64,000 nucleotides of DNA, taken from the IMG/VR virus record IMGVR_UViG_3300032093_000109, positions 1,314-65,313 of that record, one strand, 5' to 3'. Made by a program: the position numbers and the translations under genes. Positions 1 through 64,000 of this stretch are shown here, piece by piece. Numbering within the stretch: the first letter of the stretch is position 1; each line of letters starts with the position of its first letter. The notes below the pieces were generated by a model that did not search any database, was not told the origin of the DNA, and saw only the letters and a list, made by a program, of their open reading frames with translations. This stretch comes from a virus. Taxonomy: Duplodnaviria; Caudoviricetes.

Positions 1-2
1 TC

Positions 3-515
3 CTGCGCCGTGGCACCTTCGAAGACCATTGTCATGGTCGCCTTGAGCGCTTCAATCAGGTCAGCAGCAACCGCCGTCTCGTTGACCGTGGAGACCAAAG
101 ACACCAGCGTGCTGGCTACATCCGAGCCCGTGGCACCCTCCAAAATGGTTCCGAGGTACTCAGGGGTGGAGCTGGTCAGATCGGAGCCTGTAGCGCTCTC
201 ATTGACGTTTGTGGCGAAGTTGCTCAGTGCTGAGACCGAGTCCAGACCACTGGCGAGTTCAAAGACGGCCACATTGACCGAAGCAAGCGCAGAGACCTGA
301 TCTTGTCCTGTGGCAGTTTCCGTGACCAGAGAGACAAACACCACGCGGGTGGATACTGAATCCGTCCCGGTGGCGCTCTCAGAGATATTGCTGGCGAAGT
401 TGGCCAGCGCAGAAGTTAGGTCAGCCCCAGACGCAGACTCATTGATGAGTGCGATGTAGACGTTGCCGCTCAGCGCGGCGAACGGCGATGTAGCGAATGG
501 GGCTCCTGCAAACAC
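3..515 (-). CDS. virion structural/tail protein with ~19-aa E-x-A-x-G-x-D repeats (partial, runs off window)
   Basis: Not in ORF track. GTG start right after the stop of 517..1038; reads MFAGAPFATSPFAALSG...INESASGADLTS...ISESATGTDSVS...VTETATGQDQVS, open to the window edge. Confidence 0.7.
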   Translation of the reverse strand, partial: MFAGAPFATSPFAALSGNVYIALINESASGADLTSALANFASNISESATGTDSVSTRVVFVSLVTETATGQDQVSALASVNVAVFELASGLDSVSALSNFATNVNESATGSDLTSSTPEYLGTILEGATGSDVASTLVSLVSTVNETAVAADLIEALKATMTMVFEGATAQ

Positions 516-516
516 A

Positions 517-1038
517 TTACGCAGCGTCGAGGCTGAAGGTGTACGTGCAGTTGATCACGTCGCCCGAGACCACAGCGCGATCGCCGGGAGCGGCGAAGTC
601 GGAGGCCGAGAACAGCACGCCAGTGGTGCCGCCTTTGGTATTGTTTGAGGTCAGGAACGCACCGCCCACAACGGTCGTACCGTTGATGCTGAACACTGCC
701 ACAGAAGACGAGTTGGTGATCACCGAAGGATCGGCCGTAGTAGCCGCGCTGAAGATAGCTTGGGGACGAGTAGCTTGGCTGTACGCCGTGACTTCCGTCC
801 AGCCAGCGTGGGAGGTCATGGTGTTGGCTGCCGCAGGGTTGTTCGAAGCGGCAGCGCCGTACAGGCCAATGTACCAAGCAGCGGTGTAACCCGAGCCGGT
901 GAAATACTTGTCATTCATGTCCTTGAGGCCGACGTTGACCACGAGGTTGTGCTTCTCTTCAGACCACTTGAGGTTTCCCTCGCTGTCGAAACACTGCACG
1001 GTGAACACGCCACCAGCTTTGACTTTTTCAATGCTCAT
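517..1038 (-). CDS. virion structural (tail-associated) protein
   Basis: HNLVVNxG...WYIGL...GWTE motif typical of phage tail proteins; RBS GGAG upstream; in structural operon. Confidence 0.7.
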   Translation of the reverse strand: MSIEKVKAGGVFTVQCFDSEGNLKWSEEKHNLVVNVGLKDMNDKYFTGSGYTAAWYIGLYGAAASNNPAAANTMTSHAGWTEVTAYSQATRPQAIFSAATTADPSVITNSSSVAVFSINGTTVVGGAFLTSNNTKGGTTGVLFSASDFAAPGDRAVVSGDVINCTYTFSLDAA

Positions 1039-1050
1039 TTCAAGCTCCTA

Positions 1051-1455
1051 TTAGGAAAAACGGATCAGTGCACTGGACACTGTGTTGGCGGGCACCTGCA
1101 CCAAGAACGTGTTGGTTGCAGTCTTGTCGGAACCAAAGTCCAAGACCGCGACGGACTTGTTCCCTTTGGAGCTATTGTAAATGAGGGCACCCCGAGCGGT
1201 AAACGCTGCAGGGTTCCACGACACGTTGGCGAAGTTCACATAGCCAGCTGCGTTCACGCTGATGCCGGTCATGACTTCCCCGCCGGCCGTGTAGCCAGTC
1301 CCGGAAGTTTCGCCGGTCACCGTGTAAACGGTGGTGCTTGCATCCAAGTCGGCCGTAGCCAGATACAAAGCGATCTTGAACGTGTCGGTGTTGAAGTCGT
1401 GGATGCCTTGCAGAAGCTCGGCTTTGAACGAAGTGGTTGCGGTTTGGGTGATCAT
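1051..1455 (-). CDS. virion structural (tail/baseplate-like) protein
   Basis: TSFKxELLxGxHDF...FKIALY...GTGYTAGG...ARGALIYN pattern common in phage structural proteins. Confidence 0.7.
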   Translation of the reverse strand: MITQTATTSFKAELLQGIHDFNTDTFKIALYLATADLDASTTVYTVTGETSGTGYTAGGEVMTGISVNAAGYVNFANVSWNPAAFTARGALIYNSSKGNKSVAVLDFGSDKTATNTFLVQVPANTVSSALIRFS

Positions 1456-2171
1456 GCGGCGACCTCGAATTTATTCAGTTTGCGCATGTTCTCAACGCCG
1501 GGTATGACTTGCAAATTTAGTGGTACGTGCAGCCCCGACACGCGCTTTCCTTGAAGCGGAATTATATGATCGACGTGCCAAACAAAACCAAAAAGTTTTG
1601 TGCGTAAAGCCGCAATCTCATAAGCCTGCTGCATAGCCCAGTGCTCGTCATCTGACAGCCAGCTTGGTGTTCGCTTTAGCTCGGCCGCATGGCGTCGTTG
1701 TTGCGCGGCTGCTACGAGGTGCTTGTTGTTCTGCCGCCAGTTGCGGGTTGTCTGCTTGCGCTTTTCAGGGTTCTCTTGGCGATACCGCACACCGGCTACA
1801 CGAATAGCTTCGGCGTTTTTAAACTTGGTCTTGCGAGCGTACTCGCGCACTTTCTCTGGATTTCTGGCCGACCAAGCCTTGATGATTTCTGCGCACTTTT
1901 CTCGGTTTTTTGCTCGGTATTCGGCATCCCGGTCACGTTTTTTCTGCGCCTTCAAAGGGTCCGCCATAGCTTTTAAACGGTCTTTCTGACGTTGCAAACG
2001 TGTACGCTCCGGATCGGTTGATCGGCTTTTCTGCAAATTTTGTTTTGCGCACTCCACACAGGCCCCGGACACCCGACGTAGTCCATCCAACTCTGGATGC
2101 GCTTTGCAGGGACTCCCAAAACATGTTGGCAACCCTAACGCTTTGGCTTCTTGTCGGGTGTATCGTGTCAT
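1452..2171 (-). CDS. free-standing HNH homing endonuclease
   Basis: C-terminal HVDHIIPLQG...GLHVPxNLQVI...EN; N-terminal PCxxH...CxxC; K/R-rich helix; ATGA overlaps with both neighbours. Confidence 0.85.
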   Translation of the reverse strand: MTRYTRQEAKALGLPTCFGSPCKAHPELDGLRRVSGACVECAKQNLQKSRSTDPERTRLQRQKDRLKAMADPLKAQKKRDRDAEYRAKNREKCAEIIKAWSARNPEKVREYARKTKFKNAEAIRVAGVRYRQENPEKRKQTTRNWRQNNKHLVAAAQQRRHAAELKRTPSWLSDDEHWAMQQAYEIAALRTKLFGFVWHVDHIIPLQGKRVSGLHVPLNLQVIPGVENMRKLNKFEVAA

Positions 2172-2875
2172 GTCACCGCCTGACGGTACTGCCCATTTCT
2201 ATAACTGTCGGACCTTTCGAGGCCATCACCCAAGCGTTTAGCCAATGCCATAGCCTCTTTGTATTTAGTTTCCAGAACAATGCCTTCAGTTTGCACATCG
2301 ACCTTCATAAATATAGCGGCCTCGACTAACGATCCATACAGCAGCACAGAATCAAAATTGTCTCCGAGCCACGTAGTACCCGCTGTAACAATGGACTCGG
2401 GGAAGTAATAGTAATGAAGTTCTACATTATACGCCGCATCTGGCGTTGGGCCAAGGATGAAGCTCAGCTCATTCGTGGGTGCCGGAGGGTTTGTGTTCGT
2501 GGTCGTTGGACCGAACAGTGCATAGTACTTCGGGATGCCGGTAGACGCCGGGTTAGGGTACGCCTGACGGATGAAGTTCACATCCTTGTTGAGCAGAAAC
2601 TCGTAGCGCCCGGTAGCGTCAATGACCGCCATTGAGTACACCGACAAGAAGTCAGAGGGCGACGACAGGTACTTGTTCGATACCGTGGTCAAGCCCGTCA
2701 CGTTCTTGCGGATCGAGGGGAACTGCACCGTGTTGTAGATGCGCTGCTCGGCTTGCCGAATGAACGTGTTGATCTGATCCTCGGACGTGACTGTCTGGCC
2801 GTCCCACGTCCCGGTGTCCGGGAACGTGTTCTCCAAGTACGCTTGAATGTTGGCAGACAGCTCGGCGTAGTTCAT
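2168..2875 (-). CDS. head-tail adaptor / tail tubular protein A-like
   Basis: MNYAEL...FIRQAEQRI...GIPKYYA...LGPTPD...LLYGSLVEA motifs; position in the head-tail block. Confidence 0.7.
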   Translation of the reverse strand: MNYAELSANIQAYLENTFPDTGTWDGQTVTSEDQINTFIRQAEQRIYNTVQFPSIRKNVTGLTTVSNKYLSSPSDFLSVYSMAVIDATGRYEFLLNKDVNFIRQAYPNPASTGIPKYYALFGPTTTNTNPPAPTNELSFILGPTPDAAYNVELHYYYFPESIVTAGTTWLGDNFDSVLLYGSLVEAAIFMKVDVQTEGIVLETKYKEAMALAKRLGDGLERSDSYRNGQYRQAVT

Positions 2876-2882
2876 TCAGACC

Positions 2883-3062
2883 TCACGCCATTGGGCCACG
2901 GGCCATGGTGCCTTTTGTAGCCGCGCCAGTGCCGCGAATTTTGATGCCGCCGCCTTCAGCCAAGCCCTTGTGAGCTTTTGACGCAGGCTTGTTCGCGTGC
3001 GCTTTGAGCATCTTCTGCATCACCTTCTTGTCCATCTTCACATCAGAGTGTTTGGTTGCCAT
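2883..3062 (-). CDS. small basic virion-associated protein (59 aa)
   Basis: Not in track; MATKHSDVKMDKK...LAEGGGIKIRGTGAATKGTMARGPMA; AGGAG RBS upstream; fills the gap. Confidence 0.7.
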   Translation of the reverse strand: MATKHSDVKMDKKVMQKMLKAHANKPASKAHKGLAEGGGIKIRGTGAATKGTMARGPMA

Positions 3063-3071
3063 GTCGGCTCC

Positions 3072-3461
3072 TTACGTTACAACTACCGTTACTGTACCAA
3101 CTTCCACGTTCAACACCAAGTCATTTGGCGTCAAACCTGCATCTGTGGCATACGCGCCGCCAACAGGCAGCCAGCCCCACTGGATGTCTCGACTACCCCC
3201 ACCGGCATAACCATCTGCCAACAAGCCCGACTGCAGATAGCTGCTGTCAGGACGCGGGTTGCGCAGGCCCTGCGGGTCGTCCACTGGGAACATGCCCAGT
3301 TGCAGCTGCGGCTGATCAGGCTCCCAGCACTCTTTGCAGACCAGAATGTTGACGTTCTTGGTCTTGATGACCAATGCTTTTAGCTCTTTGAGCCGAAACT
3401 GAAAGCCACAGCGATCGCATATCGAGATCGCCTTTTTGCCTTGGGCAAACCGATTACCCAC
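3072..3461 (-). CDS. Zn-ribbon phage protein
   Basis: CDRCG...VCKEC, PQLQLG...DPQGLRNPRPD. Confidence 0.7.
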   Translation of the reverse strand: MGNRFAQGKKAISICDRCGFQFRLKELKALVIKTKNVNILVCKECWEPDQPQLQLGMFPVDDPQGLRNPRPDSSYLQSGLLADGYAGGGSRDIQWGWLPVGGAYATDAGLTPNDLVLNVEVGTVTVVVT

Positions 3462-3463
3462 GC

Positions 3464-4156
3464 TCAGCTCCCAATGAACTGCTGGCGGGGCACGAATCGA
3501 ACAGCGGCTTTTTCTTGGTCTTCACCTGCGGCCAAGCCCCAAGCCTCGTCGTACTGTTCTTTGAGCACACCCAAACGCTCGGCACCACCGGGCACCTTCA
3601 GGGCCAAGTAGTAGGCCAAGCCTGCAACCATGCAGGGGATGAAGCGAAACGGCATGTCCATCGTGTTCACACCATCACCTGCGTTCTGGATACGGCGCAT
3701 GCGCCAATAGACGAGCTGGTACGTCTGGCTGTCGTCTGGTATGGGCCACAGGGTCACGCGAGGGGTGTTCAAGCGCTCCACCCAAATCTGGATGGGTCGG
3801 GCTTGCTGGAGTTTGTTGGGGATCGTGGCGTAGGTCGAGACGCTGATCCGGGTAATGGTCAGGTCGGCCTGTGTTGATTCGTTGCCAGCGCCTGTGCGGA
3901 TGACATGCTCCAGCAGGTCCACGGTGTCTTCTGGCAGGTTGTATGTGGCAGTGCCGGGGATCAAGTTAATCGTGCCTTGCTCGAAGGTGAACATGTTCAC
4001 GCCTCGGTTGGCCCAGTCTGCAAACATCAAGTTCAAGGAACGCCGCGCTGTGCGCAGGTCGTAACCGGTCCTGAGTTCGCCGCCGCAACGCTCGAACGCC
4101 TCTTCGACGATCTCGGAGAGGTCCAAATTGAAGTTTGCGACGCCTGATGTTGCCAT
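3464..4156 (-). CDS. head-tail connector / adaptor protein
   Basis: IVEEAFERCG...ARRSLNLM..WANRG...P.RF.PC.VAGLAYYLA conserved podophage adaptor-like pattern. Confidence 0.7.
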   Translation of the reverse strand: MATSGVANFNLDLSEIVEEAFERCGGELRTGYDLRTARRSLNLMFADWANRGVNMFTFEQGTINLIPGTATYNLPEDTVDLLEHVIRTGAGNESTQADLTITRISVSTYATIPNKLQQARPIQIWVERLNTPRVTLWPIPDDSQTYQLVYWRMRRIQNAGDGVNTMDMPFRFIPCMVAGLAYYLALKVPGGAERLGVLKEQYDEAWGLAAGEDQEKAAVRFVPRQQFIGS

Positions 4157-4158
4157 GG

Positions 4159-4686
4159 TTAAATCATCCTACCTTTGGTCTTGCCTTTTTGGGCGATGCC
4201 GTCTGCACGAGAAGAAGCTTTGGAAGCCGCCTTCTTGACTGTACCGCCTTTTTTGTAGTCGTCGCTATTGAAAGCACGATCAGCCCCGAAGCCAACACTG
4301 GCCAGCTGACTTTTGGCGGCATCTTCCCCAACCTCTCTTTTCACGCGAGAGAGAATGCGAGCGTTTTTTTCTTTTTTCAAAACTTCCGGTGAAGCTTTAA
4401 ATGGGTGCCTACCTGTTTTTTTGATGATTTCCGCAAGCAACTTATCTTGCTTCTCGTTTTTGGCGACGTCTCTGCCAATCAAGCCGCTGATGTCTGGTTT
4501 TGCTTTTGCCGCTGCTTTACCGCGCAGAGGGGCTGCCAAAGCCATTGCGCCGCGCACGGGTGCAGCCAGCAAACTTTCTAGGGTGGTGTCTGTTTGTAAA
4601 GCCTGTTTTTTCTCCATCATATCGCGCCATGCTTTGGAGCCATACTCTGGAGCGTCGTCTTCTAAAACGCTTTTGTATTCAGCCAT
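4159..4686 (-). CDS. basic protein with C-terminal YKKGG...RADGIAQKGKTKG tail
   Basis: ORF track; C-terminal motif shared with 5198..5425. Confidence 0.65.
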   Translation of the reverse strand: MAEYKSVLEDDAPEYGSKAWRDMMEKKQALQTDTTLESLLAAPVRGAMALAAPLRGKAAAKAKPDISGLIGRDVAKNEKQDKLLAEIIKKTGRHPFKASPEVLKKEKNARILSRVKREVGEDAAKSQLASVGFGADRAFNSDDYKKGGTVKKAASKASSRADGIAQKGKTKGRMI

Positions 4687-4919
4687 TATCTAAACCCTGC
4701 TGTTTTCTTTGCGATGGACTTGGGCTGCGCTACGAACTGCTTCCCGGCTTTTTTGCCAGCGCGTTTCGCACGCGTTGTAGCAGCGTACTCAGCAGGGCTG
4801 AGGCTTTTAATCGCAGCTTTAGGTAGGTATCGTTCACCTGTTTCAGAAGATTTTTTACCACTTTTGGTCCCCCATTTTTGGTCGGTCCAGTCTTTTAGAG
4901 ATTTCTGCGGTGCTTTCAT
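4686..4919 (-). CDS. DUF5872-like protein, C-terminal half
   Basis: QKSLKDWTxQKWxTKSG...GERYLP..A...LS; likely start ATG 4919. Confidence 0.6.
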   Translation of the reverse strand: MKAPQKSLKDWTDQKWGTKSGKKSSETGERYLPKAAIKSLSPAEYAATTRAKRAGKKAGKQFVAQPKSIAKKTAGFR

Positions 4920-4920
4920 C

Positions 4921-5196
4921 TCAGTCCCTGTACCTGCCGCCAGCGGCTTTGTACTTCTTGGCGACCAATTGTGCCTTACGTGCAGACCATTGGCCCGCCT
5001 TGGTTCCATGCGTGGCAGCGGCTTTCACTTGGCTTACGATCTTCTTGCGAAGACTGGGCTTGGTGTAGTTGCCAGCGGCGTTCACCTTCCCACCCTCTTT
5101 GTATTGGGTGAAGTCGGTGTCATCCAGACGGCCCTTACGCTTTGGTCCGGGCATTTTAGATGGGAGCATGTCCCCCATACCGCGACTGCGTAGCAT
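4921..5196 (-). CDS. DUF5872-like protein, N-terminal half
   Basis: NYTKPSLRK...GQWSARKAQLVAKKYKAAGG; likely start ATG 5196. Confidence 0.6.
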   Translation of the reverse strand: MLRSRGMGDMLPSKMPGPKRKGRLDDTDFTQYKEGGKVNAAGNYTKPSLRKKIVSQVKAAATHGTKAGQWSARKAQLVAKKYKAAGGRYRD

Positions 5197-5197
5197 G

Positions 5198-5425
5198 TCA
5201 GACCATCTTGCCTTTGGTCTTGCCTTTTTTGGCGCAACCATCAGCCGCACGGACGTAACCGCCGGCTTTGAACGTGGTACGAGCCTTCTCGTATGCCTCG
5301 TCCAGCTTGGGCTGGTTCTTTTCGTCTTCAGCGGTTTGCAGCATGCCCTTGATGTCGCTCGCACGTTTGCGCGACTCGCCTGCAGACTTATGCGCTTTCA
5401 GCGACGCCATTTTTGCTTTGCTCAT
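5198..5425 (-). CDS. small basic protein (FKAGG...ADGCAKKGKTKG tail)
   Basis: ORF with AGGAG RBS; shared C-terminal motif. Confidence 0.65.
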   Translation of the reverse strand: MSKAKMASLKAHKSAGESRKRASDIKGMLQTAEDEKNQPKLDEAYEKARTTFKAGGYVRAADGCAKKGKTKGKMV

Positions 5426-5435
5426 GGTGCGCTCC

Positions 5436-5660
5436 TTAGCAGGTTTTGCCGCCGCCAGCCATCTTGATCATGGTGCCCTTGGTGCCGCCCTTTTTGATCA
5501 CACCGTCAGGACGCGAATTGGTCTTGACCGCGCCCATTTTCATGGCGGGCTTCTTGGCCGCAGCTTTTTTGGCTGCAGGCTTTTTCTTGCCGAACATCTC
5601 TTGCATGTCGGCCTTGGCCATACCGCGACCCATTTTCTTCATCATTGCGTTTTCCATCAT
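5436..5660 (-). CDS. small Lys/Ala/Met-rich protein
   Basis: KKPAAKKAAAKK (histone H1-like composition); RPDGVIKKGGTKG; AGGAG RBS. Confidence 0.65.
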   Translation of the reverse strand: MMENAMMKKMGRGMAKADMQEMFGKKKPAAKKAAAKKPAMKMGAVKTNSRPDGVIKKGGTKGTMIKMAGGGKTC

Positions 5661-5794
5661 TTGCTCCTTTTGGCCTTGTCGGCCTTTACAAACTCTTTAC
5701 CCACCTTGACGGGCACCTGAACCTTCTTGGCGAACTTGGGGTTGTTCGCCACCGCTTGCATGAACTTCTTCTGCTCTGGTGATTTGCTGGGCAT
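5657..5794 (-). CDS. small basic phage protein (45 aa)
   Basis: Not in track; MPSKSPEQKKFMQAVANNPKFAKKVQVPVKVGKEF; TAATG and ATGA overlaps at both ends. Confidence 0.7.
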   Translation of the reverse strand: MPSKSPEQKKFMQAVANNPKFAKKVQVPVKVGKEFVKADKAKRSK

Positions 5795-6039
5795 TACTTC
5801 CCCACGTACCAATTGGTGAGTTGAACCAACCCTGCGCCCACGACGCTACTGGCTCCGCCAACCAACATCAAAACCTTCCATCCGCCACGAGCTTCGGAAA
5901 GCGTTTTGTCGATTGCCAACAACGTTGCTTGCATCTCTTTCATGTTCACCAGCATCTTGTCCATGTCATCTTGCAAATGCTTGATGTCGGACGCATGCGT
6001 GGCGAGTTCTCGGGCTGTTTGGATAGCATCGTCACTCAT
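5794..6039 (-). CDS. coiled-coil plus C-terminal TM protein
   Basis: Heptad region followed by hydrophobic GWKVLMLVGGASSVVGAGLV. Confidence 0.6.
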   Translation of the reverse strand: MSDDAIQTARELATHASDIKHLQDDMDKMLVNMKEMQATLLAIDKTLSEARGGWKVLMLVGGASSVVGAGLVQLTNWYVGK

Positions 6040-6040
6040 G

Positions 6041-6301
6041 TCAGCACTTCCATCTTTTCAGGGCAGCCGCCTTGCGGGTGGGCCGGCCCTTTTCGTCTTT
6101 CAGCGGACCCGGCATCCCGGACATGCGAGCGCAGAAAGAGTTCTTGCGCTTGCCGCCTTGGGGCTGGGGGGCTTTGAGATTACTACCGGTGGCAGCGTTG
6201 TACTTGGCACGGCCCTTGGCAGTCAGCCCCGCTCCTTTGGAGACGGGTAGCTTCTCACCACGACCGACTGCAAGGGATGGGGTCTTCTTCTTGGTAGCCA
6301 T
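6041..6301 (-). CDS. DUF6321-like basic phage protein
   Basis: GLTAKGR..YN..TGS.LK.P...R.SFCARM.G...KRWKC. Confidence 0.7.
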   Translation of the reverse strand: MATKKKTPSLAVGRGEKLPVSKGAGLTAKGRAKYNAATGSNLKAPQPQGGKRKNSFCARMSGMPGPLKDEKGRPTRKAAALKRWKC

Positions 6302-6303
6302 GA

Positions 6304-6615
6304 TCAGCCGTAGAACAAAACGATGGACGTGGTGTTCGTCACCGTGCCGTGTAGATCGCCCTCTTTGCAGAGAACGCCTTCTCCCGGAACGGGGATGATT
6401 GTGTAGCCGGCAGTCGTGTTGGCAGCGGTGTTAACCGTGGCGATGATGTTGCCCGAGGCCCCACCTTCGCGGATCACCACAGACCCGGCGCTGGCACCAT
6501 TCACGGCGTAGATCGTTTTGACACGAGTACGGGGAATGTCGCCATCACCTTGGGTCTTGAAGTTGCCAGTCGCCGTCAGCGGCTTGGTCGCTAAGACGTC
6601 AGTTTGCATACCCAT
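6304..6615 (-). CDS. virion structural protein
   Basis: beta-rich, IPVPGEGVL...FYG C-terminus; follows the capsid block. Confidence 0.6.
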   Translation of the reverse strand: MGMQTDVLATKPLTATGNFKTQGDGDIPRTRVKTIYAVNGASAGSVVIREGGASGNIIATVNTAANTTAGYTIIPVPGEGVLCKEGDLHGTVTNTTSIVLFYG

Positions 6616-6628
6616 GGTGGGCTCCTAA

Positions 6629-7048
6629 TTAGGCAGTGCGCGTGAACACGTAGGCAGTAGCGCTGGAGAACATGATGGTGTAACGAGCCAAACCGGTAGC
6701 GCCGGAGGCAACAGTCAAATCACCAAAAGAGCCAGCGGTATCTGTAGCTGCGGTGGACAGGATCGCGTTGGTGTTCACTGCGATGGTCACGGTGTTTGCG
6801 CCAGCGGTGTTGTCGATGAACAAGTCCAACACGGTGCCTTTGGTCGCGCCGATGGCAGAACCCAGAGCCGTACCGGTAGGCAAGGTGATCGTGGTAGCGG
6901 CAGCCGAGGTCGAAGTGATGTAACCAGATGCAACTTGAGCTGCAGTAGCGGTTGCCGTGGAGTTGATTGCGTTGGCGGTGGAGACTTGGTGGCCGTCGAT
7001 GAATCCGTTTTGGGATGTGACTGGGCCGTTGAACGTAGTGCGTGCCAT
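6629..7048 (-). CDS. head decoration / minor capsid protein
   Basis: MARTTFNGPV.S.NGF N-terminus, Thr/Ala rich, strongly biased codons, downstream of the major capsid gene. Confidence 0.6.
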   Translation of the reverse strand: MARTTFNGPVTSQNGFIDGHQVSTANAINSTATATAAQVASGYITSTSAAATTITLPTGTALGSAIGATKGTVLDLFIDNTAGANTVTIAVNTNAILSTAATDTAGSFGDLTVASGATGLARYTIMFSSATAYVFTRTA

Positions 7049-7054
7049 GATTGG

Positions 7055-7130
7055 TTCCTCATGCGGTTGAAGTGTTCTGTCTGCATGACGTCGGCCCGGA
7101 GCCGTCAGAACACCGAAAAAATCCGGGTTG
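7055..7130 (-). ncRNA. structured RNA, probably Mu-gpT-DE-type element
   Basis: Helices 7072-7079/7106-7113, 7095-7100/7122-7127 and 7059-7064/7083-7088 (pseudoknotted); lies downstream of a Mu-gpT-like capsid gene. Confidence 0.6.
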
Positions 7131-7140
7131 GGTGTTTATA

Positions 7141-7743
7141 TCACGCTGGTGTGGTGGGGTCAACGAGCTTGTTCGATTTTTGCAAGTTTTCTTCCTGTGT
7201 GATGACCCGCAGGTTCCATGGCACATGGAGGCCACAAACTGCCGGATTGATTAGCGGAACAATGTGGTCGACCACGTACCGCTCGCCGGTCAGTTTTGTA
7301 AGGCTCATAGCCTGAAGGTACAGGTGTCGAATGGCCAACTTTTGCTCCGCCGTTATCCACGGCGGCGTTGCTTTTTTGTGGCGGCGTTTGCGAACACTGA
7401 CAAAGGCTTTGTAAAGCTCCGGATTTTGCTTCTTATATTTCTCCCGGTGCCCCTTGCGTTCCTCGGCCGGACGGGCGTTTGCTCGCGCTATAACAGCGTC
7501 TTTGTTTGTTTCGTAGTAACGTCGCTTCGCATCTTTACCGGCTTCAGACTGGTTGTACTGCGCGAAGTACTCGGCGCGGGTTTCGTTGTCTCGCTGCCAT
7601 TGAAGTTTCATGCAATCTACGCAGACGCCCTTGGTCTTGCGCGGTGCGATGTGCCCGTGTTTGCACGGCTCTCCGGTGAAATAGTACTTGGCCCCCGTTG
7701 CCTTGGCTTCGGCTCGGGTCTTGGGTAGGTTTGTGGTGTCCAT
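7141..7743 (-). CDS. free-standing HNH homing endonuclease
   Basis: RAEAKATG..YFTGEPCKHGH..CVDC and VDHIVPL...CGLHVPWNL...EN; true start ATG 7743 with GGAG RBS. Confidence 0.85.
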   Translation of the reverse strand: MDTTNLPKTRAEAKATGAKYYFTGEPCKHGHIAPRKTKGVCVDCMKLQWQRDNETRAEYFAQYNQSEAGKDAKRRYYETNKDAVIARANARPAEERKGHREKYKKQNPELYKAFVSVRKRRHKKATPPWITAEQKLAIRHLYLQAMSLTKLTGERYVVDHIVPLINPAVCGLHVPWNLRVITQEENLQKSNKLVDPTTPA

Positions 7744-7768
7744 GTGTGCTCCTTGATACGACACAGGA

Positions 7769-7796
7769 AATATACCACAGCTATTTTCGCCGTCAA
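7769..7796 (-). promoter_or_regulatory. sigma70-like promoter for the HNH gene
   Basis: TTGACG-16-TATATT with upstream TG on the minus strand. Confidence 0.5.
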
Positions 7797-7805
7797 ACAG
7801 GCAAC

Positions 7806-7831
7806 AAAAAAGCCCCCGAAGGGGCTTTTTT
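7806..7831. terminator. bidirectional intrinsic terminator after the major capsid gene
   Basis: AAAAAAGCCCC-CGAA-GGGGCTTTTTT. Confidence 0.8.
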
Positions 7832-7873
7832 GTGCTGCGTCTTTCTTGGCTGTGAGCCAAGCGACTACGGTGC

Positions 7874-8785
7874 TTAGTTCGAACCGGGCGAACCGTACAT
7901 TCCGAGGGCGTCACTCCATCCGAATGAATAACGCTCTCTACTTTTGTACCTAACGTTCCCGGTATCGAAGTCCCCGTCCATGGAATTTTGCAGCGGGGTA
8001 CGCACAAAATGCTTCAAGCCGTTTGGAACGTCGGTGCACAGGAACCAAGCGTTGTTGTCGGTCAAGAAGTGGTTGACGGCATAGCCTTCAGGGATCGAGC
8101 CCATTGCTTTCAACGCGTTCAAGTCGTTGTCAGCAGTGGCCACACGCAGCTCGGTGTCAAGCAGACGCTTGGCAACGAACATCAGTGCAGGAGGCACGAC
8201 CAGCTTGCGGGGCTTGGCAGCGATCAACAGACCACGTTCGTCAGTCCACGCAGCGATCTGGATAACGGCGGCTTCCAAGGAAGTCTCGTTCAAATCGGAG
8301 GCGACTGCAGGACGGTTGCTGTTGGTACCACCAGAGACCAAGGGGTGCGCGGTGCTGAACAAAGAAACGCCGTCGCCACCAGTGTAGCTGCCGGAGAAAC
8401 CGTTGTTCAAGATCGAAGCGGCCTTGACCTGCTTGGTGTATGCCATGGCACGGGCCAAAGCCTTGGTGTAGCGGCTGGACAAGCTGTCATACAGGTTGTC
8501 TTCCACAGCTTCTTCAGTGATGGAGAAGCCCAAAGCGATGGTTTCGTGGGTGTAACGTGCGGTGAAGGCTTCCTGCGCATTGTCATAAGCAATAGCGGCA
8601 CCTTCGGACTTAACCGGGGCAGCGCTGAAGCCAGACAGCTTGGTTTCTTCTTCGAACGAACGCTCGGAGGTTTCGGTTTCGAAAATCTCTTTGTGTTCTT
8701 CGCCGTACTTTGCATACTCCAAACCGAACAAGGCGTTCAGGCCGGGGAGCAATTCTTTCAGCAGTTGTGCGCGTGAAATAGCCAT
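7874..8785 (-). CDS. major capsid protein (Mu-like gpT family)
   Basis: MAISRAQLLKELLPGLNALFG...DGVSLFSTAHPL...LVVPPAL...DFDTGNVRYK.RERYSFGW.D; highly biased codons. Confidence 0.9.
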   Translation of the reverse strand: MAISRAQLLKELLPGLNALFGLEYAKYGEEHKEIFETETSERSFEEETKLSGFSAAPVKSEGAAIAYDNAQEAFTARYTHETIALGFSITEEAVEDNLYDSLSSRYTKALARAMAYTKQVKAASILNNGFSGSYTGGDGVSLFSTAHPLVSGGTNSNRPAVASDLNETSLEAAVIQIAAWTDERGLLIAAKPRKLVVPPALMFVAKRLLDTELRVATADNDLNALKAMGSIPEGYAVNHFLTDNNAWFLCTDVPNGLKHFVRTPLQNSMDGDFDTGNVRYKSRERYSFGWSDALGMYGSPGSN

Positions 8786-8799
8786 GATTTAGCTCCTTA

Positions 8800-9483
8800 T
8801 TAGACGCCGGTTGGGTTGAGGTACTGATGACCACCTGCCAACGAGACAGAAGCAGTTTCAGCGGTGAAGTCGATGGTAATCGCGGCGGAAGGTGCGTTCC
8901 ACTTGCAGATCAATTCGACGAAGTTGCCAGACGAGTTGGCAGTGTCCACAACCACGTCAACGATGCGGATAGGCAGCGTAGCGGTGGTAGTAGCGCCAGC
9001 AGCGGTGTAAACACCGATCTTGCTGTCACCAGAGGTGGTCGAGCCAGCGTTCTGGACCAAAGCGGCGTTGCTGCCAATAACGGTACGACCCAAGTATGCG
9101 GGGAGCAAACCGGAGGCGGTGTCATCGGCGGTGGTGCCAGCGACCAAGACGGCCTTAAACAGGACATCTGGATCATCAACAACGAAAGCCACAGCATCAG
9201 CAGCCACAGTGCCGGTGGGCCAGAACTGTTGGAATTGCAGTTGCTTGGTGGATGGGTTGGTGAATGAGCAGCCCATGAAGATACCCACAGGGGTAGCTGT
9301 AGAGGTGCCGGTGTCTTTTTCGATGACACCACCAGAAACAATCTTGACCACGTCGCCGTAGAAGATGTTCGCTGCATAGCCGCTGGCAATGCTGAATGCA
9401 CGGGTTGAACCGGCATAGACTTGACCACCGATCAGATTGATCGGCTTCAGTCCGTAGGGAGCAGAAACGACAGGATATGTCAT
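8800..9483 (-). CDS. capsid-associated structural protein
   Basis: APYGLKP...IFYGDVV...GIF.GC...VVDDPD; immediately upstream of the major capsid gene. Confidence 0.7.
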   Translation of the reverse strand: MTYPVVSAPYGLKPINLIGGQVYAGSTRAFSIASGYAANIFYGDVVKIVSGGVIEKDTGTSTATPVGIFMGCSFTNPSTKQLQFQQFWPTGTVAADAVAFVVDDPDVLFKAVLVAGTTADDTASGLLPAYLGRTVIGSNAALVQNAGSTTSGDSKIGVYTAAGATTTATLPIRIVDVVVDTANSSGNFVELICKWNAPSAAITIDFTAETASVSLAGGHQYLNPTGV

Positions 9484-9495
9484 AGGGTTTCTCCG

Positions 9496-9945
9496 TTATT
9501 TAGAACCTGAACCAAACCCACGGCCCTTGCTCGTACGTGATTCACGCTCACTGAACAGGGGCATACGCGGGTCACTATTGCGCATGAAGTTGTTATCCAC
9601 AGAATCCACCTGCGCCTCGGCTTGTTTTTGGTAGTACTCGTCACGGGCAACCATCATTTCTGAAGGAGCTCGGCAGAGCATCAAACCGCCAACTTCCACA
9701 TTACCTTCCTTGTTGCCTTGCAGCATCAATTCTGGGTGGTCGCTTGCTTTCACGGGTTCCCAGCCATCACGCATCTTTTTGGACACGTTGGTTGGGTCCG
9801 GTTGTCCCATGATTGCGGTAGCAATCCATCGGAAAGCAACACCCGGTTGTGGGTCGGGCGCGGGCAAGGTGCTGGGAGGCACATACACTGCACGCATGGA
9901 TTTTTCGCGCGACACCAAGTCACGATTTGTACGAGCATCAGCCAT
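9496..9945 (-). CDS. conserved phage head-region protein
   Basis: LPAPDP..G..FRWI...D..NV...GWEPV...VGGLMLC pattern. Confidence 0.7.
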   Translation of the reverse strand: MADARTNRDLVSREKSMRAVYVPPSTLPAPDPQPGVAFRWIATAIMGQPDPTNVSKKMRDGWEPVKASDHPELMLQGNKEGNVEVGGLMLCRAPSEMMVARDEYYQKQAEAQVDSVDNNFMRNSDPRMPLFSERESRTSKGRGFGSGSK

Positions 9946-10894
9946 TTCGGTTCTCCATTTTCAACAGTTCAGCAGCGTATTGCTGCGGGGTAAGACCAAG
10001 TTTTTTTGCCAACGCCACTTGGGTGCTGGTTAACTTGACTTTGCTTGCGCCCGACGTGCGGGTTACAGCAGCCACCACTGTAGGTTTTCGTGGAGTAGCC
10101 GAGGATGTCTGACCGGAGTCTTCCACGCGGGATTGCGTGAACGCCTCTGGAAACTTCTCTCGCAAGCGAGCGTCGATATGCTCGTAGTAGGCGTCGCTTC
10201 TGGGGTCAACGCCGTTGTTGCGCAATTTTAGGTCCAGTCCCAGCGCGTAGCTGGTTAAGTCCTCGAATCCCTCAGCACCAAACCACTGGTTTTTTTGCTG
10301 CCAGCGCAGTGACTTTTCGTCAGGCTTGGAGGCTGCGGGTTGCGATGGGTTGATTTGTACAGCACTTTCACGCTCTTGTAAAGGTACTGGCTTGAAATTT
10401 TTTGCACTTTCAAGTTTTAACTTCGCGTCGAGCATCTTTTCCTGCGCGGCCATCATGGCGTCGTTGTCGTACGCCTCCTGTGCAGACTTGTACTCACGGC
10501 GAGCTGCGTCGAGCTCCATCTCCGCGTTCTTCGTCATGGTTTGGGCGTAAGCCTCGGTACCGGTGTTGACGTATCCGCGCAGCTTTTTGTTCTCTTCGAT
10601 CAACTGCTGGGCCACGCGCAGGGCTTCTTCGCGCTCACGAACAGCGGCTTCCTTGGCCCGACGCTCATCGTGACGTGCGTGGGTCAGCTCTTTGATGCGC
10701 TGCTGGGAGCGAGCACCGTACTCTTCGAGCTCGTCTTCGGTTGGGTCCTCAACCTTCTTGTTCAGAGGCTGTCGGCCGCGATCTGCAGGGGGTGTGTCGT
10801 CAACGATCTCGACTTCAAAGTCTTCTTCGTCGGCCCCCGTATTGGGTTTTTTGTCCTCGACTTCGTCGGGGAACTTAAAGTTATCTGGGTCCAT
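9938..10894 (-). CDS. capsid scaffolding protein
   Basis: Acidic N-terminus, long coiled coil, W..KN.WFG, VKLT..QVALAKKLG C-terminus; between portal and capsid genes. Confidence 0.7.
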   Translation of the reverse strand: MDPDNFKFPDEVEDKKPNTGADEEDFEVEIVDDTPPADRGRQPLNKKVEDPTEDELEEYGARSQQRIKELTHARHDERRAKEAAVREREEALRVAQQLIEENKKLRGYVNTGTEAYAQTMTKNAEMELDAARREYKSAQEAYDNDAMMAAQEKMLDAKLKLESAKNFKPVPLQERESAVQINPSQPAASKPDEKSLRWQQKNQWFGAEGFEDLTSYALGLDLKLRNNGVDPRSDAYYEHIDARLREKFPEAFTQSRVEDSGQTSSATPRKPTVVAAVTRTSGASKVKLTSTQVALAKKLGLTPQQYAAELLKMENRNG

Positions 10895-10903
10895 GATCTC
10901 TCC

Positions 10904-11314
10904 TTAAACGCGCATGATGCCGCGAGGGTCTTGCACAACGGCGTCGATCTGGTCGTCGTTCAACAACCGGAACTCACTGCCGAAAATCTTGAAGCGGGTA
11001 CCTGCATACGCACGCACCATCACAAAGTCGCCTTCTTTGCACCACGGGCCGGAGGGGAATTTCTCCTTGTCGCTGTACGCTTCGGGACCAACTTTGAGCA
11101 CCATCAGAACGACCGTCGTCTGCTCTTCCACCCGCATGACCGAGTCGGCCTTGAGGATGTTGGAGTTCTCAAACGTGTTCTTGGCGGTGGGGATTGCACA
11201 CAAGATGCGCCAGCCGGTTGGGTCCGGTAGCATGCGTGCTTTTTCGGCAGGAGATGCGTCTTCGTCAGGCATCTGAACCGTTTCGATCACAGGAGAGTCG
11301 AGTGTTTCACTCAT
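10904..11314 (-). CDS. groES: GroES-like co-chaperonin
   Basis: P.GWRIL...V.KVGP.AY...GPWCKEGD.V..RAYAG...EFRLLNDD.I.AVV. Confidence 0.8.
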   Translation of the reverse strand: MSETLDSPVIETVQMPDEDASPAEKARMLPDPTGWRILCAIPTAKNTFENSNILKADSVMRVEEQTTVVLMVLKVGPEAYSDKEKFPSGPWCKEGDFVMVRAYAGTRFKIFGSEFRLLNDDQIDAVVQDPRGIMRV

Positions 11315-11384
11315 TTTTTTCACTTTCACAGAGGCGTAGCAAACCGTGCTACGAGCGGCCCGTTGACCAGACGGGGAGCTGAGG

Positions 11385-11609
11385 TCAATTCAAGTCGTCG
11401 TCCATGTCGCCATTGGCTTTGCGGGCGGCGTGCACGATGTCCAAGATGTGGCGTTCAGCAACCGCCAGACCTCGAATGACACCACACAGTTCTTTGTACG
11501 CAGGAAAATCCTGACAAGCGCCGGTAGCAACGTCATCGGCGTAGTTGTTCATGTCCGTTCGAATTTTTTCTCGCAGCACACGGATGAACGCATCGGTTTC
11601 AGGGCTCAT
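11385..11609 (-). CDS. small conserved phage protein
   Basis: D..AY..LCGVIRGL motif, between portal and groES. Confidence 0.65.
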   Translation of the reverse strand: MSPETDAFIRVLREKIRTDMNNYADDVATGACQDFPAYKELCGVIRGLAVAERHILDIVHAARKANGDMDDDLN

Positions 11610-14029
11610 TGGTTACCTTTCGTATTACGTTGCATGGCCGTTATTTCGGAGATTTCCGTTTTGTCGGCCTTATCCAGTGCCTCGACAGCCAAACGCTGCT
11701 TGGCGAGTTCGGTCTGGTCTGCCTTGTTGGCGGCGTCCATTGCCAGACGCTGCTCTTCGATGGCGATTTTCTGGTTGCCCTGCTGAATTTTTGCCTGCGT
11801 CTCGGCATCCTTGCGAGCTTGCTCTTGCATCTGCATCTGGATGACGGGGTCTTGTGCTTGCTGTTGGGCTTGCTGTTGAGCCGCTTCTGCTTGATTTTTC
11901 TGCAGCAAACGGGTGGCGGCTTGCGCTGCCATCTGAGCAACCTTGGCCGCGACCTCGGGGTCCATGTTCTCGTTTTCTTCCTCCGAGGGCAGCAGAGCAC
12001 CCAACTGCTGCTCGATCTGCTTGCGGTACTCGAAGGCCATGTGCTCGTTGATGTGAGCCATTGCTGCCGCCTGAATCTGCTGGGCCATGGGGTTCTGGCC
12101 GATGAGCTGCGCCATCTTGGGGTCCTGCATCGCAGCCATGTGCACGGCGATGTGCGCTTGGTGGTCCTGCTCCAAGAACGCCTTGACGGGCTTGCCGTTG
12201 ATCAGGTCCATGTTCTCGCGCACGGGGTCTGTGGGCTTCTGGTCATCCTCGATTGGCACCAGCTTGTTGGCATCCTTGATACCCAGCACGTCAAGCATCT
12301 GGCGGTGCAAGAGCGGCAAGTTGTAAATCTGTGGCGACATCTGCGCCAGCTGGATCACCGCTTGGTACTGCACCACACGCTGCGCCAGAGTGGCCGCGTT
12401 GGGGTCGCTCACGGGAATGATCTCCACGTAGCTGAAGTCGGCCTTGCGTGCGTGCGGCTGTGCGTCTTCAACCTCGTAGTCGTAATCGTCGTCCGCGTAG
12501 TCGCGCATGATGGCGGCGAGCATCTTCAGCTCTTGCTTGAGCGAGAAGTGCACACGGGCCTGAATGGCAGACATCACTTTGAGGGTCCGCTCCAGAATAG
12601 CCAGTGTGGTGCCCACAGGAGCATTGGCTGACATGTCTGAAATCTTGTTGTCGGCCGAGGCCGCGAAGCGGCGGCCTTCCTCGACGATCTTGTCCATCAG
12701 GCCCGACAGGACCAGCGAAGGCTCCTTGTAAGGCAGCGGTAAGATGTTGTCGCGGATGTTGCCCGAGCCCACGTCCACGTCGCGGAACTCGCCCGGAGCG
12801 ATCGGGGTGTCGTCGCCCTTGATACGCAGGCCACGGGTCTTCAAACCACCGGGCAGGTTGCTCAGCGTACCAGCGTCAACCAGCTGACGCATCAGGCTGG
12901 TGGCGCTCTTGGCATAGCCGCCGATCAGGTGGAACAGACCGAAGCCGTACGAGCCGAAACCGGGGATGTACTGGTAGTGCACGAAGTGCTGACGCTTCAA
13001 GCGCAGGTTGTCGTCAGGGGACCAGTTGCGGCGGATGGCCAGAATGTCGTTGGTCGAGGTCAGCACCGTCACGATGTAAGGCAGGCCGATGCCTGTCTCC
13101 ACGCCGTTCTTGTCCTTGTCCTCAAAGCCGGGAAGGTCCAAGTCAACCTGAATCTCCAAGAGCTCGTAGCGGTCGTCGTTCATCGAGCTGAAGCCGGTCT
13201 CTTCGTCCTTGGCCTTGCGGATGTCGTCGATGTTGCGGGTGGGCTCGCCCAAGTCCACCTCACGGTAGAACCCGGCGTTCATCAGCTTGAGAATCTCGTT
13301 CTCGGTCTTACGCATCACGTGGGTGACGCGGTAGCAAGTGAAGATGTCCGTCACGCCGTAAGGCAGGATCACGTCCTCGGCAGGCACAAACACCGATGTC
13401 TGGCGACCCAAGCTGGGGTCGTAATAAACCTTCTTGAACGCAGAACCCGTGGCCGGCAGGCTCCAGAGCATGCGCTCGTGCTCAGGGCGGAACTCAACCA
13501 TGACCTCGGTCAACTGGTAGTTCATGTCCTCGGCAACGCGGCGGGCGGCTTCTTGCTTTTGCGTTGTCTGCTTGCCAACAATTTTTGTCATCACCGGGCC
13601 TTTGGCCGGGAATGTCTCCATGATGGTCTCGGACTGGAACCGCACAACGGCTTCAGTGATCATGGGGTGGAAGACGCCACAGGCACCGTTCCACGGCTCC
13701 GTGCGCTCCTCGTACTTCAGGCCCAGCAGCTTCAAGCCTTCCTTGTACGTCTCTTCCCAATCCTTGCGGCTGTCCTTGTCGTTCTTGACGTCATCGCTCA
13801 AGGTCTCGGCCAGCGCATGCAGGTCCTGCTCTTCCATGAACTCGGCGATGTTGGACTCGAAGTCATCAGCCGAAGGCTCACCGGGCTTCAAGCTGATCTC
13901 CAACCCGTCGATGCCGATGTTGACTTCCTCGGGGTCCACGATCTCAATCTCGATCGGGGACTCCTCTTCTGCAGCTTCATCAATGCCCATGGGGGCTTGG
14001 TATAGGGCTTTGTCAATGTTGGTCGCCAT
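11606..14029 (-). CDS. portal protein
   Basis: 807 aa; SRKDWE, GSAFKKVYYD, GFGL.HLIGG, RQLVDAGTLSNLP; Gln-rich C-terminal barrel; follows terL. Confidence 0.85.
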   Translation of the reverse strand: MATNIDKALYQAPMGIDEAAEEESPIEIEIVDPEEVNIGIDGLEISLKPGEPSADDFESNIAEFMEEQDLHALAETLSDDVKNDKDSRKDWEETYKEGLKLLGLKYEERTEPWNGACGVFHPMITEAVVRFQSETIMETFPAKGPVMTKIVGKQTTQKQEAARRVAEDMNYQLTEVMVEFRPEHERMLWSLPATGSAFKKVYYDPSLGRQTSVFVPAEDVILPYGVTDIFTCYRVTHVMRKTENEILKLMNAGFYREVDLGEPTRNIDDIRKAKDEETGFSSMNDDRYELLEIQVDLDLPGFEDKDKNGVETGIGLPYIVTVLTSTNDILAIRRNWSPDDNLRLKRQHFVHYQYIPGFGSYGFGLFHLIGGYAKSATSLMRQLVDAGTLSNLPGGLKTRGLRIKGDDTPIAPGEFRDVDVGSGNIRDNILPLPYKEPSLVLSGLMDKIVEEGRRFAASADNKISDMSANAPVGTTLAILERTLKVMSAIQARVHFSLKQELKMLAAIMRDYADDDYDYEVEDAQPHARKADFSYVEIIPVSDPNAATLAQRVVQYQAVIQLAQMSPQIYNLPLLHRQMLDVLGIKDANKLVPIEDDQKPTDPVRENMDLINGKPVKAFLEQDHQAHIAVHMAAMQDPKMAQLIGQNPMAQQIQAAAMAHINEHMAFEYRKQIEQQLGALLPSEEENENMDPEVAAKVAQMAAQAATRLLQKNQAEAAQQQAQQQAQDPVIQMQMQEQARKDAETQAKIQQGNQKIAIEEQRLAMDAANKADQTELAKQRLAVEALDKADKTEISEITAMQRNTKGNQ

Positions 14030-14038
14030 TTCGGTTCC

Positions 14039-14836
14039 TTAAATCAGTTTGCTACCACCGGCGTTGTCCACACGACCGCCGTTAGCGTAACCAATCAGTT
14101 TTTTCAAACCACCCAGCATGCCGTCTTCTTTTTCGGGCTGGCGGGTGTACGGGTCTATATCACGGGGGTCAAGGCGCGTTTGGCGCAGCCCGGTGACGGC
14201 GTTGTAAGTCTCGCGCACGTCCTTGTCTTTGAACAAGGTTTTACGAAGAACGGGGTCTTTTGTCAGGTCCACGTTCTGTGCAGCTTCCGTGCCAGCCAGT
14301 GTAGCAAGTATTTCGTAGAGGCCAACACGCCCTTGTTCGCGTATGAACTCAGGGTCCATGTACGCATTGTCGATGCCGTACTTTTCTTTCAAATACGGTG
14401 CCGATTCAATCAGACCATCCAAAAAAGCACCGCGCTTGCGTACGATCTGTGTGGTCGGTTTGTCCGAACCGTCGCCCAGAAGTTCTTCAAACTTGTCCCG
14501 CGTTAGCTGTGCAAACCCAAGGTTCTGGCGTGCGAGCAAGTGCTCAATCTCATGCGCTGCTGTGTCCGCTCCGGCGCTGGGGGCCTTAAACACGGTCTGT
14601 TCGCGTCGGCGGTTGTTGTCCTTCTCGCTGGCACGATTACTTCCTATGACAAACCCACGCGTGTTTGTGTCTTCCAAATACGGCAAGTCCCGCACCCGTA
14701 AGCCGGGTAAACCTGCGCCTGTGCTGGGCATCCGGTCGATCTTAGACGGCGAGGTCCTTGTGTCTCGCACGCCGACCTGCTGCATTGCCTGCAGCGTGGC
14801 CAAGTCCGGTGTGTAGTCGTCGTTTTGCTTTGCCAT
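14039..14836 (-). CDS. HExxH-containing protein with C-terminal YANGG motif
   Basis: AAHEIEHLL; ends GYANGGRVDNAGGSKLI; sits between terL and portal. Confidence 0.6.
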   Translation of the reverse strand: MAKQNDDYTPDLATLQAMQQVGVRDTRTSPSKIDRMPSTGAGLPGLRVRDLPYLEDTNTRGFVIGSNRASEKDNNRRREQTVFKAPSAGADTAAHEIEHLLARQNLGFAQLTRDKFEELLGDGSDKPTTQIVRKRGAFLDGLIESAPYLKEKYGIDNAYMDPEFIREQGRVGLYEILATLAGTEAAQNVDLTKDPVLRKTLFKDKDVRETYNAVTGLRQTRLDPRDIDPYTRQPEKEDGMLGGLKKLIGYANGGRVDNAGGSKLI

Positions 14837-14845
14837 CTGGACCCC

Positions 14846-16387
14846 TCAGTAGTACGCCGCACGCCGTGGGATGCGGTACATCAAATCTTCTTGCTCGTCG
14901 GAGTCTAACGCAATGAAGCCCCCCTGCCTATAGCGCAGGAGCGCCTGTGTGGTGGTGTCCACGTAGTCGTCGTGCTCGCCCACGGGGAAGGCTGCGATCT
15001 CCTCGATCACCTCCCGCGCCCAGCGGGTGTCGGGTGCCCACACCGTGCCGGAGGCAAACAAGTCAGCGACCGCGTTCAGACGCACCATCTTGTCGTTGCC
15101 CCGGCTGGGGCTGAACTCTTGTACGGGTATACCCGTAGCCCGCAGCTCTTGGATCAGCGGTGCACCCGCCGCCTTCTTTTCAACGATGAACGCATCTGGC
15201 TGCCATTCCTTCCAGTGCTTCAAGGCGCACTCCTTCAGCTCTGGGAACGTCATGCGGGCCTTAAAGGCGTCGAGCAGGATCAGGTTGGGCTTGCCCCCAG
15301 CCTCCTCGTTGTAGAAGACACCCCACGTGGTGCAGGCGCTGTAGTCGGAGTTGTTCTTGGTCTCAAAGGCCGTGTCCCAGCTCTGGATGATGTACTCGCA
15401 CGACGGCGGGTCGTCACGCTCCCATATACGCCACATCTTGCGCGAGACCAGCGCAGAGGTGTCCGATGTGGGCTGCTGCATGTACTGCGCGTTCCAGAAC
15501 CGGGGGTCCATGTTGGCCTTCTTGGACTGGAGCTGGTCCAGTGGCCACTGCTCTGGCCAGAGCGACTTCTCGTTCTCCTCACCCTCGTGCAGGATGGCCG
15601 GCAGCTCCACGATGTCCCAACGGTCGGCTTCGGGGTTGCGGGTCTGGAAGTCAAGCAGCCGCCCGGTCAGGTCCAAGAGACTCCAGCGGGTCATGATCAC
15701 GATGATCGCGCCACCGGGCATTAAGCGCTGCAAGGGGCCTGTTTGGAACCAATTCCACGCCGTGTCAAATGCTAGACGCGAGTTAATTTTGACGTCCTGC
15801 TCCGAGTGTGGATCGTCAATCACGAAGAGGTCGGCACCACGGCCGGCCAGCGCACCGCCCACACCCACCGCATAGTACTGGCCCCCGGACTGGGTGGACC
15901 ATTTGCCCGACGCCTTCTGGTCGGAGGCTACCAGTGTGCTGGGGTAGAGCTGGCGGTACTCATCCGTGTCAATCAAGTTCCTCACCCGGCGGCCAAAGTC
16001 CTCGGAGAGCGACGCGGTGTGCGTGCCCATGATGATCTTCTTCTCGGGGAAGCGCCCCATGAAGTAGGCCGGGAACAGGTAGGAGCTGAACTCGGACTTA
16101 CCCATACGAGGGGCGATGTTGATGATCACCCGCTTCTTCTTGCCCTCGACCACGTCGGTGAAGATTTTGGCCAGTTTGCGGTGATGAGCCCCCACCTTGA
16201 AGCCGGGGTAGACGTACTTGGCAAACTCAATCATGTCCGAGCGTCCAAGCACGTTGGACAAGCGCTTTTCGCGCTCTTCGAGCATCTCAAAGAGGTCCAT
16301 CTTCTCTTTGACGGTCATGGTCGGAAGCACCTTCTGGAGGGCTTCGAGCTCCCGCTTGGAGAGGGAGGTCAGTTGTTCAACGCGCAT
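14846..16387 (-). CDS. terL: terminase large subunit
   Basis: Walker A APRMGKS, Walker B FVIDDP, IMTRW motif III, nuclease SWDTA...HDDYVD. Confidence 0.95.
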   Translation of the reverse strand: MRVEQLTSLSKRELEALQKVLPTMTVKEKMDLFEMLEEREKRLSNVLGRSDMIEFAKYVYPGFKVGAHHRKLAKIFTDVVEGKKKRVIINIAPRMGKSEFSSYLFPAYFMGRFPEKKIIMGTHTASLSEDFGRRVRNLIDTDEYRQLYPSTLVASDQKASGKWSTQSGGQYYAVGVGGALAGRGADLFVIDDPHSEQDVKINSRLAFDTAWNWFQTGPLQRLMPGGAIIVIMTRWSLLDLTGRLLDFQTRNPEADRWDIVELPAILHEGEENEKSLWPEQWPLDQLQSKKANMDPRFWNAQYMQQPTSDTSALVSRKMWRIWERDDPPSCEYIIQSWDTAFETKNNSDYSACTTWGVFYNEEAGGKPNLILLDAFKARMTFPELKECALKHWKEWQPDAFIVEKKAAGAPLIQELRATGIPVQEFSPSRGNDKMVRLNAVADLFASGTVWAPDTRWAREVIEEIAAFPVGEHDDYVDTTTQALLRYRQGGFIALDSDEQEDLMYRIPRRAAYY

Positions 16388-17042
16388 CGGCGTCGGCCGG
16401 TGGGTCTACGGGGGCTTCACCTGCGTCCAGCGGGGTATCCGGCAGGTCATCAGGCAGGGGCTCATCCATTCCAGATACGTCCTCAGCGTCAATCACGCCC
16501 ATGAAGCGGTTGAGCTTTTCCTTGATCTTGGCGTCCAGATCAGAGTCAGAGAGCGCGGTCTTCTTGACCTCAATTCGCTCGGTAAACAGCGCCACTTCGG
16601 TGACTTTGCCCAGCATGTCAAGCGCCTTGAGACGAATTTTTGCGTCTGGGTGCTTGGTTTCCTCCAGAATCTGCGAGACGGCATAGCCGCGCAGCTCCTT
16701 GGCCTGCTCCATGAACTCCCAGTCATACGCGCTGAGCATGCCCACCAAGTGCTGTACCGCCTGCGGTACCTTGATCTGGGTCAGTTTCGTGCGTATGTCG
16801 AGCACATCGGTGCCGGACGTCATGGCTGTGAACGCCTCTCGCGCTGCTTGGCGCTGGGCATCATCTACTGCCGCGTCGGGGTCTACATCGTCGAAGCCCT
16901 CCAGAAATGCGCTGGTGGCCGCTTGTGCATCGACAATGCTGGCTGGGTCTGCCTTTGCCAAAGGCAAAAGCATCTTGGCGTCGTGCTGTTGCACGGCGGG
17001 GGTGAATTGCGTGGGGTCATCCACGATAAGGTGTTCAAGCAT
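16377..17042 (-). CDS. terS: terminase small subunit (probable)
   Basis: Directly upstream of and overlapping terL; RLKALDMLGK...LFTERIEV motif; likely start ATG 17042. Confidence 0.65.
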   Translation of the reverse strand: MLEHLIVDDPTQFTPAVQQHDAKMLLPLAKADPASIVDAQAATSAFLEGFDDVDPDAAVDDAQRQAAREAFTAMTSGTDVLDIRTKLTQIKVPQAVQHLVGMLSAYDWEFMEQAKELRGYAVSQILEETKHPDAKIRLKALDMLGKVTEVALFTERIEVKKTALSDSDLDAKIKEKLNRFMGVIDAEDVSGMDEPLPDDLPDTPLDAGEAPVDPPADADAR

Positions 17043-17053
17043 ATTTGCGTAGG

Positions 17054-17083
17054 TTGGCAACCTCGATGTACACAGTCTATACT
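17054..17083 (+). promoter_or_regulatory. sigma70 promoter for the sRNA, divergent from terS
   Basis: TTGGCA-18-TATACT, ending ~7 nt before the first sRNA hairpin. Confidence 0.6.
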
Positions 17084-17089
17084 ACCACC

Positions 17090-17171
17090 GCAGTCTGCGC
17101 AAGCGGGTTGCAGTGCTATTCTCCTTGTTGAGTTTGGCCCCGGTTGCAAGACTGGGGCCTCTTTTTTATTT
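17090..17171 (+). ncRNA. putative anti-Shine-Dalgarno sRNA
   Basis: Two GCAA-tetraloop hairpins with G-U pairs valid only on the + strand, a linker containing UUCUCCUUG, and a U-tract. Confidence 0.7.
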
Positions 17172-17176
17172 GGCTA

Positions 17177-17192
17177 TGTCCATTGTTAGACA
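17177..17192 (-). promoter_or_regulatory. operator-like motif B (TGTCwAACAmTGGACA), copy 1
   Basis: Reverse complement TGTCTAACAATGGACA matches the copies at 23802 and 34422. Confidence 0.6.
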
Positions 17193-17424
17193 AGGTTAAT
17201 TGGAATTTTTTATAATATAGGTGGGGGTAGGCGTTAATTAATTGAGGGGGTGGGGTGCTTTTTAATTGGTTGATTTGACAGCATTAGACAAAAATGGTGG
17301 GGGTGGTTATGGAACAGTGTTATTGTACAGCGCCACCACACACGCCCAAAAGGGGTTCCCCCCGGTGGGTGGGGGTCAGAACCGCCAAAATTACCAAACC
17401 GCAAAACTGCCAAAAAAGCTGGAA

Positions 17425-17433
17425 TGGTATAAT
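17425..17433 (+). promoter_or_regulatory. extended -10 early promoter
   Basis: TGGTATAAT upstream of the first rightward gene. Confidence 0.6.
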
Positions 17434-17515
17434 AGAGGCATCTAATCAAGGTGGTTAGGTAATAGGGACACGTTGTCCCTATTTGTTTTTGTTCTTTTCA
17501 ATTTGGAGTTTCATC

Positions 17516-17908
17516 ATGTCTCAATTCAAACCAGTCGTCGCCGCTTATCGCCAGTTCCTCAAGGCAGGCACAACCTACGGCACAGCCCTGCGCGACGTTG
17601 CCGCACAACTCAAAGGCGCATCGTGTCCCGAACTCATGCGAGAGCTGGCGACTGTTCACGCGGAGCATTTCGAGTGCAAGGTGTCGTGGTCAGGCAAAGG
17701 CGCGGCGCAGTTCTTCAAGGGTGCAGAGTATTCGTTCGAAGGGCGCTTTGATGCGGCCTACAAGTCTTGGCAACGCAACGTCTTGGTTCACTTCAGTGCG
17801 CCCAAGGAATCGTTCAAGACCGAAGCCGACCCTGTGGCCAAGATGATTAAGGCGATGGAAAAACTCACGCCAGCACAGCGCCGCAAAGTCTTGGCCGCTT
17901 TTCAGTGA
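17516..17908 (+). CDS. early hypothetical protein
   Basis: GGAG RBS then ATG 17516 (MSQFKPVV...); good codon bias. Confidence 0.7.
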   Translation: MSQFKPVVAAYRQFLKAGTTYGTALRDVAAQLKGASCPELMRELATVHAEHFECKVSWSGKGAAQFFKGAEYSFEGRFDAAYKSWQRNVLVHFSAPKESFKTEADPVAKMIKAMEKLTPAQRRKVLAAFQ

Positions 17909-17994
17909 CAGGGACAGCGTGTCCCTGTTTTCTTCCGCACAACTCAGAGCGTCTGGGTTGTGCGGTGTTTCAAAACCCGTCAAACGGAGAACCC

Positions 17995-18162
17995 ATGCAA
18001 CTCATCACAACCCTTGGTAGGGCATCGCTCTACCGCAAAGAGTCCTACAACAGCCGCACAACACCGCTCATCGAATGGGTCGTGCGTGTCGGGGACAAGA
18101 CGATGCGGGAGTGCCGCACCAAACGAGACGCCATGACATGGCTCAACATCTACAAGGATTAA
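17995..18162 (+). CDS. early hypothetical protein (55 aa)
   Basis: GGAG RBS, MQLITTLG... Confidence 0.6.
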   Translation: MQLITTLGRASLYRKESYNSRTTPLIEWVVRVGDKTMRECRTKRDAMTWLNIYKD

Positions 18163-18281
18163 GCACCATGCCCCAAAATCACCCAACCTTTATGCGTTCC
18201 TTGCATGACTGCATATCCATACAGTGGTTGCCGCGCTGTCCAGTATTCGTGACAGCAACTGGCAGATATAGCGGTCATCTA

Positions 18282-18507
18282 CAACCCGCATGAAACCTAG
18301 CGCCTGCCAAAAAGGTGGCTCTATATATATAAATTTATTTAATTAAAAGATATATATATACACCCCTTTTTGTTTTGCCACCTTCTTGCGGAGAAAGAAG
18401 CTCTCAGGCTTTTTGGTTTTTCTATTTCCCCAGCGGCATGTTCACCGAACCCAAAAACCCTGCAACCCGCATAAACACAGGGCTTCTAGCTTGCCGTGCA
18501 ACCCGCA
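18282..18507. other. putative replication origin
   Basis: 39-nt almost pure A/T tract at 18322-18360; CAACCCGCA repeats at 18282, 18463 and 18499; no credible ORF. Confidence 0.5.
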
Positions 18508-18620
18508 GTTAGTGGCAGCGTCACTGGCGCAGCGCCAGTAGGTGTCAGTACGTGTGACACTTAGCGGTACAATTCACCGCAGGGACAGCGTGTCCCTGTC
18601 CCACAAACCACGGAGCCCCC

Positions 18621-19364
18621 ATGAAAATCCAACCCGACGGCGACTTCGCCCTGCTCATACCCGACCCACACGATGAGGGCGTGAACCCACTCACGCTATG
18701 CCCCAAGTGCAACGCCTACAAACCGCCGAACAACTTCAAAGAGCACCTGACCAAGCTCCAAGCCCGCAAGCAAGGGTTTGCTGGAACCCACGCCGTAGAG
18801 ATAGAGCGCTCCATGTGCCTCGCGTGCCGCAACCCACGCAAGGAGTTCAACCCCATGAGCCTCAAAGAGATATCCAACGCCGTGTACTACGGGGTGATGA
18901 CCCAGTACGAGGCTGACGTGTTACGTGAGAAGCGAGCCAAGGCCCGCAGTATGACGAGCACCAACAACATGAGGGAGTACCACCACAACAAACGCAAGGA
19001 GGCGTGGCGCGGTGTTCGTTCCGTACTCAGAGCGGACTCCCAGTGGGCCAGCAATTTGCTACGCCTACTAAGCCGGACAGACAGGGGTAGCACCAAGCTC
19101 TACGCTTTCGTAACGCGTTACAGGGGCGTACTACATAAGCACATGAGTGAGAAGGTGTGGTCAATCATGCGCACCGGCCCCAACTTCGACATACCACCAC
19201 CCCCACGCAGACTCATCGAGTTACTGTCCGACCTGCCCGAGCCAGTCGGTGACCTGCGGGACGAGTGGTACATGAAGATACCTTACGAGCAGACGAACAG
19301 GATAAAGCCCCCTGCCTTAGTAAGGGAGGCGTTAGGTAACCTCGTCCTCCCCCAACCAGAGTAA
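18621..19364 (+). CDS. Zn-finger hypothetical protein
   Basis: CPKC...CLAC; GGAG RBS; bracketed by motif A copies. Confidence 0.7.
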   Translation: MKIQPDGDFALLIPDPHDEGVNPLTLCPKCNAYKPPNNFKEHLTKLQARKQGFAGTHAVEIERSMCLACRNPRKEFNPMSLKEISNAVYYGVMTQYEADVLREKRAKARSMTSTNNMREYHHNKRKEAWRGVRSVLRADSQWASNLLRLLSRTDRGSTKLYAFVTRYRGVLHKHMSEKVWSIMRTGPNFDIPPPPRRLIELLSDLPEPVGDLRDEWYMKIPYEQTNRIKPPALVREALGNLVLPQPE

Positions 19365-19449
19365 CAGCAGGGACAGCGTGTCCCTGTCCACAAGTAAAGC
19401 CGAAGTCGGTGCGGCTCTCAATCACCGACACATCAACTGGAGAATCATC

Positions 19450-19647
19450 ATGACCTATGCGTCAAGTATCAAGGAGAGAGAACTCGCCAAGCTCCGCACC
19501 CTGCGTGCTGAGTTCGCAGAGCGAGCAGAGATGAGCCGTCGCACGGATGAGTTCATGCGTAAGGCTGAGAAAGCGCAAGCACAGGACGAGCTGGACTGGG
19601 GCCGCATCAAGGCCACCAGCTACCGCCTCAGACTCAACAAACGATAA
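19450..19647 (+). CDS. early hypothetical protein
   Basis: GGAGAATCATC-ATG start. Confidence 0.65.
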   Translation: MTYASSIKERELAKLRTLRAEFAERAEMSRRTDEFMRKAEKAQAQDELDWGRIKATSYRLRLNKR

Positions 19648-19658
19648 GGAGAAAGCAA

Positions 19659-19865
19659 ATGACCACACTAACCGGACACCAGATAGAGGCGGCTCGCCTA
19701 TTGACCCTGCGCCAGATGTTGAACCTCGAAATCAAAGGACTGCACAAATCCCGAGGCCCGACTGCTTACTCAACGCTCAAGATGATGGGCTACAAGGGCT
19801 CACGACAAGACGTATTCAACGCGCTCACTGAGTGGCGCAACAACCTGATGGGAGAGACAGCATGA
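19659..19865 (+). CDS. early hypothetical protein
   Basis: AAGGAG RBS; L.LEIKG...SRG.TAY..LK. Confidence 0.65.
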   Translation: MTTLTGHQIEAARLLTLRQMLNLEIKGLHKSRGPTAYSTLKMMGYKGSRQDVFNALTEWRNNLMGETA

Positions 19866-20077
19866 AGAAGTTAGTGAAACTACCCGGCACCGACATATGG
19901 GTCAACCCTATCCATGTGGTGTATGTAGAGCAGAAGGAGCCGTACGAAAACTACGGCAACGCTGGAAGGGCGCGAGTGGAGGTGTGCATCACGATGTATG
20001 GCCGCTACCGCACAGTGGACGTATATGACACAACAGCCGCAAAGATTGTGGCACTCATCAATGGAGAGACAGCATGA
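19862..20077 (+). CDS. early hypothetical protein
   Basis: ATGA overlap inside the GGAGAGACAGCATGAA repeat; IWVNP.HVVYV. Confidence 0.6.
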   Translation: MKKLVKLPGTDIWVNPIHVVYVEQKEPYENYGNAGRARVEVCITMYGRYRTVDVYDTTAAKIVALINGETA

Positions 20078-20268
20078 AACTGACTGAATACCGCAACAAC
20101 CTGTATGGCGACCGAGGTAGTGACGTAGTGGGGGCGTTGCAGTTTGCCTACCGCCTGATTGACACACTACCCAAGCGTGACCGACTAACGGCCCTGACTG
20201 CAATGATGGTCGTGGTCAACACAATGGTCAACGCATCTGAAATCGAAACACCGAAGGAACGGAAATGA
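20074..20268 (+). CDS. early hypothetical protein
   Basis: ATGA-coupled at both ends. Confidence 0.6.
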   Translation: MKLTEYRNNLYGDRGSDVVGALQFAYRLIDTLPKRDRLTALTAMMVVVNTMVNASEIETPKERK

Positions 20269-20612
20269 AAACATCTGAACTGACAGGAGCCGCTCTCGAC
20301 TGGGCGGTGGCGAAATGCGAGGGGCGCGGCATAGAGTTTGACGACCCACGCGACCCATGGCTGACCCGTGACGGCATCGCAGACCAGCCGCTCCACAGCT
20401 ACACACCATCAACCGACTGGGCACAAGGCGGGCCGATCATTGAGAGGGAGGGCATCAGCATTGGCGCTCATTTGGACGGGGGGGAATGGTTTGCCCGTGA
20501 TTATTGGGGCATGAATGAGCAAGCCGCAGAAAAGCCCCTGATTGCCGCCATGCGGTGCTACGTGGCATCCAAACTGGGCGACAACATCGACATACCGGAG
20601 GAACTCAAATGA
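20265..20612 (+). CDS. DUF2591/NinX-like protein
   Basis: LDWAVAKCEG...PSTDWAQGGPIIERE.I...PLIAAMRCYVASKLG. Confidence 0.75.
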   Translation: MKTSELTGAALDWAVAKCEGRGIEFDDPRDPWLTRDGIADQPLHSYTPSTDWAQGGPIIEREGISIGAHLDGGEWFARDYWGMNEQAAEKPLIAAMRCYVASKLGDNIDIPEELK

Positions 20613-20842
20613 ACTACGACCTCGACACAACAGAAGGCATGACCAACGCTGTGCAGTGGAACAACAAACAACTGGCACGCGTAGCCGATGGGGGTATCTG
20701 GATAGTCCCCCGCTCTGGCTTGATTGTCCGCATCGTGGATGGCATGCGCAAGGTGGCGTCTATCCGTGAGGGGCATACGCCTGACCCCAGTGTGCGCCGT
20801 GTCATGGTGGCCGCTGGCTGGACTGTGCAAGACGCCAAGTAA
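20609..20842 (+). CDS. early hypothetical protein
   Basis: GGAGG RBS, ATGA overlap; DGGIW.VPRSG. Confidence 0.6.
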   Translation: MNYDLDTTEGMTNAVQWNNKQLARVADGGIWIVPRSGLIVRIVDGMRKVASIREGHTPDPSVRRVMVAAGWTVQDAK

Positions 20843-20911
20843 TTCAGGGACAACGTGTCCCTATCCGTAGCCGATGCGGTTTCATCGGCACATCAACAGG
20901 AGATTTTCATC

Positions 20912-22417
20912 ATGGATACCATCCAAAACTACAACCTGCACTGCCTCATGACTGTGCTAAACCACAGCCGCACTTGGCACCATGTCCTGCAGTGCCGTTT
21001 CTACATACACCCCGTTGTGTATGACCTCATGACCACACGTGCTCGCCCTATCGACTGGCACCGTGTCGTGCTTGAGTGGCCTCACGTATCTGAGTCTGAC
21101 CCTACCCGCATCGCATACACACGTGACGAGAAGGGCGGTGAGTATGACCGACAGGTCGTGACATCCGTCAACAAGTATGTGCGTGAGCGCTGGGCGCATG
21201 CCGACTTGCCTGACCACGTGTTGCGTGAGATGGTCGATGCCTACAACGCCAAGCAGTCCAACACCTGCGAGTTTGTGCCTGACACTGCCAAGGACTACAT
21301 CAAGGTGGTGCAGACTGGGCCTCGCTCATGTATGCGTTGGGACAGCTACGATGAGGACGAGGAGGATGCCTGCACACGTGAGCACCCATACCGATGCTAT
21401 GACCCGCAGTATGGTTGGCGCATGGCTGTGCGTCGCAACGGACGCGATCAGTTTGTCGGTCGTGCCTTGGTGCTGGAGACCGACAAGCACAAGTGCTTCG
21501 TGCGTACGTTCAAGGCGGACAACGATAACCCCAACAACACGGGCTACTCACACTCGGACGAGAAGCTACAAGCGTGGCTCAAAGACCAAGGGTATGAGCA
21601 CTTCAACTCTTGGCCTGCTGGCACCAAGCTGTACACCGAGGAGGTGCGAAATGGCGATATGCTTGCACCCTACATTGACGGCGACAGGTACAACGCTGAC
21701 TTGGGGCAGAGCGACGGCGTCTACTACTGGCGCATCTCAGGCGATGGTGAGTACCAGCTGCGCGAGACCAACGGCACAGCCGAGTTCATCGAGAGCTGCA
21801 CCTGCGAGCACTGCGGCTCACGTGTCAGTGAGGATGACTTGCACGGCACCGGTGTTGACGGCGACTACTCTGTGTGCAGCAGTTGCCTCGACTCTGACTT
21901 CACATACGTGGACAACGTCTGCCGTTGGGGTGGTGCGTATATCAACAACGACGAGGTGGTGACAACAGTCGAGGGCGATGCCATCGTGCCCGGCTCACGC
22001 TCAGCTGAGGACTACGTGTGCCTTGACAACGGATGCCACGATGGTGATTACACGCACATCGACAACACCGTGTGCGACATTGACGGCAACTACTGGCACG
22101 ACGATGACGTGGGTGACGATGTGCTTCGCCTCGATGACGACAGCAAGCACAGCGGTGAGTACATTGACGCTGATGATGTTCACACCACTATGTGTGGCCG
22201 ACACTTCCACGACGATGACATTGGCGAGACCATCGTGCACCTTGAGTACGGCGTGCATGACGGCGAGACTGTGCTGATGGACGACACAGTGCTTGACTGC
22301 TACGGCGACCGCTGGCACAAGGATGACATCGGCACGTACCTCAAGCAGTCAGCCCTTGACGACAGCGTGTACGTTGACATCAGTCAGATTGAAATCACAG
22401 AAGGAGAAACCAAATGA
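20912..22417 (+). CDS. hypothetical enzyme-like domain plus Zn finger plus acidic His/Asp repeats
   Basis: GPRSCM...HPY..Y...GRALV...PYIDG; CEHC...CSSC; ~37-aa repeats containing (W/F)HxDDxG. Confidence 0.75.
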   Translation: MDTIQNYNLHCLMTVLNHSRTWHHVLQCRFYIHPVVYDLMTTRARPIDWHRVVLEWPHVSESDPTRIAYTRDEKGGEYDRQVVTSVNKYVRERWAHADLPDHVLREMVDAYNAKQSNTCEFVPDTAKDYIKVVQTGPRSCMRWDSYDEDEEDACTREHPYRCYDPQYGWRMAVRRNGRDQFVGRALVLETDKHKCFVRTFKADNDNPNNTGYSHSDEKLQAWLKDQGYEHFNSWPAGTKLYTEEVRNGDMLAPYIDGDRYNADLGQSDGVYYWRISGDGEYQLRETNGTAEFIESCTCEHCGSRVSEDDLHGTGVDGDYSVCSSCLDSDFTYVDNVCRWGGAYINNDEVVTTVEGDAIVPGSRSAEDYVCLDNGCHDGDYTHIDNTVCDIDGNYWHDDDVGDDVLRLDDDSKHSGEYIDADDVHTTMCGRHFHDDDIGETIVHLEYGVHDGETVLMDDTVLDCYGDRWHKDDIGTYLKQSALDDSVYVDISQIEITEGETK

Positions 22418-23760
22418 GCTACGCTACCAAACCAAACAAGACCACCAAGAAATCAACCAAGAAGGGTAACGCCATGAGCGCCAAGACCTACATCACCACG
22501 CCCACCGTCCTACAAACAGTGACATCAACCGTGACCACCCCTGTGTACAAACGGGCAACCCTGCAAGAGCGAGCGCTCTCTGCTGCTGACGTGACGCTGG
22601 CTCGCAAGTACGAGGGCTCCATGCTCATGACCACACTCGACAAGATGCTCAGCATGAAGCGTCCGCATGATGGGTTCAACGAGCGCAACGCGCTGGGCTA
22701 CATCCTGCGGGGCATCCCCGAGGGTGCTGCGTGGTCGTTCGATGAGGTGGGTAACCTGCACGTGGACTACCGAGCACACGCCACCAACCGAACGCTGTTC
22801 ACTGCACACGTGGACACTGTGCACCGTGACGACGGCATCAACCACATACGCAAGACCGACTCCGTGTGGTTTGCTGACGGCTCGCAGCTGGGCGCTGACG
22901 ATGGCTCGGGTATCGCCATGCTCATGCACTTGATGACCAACGAGGTGCGGGCCTACTACCTGTTCACTGTTGGCGAGGAGTGCGGCGGCATCGGTGCCAC
23001 ACACGTGGGCAAGCACAACACCGAGCTGCTCAGCCAGTTCGACCGAGCCATTGCCTTTGACCGCAGGGGTTCGAGCGACATCATCACGCATCAGTCGGGC
23101 GGTCGGTGTTCGTCCGATGCGTTTGCCCAAGCGCTCAGCGACAAGCTCAACGATGCCGGTATGCTCTACATGCCATGCGATGGCGGCGTGTACACCGACA
23201 CTGCCGAGTTCATCCGTGTCGTGCCTGAGTGCACCAACATCAGCATCGGTTACCTGTGCGAGCACAGCAGTGATGAGGCCCAAGACATCCTGCACCTGCG
23301 TGCGCTGGCTGACGCTGTGTTGTCGTTCGACTGGGACGAGTTGCCTACCGAGCGTGACCCGGCTGCTGTTGAGCCTGACTTGTATGCTGATTGGAAAGAC
23401 TACGGACACGCATGGGATACCAAGTCGAGCGGCAAGCAGCACGCATGGGACAAAGACAGTACGTGGGGCAAGTACAAAGAGTACGACGACAGTGAGTGGG
23501 CCAAGTACATCGCTGACGAGGACTATATGTACGAGGTCATTGACGCGCTGACTGAGGCAGAGCAGGGCAGCAAAGCCAACCTCGCCCGCATCATGGCCAA
23601 CGCTATCCTGCCTGACGACCCAGCTGAGGCCCTGCACTTCGTCAACCAGCACATCTCACAGTTGACGCCCGAGCTTATCGAGAGTGCGGCGACTTCGCTG
23701 TACCAAGGTATGGACGTGGACTCCGTGATGTGTGAGCTCTATGACGCCATCAGTAACTAA
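22414..23760 (+). CDS. M28/M20-clan zinc peptidase
   Basis: AHVDTV, LGADDGSG, GEECG, AFDRRG, YTDT, NISIGY..EH. Confidence 0.85.
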   Translation: MSYATKPNKTTKKSTKKGNAMSAKTYITTPTVLQTVTSTVTTPVYKRATLQERALSAADVTLARKYEGSMLMTTLDKMLSMKRPHDGFNERNALGYILRGIPEGAAWSFDEVGNLHVDYRAHATNRTLFTAHVDTVHRDDGINHIRKTDSVWFADGSQLGADDGSGIAMLMHLMTNEVRAYYLFTVGEECGGIGATHVGKHNTELLSQFDRAIAFDRRGSSDIITHQSGGRCSSDAFAQALSDKLNDAGMLYMPCDGGVYTDTAEFIRVVPECTNISIGYLCEHSSDEAQDILHLRALADAVLSFDWDELPTERDPAAVEPDLYADWKDYGHAWDTKSSGKQHAWDKDSTWGKYKEYDDSEWAKYIADEDYMYEVIDALTEAEQGSKANLARIMANAILPDDPAEALHFVNQHISQLTPELIESAATSLYQGMDVDSVMCELYDAISN

Positions 23761-23765
23761 GTTTG

Positions 23766-23793
23766 GAGGGGGGCTTGCGGCCCCTCTCTTTTT
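23766..23793 (+). terminator. intrinsic terminator
   Basis: GAGGGGGGC-TTGCG-GCCCCTCTC followed by a T-tract. Confidence 0.7.
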
Positions 23794-23817
23794 GTGTAGA
23801 ATGTCTAACACTGGACA
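23775..23817 (+). promoter_or_regulatory. promoter with operator-like motif B, copy 2
   Basis: TTGCGG...TAGAAT overlapping TGTCTAACACTGGACA (23802-23817). Confidence 0.6.
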
Positions 23818-23847
23818 TTCTTTCTTTAACCCCAAGGAGCTTTAGAA

Positions 23848-24534
23848 ATGGAAAACGCACTGCAACACGCACTCAAGAACGCCATGACAGGCGCAACAAA
23901 GCAATGGTTCGATGACGAGCCAGATACACAACCTCAAGCACTCAATCAAACACAGGAGAAATCAATCGTGCAAGCACCACAAACCCTTACCCTCGCACAG
24001 ACAGACAACACACAATCCCCCGAGCGCGGCTCACAAGTTCGAGCCGTCTACAAGATGCTTGTCGAGACACCCAAGGTGACGTGCTCTCAGTTAGAAAAGC
24101 GCGCCAGAGACATGGGCTACCCTTGGTTCGACAGCATCAGTGGCCAGCTCAAGTTGTTGTACGACCGAGGCTTGGTCATGCGTGTGAAGCTGCCGCCCGA
24201 AGGCACGGACTACAAGTCCTCATACCGTTACTGGCCCATAGCCATGACGCTTGATGAAGCAATGGCGAAGGTTAAGCAAGAGCGTGAGGCTAAGAGCAAG
24301 GCAGGTCTGGCAGGTCTCTCTATCAACAAAGAGAAAGCCAACAAAGAGAAAACTGTGCAGAGGTTGGTACCCAAGAAGAAGCCCGTGCCTACTGTTGAGC
24401 AGTTCGAGCAAGCGCAAGCCGCGCAACCCATCAAGATGCTTCGTGTAGGCGTTGACCCCAAGCATGTGGTCGAGAGTTTGTCGGTACGCGATGCGCGTGC
24501 CGTGTATGAAGAACTCAAGAAGTTGTTTTCCTAA
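23848..24534 (+). CDS. winged-helix-like DNA-binding protein
   Basis: SISGQLKLLYDRGLV.R wHTH-like segment; V.SLSV.DARA.Y.EL.K.F tail. Confidence 0.6.
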   Translation: MENALQHALKNAMTGATKQWFDDEPDTQPQALNQTQEKSIVQAPQTLTLAQTDNTQSPERGSQVRAVYKMLVETPKVTCSQLEKRARDMGYPWFDSISGQLKLLYDRGLVMRVKLPPEGTDYKSSYRYWPIAMTLDEAMAKVKQEREAKSKAGLAGLSINKEKANKEKTVQRLVPKKKPVPTVEQFEQAQAAQPIKMLRVGVDPKHVVESLSVRDARAVYEELKKLFS

Positions 24535-24546
24535 AAGGAGCGCACC

Positions 24547-25123
24547 ATGTACAAAATACCTAAACAAAACATCCCCAACGCTGACTACGTGTACCCACGC
24601 ACACTTGAGGAAGCCTTTGGCCCATACGAGCGATGGGGCGAGGTGGTCGAGAAAGATGCCCAACCAGAGATGGATTGGGAAGACAAAGCAGTCTTGTGGA
24701 TGGCCCCTGTTGTGGTGATCTTCTTGATTGTCTTGTTTGCCTTGGAGGTCGTATGAACGAAACCTGCCCTAAGTGCGATTCAGAAGAATACGACACGATC
24801 AAATGGTCGTGGCAACAAGGAGTTACACCTTACGACGACTACTACGTCTGCTGCTGTTGTCAGCATGAGTGGAGTGAGGAAGAAGTTGGAGAGCAACCAT
24901 GAAGTACCTCGCCGCAATCTGGCTGGTGCTGTCCGTCGTGATCGGCTACGAGCTGACTGGGATGGCGTTTACACGTGGCTTTGAACAAGGCTACGTCGAG
25001 GGGCAAGACCGGGCACTCATGTCCCCGCAAGCCTTGGAGACTTGTACAAAGTGGTGGTTCGATGGCAGTGAGCCACGGGCCAAGCAAGCAATGAATCAAT
25101 ACTGTGAAAGGAACAAGAAATGA
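24547..25123 (+). CDS. three small coupled genes (24547-24756 TM; 24753-24902 Zn ribbon; 24899-25123 signal/TM)
   Basis: ATGA overlaps, RBSs, YPRTLEEAFG, CPKC..C..C. Confidence 0.55.
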
Positions 25124-25407
25124 AAAAAGTTGAAAAATTCAATGTTCGCCTTGTCAACACGGGCGAGAGGTACGGGCTCGATGACTGTTTGGTCAACGAC
25201 AAAGCGCCGATGGTGGAGTTTTACGATTCGAGCTACGCAGGTTCTTCCTTTGGCGAGCGGGGGCAGTTTGTTTCGCGCTACTACGTGAGCACCCTGTTGG
25301 ATCGGCAACCCCTCGGGCTTTGCCTTGATGGCGGGGTGCCTGAGTGGTCGGTATCGGCCGCGGGGATGCAGCAGGTCGTTGAATACATTCAACAACCCAC
25401 TTTGTGA
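25120..25407 (+). CDS. hypothetical phage protein
   Basis: PMVEFYD...GQFVSRYY..TL...GL.LDGGVP.W. Confidence 0.65.
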   Translation: MKKVEKFNVRLVNTGERYGLDDCLVNDKAPMVEFYDSSYAGSSFGERGQFVSRYYVSTLLDRQPLGLCLDGGVPEWSVSAAGMQQVVEYIQQPTL

Positions 25408-25419
25408 CAGGAGAAAGAA

Positions 25420-25635
25420 ATGAGCAACACAAACACAGGTGGGCGAGCATTTCCAGCACCCACCACAAAGCCACTGGAGAACTACTACCCCGGCATGACC
25501 CTGCGCGACTACTTTGCGGCCAAGGCGATGCAAGCGCTCATGACTGCTGGGTACTGGAATTGGAAGGAACCCAAAGAAGATTCTGATAGATGTTACGCAA
25601 TGGCAGACGCCATGCTGAAAGCGAGGGAAGCATGA
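25420..25635 (+). CDS. conserved small phage protein
   Basis: GG.AFP...GMTLRDYFAAKAMQ...Y.MADAML. Confidence 0.75.
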   Translation: MSNTNTGGRAFPAPTTKPLENYYPGMTLRDYFAAKAMQALMTAGYWNWKEPKEDSDRCYAMADAMLKAREA

Positions 25636-25835
25636 CCTCAAGAGAACAATTTGAACTCGACCACTTCGGCATCAGCCCCGGCAAGGTGGGCAAGCGGACA
25701 CCTGCGTTTTGGATTCATCAAGCCCCATCAGCTTGGCGCAAGACCATGAAGTACTGGGCGGCACTGGCCCTTGGCATCGTCCTTGGCGCTGTGGGTGCTG
25801 GTGTGCTGGCTGTTGTTGTGGGGGTGGTTAGATGA
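25632..25835 (+). CDS. small membrane protein
   Basis: C-terminal TM segment; ATGA overlaps. Confidence 0.55.
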   Translation: MTSREQFELDHFGISPGKVGKRTPAFWIHQAPSAWRKTMKYWAALALGIVLGAVGAGVLAVVVGVVR

Positions 25836-26254
25836 GCAAACAAACCGAAGCAATGAAGCGATGGGTTGAGGTTTTCGATGGTAATTGGCACGATGAACCT
25901 GTCGATTCGGAATGGGCAGACAGAGCACATCAAGCCCTTGCCGAGATGCGCCAAGCCATCGCAGAGGCAGAGCAGCCAGCACAAACGTGTAGCCGCCACG
26001 CCGAAGCCGAACGACTGGCTGATCAGTTGGAAGACCCGGTGAACGCAAAACTGTACCTAGCCCCCTACATTGCCGCCGAACTGCGCCGCTTGGTGTCGTT
26101 CAACAACGACCTGATGGACGAAGTGGCACGGCTACAAAAGCGTGAGTGGGTGGGTTTGAACTGGGATGAACTGCCGGACACGCACTTTGGCGACGCTGCG
26201 TTCTTAAAGGGCGCTCAGTGGGCAGAAGCCAAGATCAAGGAGAAGAACACATGA
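25832..26254 (+). CDS. hypothetical protein with REWVGL...EAKIKEKNT module
   Basis: ORF track; ends in the junction repeat. Confidence 0.65.
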   Translation: MSKQTEAMKRWVEVFDGNWHDEPVDSEWADRAHQALAEMRQAIAEAEQPAQTCSRHAEAERLADQLEDPVNAKLYLAPYIAAELRRLVSFNNDLMDEVARLQKREWVGLNWDELPDTHFGDAAFLKGAQWAEAKIKEKNT

Positions 26255-27227
26255 CGCTTCCCGGACTCATTGATGCGGTCGAGTTTCGACGCGACAGCTA
26301 CGGCCTGACGCAAGGTGAGTGGGCCTTTGTGCTTGGCATCCAGCCTAGTCATTACAGTGAATTTGTCAACAGCAAACGCGCCCTGCCTATTGGTGCAATG
26401 GCCAAGTGCTTCGAGTACGGAGTCCCGGCTGAGTGCCTGTTTCAGTGCCTACCGAACAAAACCATCAGGCACATCAAAGCCAAACTCAAGGAGAAGAACA
26501 CATGACAGCAATAACACGTAAACAATTCGCAGAGGACGTGTTTGCGATACTAAAACAATGCGTTGCTGAAGAATACGAAGATGCTACCGAACAGGAGCGT
26601 GAGCAAGCGATGGCAAGAATACTGGACGCTTGGGGCGCACAAATGTTTATGGGTTCAAAGGAGAAGAACACATGAAAGACCTCACAGAAAAAATTCGTGT
26701 CCGCATCATGCAGGAAGCATACGACCTCGCAGACCGCAACGATAGCGAAGGCTACAACTCGGTCAAGGTGATGTGTAGTGATGTTTTGACGCTTTTGCCG
26801 CGACGGGAGTGGGTGGGGCTGACGGATGCGGAATATCAGGAGATACTTATAAAGCATGACGGTAGTGGATTGATTTTGTTTTACCACTTGATTGAAGCCA
26901 AACTCAAGGAGAAGAACCATGGATGACGGAATGTTTGACGATGTTCCACTGATGAACAAGGCGCGAGACAAGGCGTGGGAAGCTTTTACCAAGCGCAAGA
27001 ACGCCGCCACCCTGTTCACCGATGACAAAGACTTTGAGTTCCCGCTCAACGGTGGGTTCTACGCCATGTGGTGCGTATGCTGGGCCAAGGCGTGGGATGC
27101 TGGGTTTAAGTCGGGCTATGAGGCCAAGGAAAAAGAATGATCAACCGCTTCATCACATGGTTGCGCCGTGATGATCAGCTACTTGAGCCACTGCGCAGAG
27201 AGATTCAACAGAAGGAGAAGAACATGG
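26225..27227 (+). repeat. gene-junction repeats (GCCAAACT)CAAGGAGAAGAAC(AC)ATG
   Basis: Copies at 26236-26254, 26487-26505, 26658-26675, 26897-26921 and 27212-27226. Confidence 0.9.
26251..26505 (+). CDS. XRE-type HTH protein
   Basis: RRDSYGLTQGEWAFVLGI..SHYSE..N.KR.L. Confidence 0.7.
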   Translation: MTLPGLIDAVEFRRDSYGLTQGEWAFVLGIQPSHYSEFVNSKRALPIGAMAKCFEYGVPAECLFQCLPNKTIRHIKAKLKEKNT

Positions 27228-27322
27228 AATGGGACGACTTGCAAACCATCTGCCTGTACATCATCTACATCACGATCATCATGGGCTGTGGCCTACTGGT
27301 CGCCTTCTGGATCATGGCATGA
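26502..27322 (+). CDS. four small cassette-like genes (26502-26675, 26672-26926, 26919-27140, 27137-27322)
   Basis: Each starts within a junction repeat or an ATGA overlap. Confidence 0.6.
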
Positions 27323-27720
27323 GAGTCAAGTACGTCAGCAAGAACACGGCGCTCAACCCTGTGGCCCGTGCGATGGCGCAGAAGAAGCTGGCTGATGACC
27401 TGACCACCCGCAAGATCAGGTTGTACATGATGCAAGATGGTGAGCCGTGCGCTGACCTGCTGGAGAACTTGGCCGTGATGTTAGCAACCATTGGTGTAGC
27501 CTCCGAGCTTGACCCTGACGTTGGCGGTGAGGATGTAGGTGTACGCATCCTGCGCGGTGGTATGTCCGCATGCCAAGCCCTGATCAAGACCGACAAGTGG
27601 GACTCTACTCAAGCTGTATCTATTGAACGTGCGCTGGACGAGGCCCAGCTACTGAACAAACGAGTGCACCCTGTGTATATTGCACGGGCCAACTCCATGA
27701 GAAATGAGGTAATGAAATGA
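27319..27720 (+). CDS. hypothetical phage protein
   Basis: ATGA-coupled; NPVARAMA...RILRGG.SA. Confidence 0.65.
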   Translation: MRVKYVSKNTALNPVARAMAQKKLADDLTTRKIRLYMMQDGEPCADLLENLAVMLATIGVASELDPDVGGEDVGVRILRGGMSACQALIKTDKWDSTQAVSIERALDEAQLLNKRVHPVYIARANSMRNEVMK

Positions 27721-28325
27721 GATACGAACAAGCCAAACCACTGGTCGAAAAGCTGATGGACATAGCCGTGCTGTACCACGGAGCGCCGAGCATGCTGCGC
27801 GAGAAGGTGTACAACGCACTGGACGAGTTCCTGCCCACCCTTGATGAAGGTTGCCGTGAGCGTGGGTGTATTGCAATAGACGACTTCAAGGAGAAGCCAT
27901 GAAAATAGATGAACGAATCTGGCCTCTGCCCAACGCTTTCAACATCCGTGAGGGCAGTCCGTTTGGTAAGAGCGACAAGATGATTAAGGACCAAGAGCAA
28001 TCCCTCAAGGCATCCAAGGCGGGGCAAGCCCATCGAGCCAAAACCGTAGACACTCGCTTCAAACACAAAGGAAAGTAAATGAACGAACATGAACTGGACC
28101 TACTCGTAGCAGACCTGCAATATGAAAACAGACAACTCCGCAACCAAAGAGACAACGCAATCGAAGAAGCAATCCACTTGCGCCATACCCTTGAACACAT
28201 CTACGCCAAGTGTGTTCTGGCCATTCGAAAGGGTGAACCCGAAAATACTGGAGGCGATGCACCGAGCCACGCTGACAAAGCGGCGTACTGATCACCTAGC
28301 CGACCTCGGAGAAGCTACGCTATGA
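27717..28325 (+). CDS. small hypothetical genes (27717-27902, 27899-28078, 28079-28291 and overlapping 28122-28325)
   Basis: Coupled start/stop junctions. Confidence 0.5.
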
Positions 28326-28600
28326 GCCACAAACCTCGGAAAATAATGGCCGTAGAAATGCGAGCCCTTGGCATGACATACAGAAAAATTGGGGAAAACC
28401 TCGACGTGTCACCAACCCGTGCACAACAGCTTGTTATTGCGGGTAAGCGTGTGTTTGCGCGGCGCTTGCAGGCAGAAGCGAGGGCGTACGAAGAAAGATG
28501 CAACGACGGTCATTTCAAAACGTATGAACTACAAATGCTACTGCCCCTGCTCGGCTTCTTGAAGGAGATAGCCGATGGTCCAACAACAGATTCAAAATAA
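28322..28600 (+). CDS. sigma70-region-4-like HTH protein
   Basis: MR..GMTYRKIG..LDVS.TRA.QL. Confidence 0.65.
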   Translation: MSHKPRKIMAVEMRALGMTYRKIGENLDVSPTRAQQLVIAGKRVFARRLQAEARAYEERCNDGHFKTYELQMLLPLLGFLKEIADGPTTDSK

Positions 28601-28612
28601 AGGAGCACTGAT

Positions 28613-28834
28613 ATGAGCAACGAACAAAACGCGCTGGACGTACAAGTCGGCGGCGATCACTACAAGAAGCTGAAGATTCAGCCCATCGAGTACATCCACG
28701 CCAACCAGCTTCCATACTGCGAAGCCAACGTGGTCAAGTACATCAGCCGCTGGCGCGACAAGGGCGGCATCAAAGATTTAGAGAAGGTCAAGCACTACGT
28801 CGACCTGCTCATCGAACTCGAACACCTCAAATAA
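28613..28834 (+). CDS. DUF3310 (SaV-like) protein
   Basis: QVGGDHY...IQPIEYI...NVVKYISRW..KGG..DLEK..HY. Confidence 0.85.
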   Translation: MSNEQNALDVQVGGDHYKKLKIQPIEYIHANQLPYCEANVVKYISRWRDKGGIKDLEKVKHYVDLLIELEHLK

Positions 28835-28842
28835 ACAGTACC

Positions 28843-28983
28843 CCAACACCCTATGATGGCCGACTGCGCGAAGCCTTGCAGATGTAAACCGCAGTCGTGT
28901 GTGCGCGGGGTGTTGGATTTTTTGTACGCGCACACAATCCAATAACACGAAACGAGGGGGCGTGTAATCTGCATAACCCCCTC
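28843..28983 (+). ncRNA. unidentified multi-pseudoknot structured RNA
   Basis: Five perfect 7-10 bp helices in a ~170-nt intergenic gap (see findings); strand inferred from the operon. Confidence 0.65.
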
Positions 28984-29003
28984 ACCCAATCTGAAAGATA
29001 CCA

Positions 29004-29315
29004 ATGGCAGCAACGCCTGAATCGAAAGTAAAGAAGCAAGTCGTCGAGATACTCAAGCACGAGCGTGTGTACTACTTCTACCCAGTCACGGGCGGCTTTG
29101 GACGCAGCGGTGTACCTGACATCGTCTGCTGCTTGAACGGGCGCTTCTTTGGTATAGAGTGCAAGGCGGGCACCAACAAGCCCACCGCACTACAAGAGGC
29201 CGAGATGGCCCGTATAAGACTCGCTGGCGGCAAGACGCTGGTGGTCAACGAAACAAACCTCAACGATGTAAAGGAGTTAGTAGCATGGATAAAGAAGCAG
29301 CCGCAAGAGAACTGA
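29004..29315 (+). CDS. VRR-NUC domain nuclease (resolvase-like)
   Basis: E..VK...GVPDI...IECKA....PT.LQ. Confidence 0.85.
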   Translation: MAATPESKVKKQVVEILKHERVYYFYPVTGGFGRSGVPDIVCCLNGRFFGIECKAGTNKPTALQEAEMARIRLAGGKTLVVNETNLNDVKELVAWIKKQPQEN

Positions 29316-29554
29316 TCGACAGCGTAGCATCGCTGCCCCACGGAGCCGCCGTACACGTGGCGCTTACCATACGGGAGTTGATACGCTGCGCTAATGATGG
29401 GCACTCGCTTGTATTGATACTTCAGGACAAAAGCGAAGTTGCTCAGATGCACGCCTTCGGCGACAAGGACGTGGTGTTCGAGCTCGTGTCCTGCGCATAC
29501 GAGACGGTGCTCAACGAGCAGATGCACAGCACACCAAGCGGGGTGATGCAATGA
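29285..29554 (+). CDS. hypothetical protein
   Basis: AAGGAG RBS; stop overlaps the polA start. Confidence 0.55.
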   Translation: MDKEAAARELIDSVASLPHGAAVHVALTIRELIRCANDGHSLVLILQDKSEVAQMHAFGDKDVVFELVSCAYETVLNEQMHSTPSGVMQ

Positions 29555-31578
29555 GCATGCCCTTTGATCGACTCATCGTGCTGGACTTCGAGACAGCATG
29601 GGGTCGTACCGCTAAGCTGGGCTTCTCGTGTCAGACAACCGAAGAATACCTCCGTGACCCACGCTTCAAAGCATGGGGCCTGTCATGGAAAGACATTGAC
29701 CTCAGCAACCCGCAGCTGTGGCAACCCGGCCAACCCATCAGGACTGGTGCTGTGTGGGTCAGGGGCTCAGGCATCAAAGCGTGGGGCGAGGACATTGACT
29801 GGAGCCGCACCGCAGTGGCATGCCAGAACACCCAGTTCGATGGCGCTATCCTGTCTTGGGTCTACGGCATCCGCCCTGCCTTCTTGTTCGATACCCTGTC
29901 GATGGCACGCGCACTGTACGGCATCGAAGCAGGCAACAGCCTGAAGAAACTCGCCGAGCGCTTTGAGCTGCCACCCAAGGGCGATGGGCTTGCGTCCTCC
30001 GAGAACATTCTGGACGCGCTGCCCTTTGTGATTGAGCAGGAGTTGGCCGAGTACTGCAAGCACGACACGTGGTTGTGTGAACAGATTCTGCTGCGCATGC
30101 TGCCCGGATACCCCGCCAGTGAGCTGCGCCTGATCGACATGACGCTTCGCATGTTCACAATACCTGAGCTGGAGCTCGATGCCAACATGCTCACGCAAGC
30201 ACTGCTTGAGGAGAAGCTTAACCGTGGGGCGTTGCTCAACCGCCTGAAAATCACGGACTCGGTGCTGGCATCCAACGATCTGTTTGCCGAGGCACTGCGC
30301 CAGCTGGGCATCGAGCCCCCGACCAAGAAAAAAAAGCCCACGGCCAAAACGCCCAAGCCTGTCGGTGTGAACTTTGCCTTCGCCAAGACCGATGCGATGT
30401 TCCAAGCCATGCTCAACGGTGACAACGAGGACGTGGCCCTGCTGTGTGAGGCGCGTCTGAAGGTCAAGTCCACATCCGAGCGCACCCGTGCGCAACGCTT
30501 TCTGGACATCAGCAACCGAGGCACGCTGCCTGTGCCGCTCTCATACTACGGCGCGAAGTCGGGGCGCTGGACCGCAGCCAAGGGCTCGGCCATCAACATG
30601 CAGAACTTAAAGCGCGGGTCCTTCCTGCGCAAGGCCATCATGGCCCCCAAGGGTAAGGTGCTGGTGGTGGGTGACTTGAGCCAGATCGAACCGCGTGTGT
30701 TGGCATGGCTCTCGGACTACGACGAGATGCTGGCGATCTTCCGCGCTGGCGGTGACCCGTACGCTGCGTTCGGTGCGCAGATGTTTAACCTGCCCGGTAT
30801 GACCAAGGACTCGCACCCAGTGCAGCGACAGTCAGCCAAGTCAGCGCTGCTTGGTGCAGGCTACGGTCTGGGTTGGGCATCGTTCGCTGCTCAGTTGTTG
30901 GTGGGCTTCCTCGGGGCTCCGCCCTTGCGCTACACAAAGGCCGACGCCAAGCAGCTGGGTATCACAGGCCGGCATGTGCACAGCTTCTTGGAGAACAAGC
31001 ACCACATGGAGAAGATGTTTGAGATCGCCCACATCTGCACGGACGAGGAGCTACTCATTCACTGCGTAACAGCCAAGGCCATCATCGACAAGTACCGCGC
31101 CACAGCGCAGCCTGTTGTAGGTCTGTGGAACCTGTGCGGTGAGCTCATCGAGCACAGCCTGTACAACGGCAACGAGTACACGCACAAGTGCCTGACCTTC
31201 CGCAAGGAGGAGATCGTGCTGCCCAACGGCATGAGCATCATCTACGACGGGCTAAAGCCCAGCAAGGACGAGGAAGGCAGATTGCAGTGGACATACGGCG
31301 CAGACGATGATAAGCTGTACCCCGGAAAAGTCGTGAACAACATCACACAGGGGACGGCCCGTATTGTGATGACCGATGGCATGTTGCGGGTAGATAAACG
31401 CTACCCTTGCAAGGGAACGGTGCACGACGAACTCTTGGCTTTGGCTCTTGAAGAACACTCTCAGGAGGCACTGTCGTGGGTGATCGCGCAGATGACGAAG
31501 GAGCCGAAGTACATGCCGGGTATCCCGCTGGCAGCAGACGGTGGTGTGCACCGCAGGTACGGGCTTGCAAAGAATTGA
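29551..31578 (+). CDS. polA: DNA polymerase family A with 3'-5' exonuclease
   Basis: ExoI LDFET; motif A DLSQIEPR; motif B RQSAKSALLGAGYG; motif C VHDE. Confidence 0.95.
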   Translation: MSMPFDRLIVLDFETAWGRTAKLGFSCQTTEEYLRDPRFKAWGLSWKDIDLSNPQLWQPGQPIRTGAVWVRGSGIKAWGEDIDWSRTAVACQNTQFDGAILSWVYGIRPAFLFDTLSMARALYGIEAGNSLKKLAERFELPPKGDGLASSENILDALPFVIEQELAEYCKHDTWLCEQILLRMLPGYPASELRLIDMTLRMFTIPELELDANMLTQALLEEKLNRGALLNRLKITDSVLASNDLFAEALRQLGIEPPTKKKKPTAKTPKPVGVNFAFAKTDAMFQAMLNGDNEDVALLCEARLKVKSTSERTRAQRFLDISNRGTLPVPLSYYGAKSGRWTAAKGSAINMQNLKRGSFLRKAIMAPKGKVLVVGDLSQIEPRVLAWLSDYDEMLAIFRAGGDPYAAFGAQMFNLPGMTKDSHPVQRQSAKSALLGAGYGLGWASFAAQLLVGFLGAPPLRYTKADAKQLGITGRHVHSFLENKHHMEKMFEIAHICTDEELLIHCVTAKAIIDKYRATAQPVVGLWNLCGELIEHSLYNGNEYTHKCLTFRKEEIVLPNGMSIIYDGLKPSKDEEGRLQWTYGADDDKLYPGKVVNNITQGTARIVMTDGMLRVDKRYPCKGTVHDELLALALEEHSQEALSWVIAQMTKEPKYMPGIPLAADGGVHRRYGLAKN

Positions 31579-31598
31579 TTTTTATAAGGAGAAAGCAC

Positions 31599-31904
31599 AT
31601 GAACAAAATACCAAGCCGCCTCATGGTTGGACCCAAGTGGTTCACCGTGGAGCACCCCAAAATTATGTACAAGTACGGGTGCATGGGGTCTGTACGCTAC
31701 GACATCCGCGTGATCAACGTAGCCAGTCACAGCAGCCGCACAGGCAAGCGCTTCACCCCAGCGCAGCAGGAGAACACGTTTTGGCACGAGCTGACGCACG
31801 CTATCTTGAACGACATGGGCAGCCCCTTGTGCGAAGACGAGCGCTTCGTCACCCTATTCGCTGACCGATTAACCAAAGCCATCCGCACTGCGAGATTCAA
31901 ATGA
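31599..31904 (+). CDS. small HExxH metallopeptidase-like protein
   Basis: TFWHELTHAIL...E.FV. Confidence 0.7.
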   Translation: MNKIPSRLMVGPKWFTVEHPKIMYKYGCMGSVRYDIRVINVASHSSRTGKRFTPAQQENTFWHELTHAILNDMGSPLCEDERFVTLFADRLTKAIRTARFK

Positions 31905-32569
31905 CCAAACCGATTGCATGGAGCCACACAGCCCTCAAAGATTACGAGGGTTGCCCACGTAGGTACCACGAGGTTCGGGTGCTCAAGAAGTACCCCTTCC
32001 AAGAGACCGAGGCTACACGCTACGGCAACGACTTGCACAAGGCCATTGAGCTCTACATCCAGAACCAAACGCCGATTGACGAGAAGTACGCGTTCGTGCA
32101 GCCAGTGGTTGATGCGCTGCTCAAGAAGCCCGGACGCAAGATGGCCGAGCAGAAGATGGCCGTGACCGTGGACCTCAAGCCCTGCGATTGGTTTGCCAAA
32201 GACGCATGGGCACGAGGCATCGCCGACTTGCTCATCATCGACGACGAGAACATGACAGCGTGGGTGGCTGATTGGAAGACGGGCAACAACAAGTACCCTG
32301 ACCGCGATCAGCTGCGCTTGATGTCGCTGCTGGTGTTCGCGCATCACCCACACATCCGCAAGGTCAACTCAGCGCTGATCTTTGTGGTCAAGGACGACAT
32401 GGTCAAGGCCAAGATGGAGGTCGAGGAGTTCTCAACGGGCTGGCAGCAGTACCGTGAGCGCGTGGCCAAGATCGAAGCGTCGCTGGCCAACGGCGTATGG
32501 CATCCCAAACAAACCCCGCTCTGCGGCTGGTGCCCCTGCACCGGATGCGAGCACAACCCCAAGCACTAA
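31901..32569 (+). CDS. Cas4-like PD-(D/E)XK exonuclease
   Basis: WS.T.L..Y..CP, G..LH, DWKTG, QL..., C.WC..C. Confidence 0.85.
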   Translation: MTKPIAWSHTALKDYEGCPRRYHEVRVLKKYPFQETEATRYGNDLHKAIELYIQNQTPIDEKYAFVQPVVDALLKKPGRKMAEQKMAVTVDLKPCDWFAKDAWARGIADLLIIDDENMTAWVADWKTGNNKYPDRDQLRLMSLLVFAHHPHIRKVNSALIFVVKDDMVKAKMEVEEFSTGWQQYRERVAKIEASLANGVWHPKQTPLCGWCPCTGCEHNPKH

Positions 32570-32579
32570 GGAGTGTGTG

Positions 32580-32819
32580 ATGGCAAGCAAACCCAGAGAC
32601 TACAAGCAAGAGTACACCGAGTTCCACGGCAAGCCCGAGCAGGTCAAGAAGCGTGCACAGCGCGTCAAGGCACGCCGCATGCTGGAGAAGGAAGGCGCGG
32701 TCACCAAAGGCGACGGCAAAGATGTTGACCACATCACGCCGCTCAAGAAGAACGGCACAACAGCGCGAAGCAACTTGCGCGTGCGAAGCGTCAAGGCCAA
32801 CCGAGGCGACAAAACGTAA
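32580..32819 (+). CDS. small HNH endonuclease
   Basis: RDYK.EY...GDGKDVDH..PL..GT...NLR.....NR. Confidence 0.8.
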   Translation: MASKPRDYKQEYTEFHGKPEQVKKRAQRVKARRMLEKEGAVTKGDGKDVDHITPLKKNGTTARSNLRVRSVKANRGDKT

Positions 32820-32824
32820 GCACC

Positions 32825-34387
32825 ATGCAGATCATCGAGAATAAAGCACTTCTAATAAATACACGCACACCGGACAAGTACAACATCATCCCCAAGAGAC
32901 AGGTCGTCTTTGAGTCAGACGAAGGGACCTCTATTCTCATCAAGTGGGGTCTGGACGAAGTCCGTGTGCTGCGCAACTTGGGTGTACGCAAAGCCCCCTC
33001 GCCCATCATCGGTCGCTACAACTGGCCCGGTAAATACCAGCCGATGGAGCACCAGATAGAAACGTCGGCGTTCCTTACGCTACACCGCAGAGCCTTTTGC
33101 TTCAACGACCCCGGCACAGGCAAGACGATGAGCGCACTGTGGGCAGCGGACTACCTGATGAAGATCGGTGAGGTTCGCCGGGTTCTCATCCTGTGTCCTC
33201 TGTCGATCATGCACAGCGCGTGGCTTGCCGATATTGGGCAAAGCGTTCTGCACCGCAGCGCCATCATCGCTCACCACAGCAAAGCCACTCGGCGCATCGA
33301 GATGATCCAAGGTGACTACGAGTTCGTGATCGTCAACTACGACGGCCTGAACCTGATTGCCGATGAGGTCAACAACGATGGGCGCTTTGATCTGGTGATT
33401 GTCGATGAGGCCAACGCCTACAAGACCGTGAGCACCAACCGCTGGAAGACACTCTCAAAGATCATTCAGCCGCACACCTACCTATGGATGATGACGGGCA
33501 CCCCTGCATCGCAGTCGCCTGTGGATGCGTATGGCTTGGCCAAGTTGGTCTCGCCCGATCGGGTGCCTAAGTTCTTCACGGCATGGCGCGACAAGGTGAT
33601 GAACAAAGTCACGGCGTTCAAGTGGGCACCCAAGGCCACGGCCAAAGACCAAGTGCACGATGCGTTGCAGCCCTCCATACGCTTCACCAAAGCGCAGTGC
33701 TTGGACCTGCCACCCGTCATCACAGAGACCCGCGAGGTCGAGATGTCGCCGCAGCAGAAGAAGTACTACAACCTGCTCAAAGAACGCATGATGGTGCAGG
33801 CCGCAGGCGAGACGATCAGCGCAGTCAACGCAGCCGCAGAGGTCAGCAAGCTGCTGCAAATCAGCGCAGGCGCTGCCTACACGGATGACCATGAGGTGGT
33901 GGAGTTCGACGCATCGCCCCGCACCCGTGTGCTGCTGGAGGTGCTGGAGGAGACCGAGCGCAAGGTCATTGTGTTCGCCCTGTTCCGCTCGTCCATCAGT
34001 ACCATCGTTGCCTTCCTCGACAAGCAGGGCATCAAGAACGAGCAGATTCATGGCGATGTCACCCCGAACAAGCGCGGCGATATCATCAAGCGCTTCCAGA
34101 CGGAGCCTGAGCCGAGGGTGCTGGTCATGCAGCCACAAGCGACTGCCCACGGGATTACCCTAACAGCAGCCGACACGGTGGTGTTCTATGGCCCGCTCAT
34201 GAGCGTGGAGCAGTACACACAGGCCATCGCACGTGCGGATCGCAAGGGGCAGGACTCTGACAAGGTGCGGGTCATCCACATCCAGAGCAGCCCCATCGAG
34301 CAGAAGATGTTCAAAGCGCTGGGCAGTAAGGTGAGCGACAACCACCTGCTGACCGAGATGTTCAAAAGCGAAATCGGAAAAAATTGA
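32825..34387 (+). CDS. SNF2-family helicase
   Basis: PGTGKT, VIVDEA, MTGTP, HGITLT, QA.AR..R.GQ. Confidence 0.9.
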   Translation: MQIIENKALLINTRTPDKYNIIPKRQVVFESDEGTSILIKWGLDEVRVLRNLGVRKAPSPIIGRYNWPGKYQPMEHQIETSAFLTLHRRAFCFNDPGTGKTMSALWAADYLMKIGEVRRVLILCPLSIMHSAWLADIGQSVLHRSAIIAHHSKATRRIEMIQGDYEFVIVNYDGLNLIADEVNNDGRFDLVIVDEANAYKTVSTNRWKTLSKIIQPHTYLWMMTGTPASQSPVDAYGLAKLVSPDRVPKFFTAWRDKVMNKVTAFKWAPKATAKDQVHDALQPSIRFTKAQCLDLPPVITETREVEMSPQQKKYYNLLKERMMVQAAGETISAVNAAAEVSKLLQISAGAAYTDDHEVVEFDASPRTRVLLEVLEETERKVIVFALFRSSISTIVAFLDKQGIKNEQIHGDVTPNKRGDIIKRFQTEPEPRVLVMQPQATAHGITLTAADTVVFYGPLMSVEQYTQAIARADRKGQDSDKVRVIHIQSSPIEQKMFKALGSKVSDNHLLTEMFKSEIGKN

Positions 34388-34393
34388 AAGGAG

Positions 34394-34437
34394 TTGCACA
34401 AGTCCGAAAACACGTTATACTTGTCAAACAATGGACA
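34394..34437 (+). promoter_or_regulatory. promoter with operator-like motif B, copy 3
   Basis: TTGCAC-16-TATACT immediately followed by TGTCAAACAATGGACA (34422-34437). Confidence 0.65.
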
Positions 34438-34454
34438 ACAACAAAGGAGCTCAA

Positions 34455-34874
34455 ATGGAAGATAGCACTCAAGTACAAGAGCCAGTATCAATGGATAAGC
34501 TGGTTCGTATTTACCGCAAGATGCGGGACAAGCTGCAGGAGCTTGACCGCGAGTACACCACCAAGATGGAAGAGATCAAGGTGCAGCAGGACGAAGTGAA
34601 GAACGCGATCAAGGAGCAGATGCAAGCGCTTGGCTCCAAGTCGGTCAGCACCCCCAGCGGCACAGCGATCTTGTCCAAGAAGGTGCGTTACTCAACGCAA
34701 GACTGGGACTCATTCAAACAGTTCATGGTCGATCACAACGCGCTGGACCTGTTGGAAAAGCGTATCGCACAAACGAACATGGCGCAGTTTCTCGAAGAGA
34801 ACCCCAAGCTCGTTCCACCCGGCTTGAACTCGGATGCGTTCTACGACGTGTCTGTGCGCAAGCCAACCAAGTAA
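34455..34874 (+). CDS. conserved coiled-coil replication-module protein
   Basis: LV..Y.K.RD...T..GT...DW..F...LLEKRI.Q...PPGL; start after AAGGAG. Confidence 0.7.
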   Translation: MEDSTQVQEPVSMDKLVRIYRKMRDKLQELDREYTTKMEEIKVQQDEVKNAIKEQMQALGSKSVSTPSGTAILSKKVRYSTQDWDSFKQFMVDHNALDLLEKRIAQTNMAQFLEENPKLVPPGLNSDAFYDVSVRKPTK

Positions 34875-34889
34875 CTCAGGAGCAATACC

Positions 34890-35117
34890 ATGCTGACAAC
34901 AACCCCTTTGACCGCACACCCCGCCGTGGTTGGTTCGCAAGAAGCCTTCCGCACAGAAACCGAAGCACGCGCCTTTTGGGACGCGCTGCCAAACAAGTTC
35001 GAGTACGCCTTCAAGTACATCGTCTCTGTCGATAAAAACGAAACCATCGCAGTGGTGCTTGTCCCCTGTTCCCCCGAACTCTACAAAGACTACTACGTCT
35101 TTGGCGAAGTCAAATAA
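34890..35117 (+). CDS. hypothetical protein
   Basis: AGGAG RBS; fills the gap. Confidence 0.55.
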   Translation: MLTTTPLTAHPAVVGSQEAFRTETEARAFWDALPNKFEYAFKYIVSVDKNETIAVVLVPCSPELYKDYYVFGEVK

Positions 35118-35141
35118 ACCCAACCTCAACTAGGAGTAACC

Positions 35142-36110
35142 ATGAGTGAAATCGCTCTCTTCGGCGGCAGTAAAGTCCCCGCCTTCGTTAAAAAAGCCGA
35201 GCTCTCGGCAATCGCCAAAGCCCTCGCAGGCGGCGCTGGTCAGTCTGGCAAGCGCATCAGCATTAAAGGCGGTGTGTTCCGCTTGGTGCACGACGGCAAG
35301 GAAGTCTCTCAGATTGAGGACCGTCACCTCGATGTCGTCATCGTCAACGCTGCCCCCAAGGTCAGCCGTATTTTCTTCGCCAAGAAGTGGGATGCCGACA
35401 GCACCACTGGCCCTGACTGCTGGTCCAGCGATGGCAACGTGCCTGACAAGGAAGTCACCGCACCCCAAGGCGAGAACTGCGCCAACTGCGACATGAACGC
35501 CAAGGGCTCCGGCACTGGCGAGATGAAGGCTTGCCGCTACCAGCAGCGCTTGGCTGTGGTGTTGGCCGATGATGTTGAAGGCGATGTCCTGCAGCTGTCG
35601 CTGCCTGCTACCTCGATCTTCGGCAAGGAAGCCAACGGCAAGTACCCCCTGCAAGCCTACGCCCGATTCCTCGCCGCCCAGAGCATCAGCCCTGAGATGG
35701 TCGTGACCGAGTTGCGCTTCGACACCACGGTGGAGAGCCCCAAGCTGGTGTTCAAAGCCAAGCGCTGGTTGAGCGACACCGAATACGAGACCGTGCAAGA
35801 GAAAGGCCAGAGCGACGACGCCGTCAAGGCTGTTCAGTTCAGTGTGGGTGCACCCGCTGCTCCCGCCGCTCCTGCTCTGGAAGGTAAGCGTCCTACCAAG
35901 ATTGCCCCGCCTCCTGCTGCGGATGCTGAGGAAGAGGAAGCGCCAGCACCAAAGGCCAAGGCCAAGGCCAAAGCCGCACCAGCTCCAGCACCTGTGGAAG
36001 AGGAAGAAGGCGAAGAGCCAGTGGTTCGTAAAGCTGCTGCCAAGAACACCAGCGTGCCAGCTAAGAGTGGCCTTGCCAACCTCGCTGCTGCGTGGGACGA
36101 CGAAGACTAA
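35142..36110 (+). CDS. single-stranded DNA-binding protein (probable)
   Basis: RISIKGG.F...PDCWS.DG..P...C..C...KACR; Ala/Pro linker; acidic WDDED tail. Confidence 0.65.
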   Translation: MSEIALFGGSKVPAFVKKAELSAIAKALAGGAGQSGKRISIKGGVFRLVHDGKEVSQIEDRHLDVVIVNAAPKVSRIFFAKKWDADSTTGPDCWSSDGNVPDKEVTAPQGENCANCDMNAKGSGTGEMKACRYQQRLAVVLADDVEGDVLQLSLPATSIFGKEANGKYPLQAYARFLAAQSISPEMVVTELRFDTTVESPKLVFKAKRWLSDTEYETVQEKGQSDDAVKAVQFSVGAPAAPAAPALEGKRPTKIAPPPAADAEEEEAPAPKAKAKAKAAPAPAPVEEEEGEEPVVRKAAAKNTSVPAKSGLANLAAAWDDED

Positions 36111-36118
36111 AAAGGAGT

Positions 36119-36140
36119 GGGGGCTTCGGCCCCCTGTTTG
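36119..36140 (+). terminator. hairpin/terminator after SSB
   Basis: GGGGGC-TTCG-GCCCCC then TGTTT. Confidence 0.55.
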
Positions 36141-36143
36141 CCC

Positions 36144-36422
36144 ATGGCCTATTCAGACAAAACCGTAGATGTGGTACTCAACGCCCCGAAGACGCTTGGT
36201 AGCCGACTCGGGCGCTGGGCCATTCATCTCGACTTCCCGGTGACCAAGATCGCCCAGTGTACGGGTGCTACGCGCCAGACTGTGTACAACTGGTTTGCAG
36301 GCGGCGATATGCTCGCGCCCTACGAAGATCGTGTCGCCGTCCTCATTAAAATTTTAGAGTCGTCCAGCAACGCTGAAGACGCATGGAGAAAAGCATGTCA
36401 AGCATTCGCCCTGAGAACCTGA
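36144..36422 (+). CDS. Cro-like HTH regulator
   Basis: V.KIA...GATRQTVYNWF.G. Confidence 0.8.
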   Translation: MAYSDKTVDVVLNAPKTLGSRLGRWAIHLDFPVTKIAQCTGATRQTVYNWFAGGDMLAPYEDRVAVLIKILESSSNAEDAWRKACQAFALRT

Positions 36423-36541
36423 CCAACGAAGAACTGTTGCGCTACGCTGCCTTGATTCCCGCAGGGGACGTTGCTGCGCTCCAAGCGTACAACACCGAGT
36501 TGTGCAAGCGGCTGATCGCCGCCCTCGACGACCAAAAATAA
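36395..36541 (+). CDS. small hypothetical protein (48 aa)
   Basis: Not in track; GGAG RBS; MSSIRPENLTNEELLRYA. Confidence 0.55.
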   Translation: MSSIRPENLTNEELLRYAALIPAGDVAALQAYNTELCKRLIAALDDQK

Positions 36542-36562
36542 AACCCCCTGCGAAGGAACTGT

Positions 36563-39500
36563 ATGTTGCCGCTTGAGTTTCTCGCGGTGGTTCTGCCGTC
36601 TGCGGGCCATGGCCACTATTGCGTGGCAGAACTATCGACGCCAAAAAAATCACACGTTTTTAAAACAACGCTTGGAGACCTGCAACCTACTCTGGATAAA
36701 TTTAATTCGGTCCCGTACGACACGTACGTGGCCATGGCCACCTTTGAAGAACCCGGTAAACGGATAGCAAAAAACGCACGCTTCCTGCGCTCGCTCTTCA
36801 TCGACATCGACTGCAACCACAAGCTCGACATCCCTGATGCCGAGGGCAACATAGCGCCACGGGAGTACCCATCTGCCAAGGCAGCGGTGCACGCGATCGA
36901 CAAGTTCTTGGAAGACAGCGGTCTGGGCGCGTTGGGCCAACCATGGCTGGCTTCATCCGGCGCAGGTGTTCACGCGTACTGGCCCCTGAGCGATGACGTG
37001 AGCGTTGAAGACTGGAAGCCAATCGCTGAGAACTTCAAGTCCCTGTGCAAGCAGTACGGGTTAGAGATCGACTTCACCGTCACAGCCGACGCAGCGCGTG
37101 TCATGCGCGTAATAGATACAACGAACACCGGCACCAAAGGCATCAAGAAGGTGCGTGGTGTAACACGTTCTAAGCTGGTCTCGCAGGGCGACATCTTCGA
37201 TCTGGACGACTTGGCCAAGGCCATACGCACCAAGCTGGTCGCCCCCTCGTTTGAGACCAAGCAAGCGCTCATGCTCCCCGGTGCACGACCGAACGCTGCC
37301 AAGAGCTCCACCGCACTCAAGCTGTTCGCCGACAGCAAGACCTCGTTCAAGAAGATTCTCAACGCGTCTGTGCAGGGCACAGGTTGCGGCCAGCTCGTGT
37401 ACTACATGGAGAACGCCACCAAGGATGGGCTTGAGCCACTGTGGCGCGGTCTGCTCTCATGGGCCAAGTGCTGTGAAGATGACGGCTTGAAGTACGCCCA
37501 GCGCTTGTCGGACCTGCACCCCTACGAGCCCGAGCGCATGCAGCAGAAGTGGCAAGAGATCAAAGGCCCCTACCCCTGCTTGAAGATGGACGGCGAGAAC
37601 CCCGGCATCTGCTCCAGCTGCCCGCACTTTGGCAAGATCACCAACCCCTTGGGGCTTGGCCGTGTCGTTGAGTTCGACACCACCGAGAAAGAAATTAGCT
37701 TGGCACCCCGTGAGGTGCAGCCCGAATACCACGACGAGTCCAGCGTTGATGAGGAACTGGACGCCTACTACGAAGCCGAGGACAGCGAAGCGGCTGCCGC
37801 CCCGACAGTGACTCGACCCAGCGCTCCACGTGGCTTTGGCTACGGCCGCACAGGCGGCGTGTACATGGAGAGAAGCGACGAGGACGCTGACGGTAAGACC
37901 ACAACCAAGCAGATCATGCTGCTGCCCTTCGACTTGTTTGTTGTGCGCTTGCTCAAGGCCAACAACGAGCACACCGTGCACATGATTTACGACCGCAAGG
38001 AAGGCCCACAGGAGATCATGCTCCCGCAGAAGGCCGTCGTGTCCAAGGACGAGACCGTCAAGTCGCTGGCCTCTCAGAACGTCATCGCGCAGTTCGGCGC
38101 TGGCAACGACAAGAACTTGTTTGAGTACGTCCGCGCCTGTGTGAACGAAGCCAGTACGAACCAGCAAGCCGTCAAGGTGCCCGACCACTGCGGCTGGCAG
38201 GAGGACAACAGCTACGTGCACAACTACAAGGTCTTCCGCCCCCACAAGAAAACAGTGTCGATGCCTATGCAGGGTATGGAGAACGTCAACCACGGCATGA
38301 ACGCCTACGGCACGATGGAGCAGTGGCAGAAGTTCATGAACATGCTGATCGCCAAAGAAATGTACGAGGTGCTGACGATCTTCTTGTGCTCAGCCTCCGC
38401 TCCGCTCATGCGCTTCACAGGCATCAACGGCCTGACCTACCACTTCACTTCGCGTGGGTCCGGTACGGGTAAGTCACTGGGGCTGGACGCAGGCGCTTCT
38501 CTTTGGGGCAGCCCCCTAGGGTACCGCGTGAGCCGGGACACTTCGCCCGTGGCCTTTCAACAGCGCTTGGGTTTGCTGCACAGCTCTCCGCTCATCACCG
38601 ATGAGATAACGCAGAAGAACCGCAACGCCGAAATGGAGTGGCTGCCTTCGTTCCTGTTCGACATGGCCGAGGGTAAGGGCAAGGAGCGTATGGAGGCGGG
38701 TGCCAACCGTGAGCGCATCAACACGACTTACTGGCGCACAGTGGCGCTCCTGACCTCCAACAACCCAGCGGTGGACTACCTGACTGGTACCCGTGCCCAC
38801 TCCTCTGAGGGTGAGCTGCGCCGTCTGCTGGAGTTGACCATGGAAACCCAGCTCTCTTGGACTCCTGACGAAGTCACTATCATCAAGTCTCTTGCTGATA
38901 ACTGCGGCCACGCAGCTCCAGTTTTTATTCAGTACATGGTCGATAACTTCGACAAGGTGCGTGAGCTGACCAACCTCACGACTGCGCGGATGTACAAAGA
39001 ACTCGAAGCAACCAACGACGAGCGCTACTGGATGGCCGGGGTTGGTACCGCCATGGCCGCTGGCATTCTGCTCGGGCCGAAGCACACGAACGTCGTTAAC
39101 CTTCCCCTGCGCAAGATTCTAGAAGTCTTCCGTGGCATGGTGGACAACATGCGCGAGCACACCCGCAAGTCTCAGCGTGCAGCAACCGACATCCTCAACA
39201 TGTTCGTGCGCGAGAACTACGGCAAGATGGTCAACGTGGTCTATCTGGACCACAAGATTCAGGTGTTGGCCAACGGCTTGGATGCGTCCACCGACAACGA
39301 TCTGGCCGAGAACAAATCCATGACGCGCACAGTGGTGATGGGCCGAGTCGAGCGCGGTGTTACAGTGGGCATGACCGACTTCTATATCGAGGAGCGAGTG
39401 ATGCGTGCGTTCTGTTCTGGCAAGAGCTTCGGGTACTCCGACTTCAAGCGTCAGATCGAGAAGGTGTACCCCACCAAGTACTGCCGTAAGAACCTGACCG

Positions 39501-39607
39501 CCAAGACGGACGGCCCAGATATGCGGGTGCAGGCCATCTGTATCTCGCAACCTCAGTCAGATGCACAAGCGGACGCGGATGCAGACGCGCTGGACAATGC
39601 GGATTAA
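36563..39607 (+). CDS. primase-helicase (AEP/RepB'-like primase plus DUF927 P-loop)
   Basis: FIDIDC, SG.GVHAYW, D.ARVMR, C..CPH; Walker A GSGTGKS; DE.T; G.GKER. Confidence 0.85.
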   Translation: MLPLEFLAVVLPSAGHGHYCVAELSTPKKSHVFKTTLGDLQPTLDKFNSVPYDTYVAMATFEEPGKRIAKNARFLRSLFIDIDCNHKLDIPDAEGNIAPREYPSAKAAVHAIDKFLEDSGLGALGQPWLASSGAGVHAYWPLSDDVSVEDWKPIAENFKSLCKQYGLEIDFTVTADAARVMRVIDTTNTGTKGIKKVRGVTRSKLVSQGDIFDLDDLAKAIRTKLVAPSFETKQALMLPGARPNAAKSSTALKLFADSKTSFKKILNASVQGTGCGQLVYYMENATKDGLEPLWRGLLSWAKCCEDDGLKYAQRLSDLHPYEPERMQQKWQEIKGPYPCLKMDGENPGICSSCPHFGKITNPLGLGRVVEFDTTEKEISLAPREVQPEYHDESSVDEELDAYYEAEDSEAAAAPTVTRPSAPRGFGYGRTGGVYMERSDEDADGKTTTKQIMLLPFDLFVVRLLKANNEHTVHMIYDRKEGPQEIMLPQKAVVSKDETVKSLASQNVIAQFGAGNDKNLFEYVRACVNEASTNQQAVKVPDHCGWQEDNSYVHNYKVFRPHKKTVSMPMQGMENVNHGMNAYGTMEQWQKFMNMLIAKEMYEVLTIFLCSASAPLMRFTGINGLTYHFTSRGSGTGKSLGLDAGASLWGSPLGYRVSRDTSPVAFQQRLGLLHSSPLITDEITQKNRNAEMEWLPSFLFDMAEGKGKERMEAGANRERINTTYWRTVALLTSNNPAVDYLTGTRAHSSEGELRRLLELTMETQLSWTPDEVTIIKSLADNCGHAAPVFIQYMVDNFDKVRELTNLTTARMYKELEATNDERYWMAGVGTAMAAGILLGPKHTNVVNLPLRKILEVFRGMVDNMREHTRKSQRAATDILNMFVRENYGKMVNVVYLDHKIQVLANGLDASTDNDLAENKSMTRTVVMGRVERGVTVGMTDFYIEERVMRAFCSGKSFGYSDFKRQIEKVYPTKYCRKNLTAKTDGPDMRVQAICISQPQSDAQADADADALDNAD

Positions 39608-39788
39608 CTACCCATGGGACAGGCTGGAGAAAGGGCAGGGGTTCTTCATCCCTGCCCTCGACCTTGAGAAAGCCAGAGAAGACGGACTGATTGCAGCTAT
39701 GCAGGTCCGCTTCTTCTACCCCCACTACATGTACGTCATCAAGGACGGACTCATTGGGGTCTGGTTCTACCGAACGCCCATCACTTAG
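39597..39788 (+). CDS. small conserved phage protein
   Basis: YPW..LE.GQGFFIP.LD; converges with the giant gene. Confidence 0.6.
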   Translation: MRINYPWDRLEKGQGFFIPALDLEKAREDGLIAAMQVRFFYPHYMYVIKDGLIGVWFYRTPIT

Positions 39789-42700
39789 CCATCCGCGCAA
39801 CCTCTTTGACCTGCTCCGCCAGCTTGCGCTGGTACAAGTCAATCTCGTTCAGGCGCTCGCGCTTCTCTGCGGCGCTGAAGTCCGGGTCGCTGTTGATGGC
39901 TCGGCGCATCGCAGCCAGCTCACCCATGGCCTGTTGGAAGCTACCACCGGTAGAGCTCAGCGCGATCTCACGTGCATACTTGTCGGCGAAGGCCCGTGCC
40001 TCGGCCTGACGGCCGTCCGTGACCAACCGCTTGAACGTGCCGGCTGCCTGCTGCCAGTCCTCAACATCCGCGTACACCGACGCCACGATACCGCGCCCGT
40101 TGTTGGGTTGGAACGCAGCGCCGAAGAATGGTGTCTCGGTGAGCTTGCTCTCGGCGTTCTCTCCTGCAGTGTCGCTGTTGAACGGGCGCAGTACCGGGTT
40201 GACCAAAGACATTGTCAAGATACCAAGGCTGCCGGTGTAGCCGCGAACCAAGTGCTCGACCTGCAGCGGAGACACGCCGACTTGTCCCATCAGCTTGGCC
40301 AGCTCCGTGGTGTTGGGGCGGTAGCGCTCGGCCGGGATGGTGCCCAGTTCGCGCTGGCTCTCGATCGGTGCCTTGGTAAAGAAGCTGTAGTTGGCCATCG
40401 ACTCAATGATGGGCTTGGCAATCGTTGGGATGTCGCCGGGAATGGACATACCCAGAACGTGACGCAAGCCCTTCAGTGTGTCCTTGGATTCGGCATCATT
40501 AAACGCTGCGTTGAAAATCAACTCAGGGATGGCTTTGGCCACAGCACCGACTTCAAACGGGATTGGTATCCGAATCGCCGCCTCAAGTCCGGGTACAGGG
40601 ATGAACCAGTTCATGGCCCGTTCTTCTGGCGTGGCGTTTTTGTACGCCTCGTCGTCTTGCATGGCCACAGCGTACGCCAAGGTAGCGCCCATCATCAATG
40701 CTGCGCGTTGGTACAGCTTCTGACGAACCTGCAGCTTGTCTTGGAAGACCGTTTCGCCCGTCACACCCGTGCGCCAGACCGAGTCCAGACCTTGGAGCTG
40801 AGCGTTGAAGAACGGGATCAGCGTGGAGATCATGTACAGGCTGGTGGACGTACCCCGGCGTGAGAAGTTCATCACCTCGGCGGCACCCAGCGCGGCTTCG
40901 AAGTGGCTCATGCCTTGCTCACGGTACTTGTCGTACAGCACAGCGCGGGTAGCGGTATCGCCTTGCAGGGCGAAGTTGTCCAGACTCTGCATTGCAGAAC
41001 TCCAGCTCATGCCGCCTTGATTGGCCAAGTCCCGCAGGGTGCGTGAGGCGTCGTTAAAGTCGCCCGTCATCACGTTGGAGCTGACAGCGCCGGAGCGCAT
41101 GAGTTTAATTTCGGTTGGGCTCAGGCCACGGCGAATCTTCGTCATCTCTTTGATCGAGCTGACAATAGGCGTGAAGTTCAAGCCCGTGACCATCCAAGCG
41201 TGCAATGGGTCACGGATCATCTGGCGGATCATGTACAGGGGCATGCGAACAATAGACGAGCGCAGCCATTGCGTTGGCATACCAGCAATTTTCAGCGCCG
41301 TAGGTACGGACGCTTTGATACCGTGCAGACCTTGGAGCAGTAGCTCGGCAGGAATATCTTTGGGGAACAGGTCCGCATCTAACTTGACCCAGAACGACTT
41401 GCCGGCCTGCTTGAAACGAATTGAGTTGGCCGGACCCTCGCCTTCGACGATCGTACCCATACCCAAGCTCTGCACCATGTACCCTACATCACGCGCTTGC
41501 AAGTTTTGCATGGACATGCGGGTGAGCAACTGGGCGTTCTGCATCACGCTCTCAGTAAAGCCGAGGAAGTCTTTCTCCCCGCCAACCAAGTCCTTGAGCT
41601 GGGGCTGCTGAATGACGTTACCAATTGTGCGGCGGGTGTTACCCACAAGCATCTCGATGTTGCCGTTATCCGTCTGGCGATAAAACGGCACGTAGTTACC
41701 GCTCTTAAAGTAGTTCCACTCCGCGTTTGTGAAGACGCCCGCAGCGTGCGCAAAGTCCAGCATACCTAAGTTGTACTCACGGAACTCTTTCTCCGCCTGC
41801 TCAAACGCTTGCTTGACCTTGGGGTTCTTTGCGATGAACTCCTTCTGCTCACGGATTTCTCGAACAGTTGGAGGGTTGCGCATGTTGAGCACCTCATACC
41901 CGCGCTTGTCGCCCTCAATACGCTTGATCTGCATGTACTTGTAGAACTGCTCTTCGACGGCCTTCATGTTGCCGATGTCTGGCACAGCGCCGCGCAGGGT
42001 CTGCAGTACCTTCATGACCGACGGCTTCTTGTCATCCACGTCTACGCCGAAGTAACCCTTCTCGTCCTTGACCAACTTCAAAGGGCCGTTCAAAAGGGCT
42101 TGGTGTACAAAACGGTTGATCTCACTGTACAAGCGCATGTAGATGCGTGTCTGCATGGCATCGGTCTCGGTCAGCTTCTTGCCGCTTAGACCCATCTGCA
42201 CCAGAGCTTCACGTGCGCCCCATGCGTCCAGTGTTTTGACGCGCAGACCCAGCGCCCATGTGGAAAGCTTTTCGTTGAAGGTTTTGCTGCGTTGATCGCT
42301 GCCGCCGAAGGACCGCCGCATGCTCTCAGGCACATTGGCGTTGTACTTGGCGTTGTCGCCGGGGACGATACCCCGCATGACCGAGGCGACGCGGGCAGCC
42401 GCGATAGGCTGTGCAGGAGCAAACAGCTTGTAGATGTTCTCGACGGCTTGGTCAGAAACAGTCTTTGGCGAGAAGCCCAGCATGCGCAGAATAGCGTCGT
42501 ACATGCGCTGCAGAACACCGCGCTCGTCCAGCATGTTGCGCAGCTTGTTGTTGGACATTACCTCGGAGACCATCTCTTCCACGGAGTACTTGGCGTACTC
42601 GCGGTTGAAACGGGGGTCGGCCTGCACTTTTGCAAACAGGCTTTCCAAGTCTTGACGGGCTTGGCGCTGCTCGGGGGTCAGTGTGGCTGGGTCTGCGCGG

Positions 42701-45700
42701 AGCAAAGTCAAGGTAGCGGGGTGCACCACCTCGTGCAAGAACGCTTCCTCAGTCATGCCGGTGACGCTGCTGATCTGGACCTGCATGTCTTTGCCGACGT
42801 ACAAACCTTCCACAGGCACGCCGTTGGAGTCCACCACGTTGGGGTTGGAGACGAGCGTCACACCTTTGAGGTACGGGGCCACGAGCTTAGCCAGCTCACG
42901 CACGAAAGGCGTGGAGCCTTCTTCTTGCAGACGGACCAAAGCGTCTTCCAGATTACCGGAGCGCACTTCTTCCTTGACCGTGGTGGGCAGCTCTGTGGTT
43001 GGGCGAGCGTCGTAATCCGCGTTTCGGATTACAGAGGCGTGAGTGTCGTCTCCGTAGTACATGTCACCGATAACGTCCTGCAAGTAGTTTGCTTCTTTGG
43101 ACGCTTTTGGTGCGCGTGTTGGTTGCTTTTTCTTTTTCTTCTCGGCAGCAACGACCGCCTCTACGATTGGGGTAGCCTCTGCCTTGGCATCTTGCAGTTC
43201 TTTTGCGATCTTGTTGGCTGTCTTCTGCTCTTTCTTTCCAACAGGTGTGTCGCGTTGCTTGGTGCCGCGTGCCTCTTCAATCTTGGTCTCAGGCACGGGG
43301 ACGTTCTTGTCATTGATGCTTTCTTCAGACGCAGTGCGAAGCTTACGAGGCGCTGCAGATTGCTTTCGAGTAGCAGGGCCTGTGCTCTGCGTATTCGCTG
43401 CGTTCTGGATGTCGCGTAACTGGCTCAGTTTGTAGCGGTACTCACCCAGCAACGCCCTAGCGTTTTGAGTAGCAACGGAGTCACCGCTTTCTTGCGCGGC
43501 GTCAAAGTCTGCCTGCGCATCTTTAACTTGTTGCTCCGCATCCGACAACGCCTTGGCGTTTACATTACGGGGTTCGGCCAAACGTGCTTGACGTGCCTCG
43601 TTCAAACCGTCCAGCTTAGTCTGCGCTGCAGCAAGCGCGGCTTCTGCGTTCTTGACGGCTTTGGGTTTGCCTTGTTCTTTGGCTGCATCCAACGCAGCCC
43701 GCACGTTTCTGACTTGCTTCTCGGCGGCACTGATTGCATCCAGTTCGCGGTCTCGCGTCTCGGCCATTTGAGCGGCTTGCTCTTGGCGCTGCTGTTCCGG
43801 CGTTTTAATGGCGGTTTTGGTAACACCCGTTCTGCGGCCAATCTTGGCGTCGCGTTCGTTGAGTTGCTTCAACAGGTTGTCGATCTTCTGCTGCTGCTTA
43901 GCCCGCTTCGGCTTCTCAAGTTCTGCACGGTTTGCCCCGCGCTCGACGGCCTTACGCTCTTTCTGGTTAAGCAGCTCCCCTGCCAACTTATCGCGTTCTT
44001 TGGCGAGGTTCTCCAAAATAATCGCTCGGGCGCGTAAATCGTCCTGCAGGGTAGCGTCGCGCTTTTCTCTGCTGAGTTCCACCTCGGCCTCTACTGCGCG
44101 AAGGGCGGCAACCGCTGCAGCACGCTCGTCTGCACTCAAAGCAACGAGGTTTTTATCCACACCGCTTTCAACCCGCGCAATAAGCTCAGCCACCTTGTCT
44201 TTACCTAGATCACTGATGATGTCTTGAATCTGTTCACGGCGCTTTTCGAAGGACACCAGTGTGCGTGACGAGTAGACCGGCAACAGCGCTTCAATAGCCG
44301 CTTGTGTGTCTTTGCGCTCTGCCTTGGGTGCGACGCGGACGTTGCGGCGTTCGGTTTCTTTTTGTTTACCCTTGATGGCGTCTTTGTAGCGGTTAACCGC
44401 TTCGCGCATGGCGTCGGACTGCCGCGCCAACTCTGTCAGCTGCGCTTCAAGGGGTTTAACCAGCGCATCCATGCGAGTCTTCAAACCGGCTTCAACGTCT
44501 GCACGAATAGTGCGGGCCACGTCGGCGTCGGAACGCAACGCGTTGAGCTCTTGCACCAACTCCGGATCAGCACCCAGCGCTTTGAGCGCGGCATCGAGGC
44601 TACGCTTAGCGTTGTTGCGTGCTGTTGTCAGACCTGTCATGCGGCGGGACAGCGTGCGCAGCTCAAGCTGCAACGCAATATCTTTCTGCAAAAAGTCCAG
44701 TGTGCGCTCGTCTTTGCGTGCCGCCGGGTCAGTGGTCCACCAGAAACTGCGCATCTCGTTGATGAGTTTCTGATGTGTGTCTTGCACTTGCTTTTGAAGG
44801 CGTTGCAGCTCGTCTTTATCCGCAACCAGTGCGGCGTAATCGGGGGTCTTTTGGCTGACGCGCACATTTGTGCCGTACAGTTTGTTCCAAGCCTCGTCGT
44901 ATTTTTTCTTAGCGGCGTTGTAGAACGACGTGTAGCCTTGCAAAGTACGCAAGGTGTTCTTGACCTTGGTGACACGCTCGTCTTTTTGCTTTTCGCGCTT
45001 CTCGATAGCGTCGATGGCTGCGCTGAAATCCGCCTGCTGCGTTTCAATTTGGCTGGTGATTTGCTCCGAAGCAATCTTGGCTTCCGTCAGTTTGGCATAT
45101 GCGTTCCAGTACGCCATGTTGAACGGCAACAGCGCTTCGTCCATGTCCGCTTGCAGTTCCGACAGAGCTTTTTTGGTTTCTTGCACCAACGCTTCTGCCA
45201 CTGCTTTTTCAGGTGAGCCGTCAAGCTCTTGCTGAGCAGCGTTGCGCTGCGCGATCAGCCGCGCAATTTCTTCCTGCAACTCTTTTGCGCGTGTTTCCAG
45301 AGGGGCCATAAGCTTCTGCGCACGGGCTTGCGTTTCGCCAACAAGGTCAAGCGCGTCTCGCACTTGAGCCAACTCGGTGCTGGCCATGTAATTGTCGAAG
45401 TCGAGGAAGTCGGAGAACAGGGTGCCGATGTCTGCGGCAAACATGTCGGTTTGAACGGCACGGCGAACTTCGCCCGTGGCACGGCGATCCATGCCGCCTT
45501 CTTTGCCTTCGCGGCTGGTGCCACGCAGTGCTTCGCGCTCTTTGGGTGTGTACGCACGCCCCGCACGCTCAGTGACTTGCTCGGTCTCGGAGCGCTTTGC
45601 TTCGTCAATGTTGCGCAGAATGGCTTGCACTTCTTTGCGAAGCGTGGGGGACGGGTTGCCTGTGGTCAGGCCGTACAAATACTCGCCGACAATTTCTGTC

Positions 45701-48525
45701 GCGCTCTCGCCATCGACGCTTGCTTTTTTGATACCGGGCAAGTCGTCTTGGACGCGCTCAAACAATGCGCCATCTTCGTCAGACAAGCGGTTGGGATCAA
45801 CGCGCTCAACCAGCTTGTCGAGCATTGCGTCCGTGATACGTGCAGGGGTAAGCGTCCGTTCAACACCCGCGCCGCGTTTGGGGGCGATGGCTTTATTGCG
45901 GATTTCGTTCAAACCTTCTTCGATCGACTTGGCTGCAGCGTAGCGGTTGGCGAATGTGCGACGGCCGGGTATACGGCCTTCTTTACGCGCAACGCCCATA
46001 CCAGTGCCAGTCACGGCACCCTGCGCTTCAGGACTATCTTCCGGTACCAAGACGCGTTCGCCGTTGAGCTCGACTTCAACCATGTCGCGGGTATCGCCAA
46101 AACGGTCTTTCAACTCTTGCACTTGCTCTTTGGCAGCAGCAATAATCTGAGTCCGCTCCATGGCTGTGACAGGTTCGCCACGAACGGCTTCGATCTCGTT
46201 GACCAGCGTGTTGTACACCTGCTGTTCAGCGGCGTCCAGTTCATTCTGTTTGGCTTTACCTTTGTTGAAACGGTCAAGCAGCGTCACGGTTTTGGCGTAC
46301 GCAACGGCGCGAGCATCGGAGGCAGTTTGCGCAAGCCTTACGTCTTGCGGCTGCTTGGAGCCGAACACTTCTTGCAACGCACGGGTGTCTGTGCCACGAG
46401 GCGTGCTTTCTTTGGTTTCGCGCTGCTTGAGTTCTCGCAGTTCCTCAATGGTTCGCTCTGCCGCTTTTTTGTCGCCAAGAACACGCGCAAGCTGCAAATC
46501 GGCCTCAAGTTTGGCCCGAGTAGGCGTGCCGTCAACAACGCCGGAACCGCTGACAACATCTGACCGCAAGGTATCTTGTGGAAAGAGAGTTCCCTGCGCG
46601 GTTTGGCTGGTGTCCATACGCGCCAGCTTATTGATTTCGTCAAGCTCCGCCCGCAGTTCGCGCTCTCGAATTGCATAGCTAGCGGGGCGCGAGCCCATGT
46701 CCCGTAGGGCTTGTATCTCTCGCTCAATTTCGGCACGTCGGGCGTCTGCTTGCTCTCGCCCAATACCCATCTCGGAACCAAGCTGGCTCAAACGACTACG
46801 CAACCCTGCGCGAACCAAGTTAGCCTGCTCTATACTCATGCCCGGTAGCGCACCTCGGGTCTGGGCAACCGCCATAGCGCGGCCGGGGTCTTCTGCCAGA
46901 GCCTCGATCATCTGCTCGCCCGACAGCCGCACACCTTGGCTGGCGTCAATACCGGCCAGTGCCAACTCAGGGTTGTTGTCGATGGCTTCTTGCTTGGCGC
47001 GTTGTGTGGCCGCACTCAGTTGCTGCTGCACGTAGTACGGAATCTGTTCTTCTGCAGAAACAGGTGCTGATGGGAACGCTTCTGCGTCCACGCCTTCAGG
47101 CAAAGCTTCGCCGGACATGACGGCGCGGCGGCGGGGGGCACCTGTGCGAGGGTCACGCGTCGGGGTGCTTGGGATGCCAATGTCTTCTGCCAGCGCATCT
47201 TCAGGCGTCATTTCGGTCATGCGCTTGAGCTGGTTGATGCGTGGGGCCAAACCTTGGTACTGCTCTTTAAGCGCGTCGTACCCAACCTGCTGGCGCACTG
47301 CGCGAATCTGGTTGCTGATGTTGGTGTTGTGCTCACGGTCTTCATCGACCGTGGGGGAGTTCTTGACGATCTTGCGCTTTTGTTCTTGCAGGCTCTGGAG
47401 CTGCTGCGTGGCTTGCTCGTACTTGCTGGCGATGTCCAACGCGTATTCGTCGGACGCTTTGTAGTCGGCGTCTTTTTTGGCTTCTTGGGCAAGGCGCTCT
47501 TCTTCTGCCTTGCGGGCAGCAATACTCATGGAGCGATCGGGCAGGGCCACGCCCAGTGCCGCGCCACCCAGACCACCGGCCAACGCTTCTTGCGTGGCTT
47601 GACCCGCCACACCGGTAAACGCATCCACATCGCGCCCAGTGCGTTGCAAAGCCAAGTTGGCAGCCAAGCGCTCTTGACCGCCCTGCAGACCTTCGAGTGG
47701 GAATTCACCAGCGGCTGCAGTCAGACCCGTAGCTCCGCGCTCGCCAATACGCTTGGCTAAAGCCTGCTGGGCAGCGCCTGCCTGTGCACGAACACCACCG
47801 GGAATCAATCTTTCAGCACCGGTCGAGCCGGCCACAACACCCAAACCACCGCCCAGCAAGATTTGGTCCAAGTTCTCACCGACGTAACTTTGCGCACGGG
47901 CAGCGGCGGCTTGCGCTTCTTCAGGGGACTTTTTGTCTTCGAGCTCAGCTTGGAGCACCGCTTCATAGACGTTCTGTTTTACAGCGCCTGCACCTTGGGC
48001 GCCACCGATCGCACCGCGCACCGCCATGATGGCGCGTGCACCCAAACCAATTTTTGCCAAAGGCAGTGTGGCCACCATGGGCGCGAAGGAGCCCAGTGCA
48101 GAGGCGGTTGTCTGAATAGGCGCTTCAAGGACGTTGAGCAGACCGGCCTTAATTTCTTCCCAAGTGGAGCCGGACTCTTCGGCCTTCTTCATGCGAGCAG
48201 CTTGCGCTTGCAACTCGGCTTGGCGGCTGGTGCTCAGGCCCTTCTGGAGGGACTCGCCTGTCTCTGCAAGGTAGCGGGATGCTGCGTTGTCTGCACCAAA
48301 AATACTGGTTAAAGCACCAGTAGCCCCGACTGCGCCAGACGCAAACGAGCGCCCGAGATCGCCCAAGTAAGAACCTTGCTCTTTTGGTGGCTCTGGTGGG
48401 GGTGCAACTTCTTCTTGAAAAGCATCCGGAAAAAGCTGCATTGCCGCTAAGTACGCGTCTTCTGGACGTTGCCCCTTGCGGAGTTCAACAAGGTCACCGT
48501 TCGGGAGCTCAACGTATTGGGGCAT
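39781..48525 (-). CDS. large polyvalent/ejection protein (2914 aa) with zincin-like HExxH and LPD38-like C-terminus
   Basis: N-terminal Gly/Ala-rich segment, long coiled coils, FLHEVVH...EE.VSE, NFSRRG...IPFFNA.LQG...IPIPFEVG...SP.Q..H..RGYTG. Confidence 0.85.
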   Translation of the reverse strand: MPQYVELPNGDLVELRKGQRPEDAYLAAMQLFPDAFQEEVAPPPEPPKEQGSYLGDLGRSFASGAVGATGALTSIFGADNAASRYLAETGESLQKGLSTSRQAELQAQAARMKKAEESGSTWEEIKAGLLNVLEAPIQTTASALGSFAPMVATLPLAKIGLGARAIMAVRGAIGGAQGAGAVKQNVYEAVLQAELEDKKSPEEAQAAAARAQSYVGENLDQILLGGGLGVVAGSTGAERLIPGGVRAQAGAAQQALAKRIGERGATGLTAAAGEFPLEGLQGGQERLAANLALQRTGRDVDAFTGVAGQATQEALAGGLGGAALGVALPDRSMSIAARKAEEERLAQEAKKDADYKASDEYALDIASKYEQATQQLQSLQEQKRKIVKNSPTVDEDREHNTNISNQIRAVRQQVGYDALKEQYQGLAPRINQLKRMTEMTPEDALAEDIGIPSTPTRDPRTGAPRRRAVMSGEALPEGVDAEAFPSAPVSAEEQIPYYVQQQLSAATQRAKQEAIDNNPELALAGIDASQGVRLSGEQMIEALAEDPGRAMAVAQTRGALPGMSIEQANLVRAGLRSRLSQLGSEMGIGREQADARRAEIEREIQALRDMGSRPASYAIRERELRAELDEINKLARMDTSQTAQGTLFPQDTLRSDVVSGSGVVDGTPTRAKLEADLQLARVLGDKKAAERTIEELRELKQRETKESTPRGTDTRALQEVFGSKQPQDVRLAQTASDARAVAYAKTVTLLDRFNKGKAKQNELDAAEQQVYNTLVNEIEAVRGEPVTAMERTQIIAAAKEQVQELKDRFGDTRDMVEVELNGERVLVPEDSPEAQGAVTGTGMGVARKEGRIPGRRTFANRYAAAKSIEEGLNEIRNKAIAPKRGAGVERTLTPARITDAMLDKLVERVDPNRLSDEDGALFERVQDDLPGIKKASVDGESATEIVGEYLYGLTTGNPSPTLRKEVQAILRNIDEAKRSETEQVTERAGRAYTPKEREALRGTSREGKEGGMDRRATGEVRRAVQTDMFAADIGTLFSDFLDFDNYMASTELAQVRDALDLVGETQARAQKLMAPLETRAKELQEEIARLIAQRNAAQQELDGSPEKAVAEALVQETKKALSELQADMDEALLPFNMAYWNAYAKLTEAKIASEQITSQIETQQADFSAAIDAIEKREKQKDERVTKVKNTLRTLQGYTSFYNAAKKKYDEAWNKLYGTNVRVSQKTPDYAALVADKDELQRLQKQVQDTHQKLINEMRSFWWTTDPAARKDERTLDFLQKDIALQLELRTLSRRMTGLTTARNNAKRSLDAALKALGADPELVQELNALRSDADVARTIRADVEAGLKTRMDALVKPLEAQLTELARQSDAMREAVNRYKDAIKGKQKETERRNVRVAPKAERKDTQAAIEALLPVYSSRTLVSFEKRREQIQDIISDLGKDKVAELIARVESGVDKNLVALSADERAAAVAALRAVEAEVELSREKRDATLQDDLRARAIILENLAKERDKLAGELLNQKERKAVERGANRAELEKPKRAKQQQKIDNLLKQLNERDAKIGRRTGVTKTAIKTPEQQRQEQAAQMAETRDRELDAISAAEKQVRNVRAALDAAKEQGKPKAVKNAEAALAAAQTKLDGLNEARQARLAEPRNVNAKALSDAEQQVKDAQADFDAAQESGDSVATQNARALLGEYRYKLSQLRDIQNAANTQSTGPATRKQSAAPRKLRTASEESINDKNVPVPETKIEEARGTKQRDTPVGKKEQKTANKIAKELQDAKAEATPIVEAVVAAEKKKKKQPTRAPKASKEANYLQDVIGDMYYGDDTHASVIRNADYDARPTTELPTTVKEEVRSGNLEDALVRLQEEGSTPFVRELAKLVAPYLKGVTLVSNPNVVDSNGVPVEGLYVGKDMQVQISSVTGMTEEAFLHEVVHPATLTLLRADPATLTPEQRQARQDLESLFAKVQADPRFNREYAKYSVEEMVSEVMSNNKLRNMLDERGVLQRMYDAILRMLGFSPKTVSDQAVENIYKLFAPAQPIAAARVASVMRGIVPGDNAKYNANVPESMRRSFGGSDQRSKTFNEKLSTWALGLRVKTLDAWGAREALVQMGLSGKKLTETDAMQTRIYMRLYSEINRFVHQALLNGPLKLVKDEKGYFGVDVDDKKPSVMKVLQTLRGAVPDIGNMKAVEEQFYKYMQIKRIEGDKRGYEVLNMRNPPTVREIREQKEFIAKNPKVKQAFEQAEKEFREYNLGMLDFAHAAGVFTNAEWNYFKSGNYVPFYRQTDNGNIEMLVGNTRRTIGNVIQQPQLKDLVGGEKDFLGFTESVMQNAQLLTRMSMQNLQARDVGYMVQSLGMGTIVEGEGPANSIRFKQAGKSFWVKLDADLFPKDIPAELLLQGLHGIKASVPTALKIAGMPTQWLRSSIVRMPLYMIRQMIRDPLHAWMVTGLNFTPIVSSIKEMTKIRRGLSPTEIKLMRSGAVSSNVMTGDFNDASRTLRDLANQGGMSWSSAMQSLDNFALQGDTATRAVLYDKYREQGMSHFEAALGAAEVMNFSRRGTSTSLYMISTLIPFFNAQLQGLDSVWRTGVTGETVFQDKLQVRQKLYQRAALMMGATLAYAVAMQDDEAYKNATPEERAMNWFIPVPGLEAAIRIPIPFEVGAVAKAIPELIFNAAFNDAESKDTLKGLRHVLGMSIPGDIPTIAKPIIESMANYSFFTKAPIESQRELGTIPAERYRPNTTELAKLMGQVGVSPLQVEHLVRGYTGSLGILTMSLVNPVLRPFNSDTAGENAESKLTETPFFGAAFQPNNGRGIVASVYADVEDWQQAAGTFKRLVTDGRQAEARAFADKYAREIALSSTGGSFQQAMGELAAMRRAINSDPDFSAAEKRERLNEIDLYQRKLAEQVKEVARMAK

Positions 48526-48597
48526 GGCAGTGTCTTTTCAGCGGTTGTTTCAAAAGCAGCGCGAAGCCGAACCCGCGCCGCCCCTATTCTACGGCGT

Positions 48598-51318
48598 TTA
48601 TTCAGGCAGTTGGCGCACCCGCCGCCCTGAACTGTCGTCGGTCGTCTTCAGCGCGTACTTCTTTACGTAATCGGCGTAGGACAACACGGGTATGTCCTTG
48701 TTGTAAATGTCTTTTTTACCGAGGTTGTTGTTTATGTAATTTTGATACGCTGCTTGGTAGTTGAAGGGTTTTTCTGCGCTGTCACGCATACCTGCAATCT
48801 TCACGCTGGTGTCGAGCTTCTTTTGCTCCATCGCCATTTCCGTAATGAATTCGGCGTCTTGGCGGGTCATGTCCAACTTGTCCTTGCCGAACTTGTAGAT
48901 AGCATCCGCGTTGGCGACAGCCGCGTTGTCCACGTTGGCTCGCAAGCGCTCCATGCGCTCTTGGCTCACACGCTTGTCGCTGCGCTTGGCGTTCTCCAGT
49001 GCGGTCATGGCGTCGTCCAGCTTCTCCTTGCGGTTCTGGATGCGCTCGATGCCGGTGGTGTACGCCTTGGTGCCGACCAGTGCGCCTTTGCCGATGTTCT
49101 CGAAGGCGTTGGCAGACGTGCCCGACATCATGGCCAGACCTGCTTCGATCAGCGCCATGTTGAAGTTCTTGTCCTCAGCGCCTTTTAGACCCTCTTCCCG
49201 AGCCTTCAAGCGCTTCTCTTGCTCGGTACCAAATTCACCCAGCTCGGCTTCTTGGGCTTTTCCGCGTTCGAGCTGGTTGGCGGCAGCAGCCGTACGGGCA
49301 GCGTTGATGTCGCCCACTTGTGTCTCTAAACCAGCAAGACCTGCAGCAGTTTGCGCTTGCAACGCACTGAGTCCAGACAGGGGTGCGGCCGTTTTAGTCG
49401 CGGTTCTGGTAGATGCTGGTTTTTCTGTGCCGGGTTTACCCTTAGCAGCTGCAGCAGCTTGTTCGGCTTTGGCTTTTGCAGGCGTCAGACCGTCTAACCC
49501 AACTCGGGGGTCGTTCATGCCTTTGCGCAAGTCTGTACGAGGCTTTGTGGTTGGTACGAGCGAAGTGGCGCGGGGTGCAGCAGTAGTCGCAGACACACCG
49601 GGCAAAAGCGTACGGTCAAAAAACGGGCTTGATGGAATGATTTCACCACCGCGCTCTTCAGCTAAGCGTTGTTGCAAAGAAGAGCGCTCAGCCTCTCGGG
49701 CAGCGGCTTCCTCTGCGTTTTTCTCTTGCTGCGCTTGCAGTTCTGCTTGAAACATGGCTTGGCGGTACTCGGAGAAGCTCTCTCCAGCGCGACGTGGCCT
49801 GAACACAGAGCTGCCCGTTTCCCCACTGAACGCAATAATCCCGCCACCGGCTGCGGTCACTTCGTCCATGTTCTCAAGGTTGCGTGCCCCCAAGTCACTG
49901 ATACCGCCGCCCAGCGCTTCGGCAACCACAGTGCGCTCAGGTGGAGGGGTTGTGGCGGCTAGTTGACCAATACCAGCGGAGCGCACTTTGTCGCGGTTCA
50001 ACAGTTCTTCAGCGACAGCGCCCAGCGTCACAGGCCCTTGTGTGGGGTCTTGCTGCAGCGCAATCAGTTGCTGGTCACTCATGTCGTCGGCCATTGCGGC
50101 CAACTGAGGTTGGTTCAAGCTGGAGATACCGCCGCCACCTGCGTAAGAGTGAATCAAACCGCCCTTGGCATTGCCGCCGCCTGAAGCACCGTAGGCTGCC
50201 ACACCCGCGCCAATCAATTGGGATGCTGGGTTAGGCTGCTCTTTGGGTGGCTCCACAAGCTGGGACACCTGTTTACCCGGTTGGCTGATTTCACTTGTGC
50301 GCTGGGTCGTGCTATACGGCACACCGCTGATGAGACCCTGCTGGAATGCCAACTGCTCGTAGGGATACTTCTGTGCGGTGAGGTAGTCGCCGTAGCCCAC
50401 ATCAAGAAGAGCTTGCTCGCGCTGACGCTGAACGTCGCCAGCCGTACCCAAACCCTTGGTGATGTCCATCTCTTGGCCGAACTGGGTCTGGCCCAATTGG
50501 CCCAACTGACCTGACGCCTGCAAGCCCGTGCGAAGACCCTCCAAACCCAGCTGCTGGCCCTGAATCCCGTAGTTGGCCCCGAACTGTCGGGACTGCTCAC
50601 GCATGGCCTCCTCTGCGCCAAACCGGCTCAGGCCCTGCTCAAATGCACGCCCCATGCCCTGAGTTTGAAGATCGGCCAACTGTTGAGCTGTATCACGACG
50701 CAGAGCACGCTGCTGCAGTGCAGCGCCAGAGCCACCAAAAGCGCCTTGACGCGCAGCTTGGCCAGACAGCATGGCTGCTTGTTGATCGGAGGCTTCCTGA
50801 GCCTTACGGCGCTCAATATCCACAACGTTCTGCATGTACGGATTCATGTACTGCTGCGCTTTTTCCGCAGTAAAGCCGCCCATCTCGTAAGGGTTAAATG
50901 TCCCCAAGCCAGAACCGACCTGCATCGCACGCTCGCCCGCCAAACCCGCTAAACCCGTAGCTTGACCAATTTGACCGGCCACGCCTTGGTTACGCATACG
51001 GCCAAACGCAGTCTGCATATCTGGCGAGAACTCGGCTACACGAGAGCCGGTGTATGCCTCATAAGGTCGGCTGGTCAGCGCTTGGCCTCGAGCAATCAGG
51101 TCCTGTGACGCATCGGTCAGGTAGTTTGGAATCTCGTTGGCCGTGGTGCGGTTGGTTACCGTTGGGCCAGATTCTGTAACGCGAGTTGTGGCTTGAGGTG
51201 CGGGCGCAGAGCTACCGCCACCGCCGCCATAAACAATGCGGCCACCGGCCTCTTTGCGGGTAGCGGAGTCACCAAAGGTCTCACCCAAGGCATACAGTTG
51301 ACGACGTGAATAGCTCAT
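48598..51318 (-). CDS. internal virion / DNA ejection protein
   Basis: Likely start 51318 (ATGA overlap); YMNPY...GAFGGS Gln/Gly-rich pilot-type region. Confidence 0.75.
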   Translation of the reverse strand: MSYSRRQLYALGETFGDSATRKEAGGRIVYGGGGGSSAPAPQATTRVTESGPTVTNRTTANEIPNYLTDASQDLIARGQALTSRPYEAYTGSRVAEFSPDMQTAFGRMRNQGVAGQIGQATGLAGLAGERAMQVGSGLGTFNPYEMGGFTAEKAQQYMNPYMQNVVDIERRKAQEASDQQAAMLSGQAARQGAFGGSGAALQQRALRRDTAQQLADLQTQGMGRAFEQGLSRFGAEEAMREQSRQFGANYGIQGQQLGLEGLRTGLQASGQLGQLGQTQFGQEMDITKGLGTAGDVQRQREQALLDVGYGDYLTAQKYPYEQLAFQQGLISGVPYSTTQRTSEISQPGKQVSQLVEPPKEQPNPASQLIGAGVAAYGASGGGNAKGGLIHSYAGGGGISSLNQPQLAAMADDMSDQQLIALQQDPTQGPVTLGAVAEELLNRDKVRSAGIGQLAATTPPPERTVVAEALGGGISDLGARNLENMDEVTAAGGGIIAFSGETGSSVFRPRRAGESFSEYRQAMFQAELQAQQEKNAEEAAAREAERSSLQQRLAEERGGEIIPSSPFFDRTLLPGVSATTAAPRATSLVPTTKPRTDLRKGMNDPRVGLDGLTPAKAKAEQAAAAAKGKPGTEKPASTRTATKTAAPLSGLSALQAQTAAGLAGLETQVGDINAARTAAAANQLERGKAQEAELGEFGTEQEKRLKAREEGLKGAEDKNFNMALIEAGLAMMSGTSANAFENIGKGALVGTKAYTTGIERIQNRKEKLDDAMTALENAKRSDKRVSQERMERLRANVDNAAVANADAIYKFGKDKLDMTRQDAEFITEMAMEQKKLDTSVKIAGMRDSAEKPFNYQAAYQNYINNNLGKKDIYNKDIPVLSYADYVKKYALKTTDDSSGRRVRQLPE

Positions 51319-51719
51319 AATTTGACTCCGGTGATTCGGTATTTCTCTTCGAACCCGTAGCGCCCAAGCAGGCGCGTCATAGATTCTCGGGCTGCGCATT
51401 CAAGCGTCGTGGCCCCCATAGAAGCAGCGATGGCTTTGACTTGCTCGATCGTTTGTTCGTCGATGACAAGCTTTCCGCCGGTCGTGGTGATAAATGCGAC
51501 CCGGGCAGAGGGTCGGTTAAAAAAAGAAATGGTTGCAGCGCCGTGGATGACTTCATCCTCTACGCCAACAACAAGGGTCCATTCGCCCGAGGACAGAAGA
51601 GACTGTACATGATCCAGCGTGTAGTCCCCCTTGGACTGCTCCAGTGCATCTTCAATAAACGCACTCACCATGGGCCACGTCCGGTGCACCCACTGAACGG
51701 GGACTACCTGCAAGTTCAT
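51315..51719 (-). CDS. GNAT-fold-like virion protein
   Basis: W..V...L..A...W.L.V...A.I...GG...G....E...R....RL....GF; typical position before ejection genes. Confidence 0.6.
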   Translation of the reverse strand: MNLQVVPVQWVHRTWPMVSAFIEDALEQSKGDYTLDHVQSLLSSGEWTLVVGVEDEVIHGAATISFFNRPSARVAFITTTGGKLVIDEQTIEQVKAIAASMGATTLECAARESMTRLLGRYGFEEKYRITGVKL

Positions 51720-53278
51720 GCCATGGCTCTTTCAAGGCGAACGGGCTTGATCTGCTTCTTGCTTCCAGTGGCTTGTTGACGAACCTTGTCCATCATGGCG
51801 TAGAGCTTCTTGGCACCGCCAGCCTTATTGACCACCTCGGGAGGGATGTACATCTCGCCATGGGCCACACGGGCTGGCTGTTTGCCTTCAATGTTGGTTT
51901 TCACGGTGTCGGATTGTCCGCCGTCTTTGCCCTTGATCGGCGTAGCTCCGGGGAGCAGGGCCATGATGCGGCGGTAGCCAGCATCGGTATTACCCTCGCC
52001 CACCATGCTCACCACGTCAGCAGGAACCACAAAGCCGCCTTGTTTCATACCGCCTCTAGCTAGACCCATAAGACCGCCAGATGCCAAAGAAATCGAGCCG
52101 CCAGCGTAAGCGTTAGCGCCATCCGGGCCGTCTGGAGATTCGGGAGTTGCAGCGGTAGAGCCGGCACTACCCTCAGATGCTCCACCCATGCCAGCGTTAG
52201 GCCCCATTCCTGCCATTTCAGCGTCATTGGTCTGAGTGCCCCCAACATAACCCGAGCCAGCGCTTGGCGCGGCAGTAACGCCAAGAGTCAAGTTCTGCTC
52301 ACGCTGAAAGTCTTGTGGGTCCATAAAATAACCCAAGGGTGTCTGAAGAGCCCGCGTAAATCTACCCATCGTTGGATTTTCTGCGTAGAACGCAGCTTGT
52401 TTCTCGGGAGTATCAAAATCGGCATTGGGTGTGTAGCCGTCACCACGACCAGTCTCTATCATCGGCTGAGTAAACTTGGGCACTTGGACCGGCGCTTGCA
52501 CTGGGGCTTGGACTGGTGCCATGAATGGAATTGCGGGAGCGCGTACTTGGCGAGGTTGACGCACAGGCGCTTGTGTGTAGATGTTTTTCCCTTGATACAT
52601 GTAGTTGGGCATCACGCCTTCGTATGCCCGGATGTCTTCAAACGCACCGCCTTCGGCCATTTTGACCGTGCCGCCCTGTGCTGCTTTGGAATACGGGATG
52701 TACACATTCCCAGTGCCGCCCGTGTACCTTGGCATTGGGGGTGCGTACGCTTGAATGTTTTGGAACGGGACCGAGGACTGGTTAATGTCCATGCTCATCA
52801 ACGGGTACGGCCCTTGCTGTTGCTGCGGCATTGGGGCATTTAAACTCGGAGCCAAGGCCATCAGACCCGACTGAAACATCTGTTTCCCTGTGAGCGCTTG
52901 TCCTGCCGCCTTGCCCAAGCCGGCTCCGGACGCCAACTGAAAGCCGCCGTAACCGCCGAGACCGCCTGTGATAGCGCCCATGCCGACATCTTGGCCGGAG
53001 CGTCGGGCTTGATACCCGCCTACTGCCGCGCCAGCTGCGGCACCCAAGTAAGGGTTTGCGGTCATAAAACTAACACCAGCACCCACCAGCGTGGGGAGGA
53101 TGGATTTCAAGAAGCTGGCCTCGACCAAGCCCGTCTCAGGGTTGACCGACAGAGAGCCGCCAGCGTTCTCTGCAAGCTTTTGTAAGCCAGCCACTTCACC
53201 CGTGGTCATGTGAACCAAGACGGAGTCTCCGTTTCGGCCTTTGGCTTCCATCTGTTTGGCGATTAATTGCAAGCTCAT
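51716..53278 (-). CDS. internal virion protein
   Basis: GR.GD..LVH...NPETGL.E N-domain; GGFVVPADVVS and ARVAHGEMYIP C-domain. Confidence 0.7.
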   Translation of the reverse strand: MSLQLIAKQMEAKGRNGDSVLVHMTTGEVAGLQKLAENAGGSLSVNPETGLVEASFLKSILPTLVGAGVSFMTANPYLGAAAGAAVGGYQARRSGQDVGMGAITGGLGGYGGFQLASGAGLGKAAGQALTGKQMFQSGLMALAPSLNAPMPQQQQGPYPLMSMDINQSSVPFQNIQAYAPPMPRYTGGTGNVYIPYSKAAQGGTVKMAEGGAFEDIRAYEGVMPNYMYQGKNIYTQAPVRQPRQVRAPAIPFMAPVQAPVQAPVQVPKFTQPMIETGRGDGYTPNADFDTPEKQAAFYAENPTMGRFTRALQTPLGYFMDPQDFQREQNLTLGVTAAPSAGSGYVGGTQTNDAEMAGMGPNAGMGGASEGSAGSTAATPESPDGPDGANAYAGGSISLASGGLMGLARGGMKQGGFVVPADVVSMVGEGNTDAGYRRIMALLPGATPIKGKDGGQSDTVKTNIEGKQPARVAHGEMYIPPEVVNKAGGAKKLYAMMDKVRQQATGSKKQIKPVRLERAMA

Positions 53279-53320
53279 GGGTGTACCTCGTTGGTAGGTA
53301 TTCTAGGTGTTTACACGCTT

Positions 53321-53968
53321 TCAGGGAAGTCGTGAAACGAAGTTGACCGTCATGATGACGGAGGGGATTTCTGGCCGGGTCGGGCTGGTGCCTGCGGCAT
53401 AGTGCTCCAAGAACACATCCGTGCTGCTGGCCCACCATTTGATGGTGAGGTACTCGGTGTTAGGGTTGGCAACCGTAAAAATGCCTGTTATCGCGGGGAC
53501 CGTGTGGCCGTAAACACTGACGCTTTTGCGTGCAGGGATGTCAAAGCGGGTGTTGGACAGTGGGTAGTTTGATCCGTTGTACCCAGCCCAAACCTCAAAC
53601 TCTTGCACGGCGTTGCTTCGATTGCTTACCTGCAGCGTGAACGTCACCAGATACTGACCTGCTTGGGTAAACCAAATCTCGTCGGTGTTTTCAACGCGGA
53701 CACCCTTCGTGATGACTGGCTGGTTGAAACTCAGCTGGTTAAACCCTGTGATGCTGGCGTTAGCCTGATCCTGATCGCTCATCAGCATGGCATGGGGATT
53801 CTCAACATACACCCCGCCCAGAGGCCCGAACACCTGTTGAAACAGACTCGACGCTTGGTTGAGGTACAGGCGCAGGACGTTGATGAAGCCCACCATGTAG
53901 CCCGCGTTTACACCTGCTGGACCGGGGTCTGGCAGGCGGGGCGAGGCTGGGGTTTTGAGCTGTGTCAT
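53321..53968 (-). CDS. tail-associated protein (C1q/BclA-like beta domain)
   Basis: LRLY.NQ coiled N-terminus; G.Y...F.LQ...P.IPSVI.TV. Confidence 0.6.
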   Translation of the reverse strand: MTQLKTPASPRLPDPGPAGVNAGYMVGFINVLRLYLNQASSLFQQVFGPLGGVYVENPHAMLMSDQDQANASITGFNQLSFNQPVITKGVRVENTDEIWFTQAGQYLVTFTLQVSNRSNAVQEFEVWAGYNGSNYPLSNTRFDIPARKSVSVYGHTVPAITGIFTVANPNTEYLTIKWWASSTDVFLEHYAAGTSPTRPEIPSVIMTVNFVSRLP

Positions 53969-55935
53969 CTACGGCCAGACGGTTTGATGTCCGCAGTGGG
54001 CGTACCCAGCTGCCATGCGACACCAGTTGTGTCAGAGCCCACACGCAAAGCCATCTGCCGGCCACGGATGCGAACGTTGACCTGCGGGGTGAACTGTTGC
54101 ACGTTGTAGGTACGCTGGCTCAGGTAGTTGTTTGCGCTCTGCACAGCGGGGTTGTTGGCCGTGCCGTAGTTTGTACCGGGGAACTGCCGTGGTCGGATGG
54201 TGAAGTTGGCCGTTGGGAACGGGGCGTTCGAACCATCAAACGTCAGGTCAGGGATGATCCGCCATACGTAGCCAAACGAATCCCCGTCCTCAAGGTTGAA
54301 GTCGGCAGACTGAATGAAGCAATCAATGGCCGCAGGTGGGTTCACCGAGCCGTCGTCGTTACCCGTCTCGTGGTACAGAATCTGACTCCCATACCCAGCA
54401 GCCACTGGTACATCTCGCAGCGGCGCATCCAACCAAGCCGTGCGGGCCATGCTGCCGTAATACCAGACGTTCTCGAGGTAGTTGTAGACCACGTACTTGT
54501 CGATCGTGGTCGAGTTGGCTGAGCAGTAGAACCACCACACCTCGCTGAACGCATCATTGACACCAGCCGTGATCTGGAACTGCTGGCTCAGGTTGATGTC
54601 TTGGAAGACGTAGGTGCGCAAGTCGCTGGGCAAAGTCTGCACCCGGCCGTTGTAGACATAGAACTTGTCCACGCCCATCCAGTAGGTCATGTCATGCACC
54701 GTGATCACAGCATTCGGGCCGGCAATCGAGGTGTTGTCAGCCAAAAGCTGAAAGTTGAACACAAAGGGTAAACCCTGATACTGCTGAGAGTAGACCGCAG
54801 CGTCGGTGAACACCAGCACCTCTTGACGAGTCTGCTGAGCGCAAATGATCTCTGAGCCACGGGTCAGGCGGAAGAAGCCAGCCTGCGTTGTAGCGCCGTC
54901 CAGCGGGTCCCAGATGGTGTAGTCGTTCTGAGCAGACCAGCGGATGAGCATGGGGTCTTGCTGGTTGGGGTCTGCCGCATCCGGGTCGTTTACACCATAG
55001 GCCACAGCAAAGCGTGACTGATCCGTCACTTGAACGAAATTACAAATCTCGGGGCAGTAGGTATCCGATGTAAACGGGGCGGGGCTGGCTGGAGAAAGGA
55101 CCACAGCCCTATCAAAAATCGTGGGGTTGGCATTGTTCTTCCAGTAGTACAAAGCGCCGCCGCGATCATTGAAAATCAAGTCCTCACCCCAGTTCGACTG
55201 GCTCCATGTGCGAAGCTGCACATCAACACCAATGGCTGGAGACGCAACACCCCAGCCGGTACTTGCGTAGCCAGTCGTGATACCACCCCAGCCACCTGCG
55301 CCCCAGCCCACACCGACCGTGTAAATGTCGGAGCCGGTTGAGATTTGATACTTGGCAACAGTGCCTGCACCGCCATTACCCACGTCGCTGGCATTGGCGT
55401 TGACCCCTACCACAATTGTGTAAACAGACGAACTTGTGGTGGTGGCTACCCGATGCTCTGTGTTGAGAATGCCTGCTGTGATGTTGCCGCCCAAACCTAC
55501 CGCAGCACTGAAAGTTACAAAATCGCCGGCTTGAGTGTTAGAACCTGCGTCCGTTACCGTAATGATGTTTGATCCATCCGTGGCAGCAAAGGTGGCTGCA
55601 CCAGCGGCGGTGGTTTCCTTTAGCGGGGTAATGTCGTTGAACGCGCCGCCCACGGTGTTCTGGATGTAGTATTTTAGGTTGGTGCCGACGGCCAGCAGGT
55701 TGTAGCCGGACAGGTTGGCCCAGTTCCACAGGGCACGAGCCACACCCCAATAGGAGCCAGTGGCCGGAGCTAAACCGCCAGCTTGCGTGCCGGAGTCCTT
55801 CTCCCAGCCGCCGATCTTTTGCGGAGTGCCAGACTTGAAGCGCACCTTGTCCGACTCAAACCAACGGCCCTCTTCGGTCAGGGTCGTGTTTTCCCTCGAC
55901 ACGCCGGGGCGGAACTTGAGCGCTTTCAAAGTCAT
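53965..55935 (-). CDS. tail nozzle / tubular protein B-like
   Basis: L.F.PGV...W...D.VRF..G.P.KIGGW; IRWS; F.EVWWFY; R.RGRQ. Confidence 0.75.
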   Translation of the reverse strand: MTLKALKFRPGVSRENTTLTEEGRWFESDKVRFKSGTPQKIGGWEKDSGTQAGGLAPATGSYWGVARALWNWANLSGYNLLAVGTNLKYYIQNTVGGAFNDITPLKETTAAGAATFAATDGSNIITVTDAGSNTQAGDFVTFSAAVGLGGNITAGILNTEHRVATTTSSSVYTIVVGVNANASDVGNGGAGTVAKYQISTGSDIYTVGVGWGAGGWGGITTGYASTGWGVASPAIGVDVQLRTWSQSNWGEDLIFNDRGGALYYWKNNANPTIFDRAVVLSPASPAPFTSDTYCPEICNFVQVTDQSRFAVAYGVNDPDAADPNQQDPMLIRWSAQNDYTIWDPLDGATTQAGFFRLTRGSEIICAQQTRQEVLVFTDAAVYSQQYQGLPFVFNFQLLADNTSIAGPNAVITVHDMTYWMGVDKFYVYNGRVQTLPSDLRTYVFQDINLSQQFQITAGVNDAFSEVWWFYCSANSTTIDKYVVYNYLENVWYYGSMARTAWLDAPLRDVPVAAGYGSQILYHETGNDDGSVNPPAAIDCFIQSADFNLEDGDSFGYVWRIIPDLTFDGSNAPFPTANFTIRPRQFPGTNYGTANNPAVQSANNYLSQRTYNVQQFTPQVNVRIRGRQMALRVGSDTTGVAWQLGTPTADIKPSGRR

Positions 55936-55961
55936 GGCAAATCCTTCAGGTTGCTCGGATT

Positions 55962-56435
55962 TTACGCAACCAGACCGGGTAAGTACACCGTCTTGCCGCC
56001 CTGCTTGGTGGCGGTCATGACCTGCTTCTTGAGGTTGCCGGGGTCATACGACACATGCACCCAGCCGCTGTCGGGGATGCCGGGTGTGTAGAACTCCAAG
56101 ATCAACTGCGTGAACTCAAGGTTGTCTTTTACCCACTGGGCCAGCTCAGCGTTTGGAACACCGGGGATTTCGATGTCTGCGGCCATGCCACGGCAGTGGT
56201 CACTGGTACGCGAGCCACCCACCTTGGCGTTGACGTCAGGGTGACGGAAGCCGGAGTTGATCTTCACACCCTTCTGATAGTGGTCGCGGATGGGCTGCAG
56301 CACCTTGCCAGCCAGCTCGGTCAAGTTTGCGGCCTCGGCTGGGCCGGGGGTGTTTTCCATGTCGTAGCGCAGAGCCGTCTCGCTCTTGGTCAGCTCGTGC
56401 AGTGAGAAGTTACGGGTCAATTGGGTCATGGTCAA
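55962..56435 (-). CDS. endolysin, peptidase M15 family
   Basis: L..NF.L.E...SG.R...N..VGG...S.H..G.AAD...WVHVS. Confidence 0.85.
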   Translation of the reverse strand: MTMTQLTRNFSLHELTKSETALRYDMENTPGPAEAANLTELAGKVLQPIRDHYQKGVKINSGFRHPDVNAKVGGSRTSDHCRGMAADIEIPGVPNAELAQWVKDNLEFTQLILEFYTPGIPDSGWVHVSYDPGNLKKQVMTATKQGGKTVYLPGLVA

Positions 56436-56441
56436 ACTCCG

Positions 56442-57167
56442 TCAGGTGGTTAACGGCGCAATTCTCGCGCCTTTTACAAGGTTTTCTTTAGCCCATAGGG
56501 GCTGCAGGTTTGTATAGCGGCAAAGCGCGTACAGATCGTTTTCGGTTTTTGCGGACGCCAGTGGGGTGATGTGGTCAATATGCCATTCGCCGTGGTTTTG
56601 CCATGACATGCCCAGAGCAAACTGCTGCTCTAGGTGCTGTAGCGCTGTGTCAATAGAACAACCGAGAAGCTCCGTGGTTCTTTTCGATGCACGTATGGCC
56701 TTGCGCTTGAGCGCTGACTTGACCAGTGTTCTTAGCCTGCCACGCATACGGTATAGCGGGTCTACAGCCGATCTTGTTTTTGCATACGCGCTTTGAAGTG
56801 ACGCCATTTTGTGTTTGTGTTCTTCATAGTAGCGTTTACGTGCCGCTTTTGCTTGATCGTTTTTTTCCAAATAGTATTTTTTTGCGTCTGCGCGTATTTT
56901 ATTTCTGGCGGCCTCATTCTCTGCATAACGCAAACGGCGACGCTGGTTTTGCGAATCTTTGTGCTTGGCGTGCTTGATCGCGTTTCGTCGCTCTGTACAC
57001 CCACAACAGATTTTTGAGTTTGTGTAGCGGCTGCTGGTGTGCCCGTGAGAACAGGGTGACCCAGTAAAGTACCGCGAGATGCCGCGCTCTCTAGCGATCA
57101 CCCTAGGTAGCACAACAAAATCAAACACCATCTGGCTTGTCATTTTCCTTGTCCTCATCCTTGCCAC
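56442..57167 (-). CDS. free-standing HNH-type homing endonuclease
   Basis: YFTGSPCSHGH...C; LLGCS...HLE.QF..GMSW.N.G.WHIDHI.PL...NLQPLW..EN. Confidence 0.8.
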   Translation of the reverse strand: MARMRTRKMTSQMVFDFVVLPRVIARERGISRYFTGSPCSHGHTSSRYTNSKICCGCTERRNAIKHAKHKDSQNQRRRLRYAENEAARNKIRADAKKYYLEKNDQAKAARKRYYEEHKHKMASLQSAYAKTRSAVDPLYRMRGRLRTLVKSALKRKAIRASKRTTELLGCSIDTALQHLEQQFALGMSWQNHGEWHIDHITPLASAKTENDLYALCRYTNLQPLWAKENLVKGARIAPLTT

Positions 57168-57381
57168 GGTTCAGAGCAAGCATTGTTCCCAAAGAGCCTG
57201 TAATGAACGTGGCGATTGGGGCCAGTAGTTTGAAAAACTCCGCGTCCATTGGGCTCATATTAATCATCGGCTGCGTCACCCAGATCAACGAATGGAGAAT
57301 AGCCCCCACAATGCCCATCAGCGTTACACAAAGTGTGATGATGATTACAAAACGACCTGCGCTATCCCAATCAATTTTCAT
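57121..57381 (-). CDS. holin-like two-TM protein
   Basis: Two hydrophobic segments and a charged C-terminus; lysis cassette. Confidence 0.55.
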   Translation of the reverse strand: MKIDWDSAGRFVIIITLCVTLMGIVGAILHSLIWVTQPMINMSPMDAEFFKLLAPIATFITGSLGTMLALNRGKDEDKENDKPDGV

Positions 57382-57544
57382 TTGGAACCTCTATTAAAAA
57401 TTTTGTGCATGTTTCATCCGCCAAACACGGCGGGGGTTCGCACTTCGGGTCTTTCCAGTTTACTGGGTCCTGACAAGGGTACCTGTACGAATCTTCGCAT
57501 CCCGAGACCATGAACAAGACCAGTAGTGTGATGATTGTTTTCAT
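57371..57544 (-). CDS. small lipoprotein
   Basis: MKTIITLLVLFMVSGC lipobox; YRYPCQDP.NW...C.PP.C.....C. Confidence 0.65.
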   Translation of the reverse strand: MKTIITLLVLFMVSGCEDSYRYPCQDPVNWKDPKCEPPPCLADETCTKFLIEVPNEN

Positions 57545-57987
57545 ACGTCCCTCGCCATCCAAATTGCCCAACCGATTATCAGGCCCAAGCCACCCAGCAG
57601 GGCAATGACCAACATGATCATGAACACATCTTTGATTCGGTCGATGAGGCGCTGACGATCAAGCACTTTCTGGCGCTTGTCCGCTTCACGCTTTTTCTTG
57701 ACCTTGACCTGAAACGCCAACCAGTCATCCCAAAGGCCACCGCGCCCGGAGTAGATCATCATCTGCTTGAGTTCTTCCTCTTGCTGCTTGAGCTTTTCAA
57801 GCGCCATGAACTCCTCAAGGTCACTACCCCTTGACCCGCCCTTCTCGTTGGCTTTTCTCTGTATTTCTGCCTTGTTGTCGAAGTATTTAAACAGCGACTC
57901 TCCGGCGGCCATGATGTCACCGGAGTTCTGCACAGCCTCCTTGATCACAGAAAACGCGGCGTTGCATGCCGCAAGCTCTAGTAACAC
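57541..57987 (-). CDS. membrane-anchored coiled-coil protein
   Basis: C-terminal TM segment; lysis region. Confidence 0.6.
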   Translation of the reverse strand: MLLELAACNAAFSVIKEAVQNSGDIMAAGESLFKYFDNKAEIQRKANEKGGSRGSDLEEFMALEKLKQQEEELKQMMIYSGRGGLWDDWLAFQVKVKKKREADKRQKVLDRQRLIDRIKDVFMIMLVIALLGGLGLIIGWAIWMARDV

Positions 57988-57990
57988 GGT

Positions 57991-58455
57991 TCACCTTACT
58001 GCTGCAATGGCTTGCCAAGCTGAGAAGAGACTTTGGGCGTCAGTGGCGTGGCCGTCAGCTTTTGCTGCCAGCTCTGAATATTCGCGAGTGCACTGCTCGA
58101 ATACGATGCTGAGGGTATTGGTGTACTGAGCGAGGGAGGTGTCGGTAGCTTGGGCGAAGGAGCTACGACTGGCAATGAGGTCGTCGCGCAGCCGGTCACG
58201 CTCATTGCGAGCGGAATCAGCATCAATGACATTGCGCCGCACAATCTCGACCGCTTTTCTAAGGGCTGCATCTTTTTCCTCCTGCATCTGCTGGGTCTTG
58301 GCCGCAGCCTGTTCTGTCGCCACCTGAAGCGCCTGAGTGTGCTCAAGCACCATCGCGTCGATCTTACCGTTTAAACGCCACCCGTTGGCCGTCCAGCCAG
58401 TGAGAAGCCCCACAGCCAGCGCACCAGCCAACAAGTAGGGCGTCGGGAAGATCAT
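57991..58455 (-). CDS. i-spanin (Rz-like)
   Basis: N-terminal TM plus periplasmic coiled coil. Confidence 0.75.
   Translation of the reverse strand: MIFPTPYLLAGALAVGLLTGWTANGWRLNGKIDAMVLEHTQALQVATEQAAAKTQQMQEEKDAALRKAVEIVRRNVIDADSARNERDRLRDDLIASRSSFAQATDTSLAQYTNTLSIVFEQCTREYSELAAKADGHATDAQSLFSAWQAIAAVR
57996..58271 (-). CDS. o-spanin (Rz1-like), embedded in Rz
   Basis: GGAGG RBS then MQPLEKRSR...MSVTGC lipobox; Pro-rich; alternate frame inside Rz. Confidence 0.75.
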   Translation of the reverse strand: MQPLEKRSRLCGAMSLMLIPLAMSVTGCATTSLPVVAPSPKLPTPPSLSTPIPSASYSSSALANIQSWQQKLTATPLTPKVSSQLGKPLQQ

Positions 58456-58913
58456 GGCACTGGGTACAGCAGCACATCGTCAACTGTGCCGATGATTGGC
58501 TCACGGCCCTGCACCAGATCAACAATCATGTCGTTGTCCAGCTTCTTACCTGCCAGCGAGTTGTCGCTGTGGCGCAGTTGGACGGAAGTGTTCTGCTGGA
58601 TTGAGTAGAGCTGAGTCAGGCTTGGCACGATCAGAGCAGCCCATGGCAACAAAGCCTCGGCGGTGCTCTTGGGTGCGGCGATCATCTGCTGGTTCGACTT
58701 GGACCCAGCGTTCTTCAGCGCAAAGTACATCTGAGCAGCGCCCTTGGCTTGAGCGTCACCCTTGGTAGCCATCTCAACGATAGCCATGTCAGCACGCATC
58801 TCCTGCTCGGCGAGGCGTTTTTCACGAGCTTCCACAGCTGCGTAGTAGGCGTCGTTGCCAGTGGCACAAGCAGTCAGCGTCAGGGCTGCGGTGAGTGTTG
58901 CGATCAGTTTCAT
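58452..58913 (-). CDS. lipoprotein
   Basis: MKLIATLTAALTLTAC lipobox. Confidence 0.7.
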   Translation of the reverse strand: MKLIATLTAALTLTACATGNDAYYAAVEAREKRLAEQEMRADMAIVEMATKGDAQAKGAAQMYFALKNAGSKSNQQMIAAPKSTAEALLPWAALIVPSLTQLYSIQQNTSVQLRHSDNSLAGKKLDNDMIVDLVQGREPIIGTVDDVLLYPVP

Positions 58914-58933
58914 TGCGTTCTCCTGTTTAAAAA

Positions 58934-59947
58934 TTAAGCGATGCGGTAGCGCACCACGACTATGCCGGAGCCACCTGCGCCGGAGTTGAACCCACGGAAG
59001 GCCGCTGCACCGCCACCGCCACCGCCGGTATTGGCAGTTGCAGAGGTTGGTGCCGTTTCGCCGTTGGTGCCGTTACCGCCGCCGCCGATACCACCCGTAG
59101 GGGAGCCATCTGTGATGGATGTACCGCCGCCACCACCGCCATAGTATTGGGTCGAACCTGTGCGGATGGAGTTACCAACACCGGGGCCGCCAGCACCGCC
59201 GCCGCCAAAGTTCAAGACGGCATTGCCCCCAGCACCGCCAGCACCACCACCACCGCCGCCGTTGCGATATGCGTTGCCTGCAGAGTTCCAACCATAGCCA
59301 CCAGCGTTGCCTTGGCCCGATGTCCCGGAGCCGCCTGCAATTGTGTAGTCGCCGCCAGCCGTTGGGGTGCTTCCACCGCCGCCACCAGAGCCGCCAGAAG
59401 CTCCAGCTTCAATACCGCCGCCGCCACCACCAATTGCAGTCAGGCCAAAAATTGAGGAGTTGCCGCCGTTGTTGCCGTTGCCAAGGCCGGACTGCGAAGA
59501 GCCACCAGAACCAACAGACACGCCATAGGACCCAGCAGCTTGCGTCGTGGAGCTTGCCAAAACGCCACCAGCACCGCCACCACCGCCGCCAGTGAACTCG
59601 TAGCTGCTGTACCAGCCTTTGCCACCAGAACCACCACCCGCAACAATCAGATAGTCGATGCTGTTAAAGCCCGACGTGCCTGCGTTGCTGACTGTCAGCG
59701 TGCCACCGGAGGTGAATGTGTGGACCTTGTAAGTTGCACCCCCGGAGGAGTAGGTTGTTTCCGTGCCGCCAGAGGCAATGATGAACCGAGACTTGCCGTA
59801 CAGGTTGCTCATGGAAATGGCACCGGAAGGCACTCCGGCCAGCGCACGGACATCCGCGTCGTTTAGGCTGATCTGCGCCGTAGACGACTTCTGCAGCTCG
59901 ACGTTGACCTGAGCCAGCGTGATGGTGCCTGAACTTGGGAGTGCCAT
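58934..59947 (-). CDS. glycine-rich tail fibre/adhesin protein
   Basis: MALPSSG.I.L..VN.EL N-terminus; HTFTS.G, YLIVAGGG.GG, GGSGIVVVRY. Confidence 0.8.
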   Translation of the reverse strand: MALPSSGTITLAQVNVELQKSSTAQISLNDADVRALAGVPSGAISMSNLYGKSRFIIASGGTETTYSSGGATYKVHTFTSGGTLTVSNAGTSGFNSIDYLIVAGGGSGGKGWYSSYEFTGGGGGGAGGVLASSTTQAAGSYGVSVGSGGSSQSGLGNGNNGGNSSIFGLTAIGGGGGGIEAGASGGSGGGGGSTPTAGGDYTIAGGSGTSGQGNAGGYGWNSAGNAYRNGGGGGGAGGAGGNAVLNFGGGGAGGPGVGNSIRTGSTQYYGGGGGGTSITDGSPTGGIGGGGNGTNGETAPTSATANTGGGGGGAAAFRGFNSGAGGSGIVVVRYRIA

Positions 59948-61080
59948 TACTTAGCCTCCAGCGCTTTCACCTTGGCGTCAAGCTCCTTGATGGCCTCGAT
60001 CAAAACACCAACAATGTTGCCGTAGGCCACCGACAGAATGCCGTTTGCGTTCTCTTGCACGACCTGTGGAAGCACTTCTTGCACCTCTTGGGCAATGACG
60101 CCAATACCGGCAGCGCCGTCTTTGGTAAACGCCACGCCGCGCATGGACTTCACCGTGTCCAGTGCGTACTTAATGGTGACGATGTTTTCTTTCAGACGAC
60201 GGTCGGAAAACGCCGTGACGTTGCCAGCCATCGTGAGGTTGCCCGACATATCCATCTGCAAGCGGTTTGCGCCAGCAGACCATCCACCAATACGGAACAC
60301 GTTATCCGTATCCAGACCCATGTTAACTGCAAAACCAGTCCTATGCAGAGACATGGTTGCAGCGCCAACACCACCGCCACCGATCTCAAAACTTCCGGCT
60401 CGGCCTACCGTTGCCGTGTTGCTGCCTATCGGGACGTTGACTAACCCTGAAAAGGTTTTGGTGCCGCCAATGGTTTGGTCGCCTACCGTGTAAACGCCGT
60501 TGGTTACGGTTCCTGCATTGCCCGTCAAGTTCCCCGTGACGTTACCCGTGACGTTACCCGTGACGTTACCCGTCAGGCTGGCTGTGATGGTTCCAGCTGC
60601 GAAGTTACCCGAGCCGTCTCGCTCAACAAGGGTGTTGGGGGTGTTAACTGATGTGGCCGGGGCGGTTATAAAAGAGAAGTTTGTGCCGTTCGTCATAACG
60701 AACAGGCGACGGCCAGCAGGAACCACCACACCCGTACCAGCCGCAGTGGTGTTGCCTATAACCGTGGAGTTGTAGATCGTGGCCGCGTAAGCACTGGCGT
60801 TGTAGATGACGTACAGCTTGGGGCTGGGCGGGGCGTAGACGTTGAAAACAGCAGCGGTTGTGGTGGTCAGCTCAATCATGGCATTGCGGGCCTGATCCGC
60901 CGCGCCGTCGGCATTGGTGAACGCTTGGTTGGCCGTGGTGACCGACACCGTCTCGTAGCCCGAGATTGCGTCTTCGATTAGAGTACCTAAGTTTGTATTA
61001 GTTGTACTCCCCCAGTTTCCGGCCTGCTCCCCGTTAGCAATTAGTTCTATTCTAAGGTTGGGTGAAAAGCTACTTGGCAT
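59947..61080 (-). CDS. tail fibre with intramolecular chaperone (peptidase S74)
   Basis: SDRRLKENI...GVIAQEV...VAYGN...LIEAIKEL; GNVT repeats. Confidence 0.85.
   Translation of the reverse strand: MPSSFSPNLRIELIANGEQAGNWGSTTNTNLGTLIEDAISGYETVSVTTANQAFTNADGAADQARNAMIELTTTTAAVFNVYAPPSPKLYVIYNASAYAATIYNSTVIGNTTAAGTGVVVPAGRRLFVMTNGTNFSFITAPATSVNTPNTLVERDGSGNFAAGTITASLTGNVTGNVTGNVTGNLTGNAGTVTNGVYTVGDQTIGGTKTFSGLVNVPIGSNTATVGRAGSFEIGGGGVGAATMSLHRTGFAVNMGLDTDNVFRIGGWSAGANRLQMDMSGNLTMAGNVTAFSDRRLKENIVTIKYALDTVKSMRGVAFTKDGAAGIGVIAQEVQEVLPQVVQENANGILSVAYGNIVGVLIEAIKELDAKVKALEAK
60521..60575. repeat. 12-bp tandem repeat encoding (TGNV)n
   Basis: CCCGTGACGTTA x3 plus degenerate flanks. Confidence 0.8.
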
Positions 61081-61103
61081 GATCGTTCCTCAAAGTTGCT
61101 TGA

Positions 61104-61286
61104 TTATCCAGCATTGGGCTCTGGTTGAACAGGGTCGGCTGGGGTTGGGACGTTGCCCTCGGCCAGCCACGCAAGGTACTCGACGTAGTCACGATTATCA
61201 GGATCGAAGGGGATGAAGGCGTTGTCCGCGATGCGTTTGATGCACTGTGCGGGTTGGCCGAATTGATCTGGTAGTTGTTGGTACAT
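61104..61286 (-). CDS. small tail-fibre-associated protein
   Basis: [27 protein letters not shown]; paralog of 63099..63263. Confidence 0.75.
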   Translation of the reverse strand: MYQQLPDQFGQPAQCIKRIADNAFIPFDPDNRDYVEYLAWLAEGNVPTPADPVQPEPNAG

Positions 61287-61297
61287 GATGTTTTCCC

Positions 61298-62326
61298 TTA
61301 CAGTTCAATGGAGCCGATAACCCGCGCATTGATGTCTCCGCTGTGCGGATTACTTTGATAAAAACCCTTTGTTGTATCTTGGCTAAAATTGGCTACAGCT
61401 CCGCTTGTTCCCGACAGAGGTACTAGCGTTAAAGTTGGCGCTGCTCTTTTTTGAACAGCCCAATATCCGGGCTGATAATGCCCAACAACTGCCGTTAAAA
61501 GAATCATGCCCGTTGTCTCGTAGTACCGCTGACACAACGCCAACTCAGTACCAAAAGGTCTGCGCTCAAAAGGCGTGGCGACTGAGCCAGCTTCGAGTTG
61601 GACGCCGGTGATGTAGAAGGTGGCTCCGCTTGTGCCGACTACGGAGACAGAGCCGGTGGCTGAAATAAGGTTTGACGCTTGCCAAGAACCGGCAGTGCCG
61701 TTGTATGTTGAGCCAACGCCTAGACCAAACTTCACCCTCAAACCAATACCGTTGTTGGTCAGCCATGTGCCAGACGTATCTCCCGCAATAGTCACAGACT
61801 TTTGCTCCCAAGTGTTCGCAGCAGAAATGGCATAGGTGAACGGGTAGGCGCGGTTGTTAGCTGAGTTACCAATCGTTCCACCAAACGTCCCTGTCAGGCT
61901 TGAACGGACCCAGAATGAAACTGTTACAGTACTGGCGTTGGCGGTTCCCCACGCTAAATCTGCCGAGTTAAATCCTTCTACTTCTTGAAGCACGGCGAAA
62001 TAATCTGAAGCTCCCACGCTATACGCCGACAAGGATGTAACTCCTAAATAGTTTGTGTAGCCAGCAGGGGGTGTAACGCCGCCTGCGTTTTGTTGGACAG
62101 AATATTTAGACGCGACAGACTGCAACTGTTTCCATCTATCTAAAACATACTGCCCATCAGTCGGCGTCACACTCGCCCCAGCGTTCCTCTGGTCAATGAC
62201 CATCCCGCCGTTCAGAATTCTATTTCTAAAGCCCTGCAAGCTCTGTGCTGTCGGGGTCATGCCGTTAATCTGGGCGGTGTTGCCCCCAGCGGCGTTGGTG
62301 ATGGTGTTGACTGCTAGGGTGCTCAT
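61298..62326 (-). CDS. tail fibre / receptor-binding protein
   Basis: FRNRI.NG.M.IDQR...[15 protein letters not shown]....EL.LCQRYY. Confidence 0.8.
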   Translation of the reverse strand: MSTLAVNTITNAAGGNTAQINGMTPTAQSLQGFRNRILNGGMVIDQRNAGASVTPTDGQYVLDRWKQLQSVASKYSVQQNAGGVTPPAGYTNYLGVTSLSAYSVGASDYFAVLQEVEGFNSADLAWGTANASTVTVSFWVRSSLTGTFGGTIGNSANNRAYPFTYAISAANTWEQKSVTIAGDTSGTWLTNNGIGLRVKFGLGVGSTYNGTAGSWQASNLISATGSVSVVGTSGATFYITGVQLEAGSVATPFERRPFGTELALCQRYYETTGMILLTAVVGHYQPGYWAVQKRAAPTLTLVPLSGTSGAVANFSQDTTKGFYQSNPHSGDINARVIGSIEL

Positions 62327-63102
62327 GCTCGACCTTTCAATGCTGCGATTTCAGCGGCTTGTGCGTCCACTTTGGCGTTGAGCTCTTGGATGGCTGCGGT
62401 CAGTGTGGCAACCAAGAAGCTGGTGTCGATGCCTTGGGGGTTGATGGAGCCGTCTTCGTTGACTGCGTCCTTCTCACCACTCACGCACTCAGGCACAACC
62501 GCTTGCAACTCATGCGCAATGAAGCCTTGGCTCTGGCTGTCATCTGCGTTCCACTTGTAGGTGACGGGCTTCAGTTGAGCGACCTTGGCAAGCGCACCAG
62601 TCATGGGCTGGATGTCGTGCTTCAGGCGGTAGTCGGAAGAAGTGTTGTAGGAGGTTGCTGTGGTTGTTACGATTATGGTCCCAACAAGTGCGCCGCTTCT
62701 GAGCATTGCTTGAACAATGCCGTCTGAGTCCCTGTTGACATTCAATGCTGCCGAGCCGGTACAGTAAATGGAGCCGTTTACAGTAAGTCTTGCACTTGAG
62801 ATTTGACTCGTCGTCCCCACCAGCAAGTTACCGTTGGAGTCGATACGCATTGCCTCCACACCACCCTCTGCAAAGGCAATCGTGTCAGCAGCAGGGAAGA
62901 AAATGCCCGTGTTGGTATCACCGTCAGTTGTGATTGAGGGGGCGGAGGCCGTTCCAGCAGGAGCCACGTTGGGGGCTCCTGAAGTGTTTATCGTGCCCGA
63001 GTTGTCAGGTAGCGTCAGTGTCCGGTCGGTCGATGTGCCCGGTGAGGCGATCGTAAACGTGCCGGTGCCGCTGATGTTTGGGGTCAGGGCTATTTTGCTC
63101 AT
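62323..63102 (-). CDS. tail fibre with peptidase S74 chaperone
   Basis: [16 protein letters not shown]; SSDYRLK...GFIAHELQ...LTAAIQEL. Confidence 0.85.
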
Positions 63103-63263
63103 TCTGTTACCTCCGCAGGCTCAGGTGTGTTGCCCTCGGCCAACCACGCGAGGTAAGCTTGGTAATCGATGTTGGCAGGGTCGAAGGGGATGAAGGCGTT
63201 GTCGGACAGGCGTTTAACCTGTGGCGCTGGTTTGCCGGGGATGAGGTCGATAAGTTGATACAT
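63099..63263 (-). CDS. small tail-fibre-associated protein (paralog of 61104..61286)
   Basis: Start ATG 63263; [24 protein letters not shown]. Confidence 0.75.
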
Positions 63264-63265
63264 GA

Positions 63266-64000
63266 TTAGAGCTCCGCTGTTGCTTGGTAGTCCCATCTGC
63301 CATTCCAGTACCCGCCCGAAAAAGATGTGTAACCTCTGAACCTAAGCGACCGTGTGGTAATTGTATTGAGCCCACCGTCTACAGCGGCGTCATTGTTGAT
63401 GAATGTGTATGTTACGGTTGGTGCCGCACGCATTTCTATGGGCAGCGCCTCGCTAATGCTCATGCGTTGCTCGCCCGCCGTGCCACCATTCTGCACCCCA
63501 AACAAATACCCCGGAGCAATAATCCCTGCAACATAATACCGCTGGCACAACGCCAGCTCATTCGTGTACATCTTGCGCTCAAACGGCGTGGCGACCGACC
63601 CCGCCTCAATCTGGACGCCTGTGACGTAGAAAGTGGCTCCGCTTGTGGAGACAACATTAACCGAACCAGTTGGGGCTATCCCAAACGTCGATGACCAAGT
63701 ATTGGCTGCTATGAGGTTATTTGACCCCGAGCCAAGAGAGAAAATAACTCGAACACCAACGCCGTTGGTTGTCAGCCAAGTCCCTGTGGTATCCCCTGCA
63801 ATCGTTATAGTTTTCTGCTCCCATGTATTAGCTGCGCTGATCGAAAAGCTAAACGCATAAGAACGGTTGTATGCGCCGTTTAAGATGACTCCGCCAAAAC
63901 TTCCTGTCAAAGAGCTGCGAACCCGAAACGACAACGTAACGGATTGCGCACTTGCGGTGCCCCATGCCAAGTCAGAAGTGTTGAACCCCTCAACTGGCTG
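63266..64000 (-). CDS. tail fibre / receptor-binding protein, paralog of 61298..62326 (5' part outside window)
   Basis: Frame open to the window edge ([14 protein letters not shown]...); [15 protein letters not shown]...ELALCQRYY. Confidence 0.8.

Follow-up and report, generated by a model that had tools for sequence, protein, structure and literature searches.

The window, meaning the whole 64,000-nt stretch of DNA analysed here, covers bases 1314-65313 of a 65,313-bp IMG/VR record rated 100% complete. Gene calls arrange it in blocks of opposite orientation. The first runs on the minus strand from 17042 down to 1 and contains TerL (14846-16387; phrog_38, E 7e-102), a portal protein (11606-14029) and, opening the block, a putative terS (16377-17042) that overlaps the start of TerL. 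The terS assignment is based on position only, and searches of the protein against PHROG and Pfam returned no match. The ATG of terS at 17042 has no Shine-Dalgarno sequence at the normal distance, a GAGG being found 19 nt upstream. On the plus strand, a rightward block at 17516-39607 encodes a DNA polymerase (29551-31578), an SNF2 helicase and a DUF927 protein, and a further minus-strand block is read leftward from 64000 down to 39781. Gene content and layout suggest that the plus-strand block holds the early and middle genes and the minus-strand blocks the late genes.

The relationship of this phage to cultured phages is distant. The closest cultured relatives by TerL, the Pelagibacter phages among them, share <52% identity, the phage collection contains no DNA similar to positions 16300-18300, and a profile search found no integrase (PF00589). 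Related DNA occurs in sequencing runs labelled lake water; no RNA run among those listed contains the stretch, and the sequences aligned from two of the runs are contigs of relatives at 90-95% identity, one set of them probably derived from DNA. An N4-like reading, with a virion RNA polymerase and hairpin promoters, was suggested by a 2914-aa gene together with the genome layout and was rejected, as that protein carries an LPD38 domain only.

Between terS and the rightward block lies a small RNA gene on the plus strand. A pattern scan predicts a sigma-70-type promoter at 17054-17083 that agrees with the consensus at 10 of 12 positions, in which the -35 box TTGGCA (17054-17059) and the -10 box TATACT (17078-17083) are separated by an 18-nt spacer; the -35 box sits 12 nt from the terS ATG of the opposite strand. 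The position of the -10 box places the start of the RNA at ∼17090. The predicted 5′ end is thus formed by hairpin 1 (17090-17111), which consists of a 9-bp stem with three G-U pairs and a GCAA tetraloop. A single-stranded linker follows (17112-17135) with the seed UUCUCCUU/TTCTCCTT at 17119-17126, its CUCC at 17121-17124, which is complementary to AAGGAGAA. The gene ends in an intrinsic terminator (17136-17167, pattern scan), a 10-bp GC-rich hairpin with a GCAA loop (17136-17159) followed by the U-tract TCTTTTTT/UCUUUUUU; the loop reads GCGA on the contig of a related strain and so remains a GNRA loop. The predicted RNA spans 17090-17167 and is about 75-80 nt long. Just 3′ of its terminator lies a strong, conserved early promoter on the plus strand (17187-17216, TAGACA-18-TATAAT; TTGACA-17/18-TATAAT in relatives), and repeats of the GGTGGGGG type come next. 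Re-reading of the sequence confirmed all the letters and coordinates that an earlier note on this DNA had given for the element at 17054-17171, as well as the quoted reverse complement of 17113-17138 and each of the RBS matches listed there.

Folding of the RNA depends on where it is taken to begin. From 17090, the two-hairpin form is the minimum-energy structure (-32.7 kcal/mol). From 17088, a cross-paired form wins, with the linker as a loop closed by pairing between hairpins 1 and 2 (-33.5 kcal/mol, z -3.0). The two structures compete, because the cross-paired form is slightly better once two 5′ bases are added. This alternative fold is absent from the earlier note. The opposite strand of the gene folds worse (-24.1 kcal/mol). 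Rfam 15 gave no matches at the gathering threshold across the whole window. The best sub-threshold matches in 16950-17550 are weak and are plus-strand sRNAs, namely suhB/mmgR (22.7 bits vs 41), SorY (22.1 vs 111) and RF02278, the Betaproteobacteria toxic sRNA (21.9 vs 50). The RNA is not a member of RF02278 or of suhB/mmgR, because its scores fall far below the gathering thresholds.

Conservation of the small RNA gene

Relatives of the locus were collected by a TerL search of IMG/VR, which returned 530 related stretches; 80 loci were kept, of which 57 have at least 1100 nt upstream of TerL. The same layout is present in 38 of these 57 loci, in the same place and orientation upstream of terS. 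It comprises a TAYAnT box, a first hairpin that often carries a GCAA loop, a CTCC stretch, usually a small second hairpin, a GC-rich hairpin and a T run; the small middle hairpin is thus an addition of most relatives to the form seen in the window. The 38 loci reduce to 28 unique sequences. A -10 box and a terminator or T-rich tail were the selection criteria of the finder, hence the occurrence of the -10 box and tail in 28/28 copies and of the terminator in 38/38 loci is by construction, and L076 was left out as it has no -10 box. A covariance model derived from 24 copies detects a single copy per genome in five complete genomes. It also recovers two loci missed by the pattern finder (L080 and L035) and copies in loci with short flanks, so that 38/57 is a lower bound; it finds no copy in the records of L036, L045, L065, L024 and L048.

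Features outside the selection criteria are also shared. TTGnnn stands 16-18 nt upstream of the TAYAnT box in 22/28 unique copies, and the CUCC is fully unpaired in the minimum-energy fold of 22/28, the window having three of these four bases unpaired. The plus strand folds better than the minus strand in 24/28 unique copies, by 5.6 kcal/mol on average. Hairpin 1 covaries: in nine of the 28 unique copies, hand-picked after inspection for a GCAAG loop and 9-nt arms, 97.5% of cells are paired, 7/9 pairs have changed on both sides, and 0/500 shuffles do as well; many of the pairs are G-U and would become A-C on the opposite strand. The structural evidence rests on this covariation and on the comparison of strand folds, since the first covariance model kept only five terminator pairs. 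An alignment of 24 of the 28 unique copies, near-duplicates omitted, shows TCTCC to be the sole (nearly) invariant stretch outside the loop of hairpin 1 and the terminator. The linker, whose conservation had been proposed as a check, is therefore kept in its seed, (T)TCTCC(T), and not in its flanks, which vary between lineages.

Synteny, conservation and covariation in relatives thus agree with the earlier reading of this element as a plus-strand RNA gene with its own promoter and terminator, and the gene is very probably real. The RNA belongs to a new and widespread sRNA family, found at a single syntenic position flanked by terS and the early promoter across a large uncultivated clade of freshwater phages.

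Early and late ribosome-binding sites and their match to the seed

The early and late genes of these phages differ in the bases that follow GGAG. In the five complete genomes (G000-G004), for which genes and starts were taken from a simple and crude codon-score caller, GGAG placed 3-11 nt before the start is followed by AA in 68/141 early-strand genes vs 9/77 late-strand genes (Fisher 2.5e-8, which like the other pooled Fisher test overstates independence, because some of the genes counted are orthologs of one another). Each genome taken singly shows a bias in this direction. The late genes prefer C (29/77) or T (23/77) at the position after GGAG. This early/late RBS split is a new observation. 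In four records without the RNA at the terS site, all of them partial, the GGAGAA contrast is weaker (early 17/51 vs late 6/23, at low power), and early genes of phages with and without the RNA differ at p = 0.07.

The UUCUCC of the seed is the exact complement of GGAGAA, and the complementarity of the RNA follows the same division. Stretches of at least eight contiguous Watson-Crick bases against the 27-nt seed region are found at 66/231 early starts vs 7/199 late starts in the five genomes (pooled Fisher 3e-13), the share of early-strand starts reaching 20-33%. In the window, 8/42 early starts and 0/45 late starts have such a stretch. The claim that the core matches the RBS type of the early/middle genes and that of hardly any late genes is upheld by both sets of counts.

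CU-rich seeds of any kind match Shine-Dalgarno sequences to some degree. Early starts in the window have better duplex energies than late starts (Mann-Whitney p 0.006 and 0.001), whereas no such difference is seen with a generic anti-SD string. When the flanks were shuffled around an unchanged core, 1-7% of the shuffles paired equally well with the early starts of the window, and late starts showed no excess; the above-chance pairing signal in the window alone is modest. When shuffling was done within the flanks in the five genomes, with 100 shuffles each, the fraction of shuffles as good as the real RNA was 0.02, 0, 0, 0 and 0 on early starts vs 0.63, 0.12, 0.02, 0.04 and 0.15 on late starts.

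The 12 best predicted duplexes in the window are all with plus-strand genes. The best predicted trans target is the start region GCCAAACTCAAGGAGAAGAACACATG (26479-26504, plus strand) of the gene at 26502-26675, with which the linker is predicted to form a duplex of -28.6 kcal/mol. It is followed by ACTCAACAAACGATAAGGAGAAAGCAAATG (19632-19661, plus strand), the start region of the gene at 19659-19865 (-28.2 kcal/mol). A further predicted target, AAGGAGAAAGCACATG (31586-31601, plus strand) in the start region of the gene at 31599-31904, would pair with the seed and the 5′ flank across a one-base bulge (-22.4 kcal/mol).

The best of these targets lies in a repeat at gene junctions on the plus strand, copies of which lie at 26226, 26477, 26658 and 26895. 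The 3′ flank of the window RNA matches GCCAAACTCAA of this repeat, with a modest minimum-energy p of 0.02-0.05. The 11-mer GCCAAACTCAA is not rare, about 0.5 matches being expected in 128 kb, and it is present at two copies of one repeat. Four small proteins encoded in a row, mostly unlike one another in the rest of their sequence, take their common C-terminal tail (A)K(L/I)KEKNT* from this repeat, and each stop overlaps the next start as ATGA. Relatives in which no RNA is present at the terS site have the form GGAGAAGAAC as well. The earlier suggestion that cassette genes join a regulon by acquiring the junction repeat is not supported: the repeat is no evidence of it, because GGAGAAGAAC is present where the RNA is not and because the repeat encodes the shared tail.

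The variable flank of the RNA follows the RBS spacer in some of the phages and not in others. Trimers after GGAGAA were counted on the early-sense strand without gene calls. In G001 (AGC, 10/37), G002 (ACA, 5/37), G003 (GCA, 8/45) and, among further records, G011 (5/53), the commonest trimer is complementary to the flank of the RNA that the phage itself carries; the own complement ranks second in G004 (4/28). The counts are low for the window (TAG, 1/33), G013 (2/31), G012 (0/10) and G015 (0/17). Tracking of the spacer by the flank is absent in the window, G012 and G015. The phages' own RBSs read GGAGAAAGCATG in G001 and GGAGAAGCAAATG in G003, and an early gene compared across orthologs shows in each phage the spacer typical of that phage: the helicase has GGAGAAAGCATG in G001, GGAGAAACATG in G002 and GGAGAAGTAAATG in G004. 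A test of own against other 13-mers gives 4e-5 for G001, 5e-5 for G003 and 0.04 for G004; G002 does not reach significance, and the result is negative (-0.74) for the window, whose 5′ flank fits the window's early RBSs worse than the RNAs of other phages do. A cross-phage matrix of duplex energies shows a weak advantage for the phage's own RNA. The flank that tracks the spacer in relatives lies within the stem of hairpin 1.

Lineage-specific RBS fashions can arise without the RNA, because the dominant fashion of G013, GGAGCAATG in eight start regions, is unrelated to its own RNA. Variants of the seed were compared in phages with few early genes. In L070 (GGAGAG), one of four GGAGA-type RBSs fits, and in L022 (GGAGAC), which has no start codon on the terS strand, the shared feature is an ATCAC spacer common to the RBS and the RNA. 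The relation between seed and GGAGAA is thus general, and tracking by the flank holds in about half of the lineages, the window not among them; what distinguishes the window instead is the match of its 3′ flank to the junction repeat.

Proposed action in trans and competing explanations

Repression of early translation in trans is the leading explanation for the RNA. In this proposal, the molecule, with its GNRA hairpin at the 5′ end, its unpaired pyrimidine seed (UUCUCCU) and its rho-independent terminator, would bind GGAGAA-type translation-initiation regions through the seed, in some cases with pairing that continues into the spacer and start codon. Such regions mark the early/middle genes, the late genes with mostly GGAGC or GGAGT would escape, and the predicted effect is a class-specific repression of early/middle translation. 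The RNA is presumably made, and it would have to pair in trans and to repress by this pairing. Its promoter looks like one of the host type, so that the RNA could be synthesised from the onset of infection and take effect as it accumulates. Trans repression of the GGAGAA-type starts is put at a little under an even chance. A wider programme for the whole clade can be proposed more tentatively and is on balance doubtful. One sRNA beside terS would read GGAGAA plus a lineage-specific spacer that serves as an "address" and co-evolves with it; it would shut off that class while late GGAGC/T genes escape, and as an antisense to the leader of the late operon it would link early shut-off to the start of packaging-gene expression.

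Control of terS in cis is a serious rival, because the terS-strand complement of the seed precedes a start codon in 16/28 unique copies. Here the main target would be the fully complementary 5′ leader of the terS/late transcript and the likeness to early RBSs would be secondary; the RNA might block the strong RBS of a leader frame or of a fused terS (coupling), lead to duplex cleavage or act by convergent transcription. All copies of the RNA gene are positioned immediately upstream of terS and on the strand opposite to it, and across relatives the terS ATG mostly has no Shine-Dalgarno sequence of its own. The start codons stand 3-11 nt after the complementary GGAG (23/38 loci), and in 14 of the 16 copies they are ATG at 5-7 nt, for which the estimated chance is about 5%. 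The shortest of the leader frames that they open has 6 aa and the longest at least 28 aa. The L003 group has the frame joined in phase with terS, L063 has its stop codon 6 nt short of the terS ATG, and in L072 and L078 the stop overlaps that ATG. The lineages with the strongest flank tracking (G001, G003 and G004) are also those with the ATG, and all of the complementarity statistics would equally arise if the terS-strand complement were an early-type RBS.

Several observations count against this as an account of the whole family, and it is judged somewhat less likely than repression in trans. The seed is kept without a start codon after GGAG in 12/28 unique copies, including the window, L002, L008/L021, L009, the L012-L020 group, L022, L023 and L070. 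In the window, no ATG, GTG or TTG occurs 3-11 nt after the minus-strand GGAG, so that the earlier statement that this GGAG is "not simply an RBS" is right for the window; it does not extend to the 16 copies with a start codon. The leader peptides are not conserved in length, frame or sequence, a one-base difference shifting the frame in L025. The predicted RNA (17090-17167) does not reach the terS ATG (17042) in the window, and a scan of 16000-18500 finds no minus-strand sigma-70-like site that could serve as a late promoter. A perfect antisense partner needs no conserved seed, and purely cis action leaves unexplained why the seed matches early-type rather than late-type RBSs.

It is improbable that the conserved elements serve the terS strand only, whether as RBS, as leader frame or as late-operon promoter signals, with a plus strand that yields no functional RNA and a terminator that insulates the early promoter region. 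The start codons after GGAG would fit, and the hairpin 1 loop GCAAGC reads TTGC on the minus strand 15-16 nt upstream of a TATACA-/TGTACA-like box, where a weak late promoter is possible; this putative -10 box, however, lacks the final T, whereas the plus-strand boxes are good. The pairing of hairpin 1 is maintained by compensatory changes and by many G-U pairs that are workable only on the plus strand, the better plus-strand folds in 24/28 unique copies point the same way, and there is no upstream plus-strand gene to terminate.

Action mainly on host messages or factors, whether by general titration of Shine-Dalgarno sequences or within an Hfq-dependent regulon of the host, and with an incidental match to phage early genes, is likewise quite unlikely: the architecture, in which a U-rich segment precedes the terminator and the U-tail is long, is typical of chaperone-dependent trans-acting sRNAs, and the weak sub-threshold likenesses in Rfam are to bacterial sRNAs only (suhB/mmgR 22.7/41; Betaproteobacteria toxic sRNA 21.9/50), but neither the early/late RBS split within the phages nor the lineage-specific tracking by the flank would be explained.

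Relation to known systems

T4 RegA is a translational repressor, and with RegB it offers a protein-based counterpart to trans repression of early starts by the RNA. The RegB/S1 site of T4, at which the endoribonuclease RegB cuts with ribosomal protein S1, is a GGAG with an A-rich stretch (consensus GGAGRAYARAA, T4 form GGAGAAUAAAA) in early mRNAs (PMC1702504). In both cases an RBS flavour marks early messages, here GGAGAA with an A/C-rich spacer, and a phage factor inactivates the class, or would do so in the present phages. In contrast to T4, the effector here would be a base-pairing RNA rather than a nuclease or repressor protein, and the 65,313-bp record has no match to the RegB family PF10715; the comparison is a functional one only. 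As a functional parallel, T4 RegB/S1 is the closest.

Phage RNAs that pair at or near an RBS offer a structural likeness. The RNAs sar of P22, OOP of lambda and aQ act on the opposite-strand transcript of the same site. All three, and c4 of P1/P7 as well, are short and structured and come with a promoter and a terminator of their own, but they have one dedicated target each, whereas the window has no start codon opposite the seed and many early starts complementary to it. Plasmid R1 provides a precedent for control through a leader frame: the antisense RNA CopA blocks translation of the short frame tap, which is needed for repA, a gene without a good RBS. The leader frames of L063 and of L072/L078, which end at the terS ATG, are comparable; unlike tap, the leader frame is not conserved and is missing in the window and in 12/28 unique copies in all. 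The c4 RNA binds around the ant RBS, and most of the phage small RNAs known so far are directed at one target or at genes of the host, according to a review (PMC12197685).

If the regulon is real, the RBS flavour would be a temporal address readable by RNA, which would explain the differing Shine-Dalgarno contexts of early and late genes in these phages, and the RNA would be a compact, portable and programmable shut-off module, an RNA counterpart of T4 RegA/RegB. A literature search covering part of the journals turned up no sRNA with which a phage targets the RBSs of an entire temporal class among its own genes. Even without a regulon, a new, widespread and well-defined sRNA family in uncultivated phages is described here with clear covariation support, and the early/late RBS split can be tested in other phage groups.

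Bacterial sRNAs with anti-SD seeds are a further group for comparison. RsaE and LhrC have C/U-rich anti-Shine-Dalgarno seeds, and the motif of RF02278 is anti-SD. Members of RF02278 and of RF00519 (suhB/mmgR) resemble the phage RNA in being short, ending in a terminator and exposing a pyrimidine motif complementary to many Shine-Dalgarno sequences; they differ in being cellular rather than phage-encoded and in having no tie to a temporal gene class. The RNAs of RF02278 are described as toxic to E. coli and as having no known function (PMC4603805). The sRNA2 of PAK_P3 was considered as an anti-RBS parallel and set aside, since its description reports instead an 11-base stretch resembling tRNA T-loops (PMC4933390).

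Ribosome-binding contexts of early and late genes

The Shine-Dalgarno context differs between genes of the early/middle strand and those of the late strand, as counted over all start regions of the window and of the four relatives with complete genomes, G001-G004. The GGAG core itself is more frequent in early genes (141/231) than in late genes (77/199). Among the GGAG-bearing genes, which serve as denominators, the extension GGAGAA is present in 68 of the 141 early genes versus 9 of the 77 late genes, while GGAGC displays the opposite preference (19/141 early versus 29/77 late).

A distinct ribosome-binding fashion is found in a further related record, in which eight early start regions of locus L109 (G013:C1:4800-22351) read AAAGGAGCAATG(N2-3)ATG. 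This element bears no relation to the flank of the predicted small RNA in the same locus.

Predicted promoters and the gene-free stretch

In the window region 17172-17460, the early promoter is strongly conserved (TAGACA-18-TATAAT here and TTGACA-17/18-TATAAT in the relatives), with an inverted TGTC..GACA element flanking it. Downstream of the promoter lies a stretch of ∼240 nt that harbors no gene and contains four or five repeats of the GGTGGGGG type; it runs up to a terminator-like hairpin at 17461-17483, after which the first gene follows. The region 17172-17460 may specify a second non-coding RNA, serve as a regulated leader, or correspond to a pac/ori region.

Five relatives that lack the small RNA gene (L024, L030, L033, L034, and L037) place the early promoter only ∼75 nt from terS, the putative small terminase gene. 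On the terS strand of these loci, the sequence TTGCGT-17-TAGAGT ends 6 nt 5′ of the ATG, which suggests that their terS message would be leaderless or near-leaderless.

Repeated elements of the early block

The hairpin at 17461-17483, in the leader that precedes the first early gene, is one of five copies of a perfect palindrome, (C)AGGGACA-NNN(N)-TGTCCCT(G). The remaining copies, at 17905-17930, 18576-18601, 19364-19389, and 20841-20866, follow immediately on the first early genes, just 3′ of their stop codons, and a T-rich run comes after the first two copies only. The palindromes could act as attenuators, processing sites, or operator sites for a dimeric regulator.

Further along, four consecutive small genes (26039-26926) of otherwise mostly unrelated sequence share the C-terminal tail (A)K(L/I)KEKNT*, and each overlaps the start of the next through ATGA. 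The underlying junction module of 25–30 nt is common to them at the DNA level and is also present in relatives.

Genes of the late strand

A 2914-residue open reading frame (39781-48525, minus strand) has LPD38 as its sole Pfam match (E 4.5e-31), a large polyvalent protein-associated domain located close to the C-terminus. GCC/ACC-rich repeats and approximately five tandem 12-nt units (TTACCCGTGACG-like), at 59001-60381 and 60518-60577, are located within late-strand genes and probably code for structural proteins that are rich in glycine or contain repeats. Between portal and TerL, the gene at 14039-14836 is absent or replaced in those related strains whose contigs, from two runs, skip 849 bases at 13996-14846 and have ∼38 other letters in their place.

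What the first reader, a model, noticed from the sequence alone, without database searches (positions are those of the whole stretch)
28843..28983. Compact doubly pseudoknotted RNA upstream of the VRR-NUC/polA operon
SEEN: five perfect Watson-Crick helices in ~140 nt. A: CCAACACCC 28843-51 / GGGTGTTGG 28908-16. B: CGACTGCG 28861-68 / CGCAGTCG 28890-97. C: TGTGTGCGCG 28898-907 / CGCGCACACA 28927-36, crossing A (pseudoknot). D: GAGGGGG 28954-60 / CCCCCTC 28977-83. A kissing helix joins the loops of B and D: TGCAGAT 28877-83 / ATCTGCA 28967-73. An alternative helix TTGGATT 28913-19 / AATCCAA 28936-42 competes with A, suggesting a switch. This is one of very few gaps in a tightly coupled operon, and the next gene (29004) has no clear SD. 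INFERENCE: a ribozyme, riboswitch-like leader, or polymerase/SSB autoregulatory element. I cannot match it to hammerhead, HDV, twister or tRNA.
Basis: partly seen in the sequence, partly recalled or inferred. Interest (0 to 1): 0.78.

Follow-up and report, generated by a model that had tools for sequence, protein, structure and literature searches.

The report
New double-pseudoknot RNA family in phages
A compact, knotted RNA fold that sits directly behind a small early gene in many uncultured freshwater and marine phages is real, strongly conserved and matches no catalogued RNA family, so it is a good candidate for a new class of functional RNA.

Summary
Relatives support them by compensatory changes: 47 distinct viral-contig copies, 38 distinct metagenome copies and 77 distinct copies for helix A.

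I found one further helix, E (28945-49/28961-65). It makes the 3' half an H-type pseudoknot. The fold is therefore two H-type pseudoknots (A/C with hairpin B inside, and E/D), bridged by a 7-bp loop-loop helix K that covaries at two positions.

- **Strand:** G-U outnumbers A-C 4-6 fold, so the + strand folds.
- **Novelty:** no Rfam 15 family matches.
- **Switch helix:** it is window-specific and not conserved.
- **Gene association:** the element is not a leader of the VRR-NUC/polA genes. It starts at the stop codon of the upstream DUF3310 ("nucleotide kinase"-like) gene (47 of 65 loci). In 27 of 47 unique copies a sigma-70-type promoter separates it from the next gene. Relatives without it have overlapping genes there.

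Function is unproven. My best guess (about 0.35) is a protein-binding 3' module coupled to DUF3310. Rivals are a ribozyme, a free ncRNA or decoy, and a downstream regulator.

The parts
28613..28834 (+). Upstream ORF, 73 aa, DUF3310 / 'nucleotide kinase'-like. Its stop codon lies 8 nt before helix A.
   Evidence: ORF. Pfam DUF3310 E 9.2e-13. PHROG phrog_236 'nucleotide kinase' E 3.1e-23.
28843..28851 (+). Helix A, 5' strand (stem 1 of the 5' H-type pseudoknot).
   Evidence: 6 of 6 modelled pairs covary and 92.1% pair in 77 distinct copies. A cognate helix is present in 47 of 48 unique copies. Permutation test: 0 of 20000 reach the observed score.
28852..28860 (+). Linker between A and B (8-14 nt in relatives).
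28861..28868 (+). Helix B, 5' strand.
   Evidence: 8 of 8 pairs covary.
28869..28889 (+). Loop of B with conserved motif 1 (GCCTTGCAGATG, 28873-84). It contains K 5' strand TGCAGAT (28877-83), followed by a GNRA-like G-Y-R-A (28884-87).
28890..28897 (+). Helix B, 3' strand.
28898..28907 (+). Helix C, 5' strand (stem 2 of the 5' pseudoknot).
   Evidence: 10 of 10 pairs covary.
28908..28916 (+). Helix A, 3' strand. It lies in the loop of C directly after C 5'.
28917..28926 (+). Loop 3 of the 5' pseudoknot (ATTTTTTGTA). The U-run is not conserved.
   Evidence: A U-run of 4 or more occurs in only 8 of 32 representatives.
28927..28936 (+). Helix C, 3' strand.
28937..28944 (+). Linker between the two pseudoknots (pyrimidine-rich, often UCCUUUC, in many relatives).
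28945..28949 (+). Helix E, 5' strand (stem 1 of the 3' H-type pseudoknot). New here.
   Evidence: 4 of 5 pairs covary in an alignment whose model did not contain E. 5 of 5 covary and 98.4% pair.
28950..28953 (+). Loop 1 of the 3' pseudoknot (AAAC). It is a single A in most relatives, whose D is 6 bp.
28954..28960 (+). Helix D, 5' strand (stem 2 of the 3' pseudoknot).
   Evidence: 5 of 6 pairs covary.
28961..28965 (+). Helix E, 3' strand.
28966..28976 (+). Loop 3 of the 3' pseudoknot, conserved motif 2 (AATCTGCATAA). It contains K 3' strand ATCTGCA (28967-73).
   Evidence: K pair types: UA/CG at one position, AU/GC at another, and one GU.
28977..28983 (+). Helix D, 3' strand.
28984..29003 (+). 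3' tail up to the next start codon. It begins with A plus a pyrimidine-rich stretch, as in relatives. No promoter-like site and no clear SD here.
29004..29315 (+). Downstream ORF, 103 aa, VRR-NUC-like endonuclease.
   Evidence: PHROG phrog_93 'endonuclease' E 6e-20. 40% identical to annotated VRR-NUC proteins of Rhizobium phages. Pfam gave no family at E 0.001 or below.

Best explanation
**Shown**
- Window 28843-28983 encodes, on the + strand, one copy of a widespread and so far uncatalogued structured RNA of about 140-160 nt.
- Its fold is two H-type pseudoknots in tandem.
  - 5' knot: stem A pairs the 5' end with the start of the loop of stem C, and hairpin B is inserted in loop 1.
  - 3' knot: stem E crosses stem D, with no nucleotide between D 5' and E 3'.
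- The loop of B and loop 3 of the 3' knot carry near-invariant sequences that form a 7-bp helix K.
- The element has no sigma-70-type promoter of its own. It starts at or over the stop codon of the preceding ORF, which is usually a DUF3310 ('nucleotide kinase'-like, SaV-like) gene. It is an insertion, absent from most related phages.

**Inferred**
- It is made as the 3' extension of the early DUF3310 message.
- It works as a self-contained RNA module whose invariant K core and flanking loop bases are recognised by a protein.
- The partner is most likely the DUF3310 protein translated just upstream, either as an operator or antidote that limits that (elsewhere toxic) protein, or as its RNA cofactor. 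Less likely the partner is a host RNase, with the RNA defining and protecting the 3' end of the early transcript.
- It is not a leader that regulates VRR-NUC/polA.
For: **Fold**
- Helices are present in the window.
- Covariation on A5: 94.6% of cells pair against 65.0% shuffled (0 of 500) and 37-46% slid. B 8 of 8, C 10 of 10, E 4 of 5, D 5 of 6, K 1 of 7 pairs have changes on both sides. E and K were not in the model used to align.
- Replicated on metagenome copies: 91.8% against 62.2%, K 2 of 7.
- Helix A: 6 of 6 pairs covary, 92.1% pair in 77 distinct copies. Own-script permutation gives 19.21 against 12.49 +/- 0.51, 0 of 20000.
- In the rows listed by a scan that left K positions 3 and 6 and their partners free, every copy the model confirmed had complementary letters there, while unconfirmed chance hits had random ones. 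80 of 112 hits were listed.
- G-U against A-C cells: 76:13, 74:19 and 105:20.

**Family size**
- 65 viral contigs by strict pattern. 50 of 50 sources tested were confirmed by model R2 at 55-122 bits.
- 40 of 80 listed metagenome hits were confirmed, of which 30 are new sequences.
- There is one copy in the window's own complete genome.

**Link to DUF3310**
- A DUF3310-profile ORF ends 60 nt or less before motif 1 in 47 of 65 loci and lies within 4 kb in 57 of 65.
- Among the 80 VRR-NUC loci, 14 of 14 with the RNA hold DUF3310 against 24 of 66 without it (Fisher p 6e-6, not corrected for relatedness).
- The stop codon lies -17 to +19 nt from helix A in most copies.
- Relatives without the RNA have DUF3310 overlapping VRR-NUC by 6-29 nt (7 loci).

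**Transcription**
- 0 of 47 unique copies have a sigma-70-like site in the 120 nt before the element, against 27 of 47 after it.
- The nearest upstream ORF is on the same strand in 62 of 65.

**Background on DUF3310**
- A DUF3310 protein, SaV, is described as early-expressed and toxic on expression (passages of PMC8306868).
Against: - No experiment or RNA-seq shows the RNA or its ends. The one metatranscriptome contig laid covers 29239-29439 only.
- The DUF3310 link may be inherited synteny. The phages are related and the Fisher test ignores phylogeny.
- 8 of 65 loci show no DUF3310 within the DNA held, although 6 of the 8 have under 3 kb on one side. 18 of 65 have another ORF directly upstream, for example a helicase or small membrane proteins.
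- Nothing shows that DUF3310 proteins bind RNA. No solved structure matches.
- Near-invariance of the loop sequences is partly forced by the search pattern. Model-found variants differ: the L054 type in K, and the L007 type in motif 1, motif 2 and the topology of A and C.
- Alignments were fitted to parts of the structure, which favours those parts.
Confidence: 0.35

Rival explanations
1. Free-standing trans-acting RNA that merely rides on the early transcript. It could be a decoy or sponge for a host defence or RNA-processing protein or for a small signalling molecule. It could also be an RNA that assembles with itself through the complementary loops (K formed between molecules).
For: - Patchy, insertion-like distribution: 14 of 80 VRR-NUC loci carry it, and the genes overlap where it is absent.
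- It occurs beside unrelated genes in some loci.
- Loop sequences are conserved while all stems drift.
- The B stem length varies from 5 to 12 bp or more, which fits a flexibly tethered loop.
- In ROOL RNA, a kissing loop first read from covariation as a tertiary contact proved to be intermolecular (passages of PMC12286853).
- Motif 1 shares a 9-mer with the 3' end of one Cas12a crRNA handle. That handle is recalled from memory, and only its presence in print was checked.
Against: - It has no sigma-70-type promoter of its own (0 of 47), and a terminator follows only 2 of 51 copies, so release would need processing.
- The strong association with DUF3310 is not explained.
- The Cas12a resemblance is short, split and in permuted order.
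Confidence: 0.2
2. Self-cleaving ribozyme (a new class), or a specific RNase-processing site, that cuts the polycistronic early transcript between the DUF3310 cistron and the replication genes.
For: - The fold is compact and multiply pseudoknotted, with about 25-30 highly conserved loop nucleotides and freely covarying stems.
- It is intergenic, phage-borne and patchy.
- It lies at the end of a transcription unit that mostly lacks a terminator.
Against: - No match to any ribozyme model of Rfam 15 at E 10 or below (window) or E 1 or below (11 members).
- The topology does not fit the HDV, twister, pistol, hatchet or hammerhead layouts as I recall them.
- No cleavage data exist.
- Few newly found structured motifs turn out to be ribozymes, so the prior is low.
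Confidence: 0.12
3. Cis-regulator of the downstream replication genes. This is the first reader's reading: a riboswitch, a protein-binding leader, or a put/nut-like RNA that makes RNA polymerase resistant to termination.
For: - In the window and about 20 other unique copies, the next ORF starts 15-35 nt after helix D, most with an SD.
- It lies just upstream of VRR-NUC, PolA, helicase and primase genes.
- Two lineages have an intrinsic terminator right after it (L007, L116).
- The upstream kinase-like gene would suit a nucleotide-sensing logic.
Against: - 27 of 47 unique copies have a consensus promoter between the RNA and the next gene. Its -10 ends 7 nt before the ATG, so those mRNAs would not contain the RNA.
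- The downstream gene varies.
- There is no conserved expression platform. The proposed alternative helix is not conserved, the U-run after helix A occurs in only 8 of 32, and terminators follow 2 of 51.
Confidence: 0.12
4. DNA-level element, such as a replication origin or single-strand initiation site, whose hairpins form in single-stranded + strand DNA.
For: It lies next to replication genes. Helices in the sequence would also form in ssDNA.
Against: - G-U(T) pairs are 4-6 times as frequent as A-C.
- Orientation always follows the flanking genes.
- It is single-copy, with no AT-rich or iteron-like repeats noted.
- Pseudoknots with 0-1 nt loops are typical of RNA.
Confidence: 0.03

Closest known systems
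Phage mRNA pseudoknot operators, e.g. the T4 gene 32 autoregulatory pseudoknot (as described in a passage of PMC10690425)
   Same: A phage-encoded H-type pseudoknot on an mRNA in the replication gene region. It is proposed to be bound by the protein of the adjacent gene.
   Different: - That operator lies 5' of its gene and blocks initiation. This element lies 3' of its associated gene.
- This element has two pseudoknots plus a conserved loop-loop helix.
- Binding is untested here.
- That paper states no Rfam model exists for the gene 32 element, so no model test was possible.
ROOL and GOLLD RNAs (phage/prophage 'ornate' RNAs; PMC12286853, abstract and passages)
   Same: Phage-borne, with multiple pseudoknots, evolutionarily conserved kissing loops, unknown function and no known protein partner.
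   Different: - They are about 500-800 nt or more and often lie near tRNA islands. This RNA is about 145 nt and lies behind a DUF3310 gene.
- No tRNA is present in the window.
- Their Rfam models do not match.
Small self-cleaving ribozymes with pseudoknots (twister, pistol, hatchet, HDV-like, glmS). Layouts recalled from memory.
   Same: Compact fold with crossing helices, a few tens of invariant nucleotides, and frequent occurrence in phage intergenic DNA.
   Different: No Rfam hit. The helix order A-B-C-A'-C' / E-D-E'-D' fits none of them as recalled. Catalysis is untested.
phi29 pRNA (recalled)
   Same: A phage RNA with two loops complementary to each other, whose pairing covaries.
   Different: - pRNA loops pair between molecules to build the packaging ring.
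- pRNA lies at a genome end with its own promoter and has no pseudoknot within the monomer.
- It did not match in the Rfam scans.
Type III antitoxin RNAs (ToxI and relatives; recalled)
   Same: A pseudoknotted RNA encoded next to a small protein that can be toxic, which it binds and neutralises.
   Different: - Those are short tandem repeats placed upstream of the toxin gene and processed by the toxin.
- This is a single 145-nt unit downstream of the gene (one copy per genome).
lambda nut / HK022 put antitermination RNAs (recalled)
   Same: A cis-acting RNA placed directly after a small early gene and before the replication genes.
   Different: - Those are one or two simple stem-loops followed by terminators.
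- Here terminators follow only 2 of 51 copies, and promoters follow 27 of 47.

Membership tests
Any Rfam 15 family (4227 models) | Score at or near the family's gathering threshold in cmscan | tested here: not met
   Window 28000-29800 at E 10 or below gave only two snoRNA chance hits at 15.6 and 12.8 bits, against gathering scores of 44 and 42. Eleven diverse members at E 1 or below gave one unrelated snoRNA hit, E 0.34.
Self-cleaving ribozymes (hammerhead, HDV-like, twister, twister-sister, pistol, hatchet, glmS) | Match to the family's covariance model / conserved core | tested here: not met
   No such model matched.
Self-cleaving ribozymes (any, including a new class) | Site-specific self-scission in vitro | not testable with these tools
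   Needs in vitro transcription and a cleavage assay.
Riboswitch | Aptamer lies in the 5' UTR of the regulated gene, with an expression platform (terminator or SD-sequestering alternative pairing) | tested here: not met
   A promoter lies between the RNA and the next gene in 27 of 47 unique copies. The alternative helix is not conserved. Terminators follow 2 of 51.
Riboswitch | Specific ligand binding | not testable with these tools
   Needs in-line probing or ITC.
Intrinsic terminator | G+C-rich hairpin with a short loop followed by a U-tract | tested here: not met
   0 terminator-like sites in window 27500-30500. The U-run after helix A in the window is present in only 8 of 32 representatives.
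tRNA / tmRNA | Cloverleaf detected by ARAGORN | tested here: not met
   0 genes in the whole window.
Type III antitoxin RNA | Tandem direct repeats of a short unit next to the toxin gene | tested here: not met
   There is a single unit per genome, and motif 2 is single-copy in the window. A tandem-repeat finder was not run.
RNA anti-CRISPR / solitary CRISPR repeat (Cas12a type) | A contiguous repeat-like hairpin that mimics the host's CRISPR repeat | tested here: not met
   The two halves that resemble the handle lie about 80 nt apart, with the 3' half first. The host and its CRISPR type are unknown. The resemblance rests on a recalled handle sequence, found in print in 134 papers (listing only).
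H-type pseudoknot (structural class) | The loop of one hairpin pairs with a strand outside it, and both stems are supported | tested here: met
   A crosses C and E crosses D. All four stems covary.

The most novel reading that the evidence does not exclude
The element is the founding member of a new class of catalytic or ligand-binding RNA. One possibility is a self-cleaving ribozyme. The other is an expression-platform-free aptamer that phages use to sense or soak up a nucleotide-type molecule. It is encoded next to a nucleotide-kinase-like gene and ahead of the replication genes.
Probability: 0.15. Interest if true: 0.92.

Novelty: categorically new. Interest (0 to 1): 0.8.

Why it matters
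New families of small, intricately folded natural RNAs with near-invariant loop cores are rare. They have repeatedly turned out to be ribozymes, riboswitches or RNA partners of unusual proteins.

- **How well supported it is.** The family is abundant: at least about 100 contigs from freshwater and marine samples. Each of five helices is backed by many compensatory changes, and there are two pseudoknots plus a covarying long-range helix within about 145 nt. The RNA is small enough for crystallography, cryo-EM with a scaffold, or chemical probing.
- **A handle on DUF3310.** Its tight coupling to DUF3310 gives a concrete way into a very common phage domain of unsettled function (T7 gp1.7-like 'nucleotide kinase', SaV-like toxic early protein).
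- **A usable search tool.** The models built here could be rebuilt and used to annotate phage genomes and to find an isolate in which the RNA can be studied.

They could already contain it.

Tried and rejected
1. **RNA-seq support.** Only one metatranscriptome contig (29239-29439) and one probable-DNA contig (29200-29329) lay on window 28300-29600. Neither covers the element, so nothing can be said about expression or ends.
2. **Prokaryote genomes.** The strict pattern hit 7 genome contigs. R2 confirmed 0 of 7. Two that I read are ordinary coding DNA. Seven is about what chance predicts by my own estimate, so no prophage or host clue came from this.
3. **Cultured phages.**
   - Megablast found none.
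   - Distant blastn matched only the DUF3310 gene.
   - The VRR-NUC-like protein finds 6 records at 40% identity or less.
   - The whole records of two of them (Rhizobium phage RHph_TM3_14A, Pseudomonas phage Rollin) hold no R2 match.
4. **Alignment methods.** MAFFT alignments mis-register the stems. The two-sequence model R1 mis-aligned about half the rows. I therefore used iterated models R2 and R3.
5. **Terminator reading** of helix A plus U6: not general.
6. **Switch helix:** not conserved.
7. **Coding reading.** Motif 1 is preceded by in-frame stops in most relatives, and the stems change without regard to codons.
8. **Second exact motif-1 11-mer** at 18147-57 on the - strand. There is no motif 2 or helices nearby, and R2 finds one copy only.
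9. **Cas12a-handle mimicry.** This is a short, split, permuted resemblance. I kept it only as a lead.
10. **Literature.**
    - 'DUF3310': 22 papers, 20 listed; I read passages of one.
    - The motif strings: 71 papers held at least one, and the 15 listed were unrelated.
    - 'structured RNAs/bacteriophage/covariation/pseudoknot/intergenic': 6 papers, with a term search in two.
    - 'pseudoknots/kissing/phage/metagenom/ncRNA/Rfam': 3 papers.
    - None describes this RNA. Supplementary tables were closed.
Full report
**What is in the window.**

- A: 28843-51 / 28908-16
- B: 28861-68 / 28890-97
- C: 28898-907 / 28927-36
- D: 28954-60 / 28977-83
- loop-loop pair K: 28877-83 / 28967-73
- the 'alternative' pair: 28913-19 / 28936-42

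The stretch is the 169-nt gap between a 73-aa ORF (28613-28834) and a 103-aa ORF (29004-29315). Neighbouring + strand ORFs overlap or abut.
- The upstream ORF is DUF3310 (Pfam E 9.2e-13) and matches PHROG 'nucleotide kinase' (E 3.1e-23).
- The downstream ORF matches PHROG 'endonuclease' (E 6e-20). It is 40% identical to annotated VRR-NUC proteins, although Pfam gave nothing at E 0.001 or below.
- A family A DNA polymerase follows.

The window is nearly all of a 65,313-bp virus record rated 100% complete. That record also encodes terminase, portal, helicase, primase/helicase and a 2914-aa ORF.

**Single-sequence tests are weak.**
- The nested MFE fold of the + strand is -53.3 kcal/mol, z -1.94, with 8 of 200 shuffles as good.
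- The - strand gives z -0.50.
- Rfam 15 gives only two sub-threshold snoRNA chance hits.
- There are no terminator-like sites and no tRNA.

**Relatives.**
- Of 80 viral-contig loci that encode a relative of the downstream protein, two are near-identical to the window's gap (L001, L002). A few others share only two short blocks.
- Aligning those showed two conserved blocks between stems whose sequences differ but stay complementary. Motif 1 is AGCCTTGYAGATGYRAA, in the loop of B. Motif 2 is GTAATCTRCATAY, in the loop of D.
- A gapped pattern made of the two motifs found 65 viral contigs, giving 49 unique sequences with the window.
- The same pattern in 185,579 species' genomes gave 7 hits. None is real: R2 confirmed 0 of 7, and I read two of them.
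Of the 80 listed, 40 were confirmed by the covariance model, and 30 of those are new sequences.
- Contig names and coded run labels point to freshwater, lake and marine (TARA) samples.

In every relative, five bases just before D 5' pair with the five bases just after it. In the window this is ACACG 28945-49 with CGTGT 28961-65. This helix E crosses D, so the 3' half is a classical H-type pseudoknot:
- E is stem 1.
- Loop 1 is a single A in most relatives. It is AAAC in the window, where D is 7 bp rather than 6.
- D is stem 2, with no nucleotide between D 5' and E 3'.
- Loop 3 is the conserved AAUCURCAUAY.

The 5' half is built the same way. A is stem 1, C is stem 2, and A 3' starts 0-5 nt after C 5'. 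Hairpin B sits in loop 1.

**Covariation.**

MAFFT mis-registers the stems, so I built covariance models. R1 came from the window and L002. R2 came from 26 well-aligned members with B, C and D. R3 came from 14 members with A, B and E.

| Alignment | Distinct copies | Cells paired | Shuffled control | Partners slid | Pairs with changes on both sides |
|---|---|---|---|---|---|
| A5 (aligned with R2) | 47 | 94.6% | 65.0 +/- 0.8% (0 of 500 reach it) | 37-46% | B 8/8, C 10/10, E 4/5, D 5/6, K 1/7 |
| A6 (metagenome set) | 38 | 91.8% | 62.2% | 37-45% | B 8/8, C 10/10, E 4/5, D 5/6, K 2/7 |
| A8 (aligned with R3) | 77 | 91.9% | 53.2% | 41-47% | A 6/6 (92.1% paired), B 8/8, E 5/5 (98.4% paired) |

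- E and K were not part of model R2, so their counts in A5 are not fitted.
- C and D were not part of model R3.
- An alignment-free check of helix A scored the best contiguous helix between the 40 nt before B and the first 16 nt of the C loop. A cognate helix sits at a fixed place in 47 of 48 unique copies, with about 19 different sequences.
- Cognate pairs score 19.21 against 12.49 +/- 0.51 for permuted partners, with 0 of 20000 permutations reaching the observed value (33 representatives).

**The loop-loop helix K.**
- Because the search pattern fixed most of K, variation is limited by design.
- Position 3 is U-A in most copies and C-G in the window and several others: 42 against 5 in A5, 35 against 3 in A6.
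- Members found by model rather than by pattern (L054, L056, L061, and L221 from the metagenome scan) have G-C instead of A-U at position 6.
- L002 has one G-U.
- The distant L007/L013 variant keeps GCAGAU/AUCUGC.
- A scan that left both variable positions and their partners free gave 112 hits, of which 80 were listed. Among the listed ones, every model-confirmed copy had complementary letters, while the unconfirmed ones showed arbitrary combinations.
- K is therefore a real pairing, but the number of independent changes is small: at least one at each of two positions.
- Whether K forms within one molecule or between molecules cannot be told from sequence. In ROOL RNA, a covarying kissing loop proved to be intermolecular (PMC12286853, passages).

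**Strand and molecule.**
- In the paired columns, G-U cells outnumber A-C cells 76:13, 74:19 and 105:20. The + strand is therefore the one that folds.
- The nearest upstream ORF is on the same strand in 62 of 65 loci.

**Variants.**
- L007/L013 have a short B loop, and A 3' lies before hairpin C, so there is no 5' knot. A clear intrinsic terminator follows.
- L083/L108/L264 lack helix A and have a short C loop.

**What it is attached to.**

Upstream:
- With crude ORF calls and BLAST clustering, the nearest upstream ORF is the DUF3310 cluster in 46 of 65 loci (31 of 47 unique copies).
- With a profile of that cluster on six-frame ORFs, a DUF3310 ORF ends 60 nt or less before motif 1 in 47 of 65 and lies within 4 kb in 57 of 65. 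Six of the eight without it have under 3 kb of DNA on one side.
- The upstream stop codon lies between -17 and +19 nt of helix A in most copies. The commonest distance is 8 nt, as in the window, and in several copies the stop overlaps the helix.
- Long forms of the upstream protein carry a weak HTH and an Arg-rich stretch before DUF3310. In the window, a separate 92-aa ORF with a weak HTH match precedes the DUF3310 ORF.

Downstream:
- The first downstream + strand ORF is the VRR-NUC-like cluster in 38 of 65.

Comparison of the 80 VRR-NUC loci:
- 14 carry the RNA (L001 and L002, and 12). All 14 hold DUF3310, against 24 of 66 without the RNA (Fisher p 6e-6, uncorrected for relatedness).
- Where DUF3310 directly precedes VRR-NUC without the RNA (7 loci), the two ORFs overlap by 6-29 nt. 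With the RNA, the gap is 184-293 nt. The RNA is thus an insertion into an otherwise coupled gene pair.

**Transcription signals.**
- By one criterion (at least 9 of 12 matches to TTGACA/TATAAT, spacer 16-18), 0 of 47 unique copies have a promoter-like site in the 120 nt before the element, and 27 of 47 have one in the 120 nt after it.
- By a related criterion the count is 28 of 51.
- In these copies the -10 ends 7 nt before the ATG of the next gene, so that gene would be expressed as a leaderless mRNA that does not contain the RNA.
- Only 2 of 51 have an intrinsic terminator after the element.
- In the window and about 20 other unique copies there is no such promoter, and the next start lies 15-35 nt after D, most with an SD.
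- The window itself has no clear SD.

**Ideas tested and dropped.**
- The U-run after helix A, which makes the window look terminator-like, occurs in 8 of 32 representatives.
- There is one copy per genome. A second exact motif-1 11-mer on the - strand at 18147-57 has nothing else of the element around it.

**How it most likely works.**

Shown:
- the fold
- the strand
- the insertion-like, DUF3310-linked placement
- the lack of a sigma-70-type promoter of its own
- the frequent promoter downstream

Inferred:
- The RNA is the 3' extension of the early DUF3310 message and acts as an autonomous module.
- Stems drift freely, while the K core and its flanks are held nearly constant across phages whose neighbouring proteins are only 55-68% identical. 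That calls for a sequence-specific partner or chemistry.

The partner that best fits the genomic coupling is the DUF3310 protein itself, acting as operator, antidote or cofactor. SaV, a DUF3310 protein, is reported as an early and toxic protein (PMC8306868, passages). I give this reading about 0.35.

| Rival reading | Confidence |
|---|---|
| Free trans-acting, decoy or self-assembling RNA | 0.2 |
| Self-cleaving or processing element | 0.12 |
| Regulator of the downstream replication genes | 0.12 |
| DNA-level element | 0.03 |

None can be settled without experiments. RNA-seq data gave no cover of the element.

**Comparison with what is known.**
- No Rfam family matches the window or eleven diverse members.
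- The element works like other phage mRNA pseudoknot operators or like small pseudoknotted ribozymes and aptamers. It is a member of none that I could test.
- Searches of the held literature for DUF3310, for the motif strings, and for phage structured-RNA surveys found no description of it.
- Supplementary candidate lists were closed and could hold it.
- The nearest cultured phages lack it.

I therefore rate it as a new RNA family of unknown function with a well-supported and unusual architecture.

Noticed in passing
L087:4414-4470 and 26 other unique loci (e.g. L088-L094, L100-L104, L117, L119-L121, L140, L145); absent in window 28984-29003: A consensus sigma-70-type promoter (TTGACA, 16 nt, TAnnAT) lies directly upstream of the VRR-NUC-like gene. 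Its -10 ends 7 nt before the ATG, so the gene would be expressed as a leaderless mRNA. The window keeps a similar SD-less start context but has lost, or never had, the promoter.
   Followed up: partly
window 28322-28600 and 28613-28834: A 92-aa ORF with a weak HTH match and the 73-aa DUF3310 ORF are separate genes here. In many relatives one 140-175-aa protein carries a weak HTH, an Arg-rich stretch and DUF3310. This is a split/fused gene pair.
   Followed up: partly
L007:2699-2870 and L013:2703-2832: A distant variant of the RNA. The B loop is short, and helix A 3' strand lies before hairpin C instead of inside its loop, so there is no 5' pseudoknot. The 3' pseudoknot and K are kept. In L007 an intrinsic terminator and then a promoter follow.
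   Followed up: partly
L083:470-610, L108:12970-13106, L264:470-610: A short variant without a detectable helix A and with a 6-nt C loop. The next ORF starts 6 nt after motif 2.
   Followed up: no
window 39781-48525 (- strand): A 2914-aa ORF whose C-terminal 630-670 residues match two PHROGs of unknown function. The rest is unassigned.
   Followed up: no
linker and 3' tail of the RNA in relatives (e.g. L100, L140, L103, L089, L098; window 28937-44 and 28984-92): The linker between the two knots is often UCCUUUC-like. The tail after helix D is A plus pyrimidines, often ending in CUAAC before the SD. Both are semi-conserved single strands of unknown role.
   Followed up: no
window 28884-28887 and the same place in relatives: The four bases after K 5' strand are always G-Y-R-A (GCAA, GCGA, GUAA, GUGA), a GNRA-like turn inside the B loop.
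   Followed up: no
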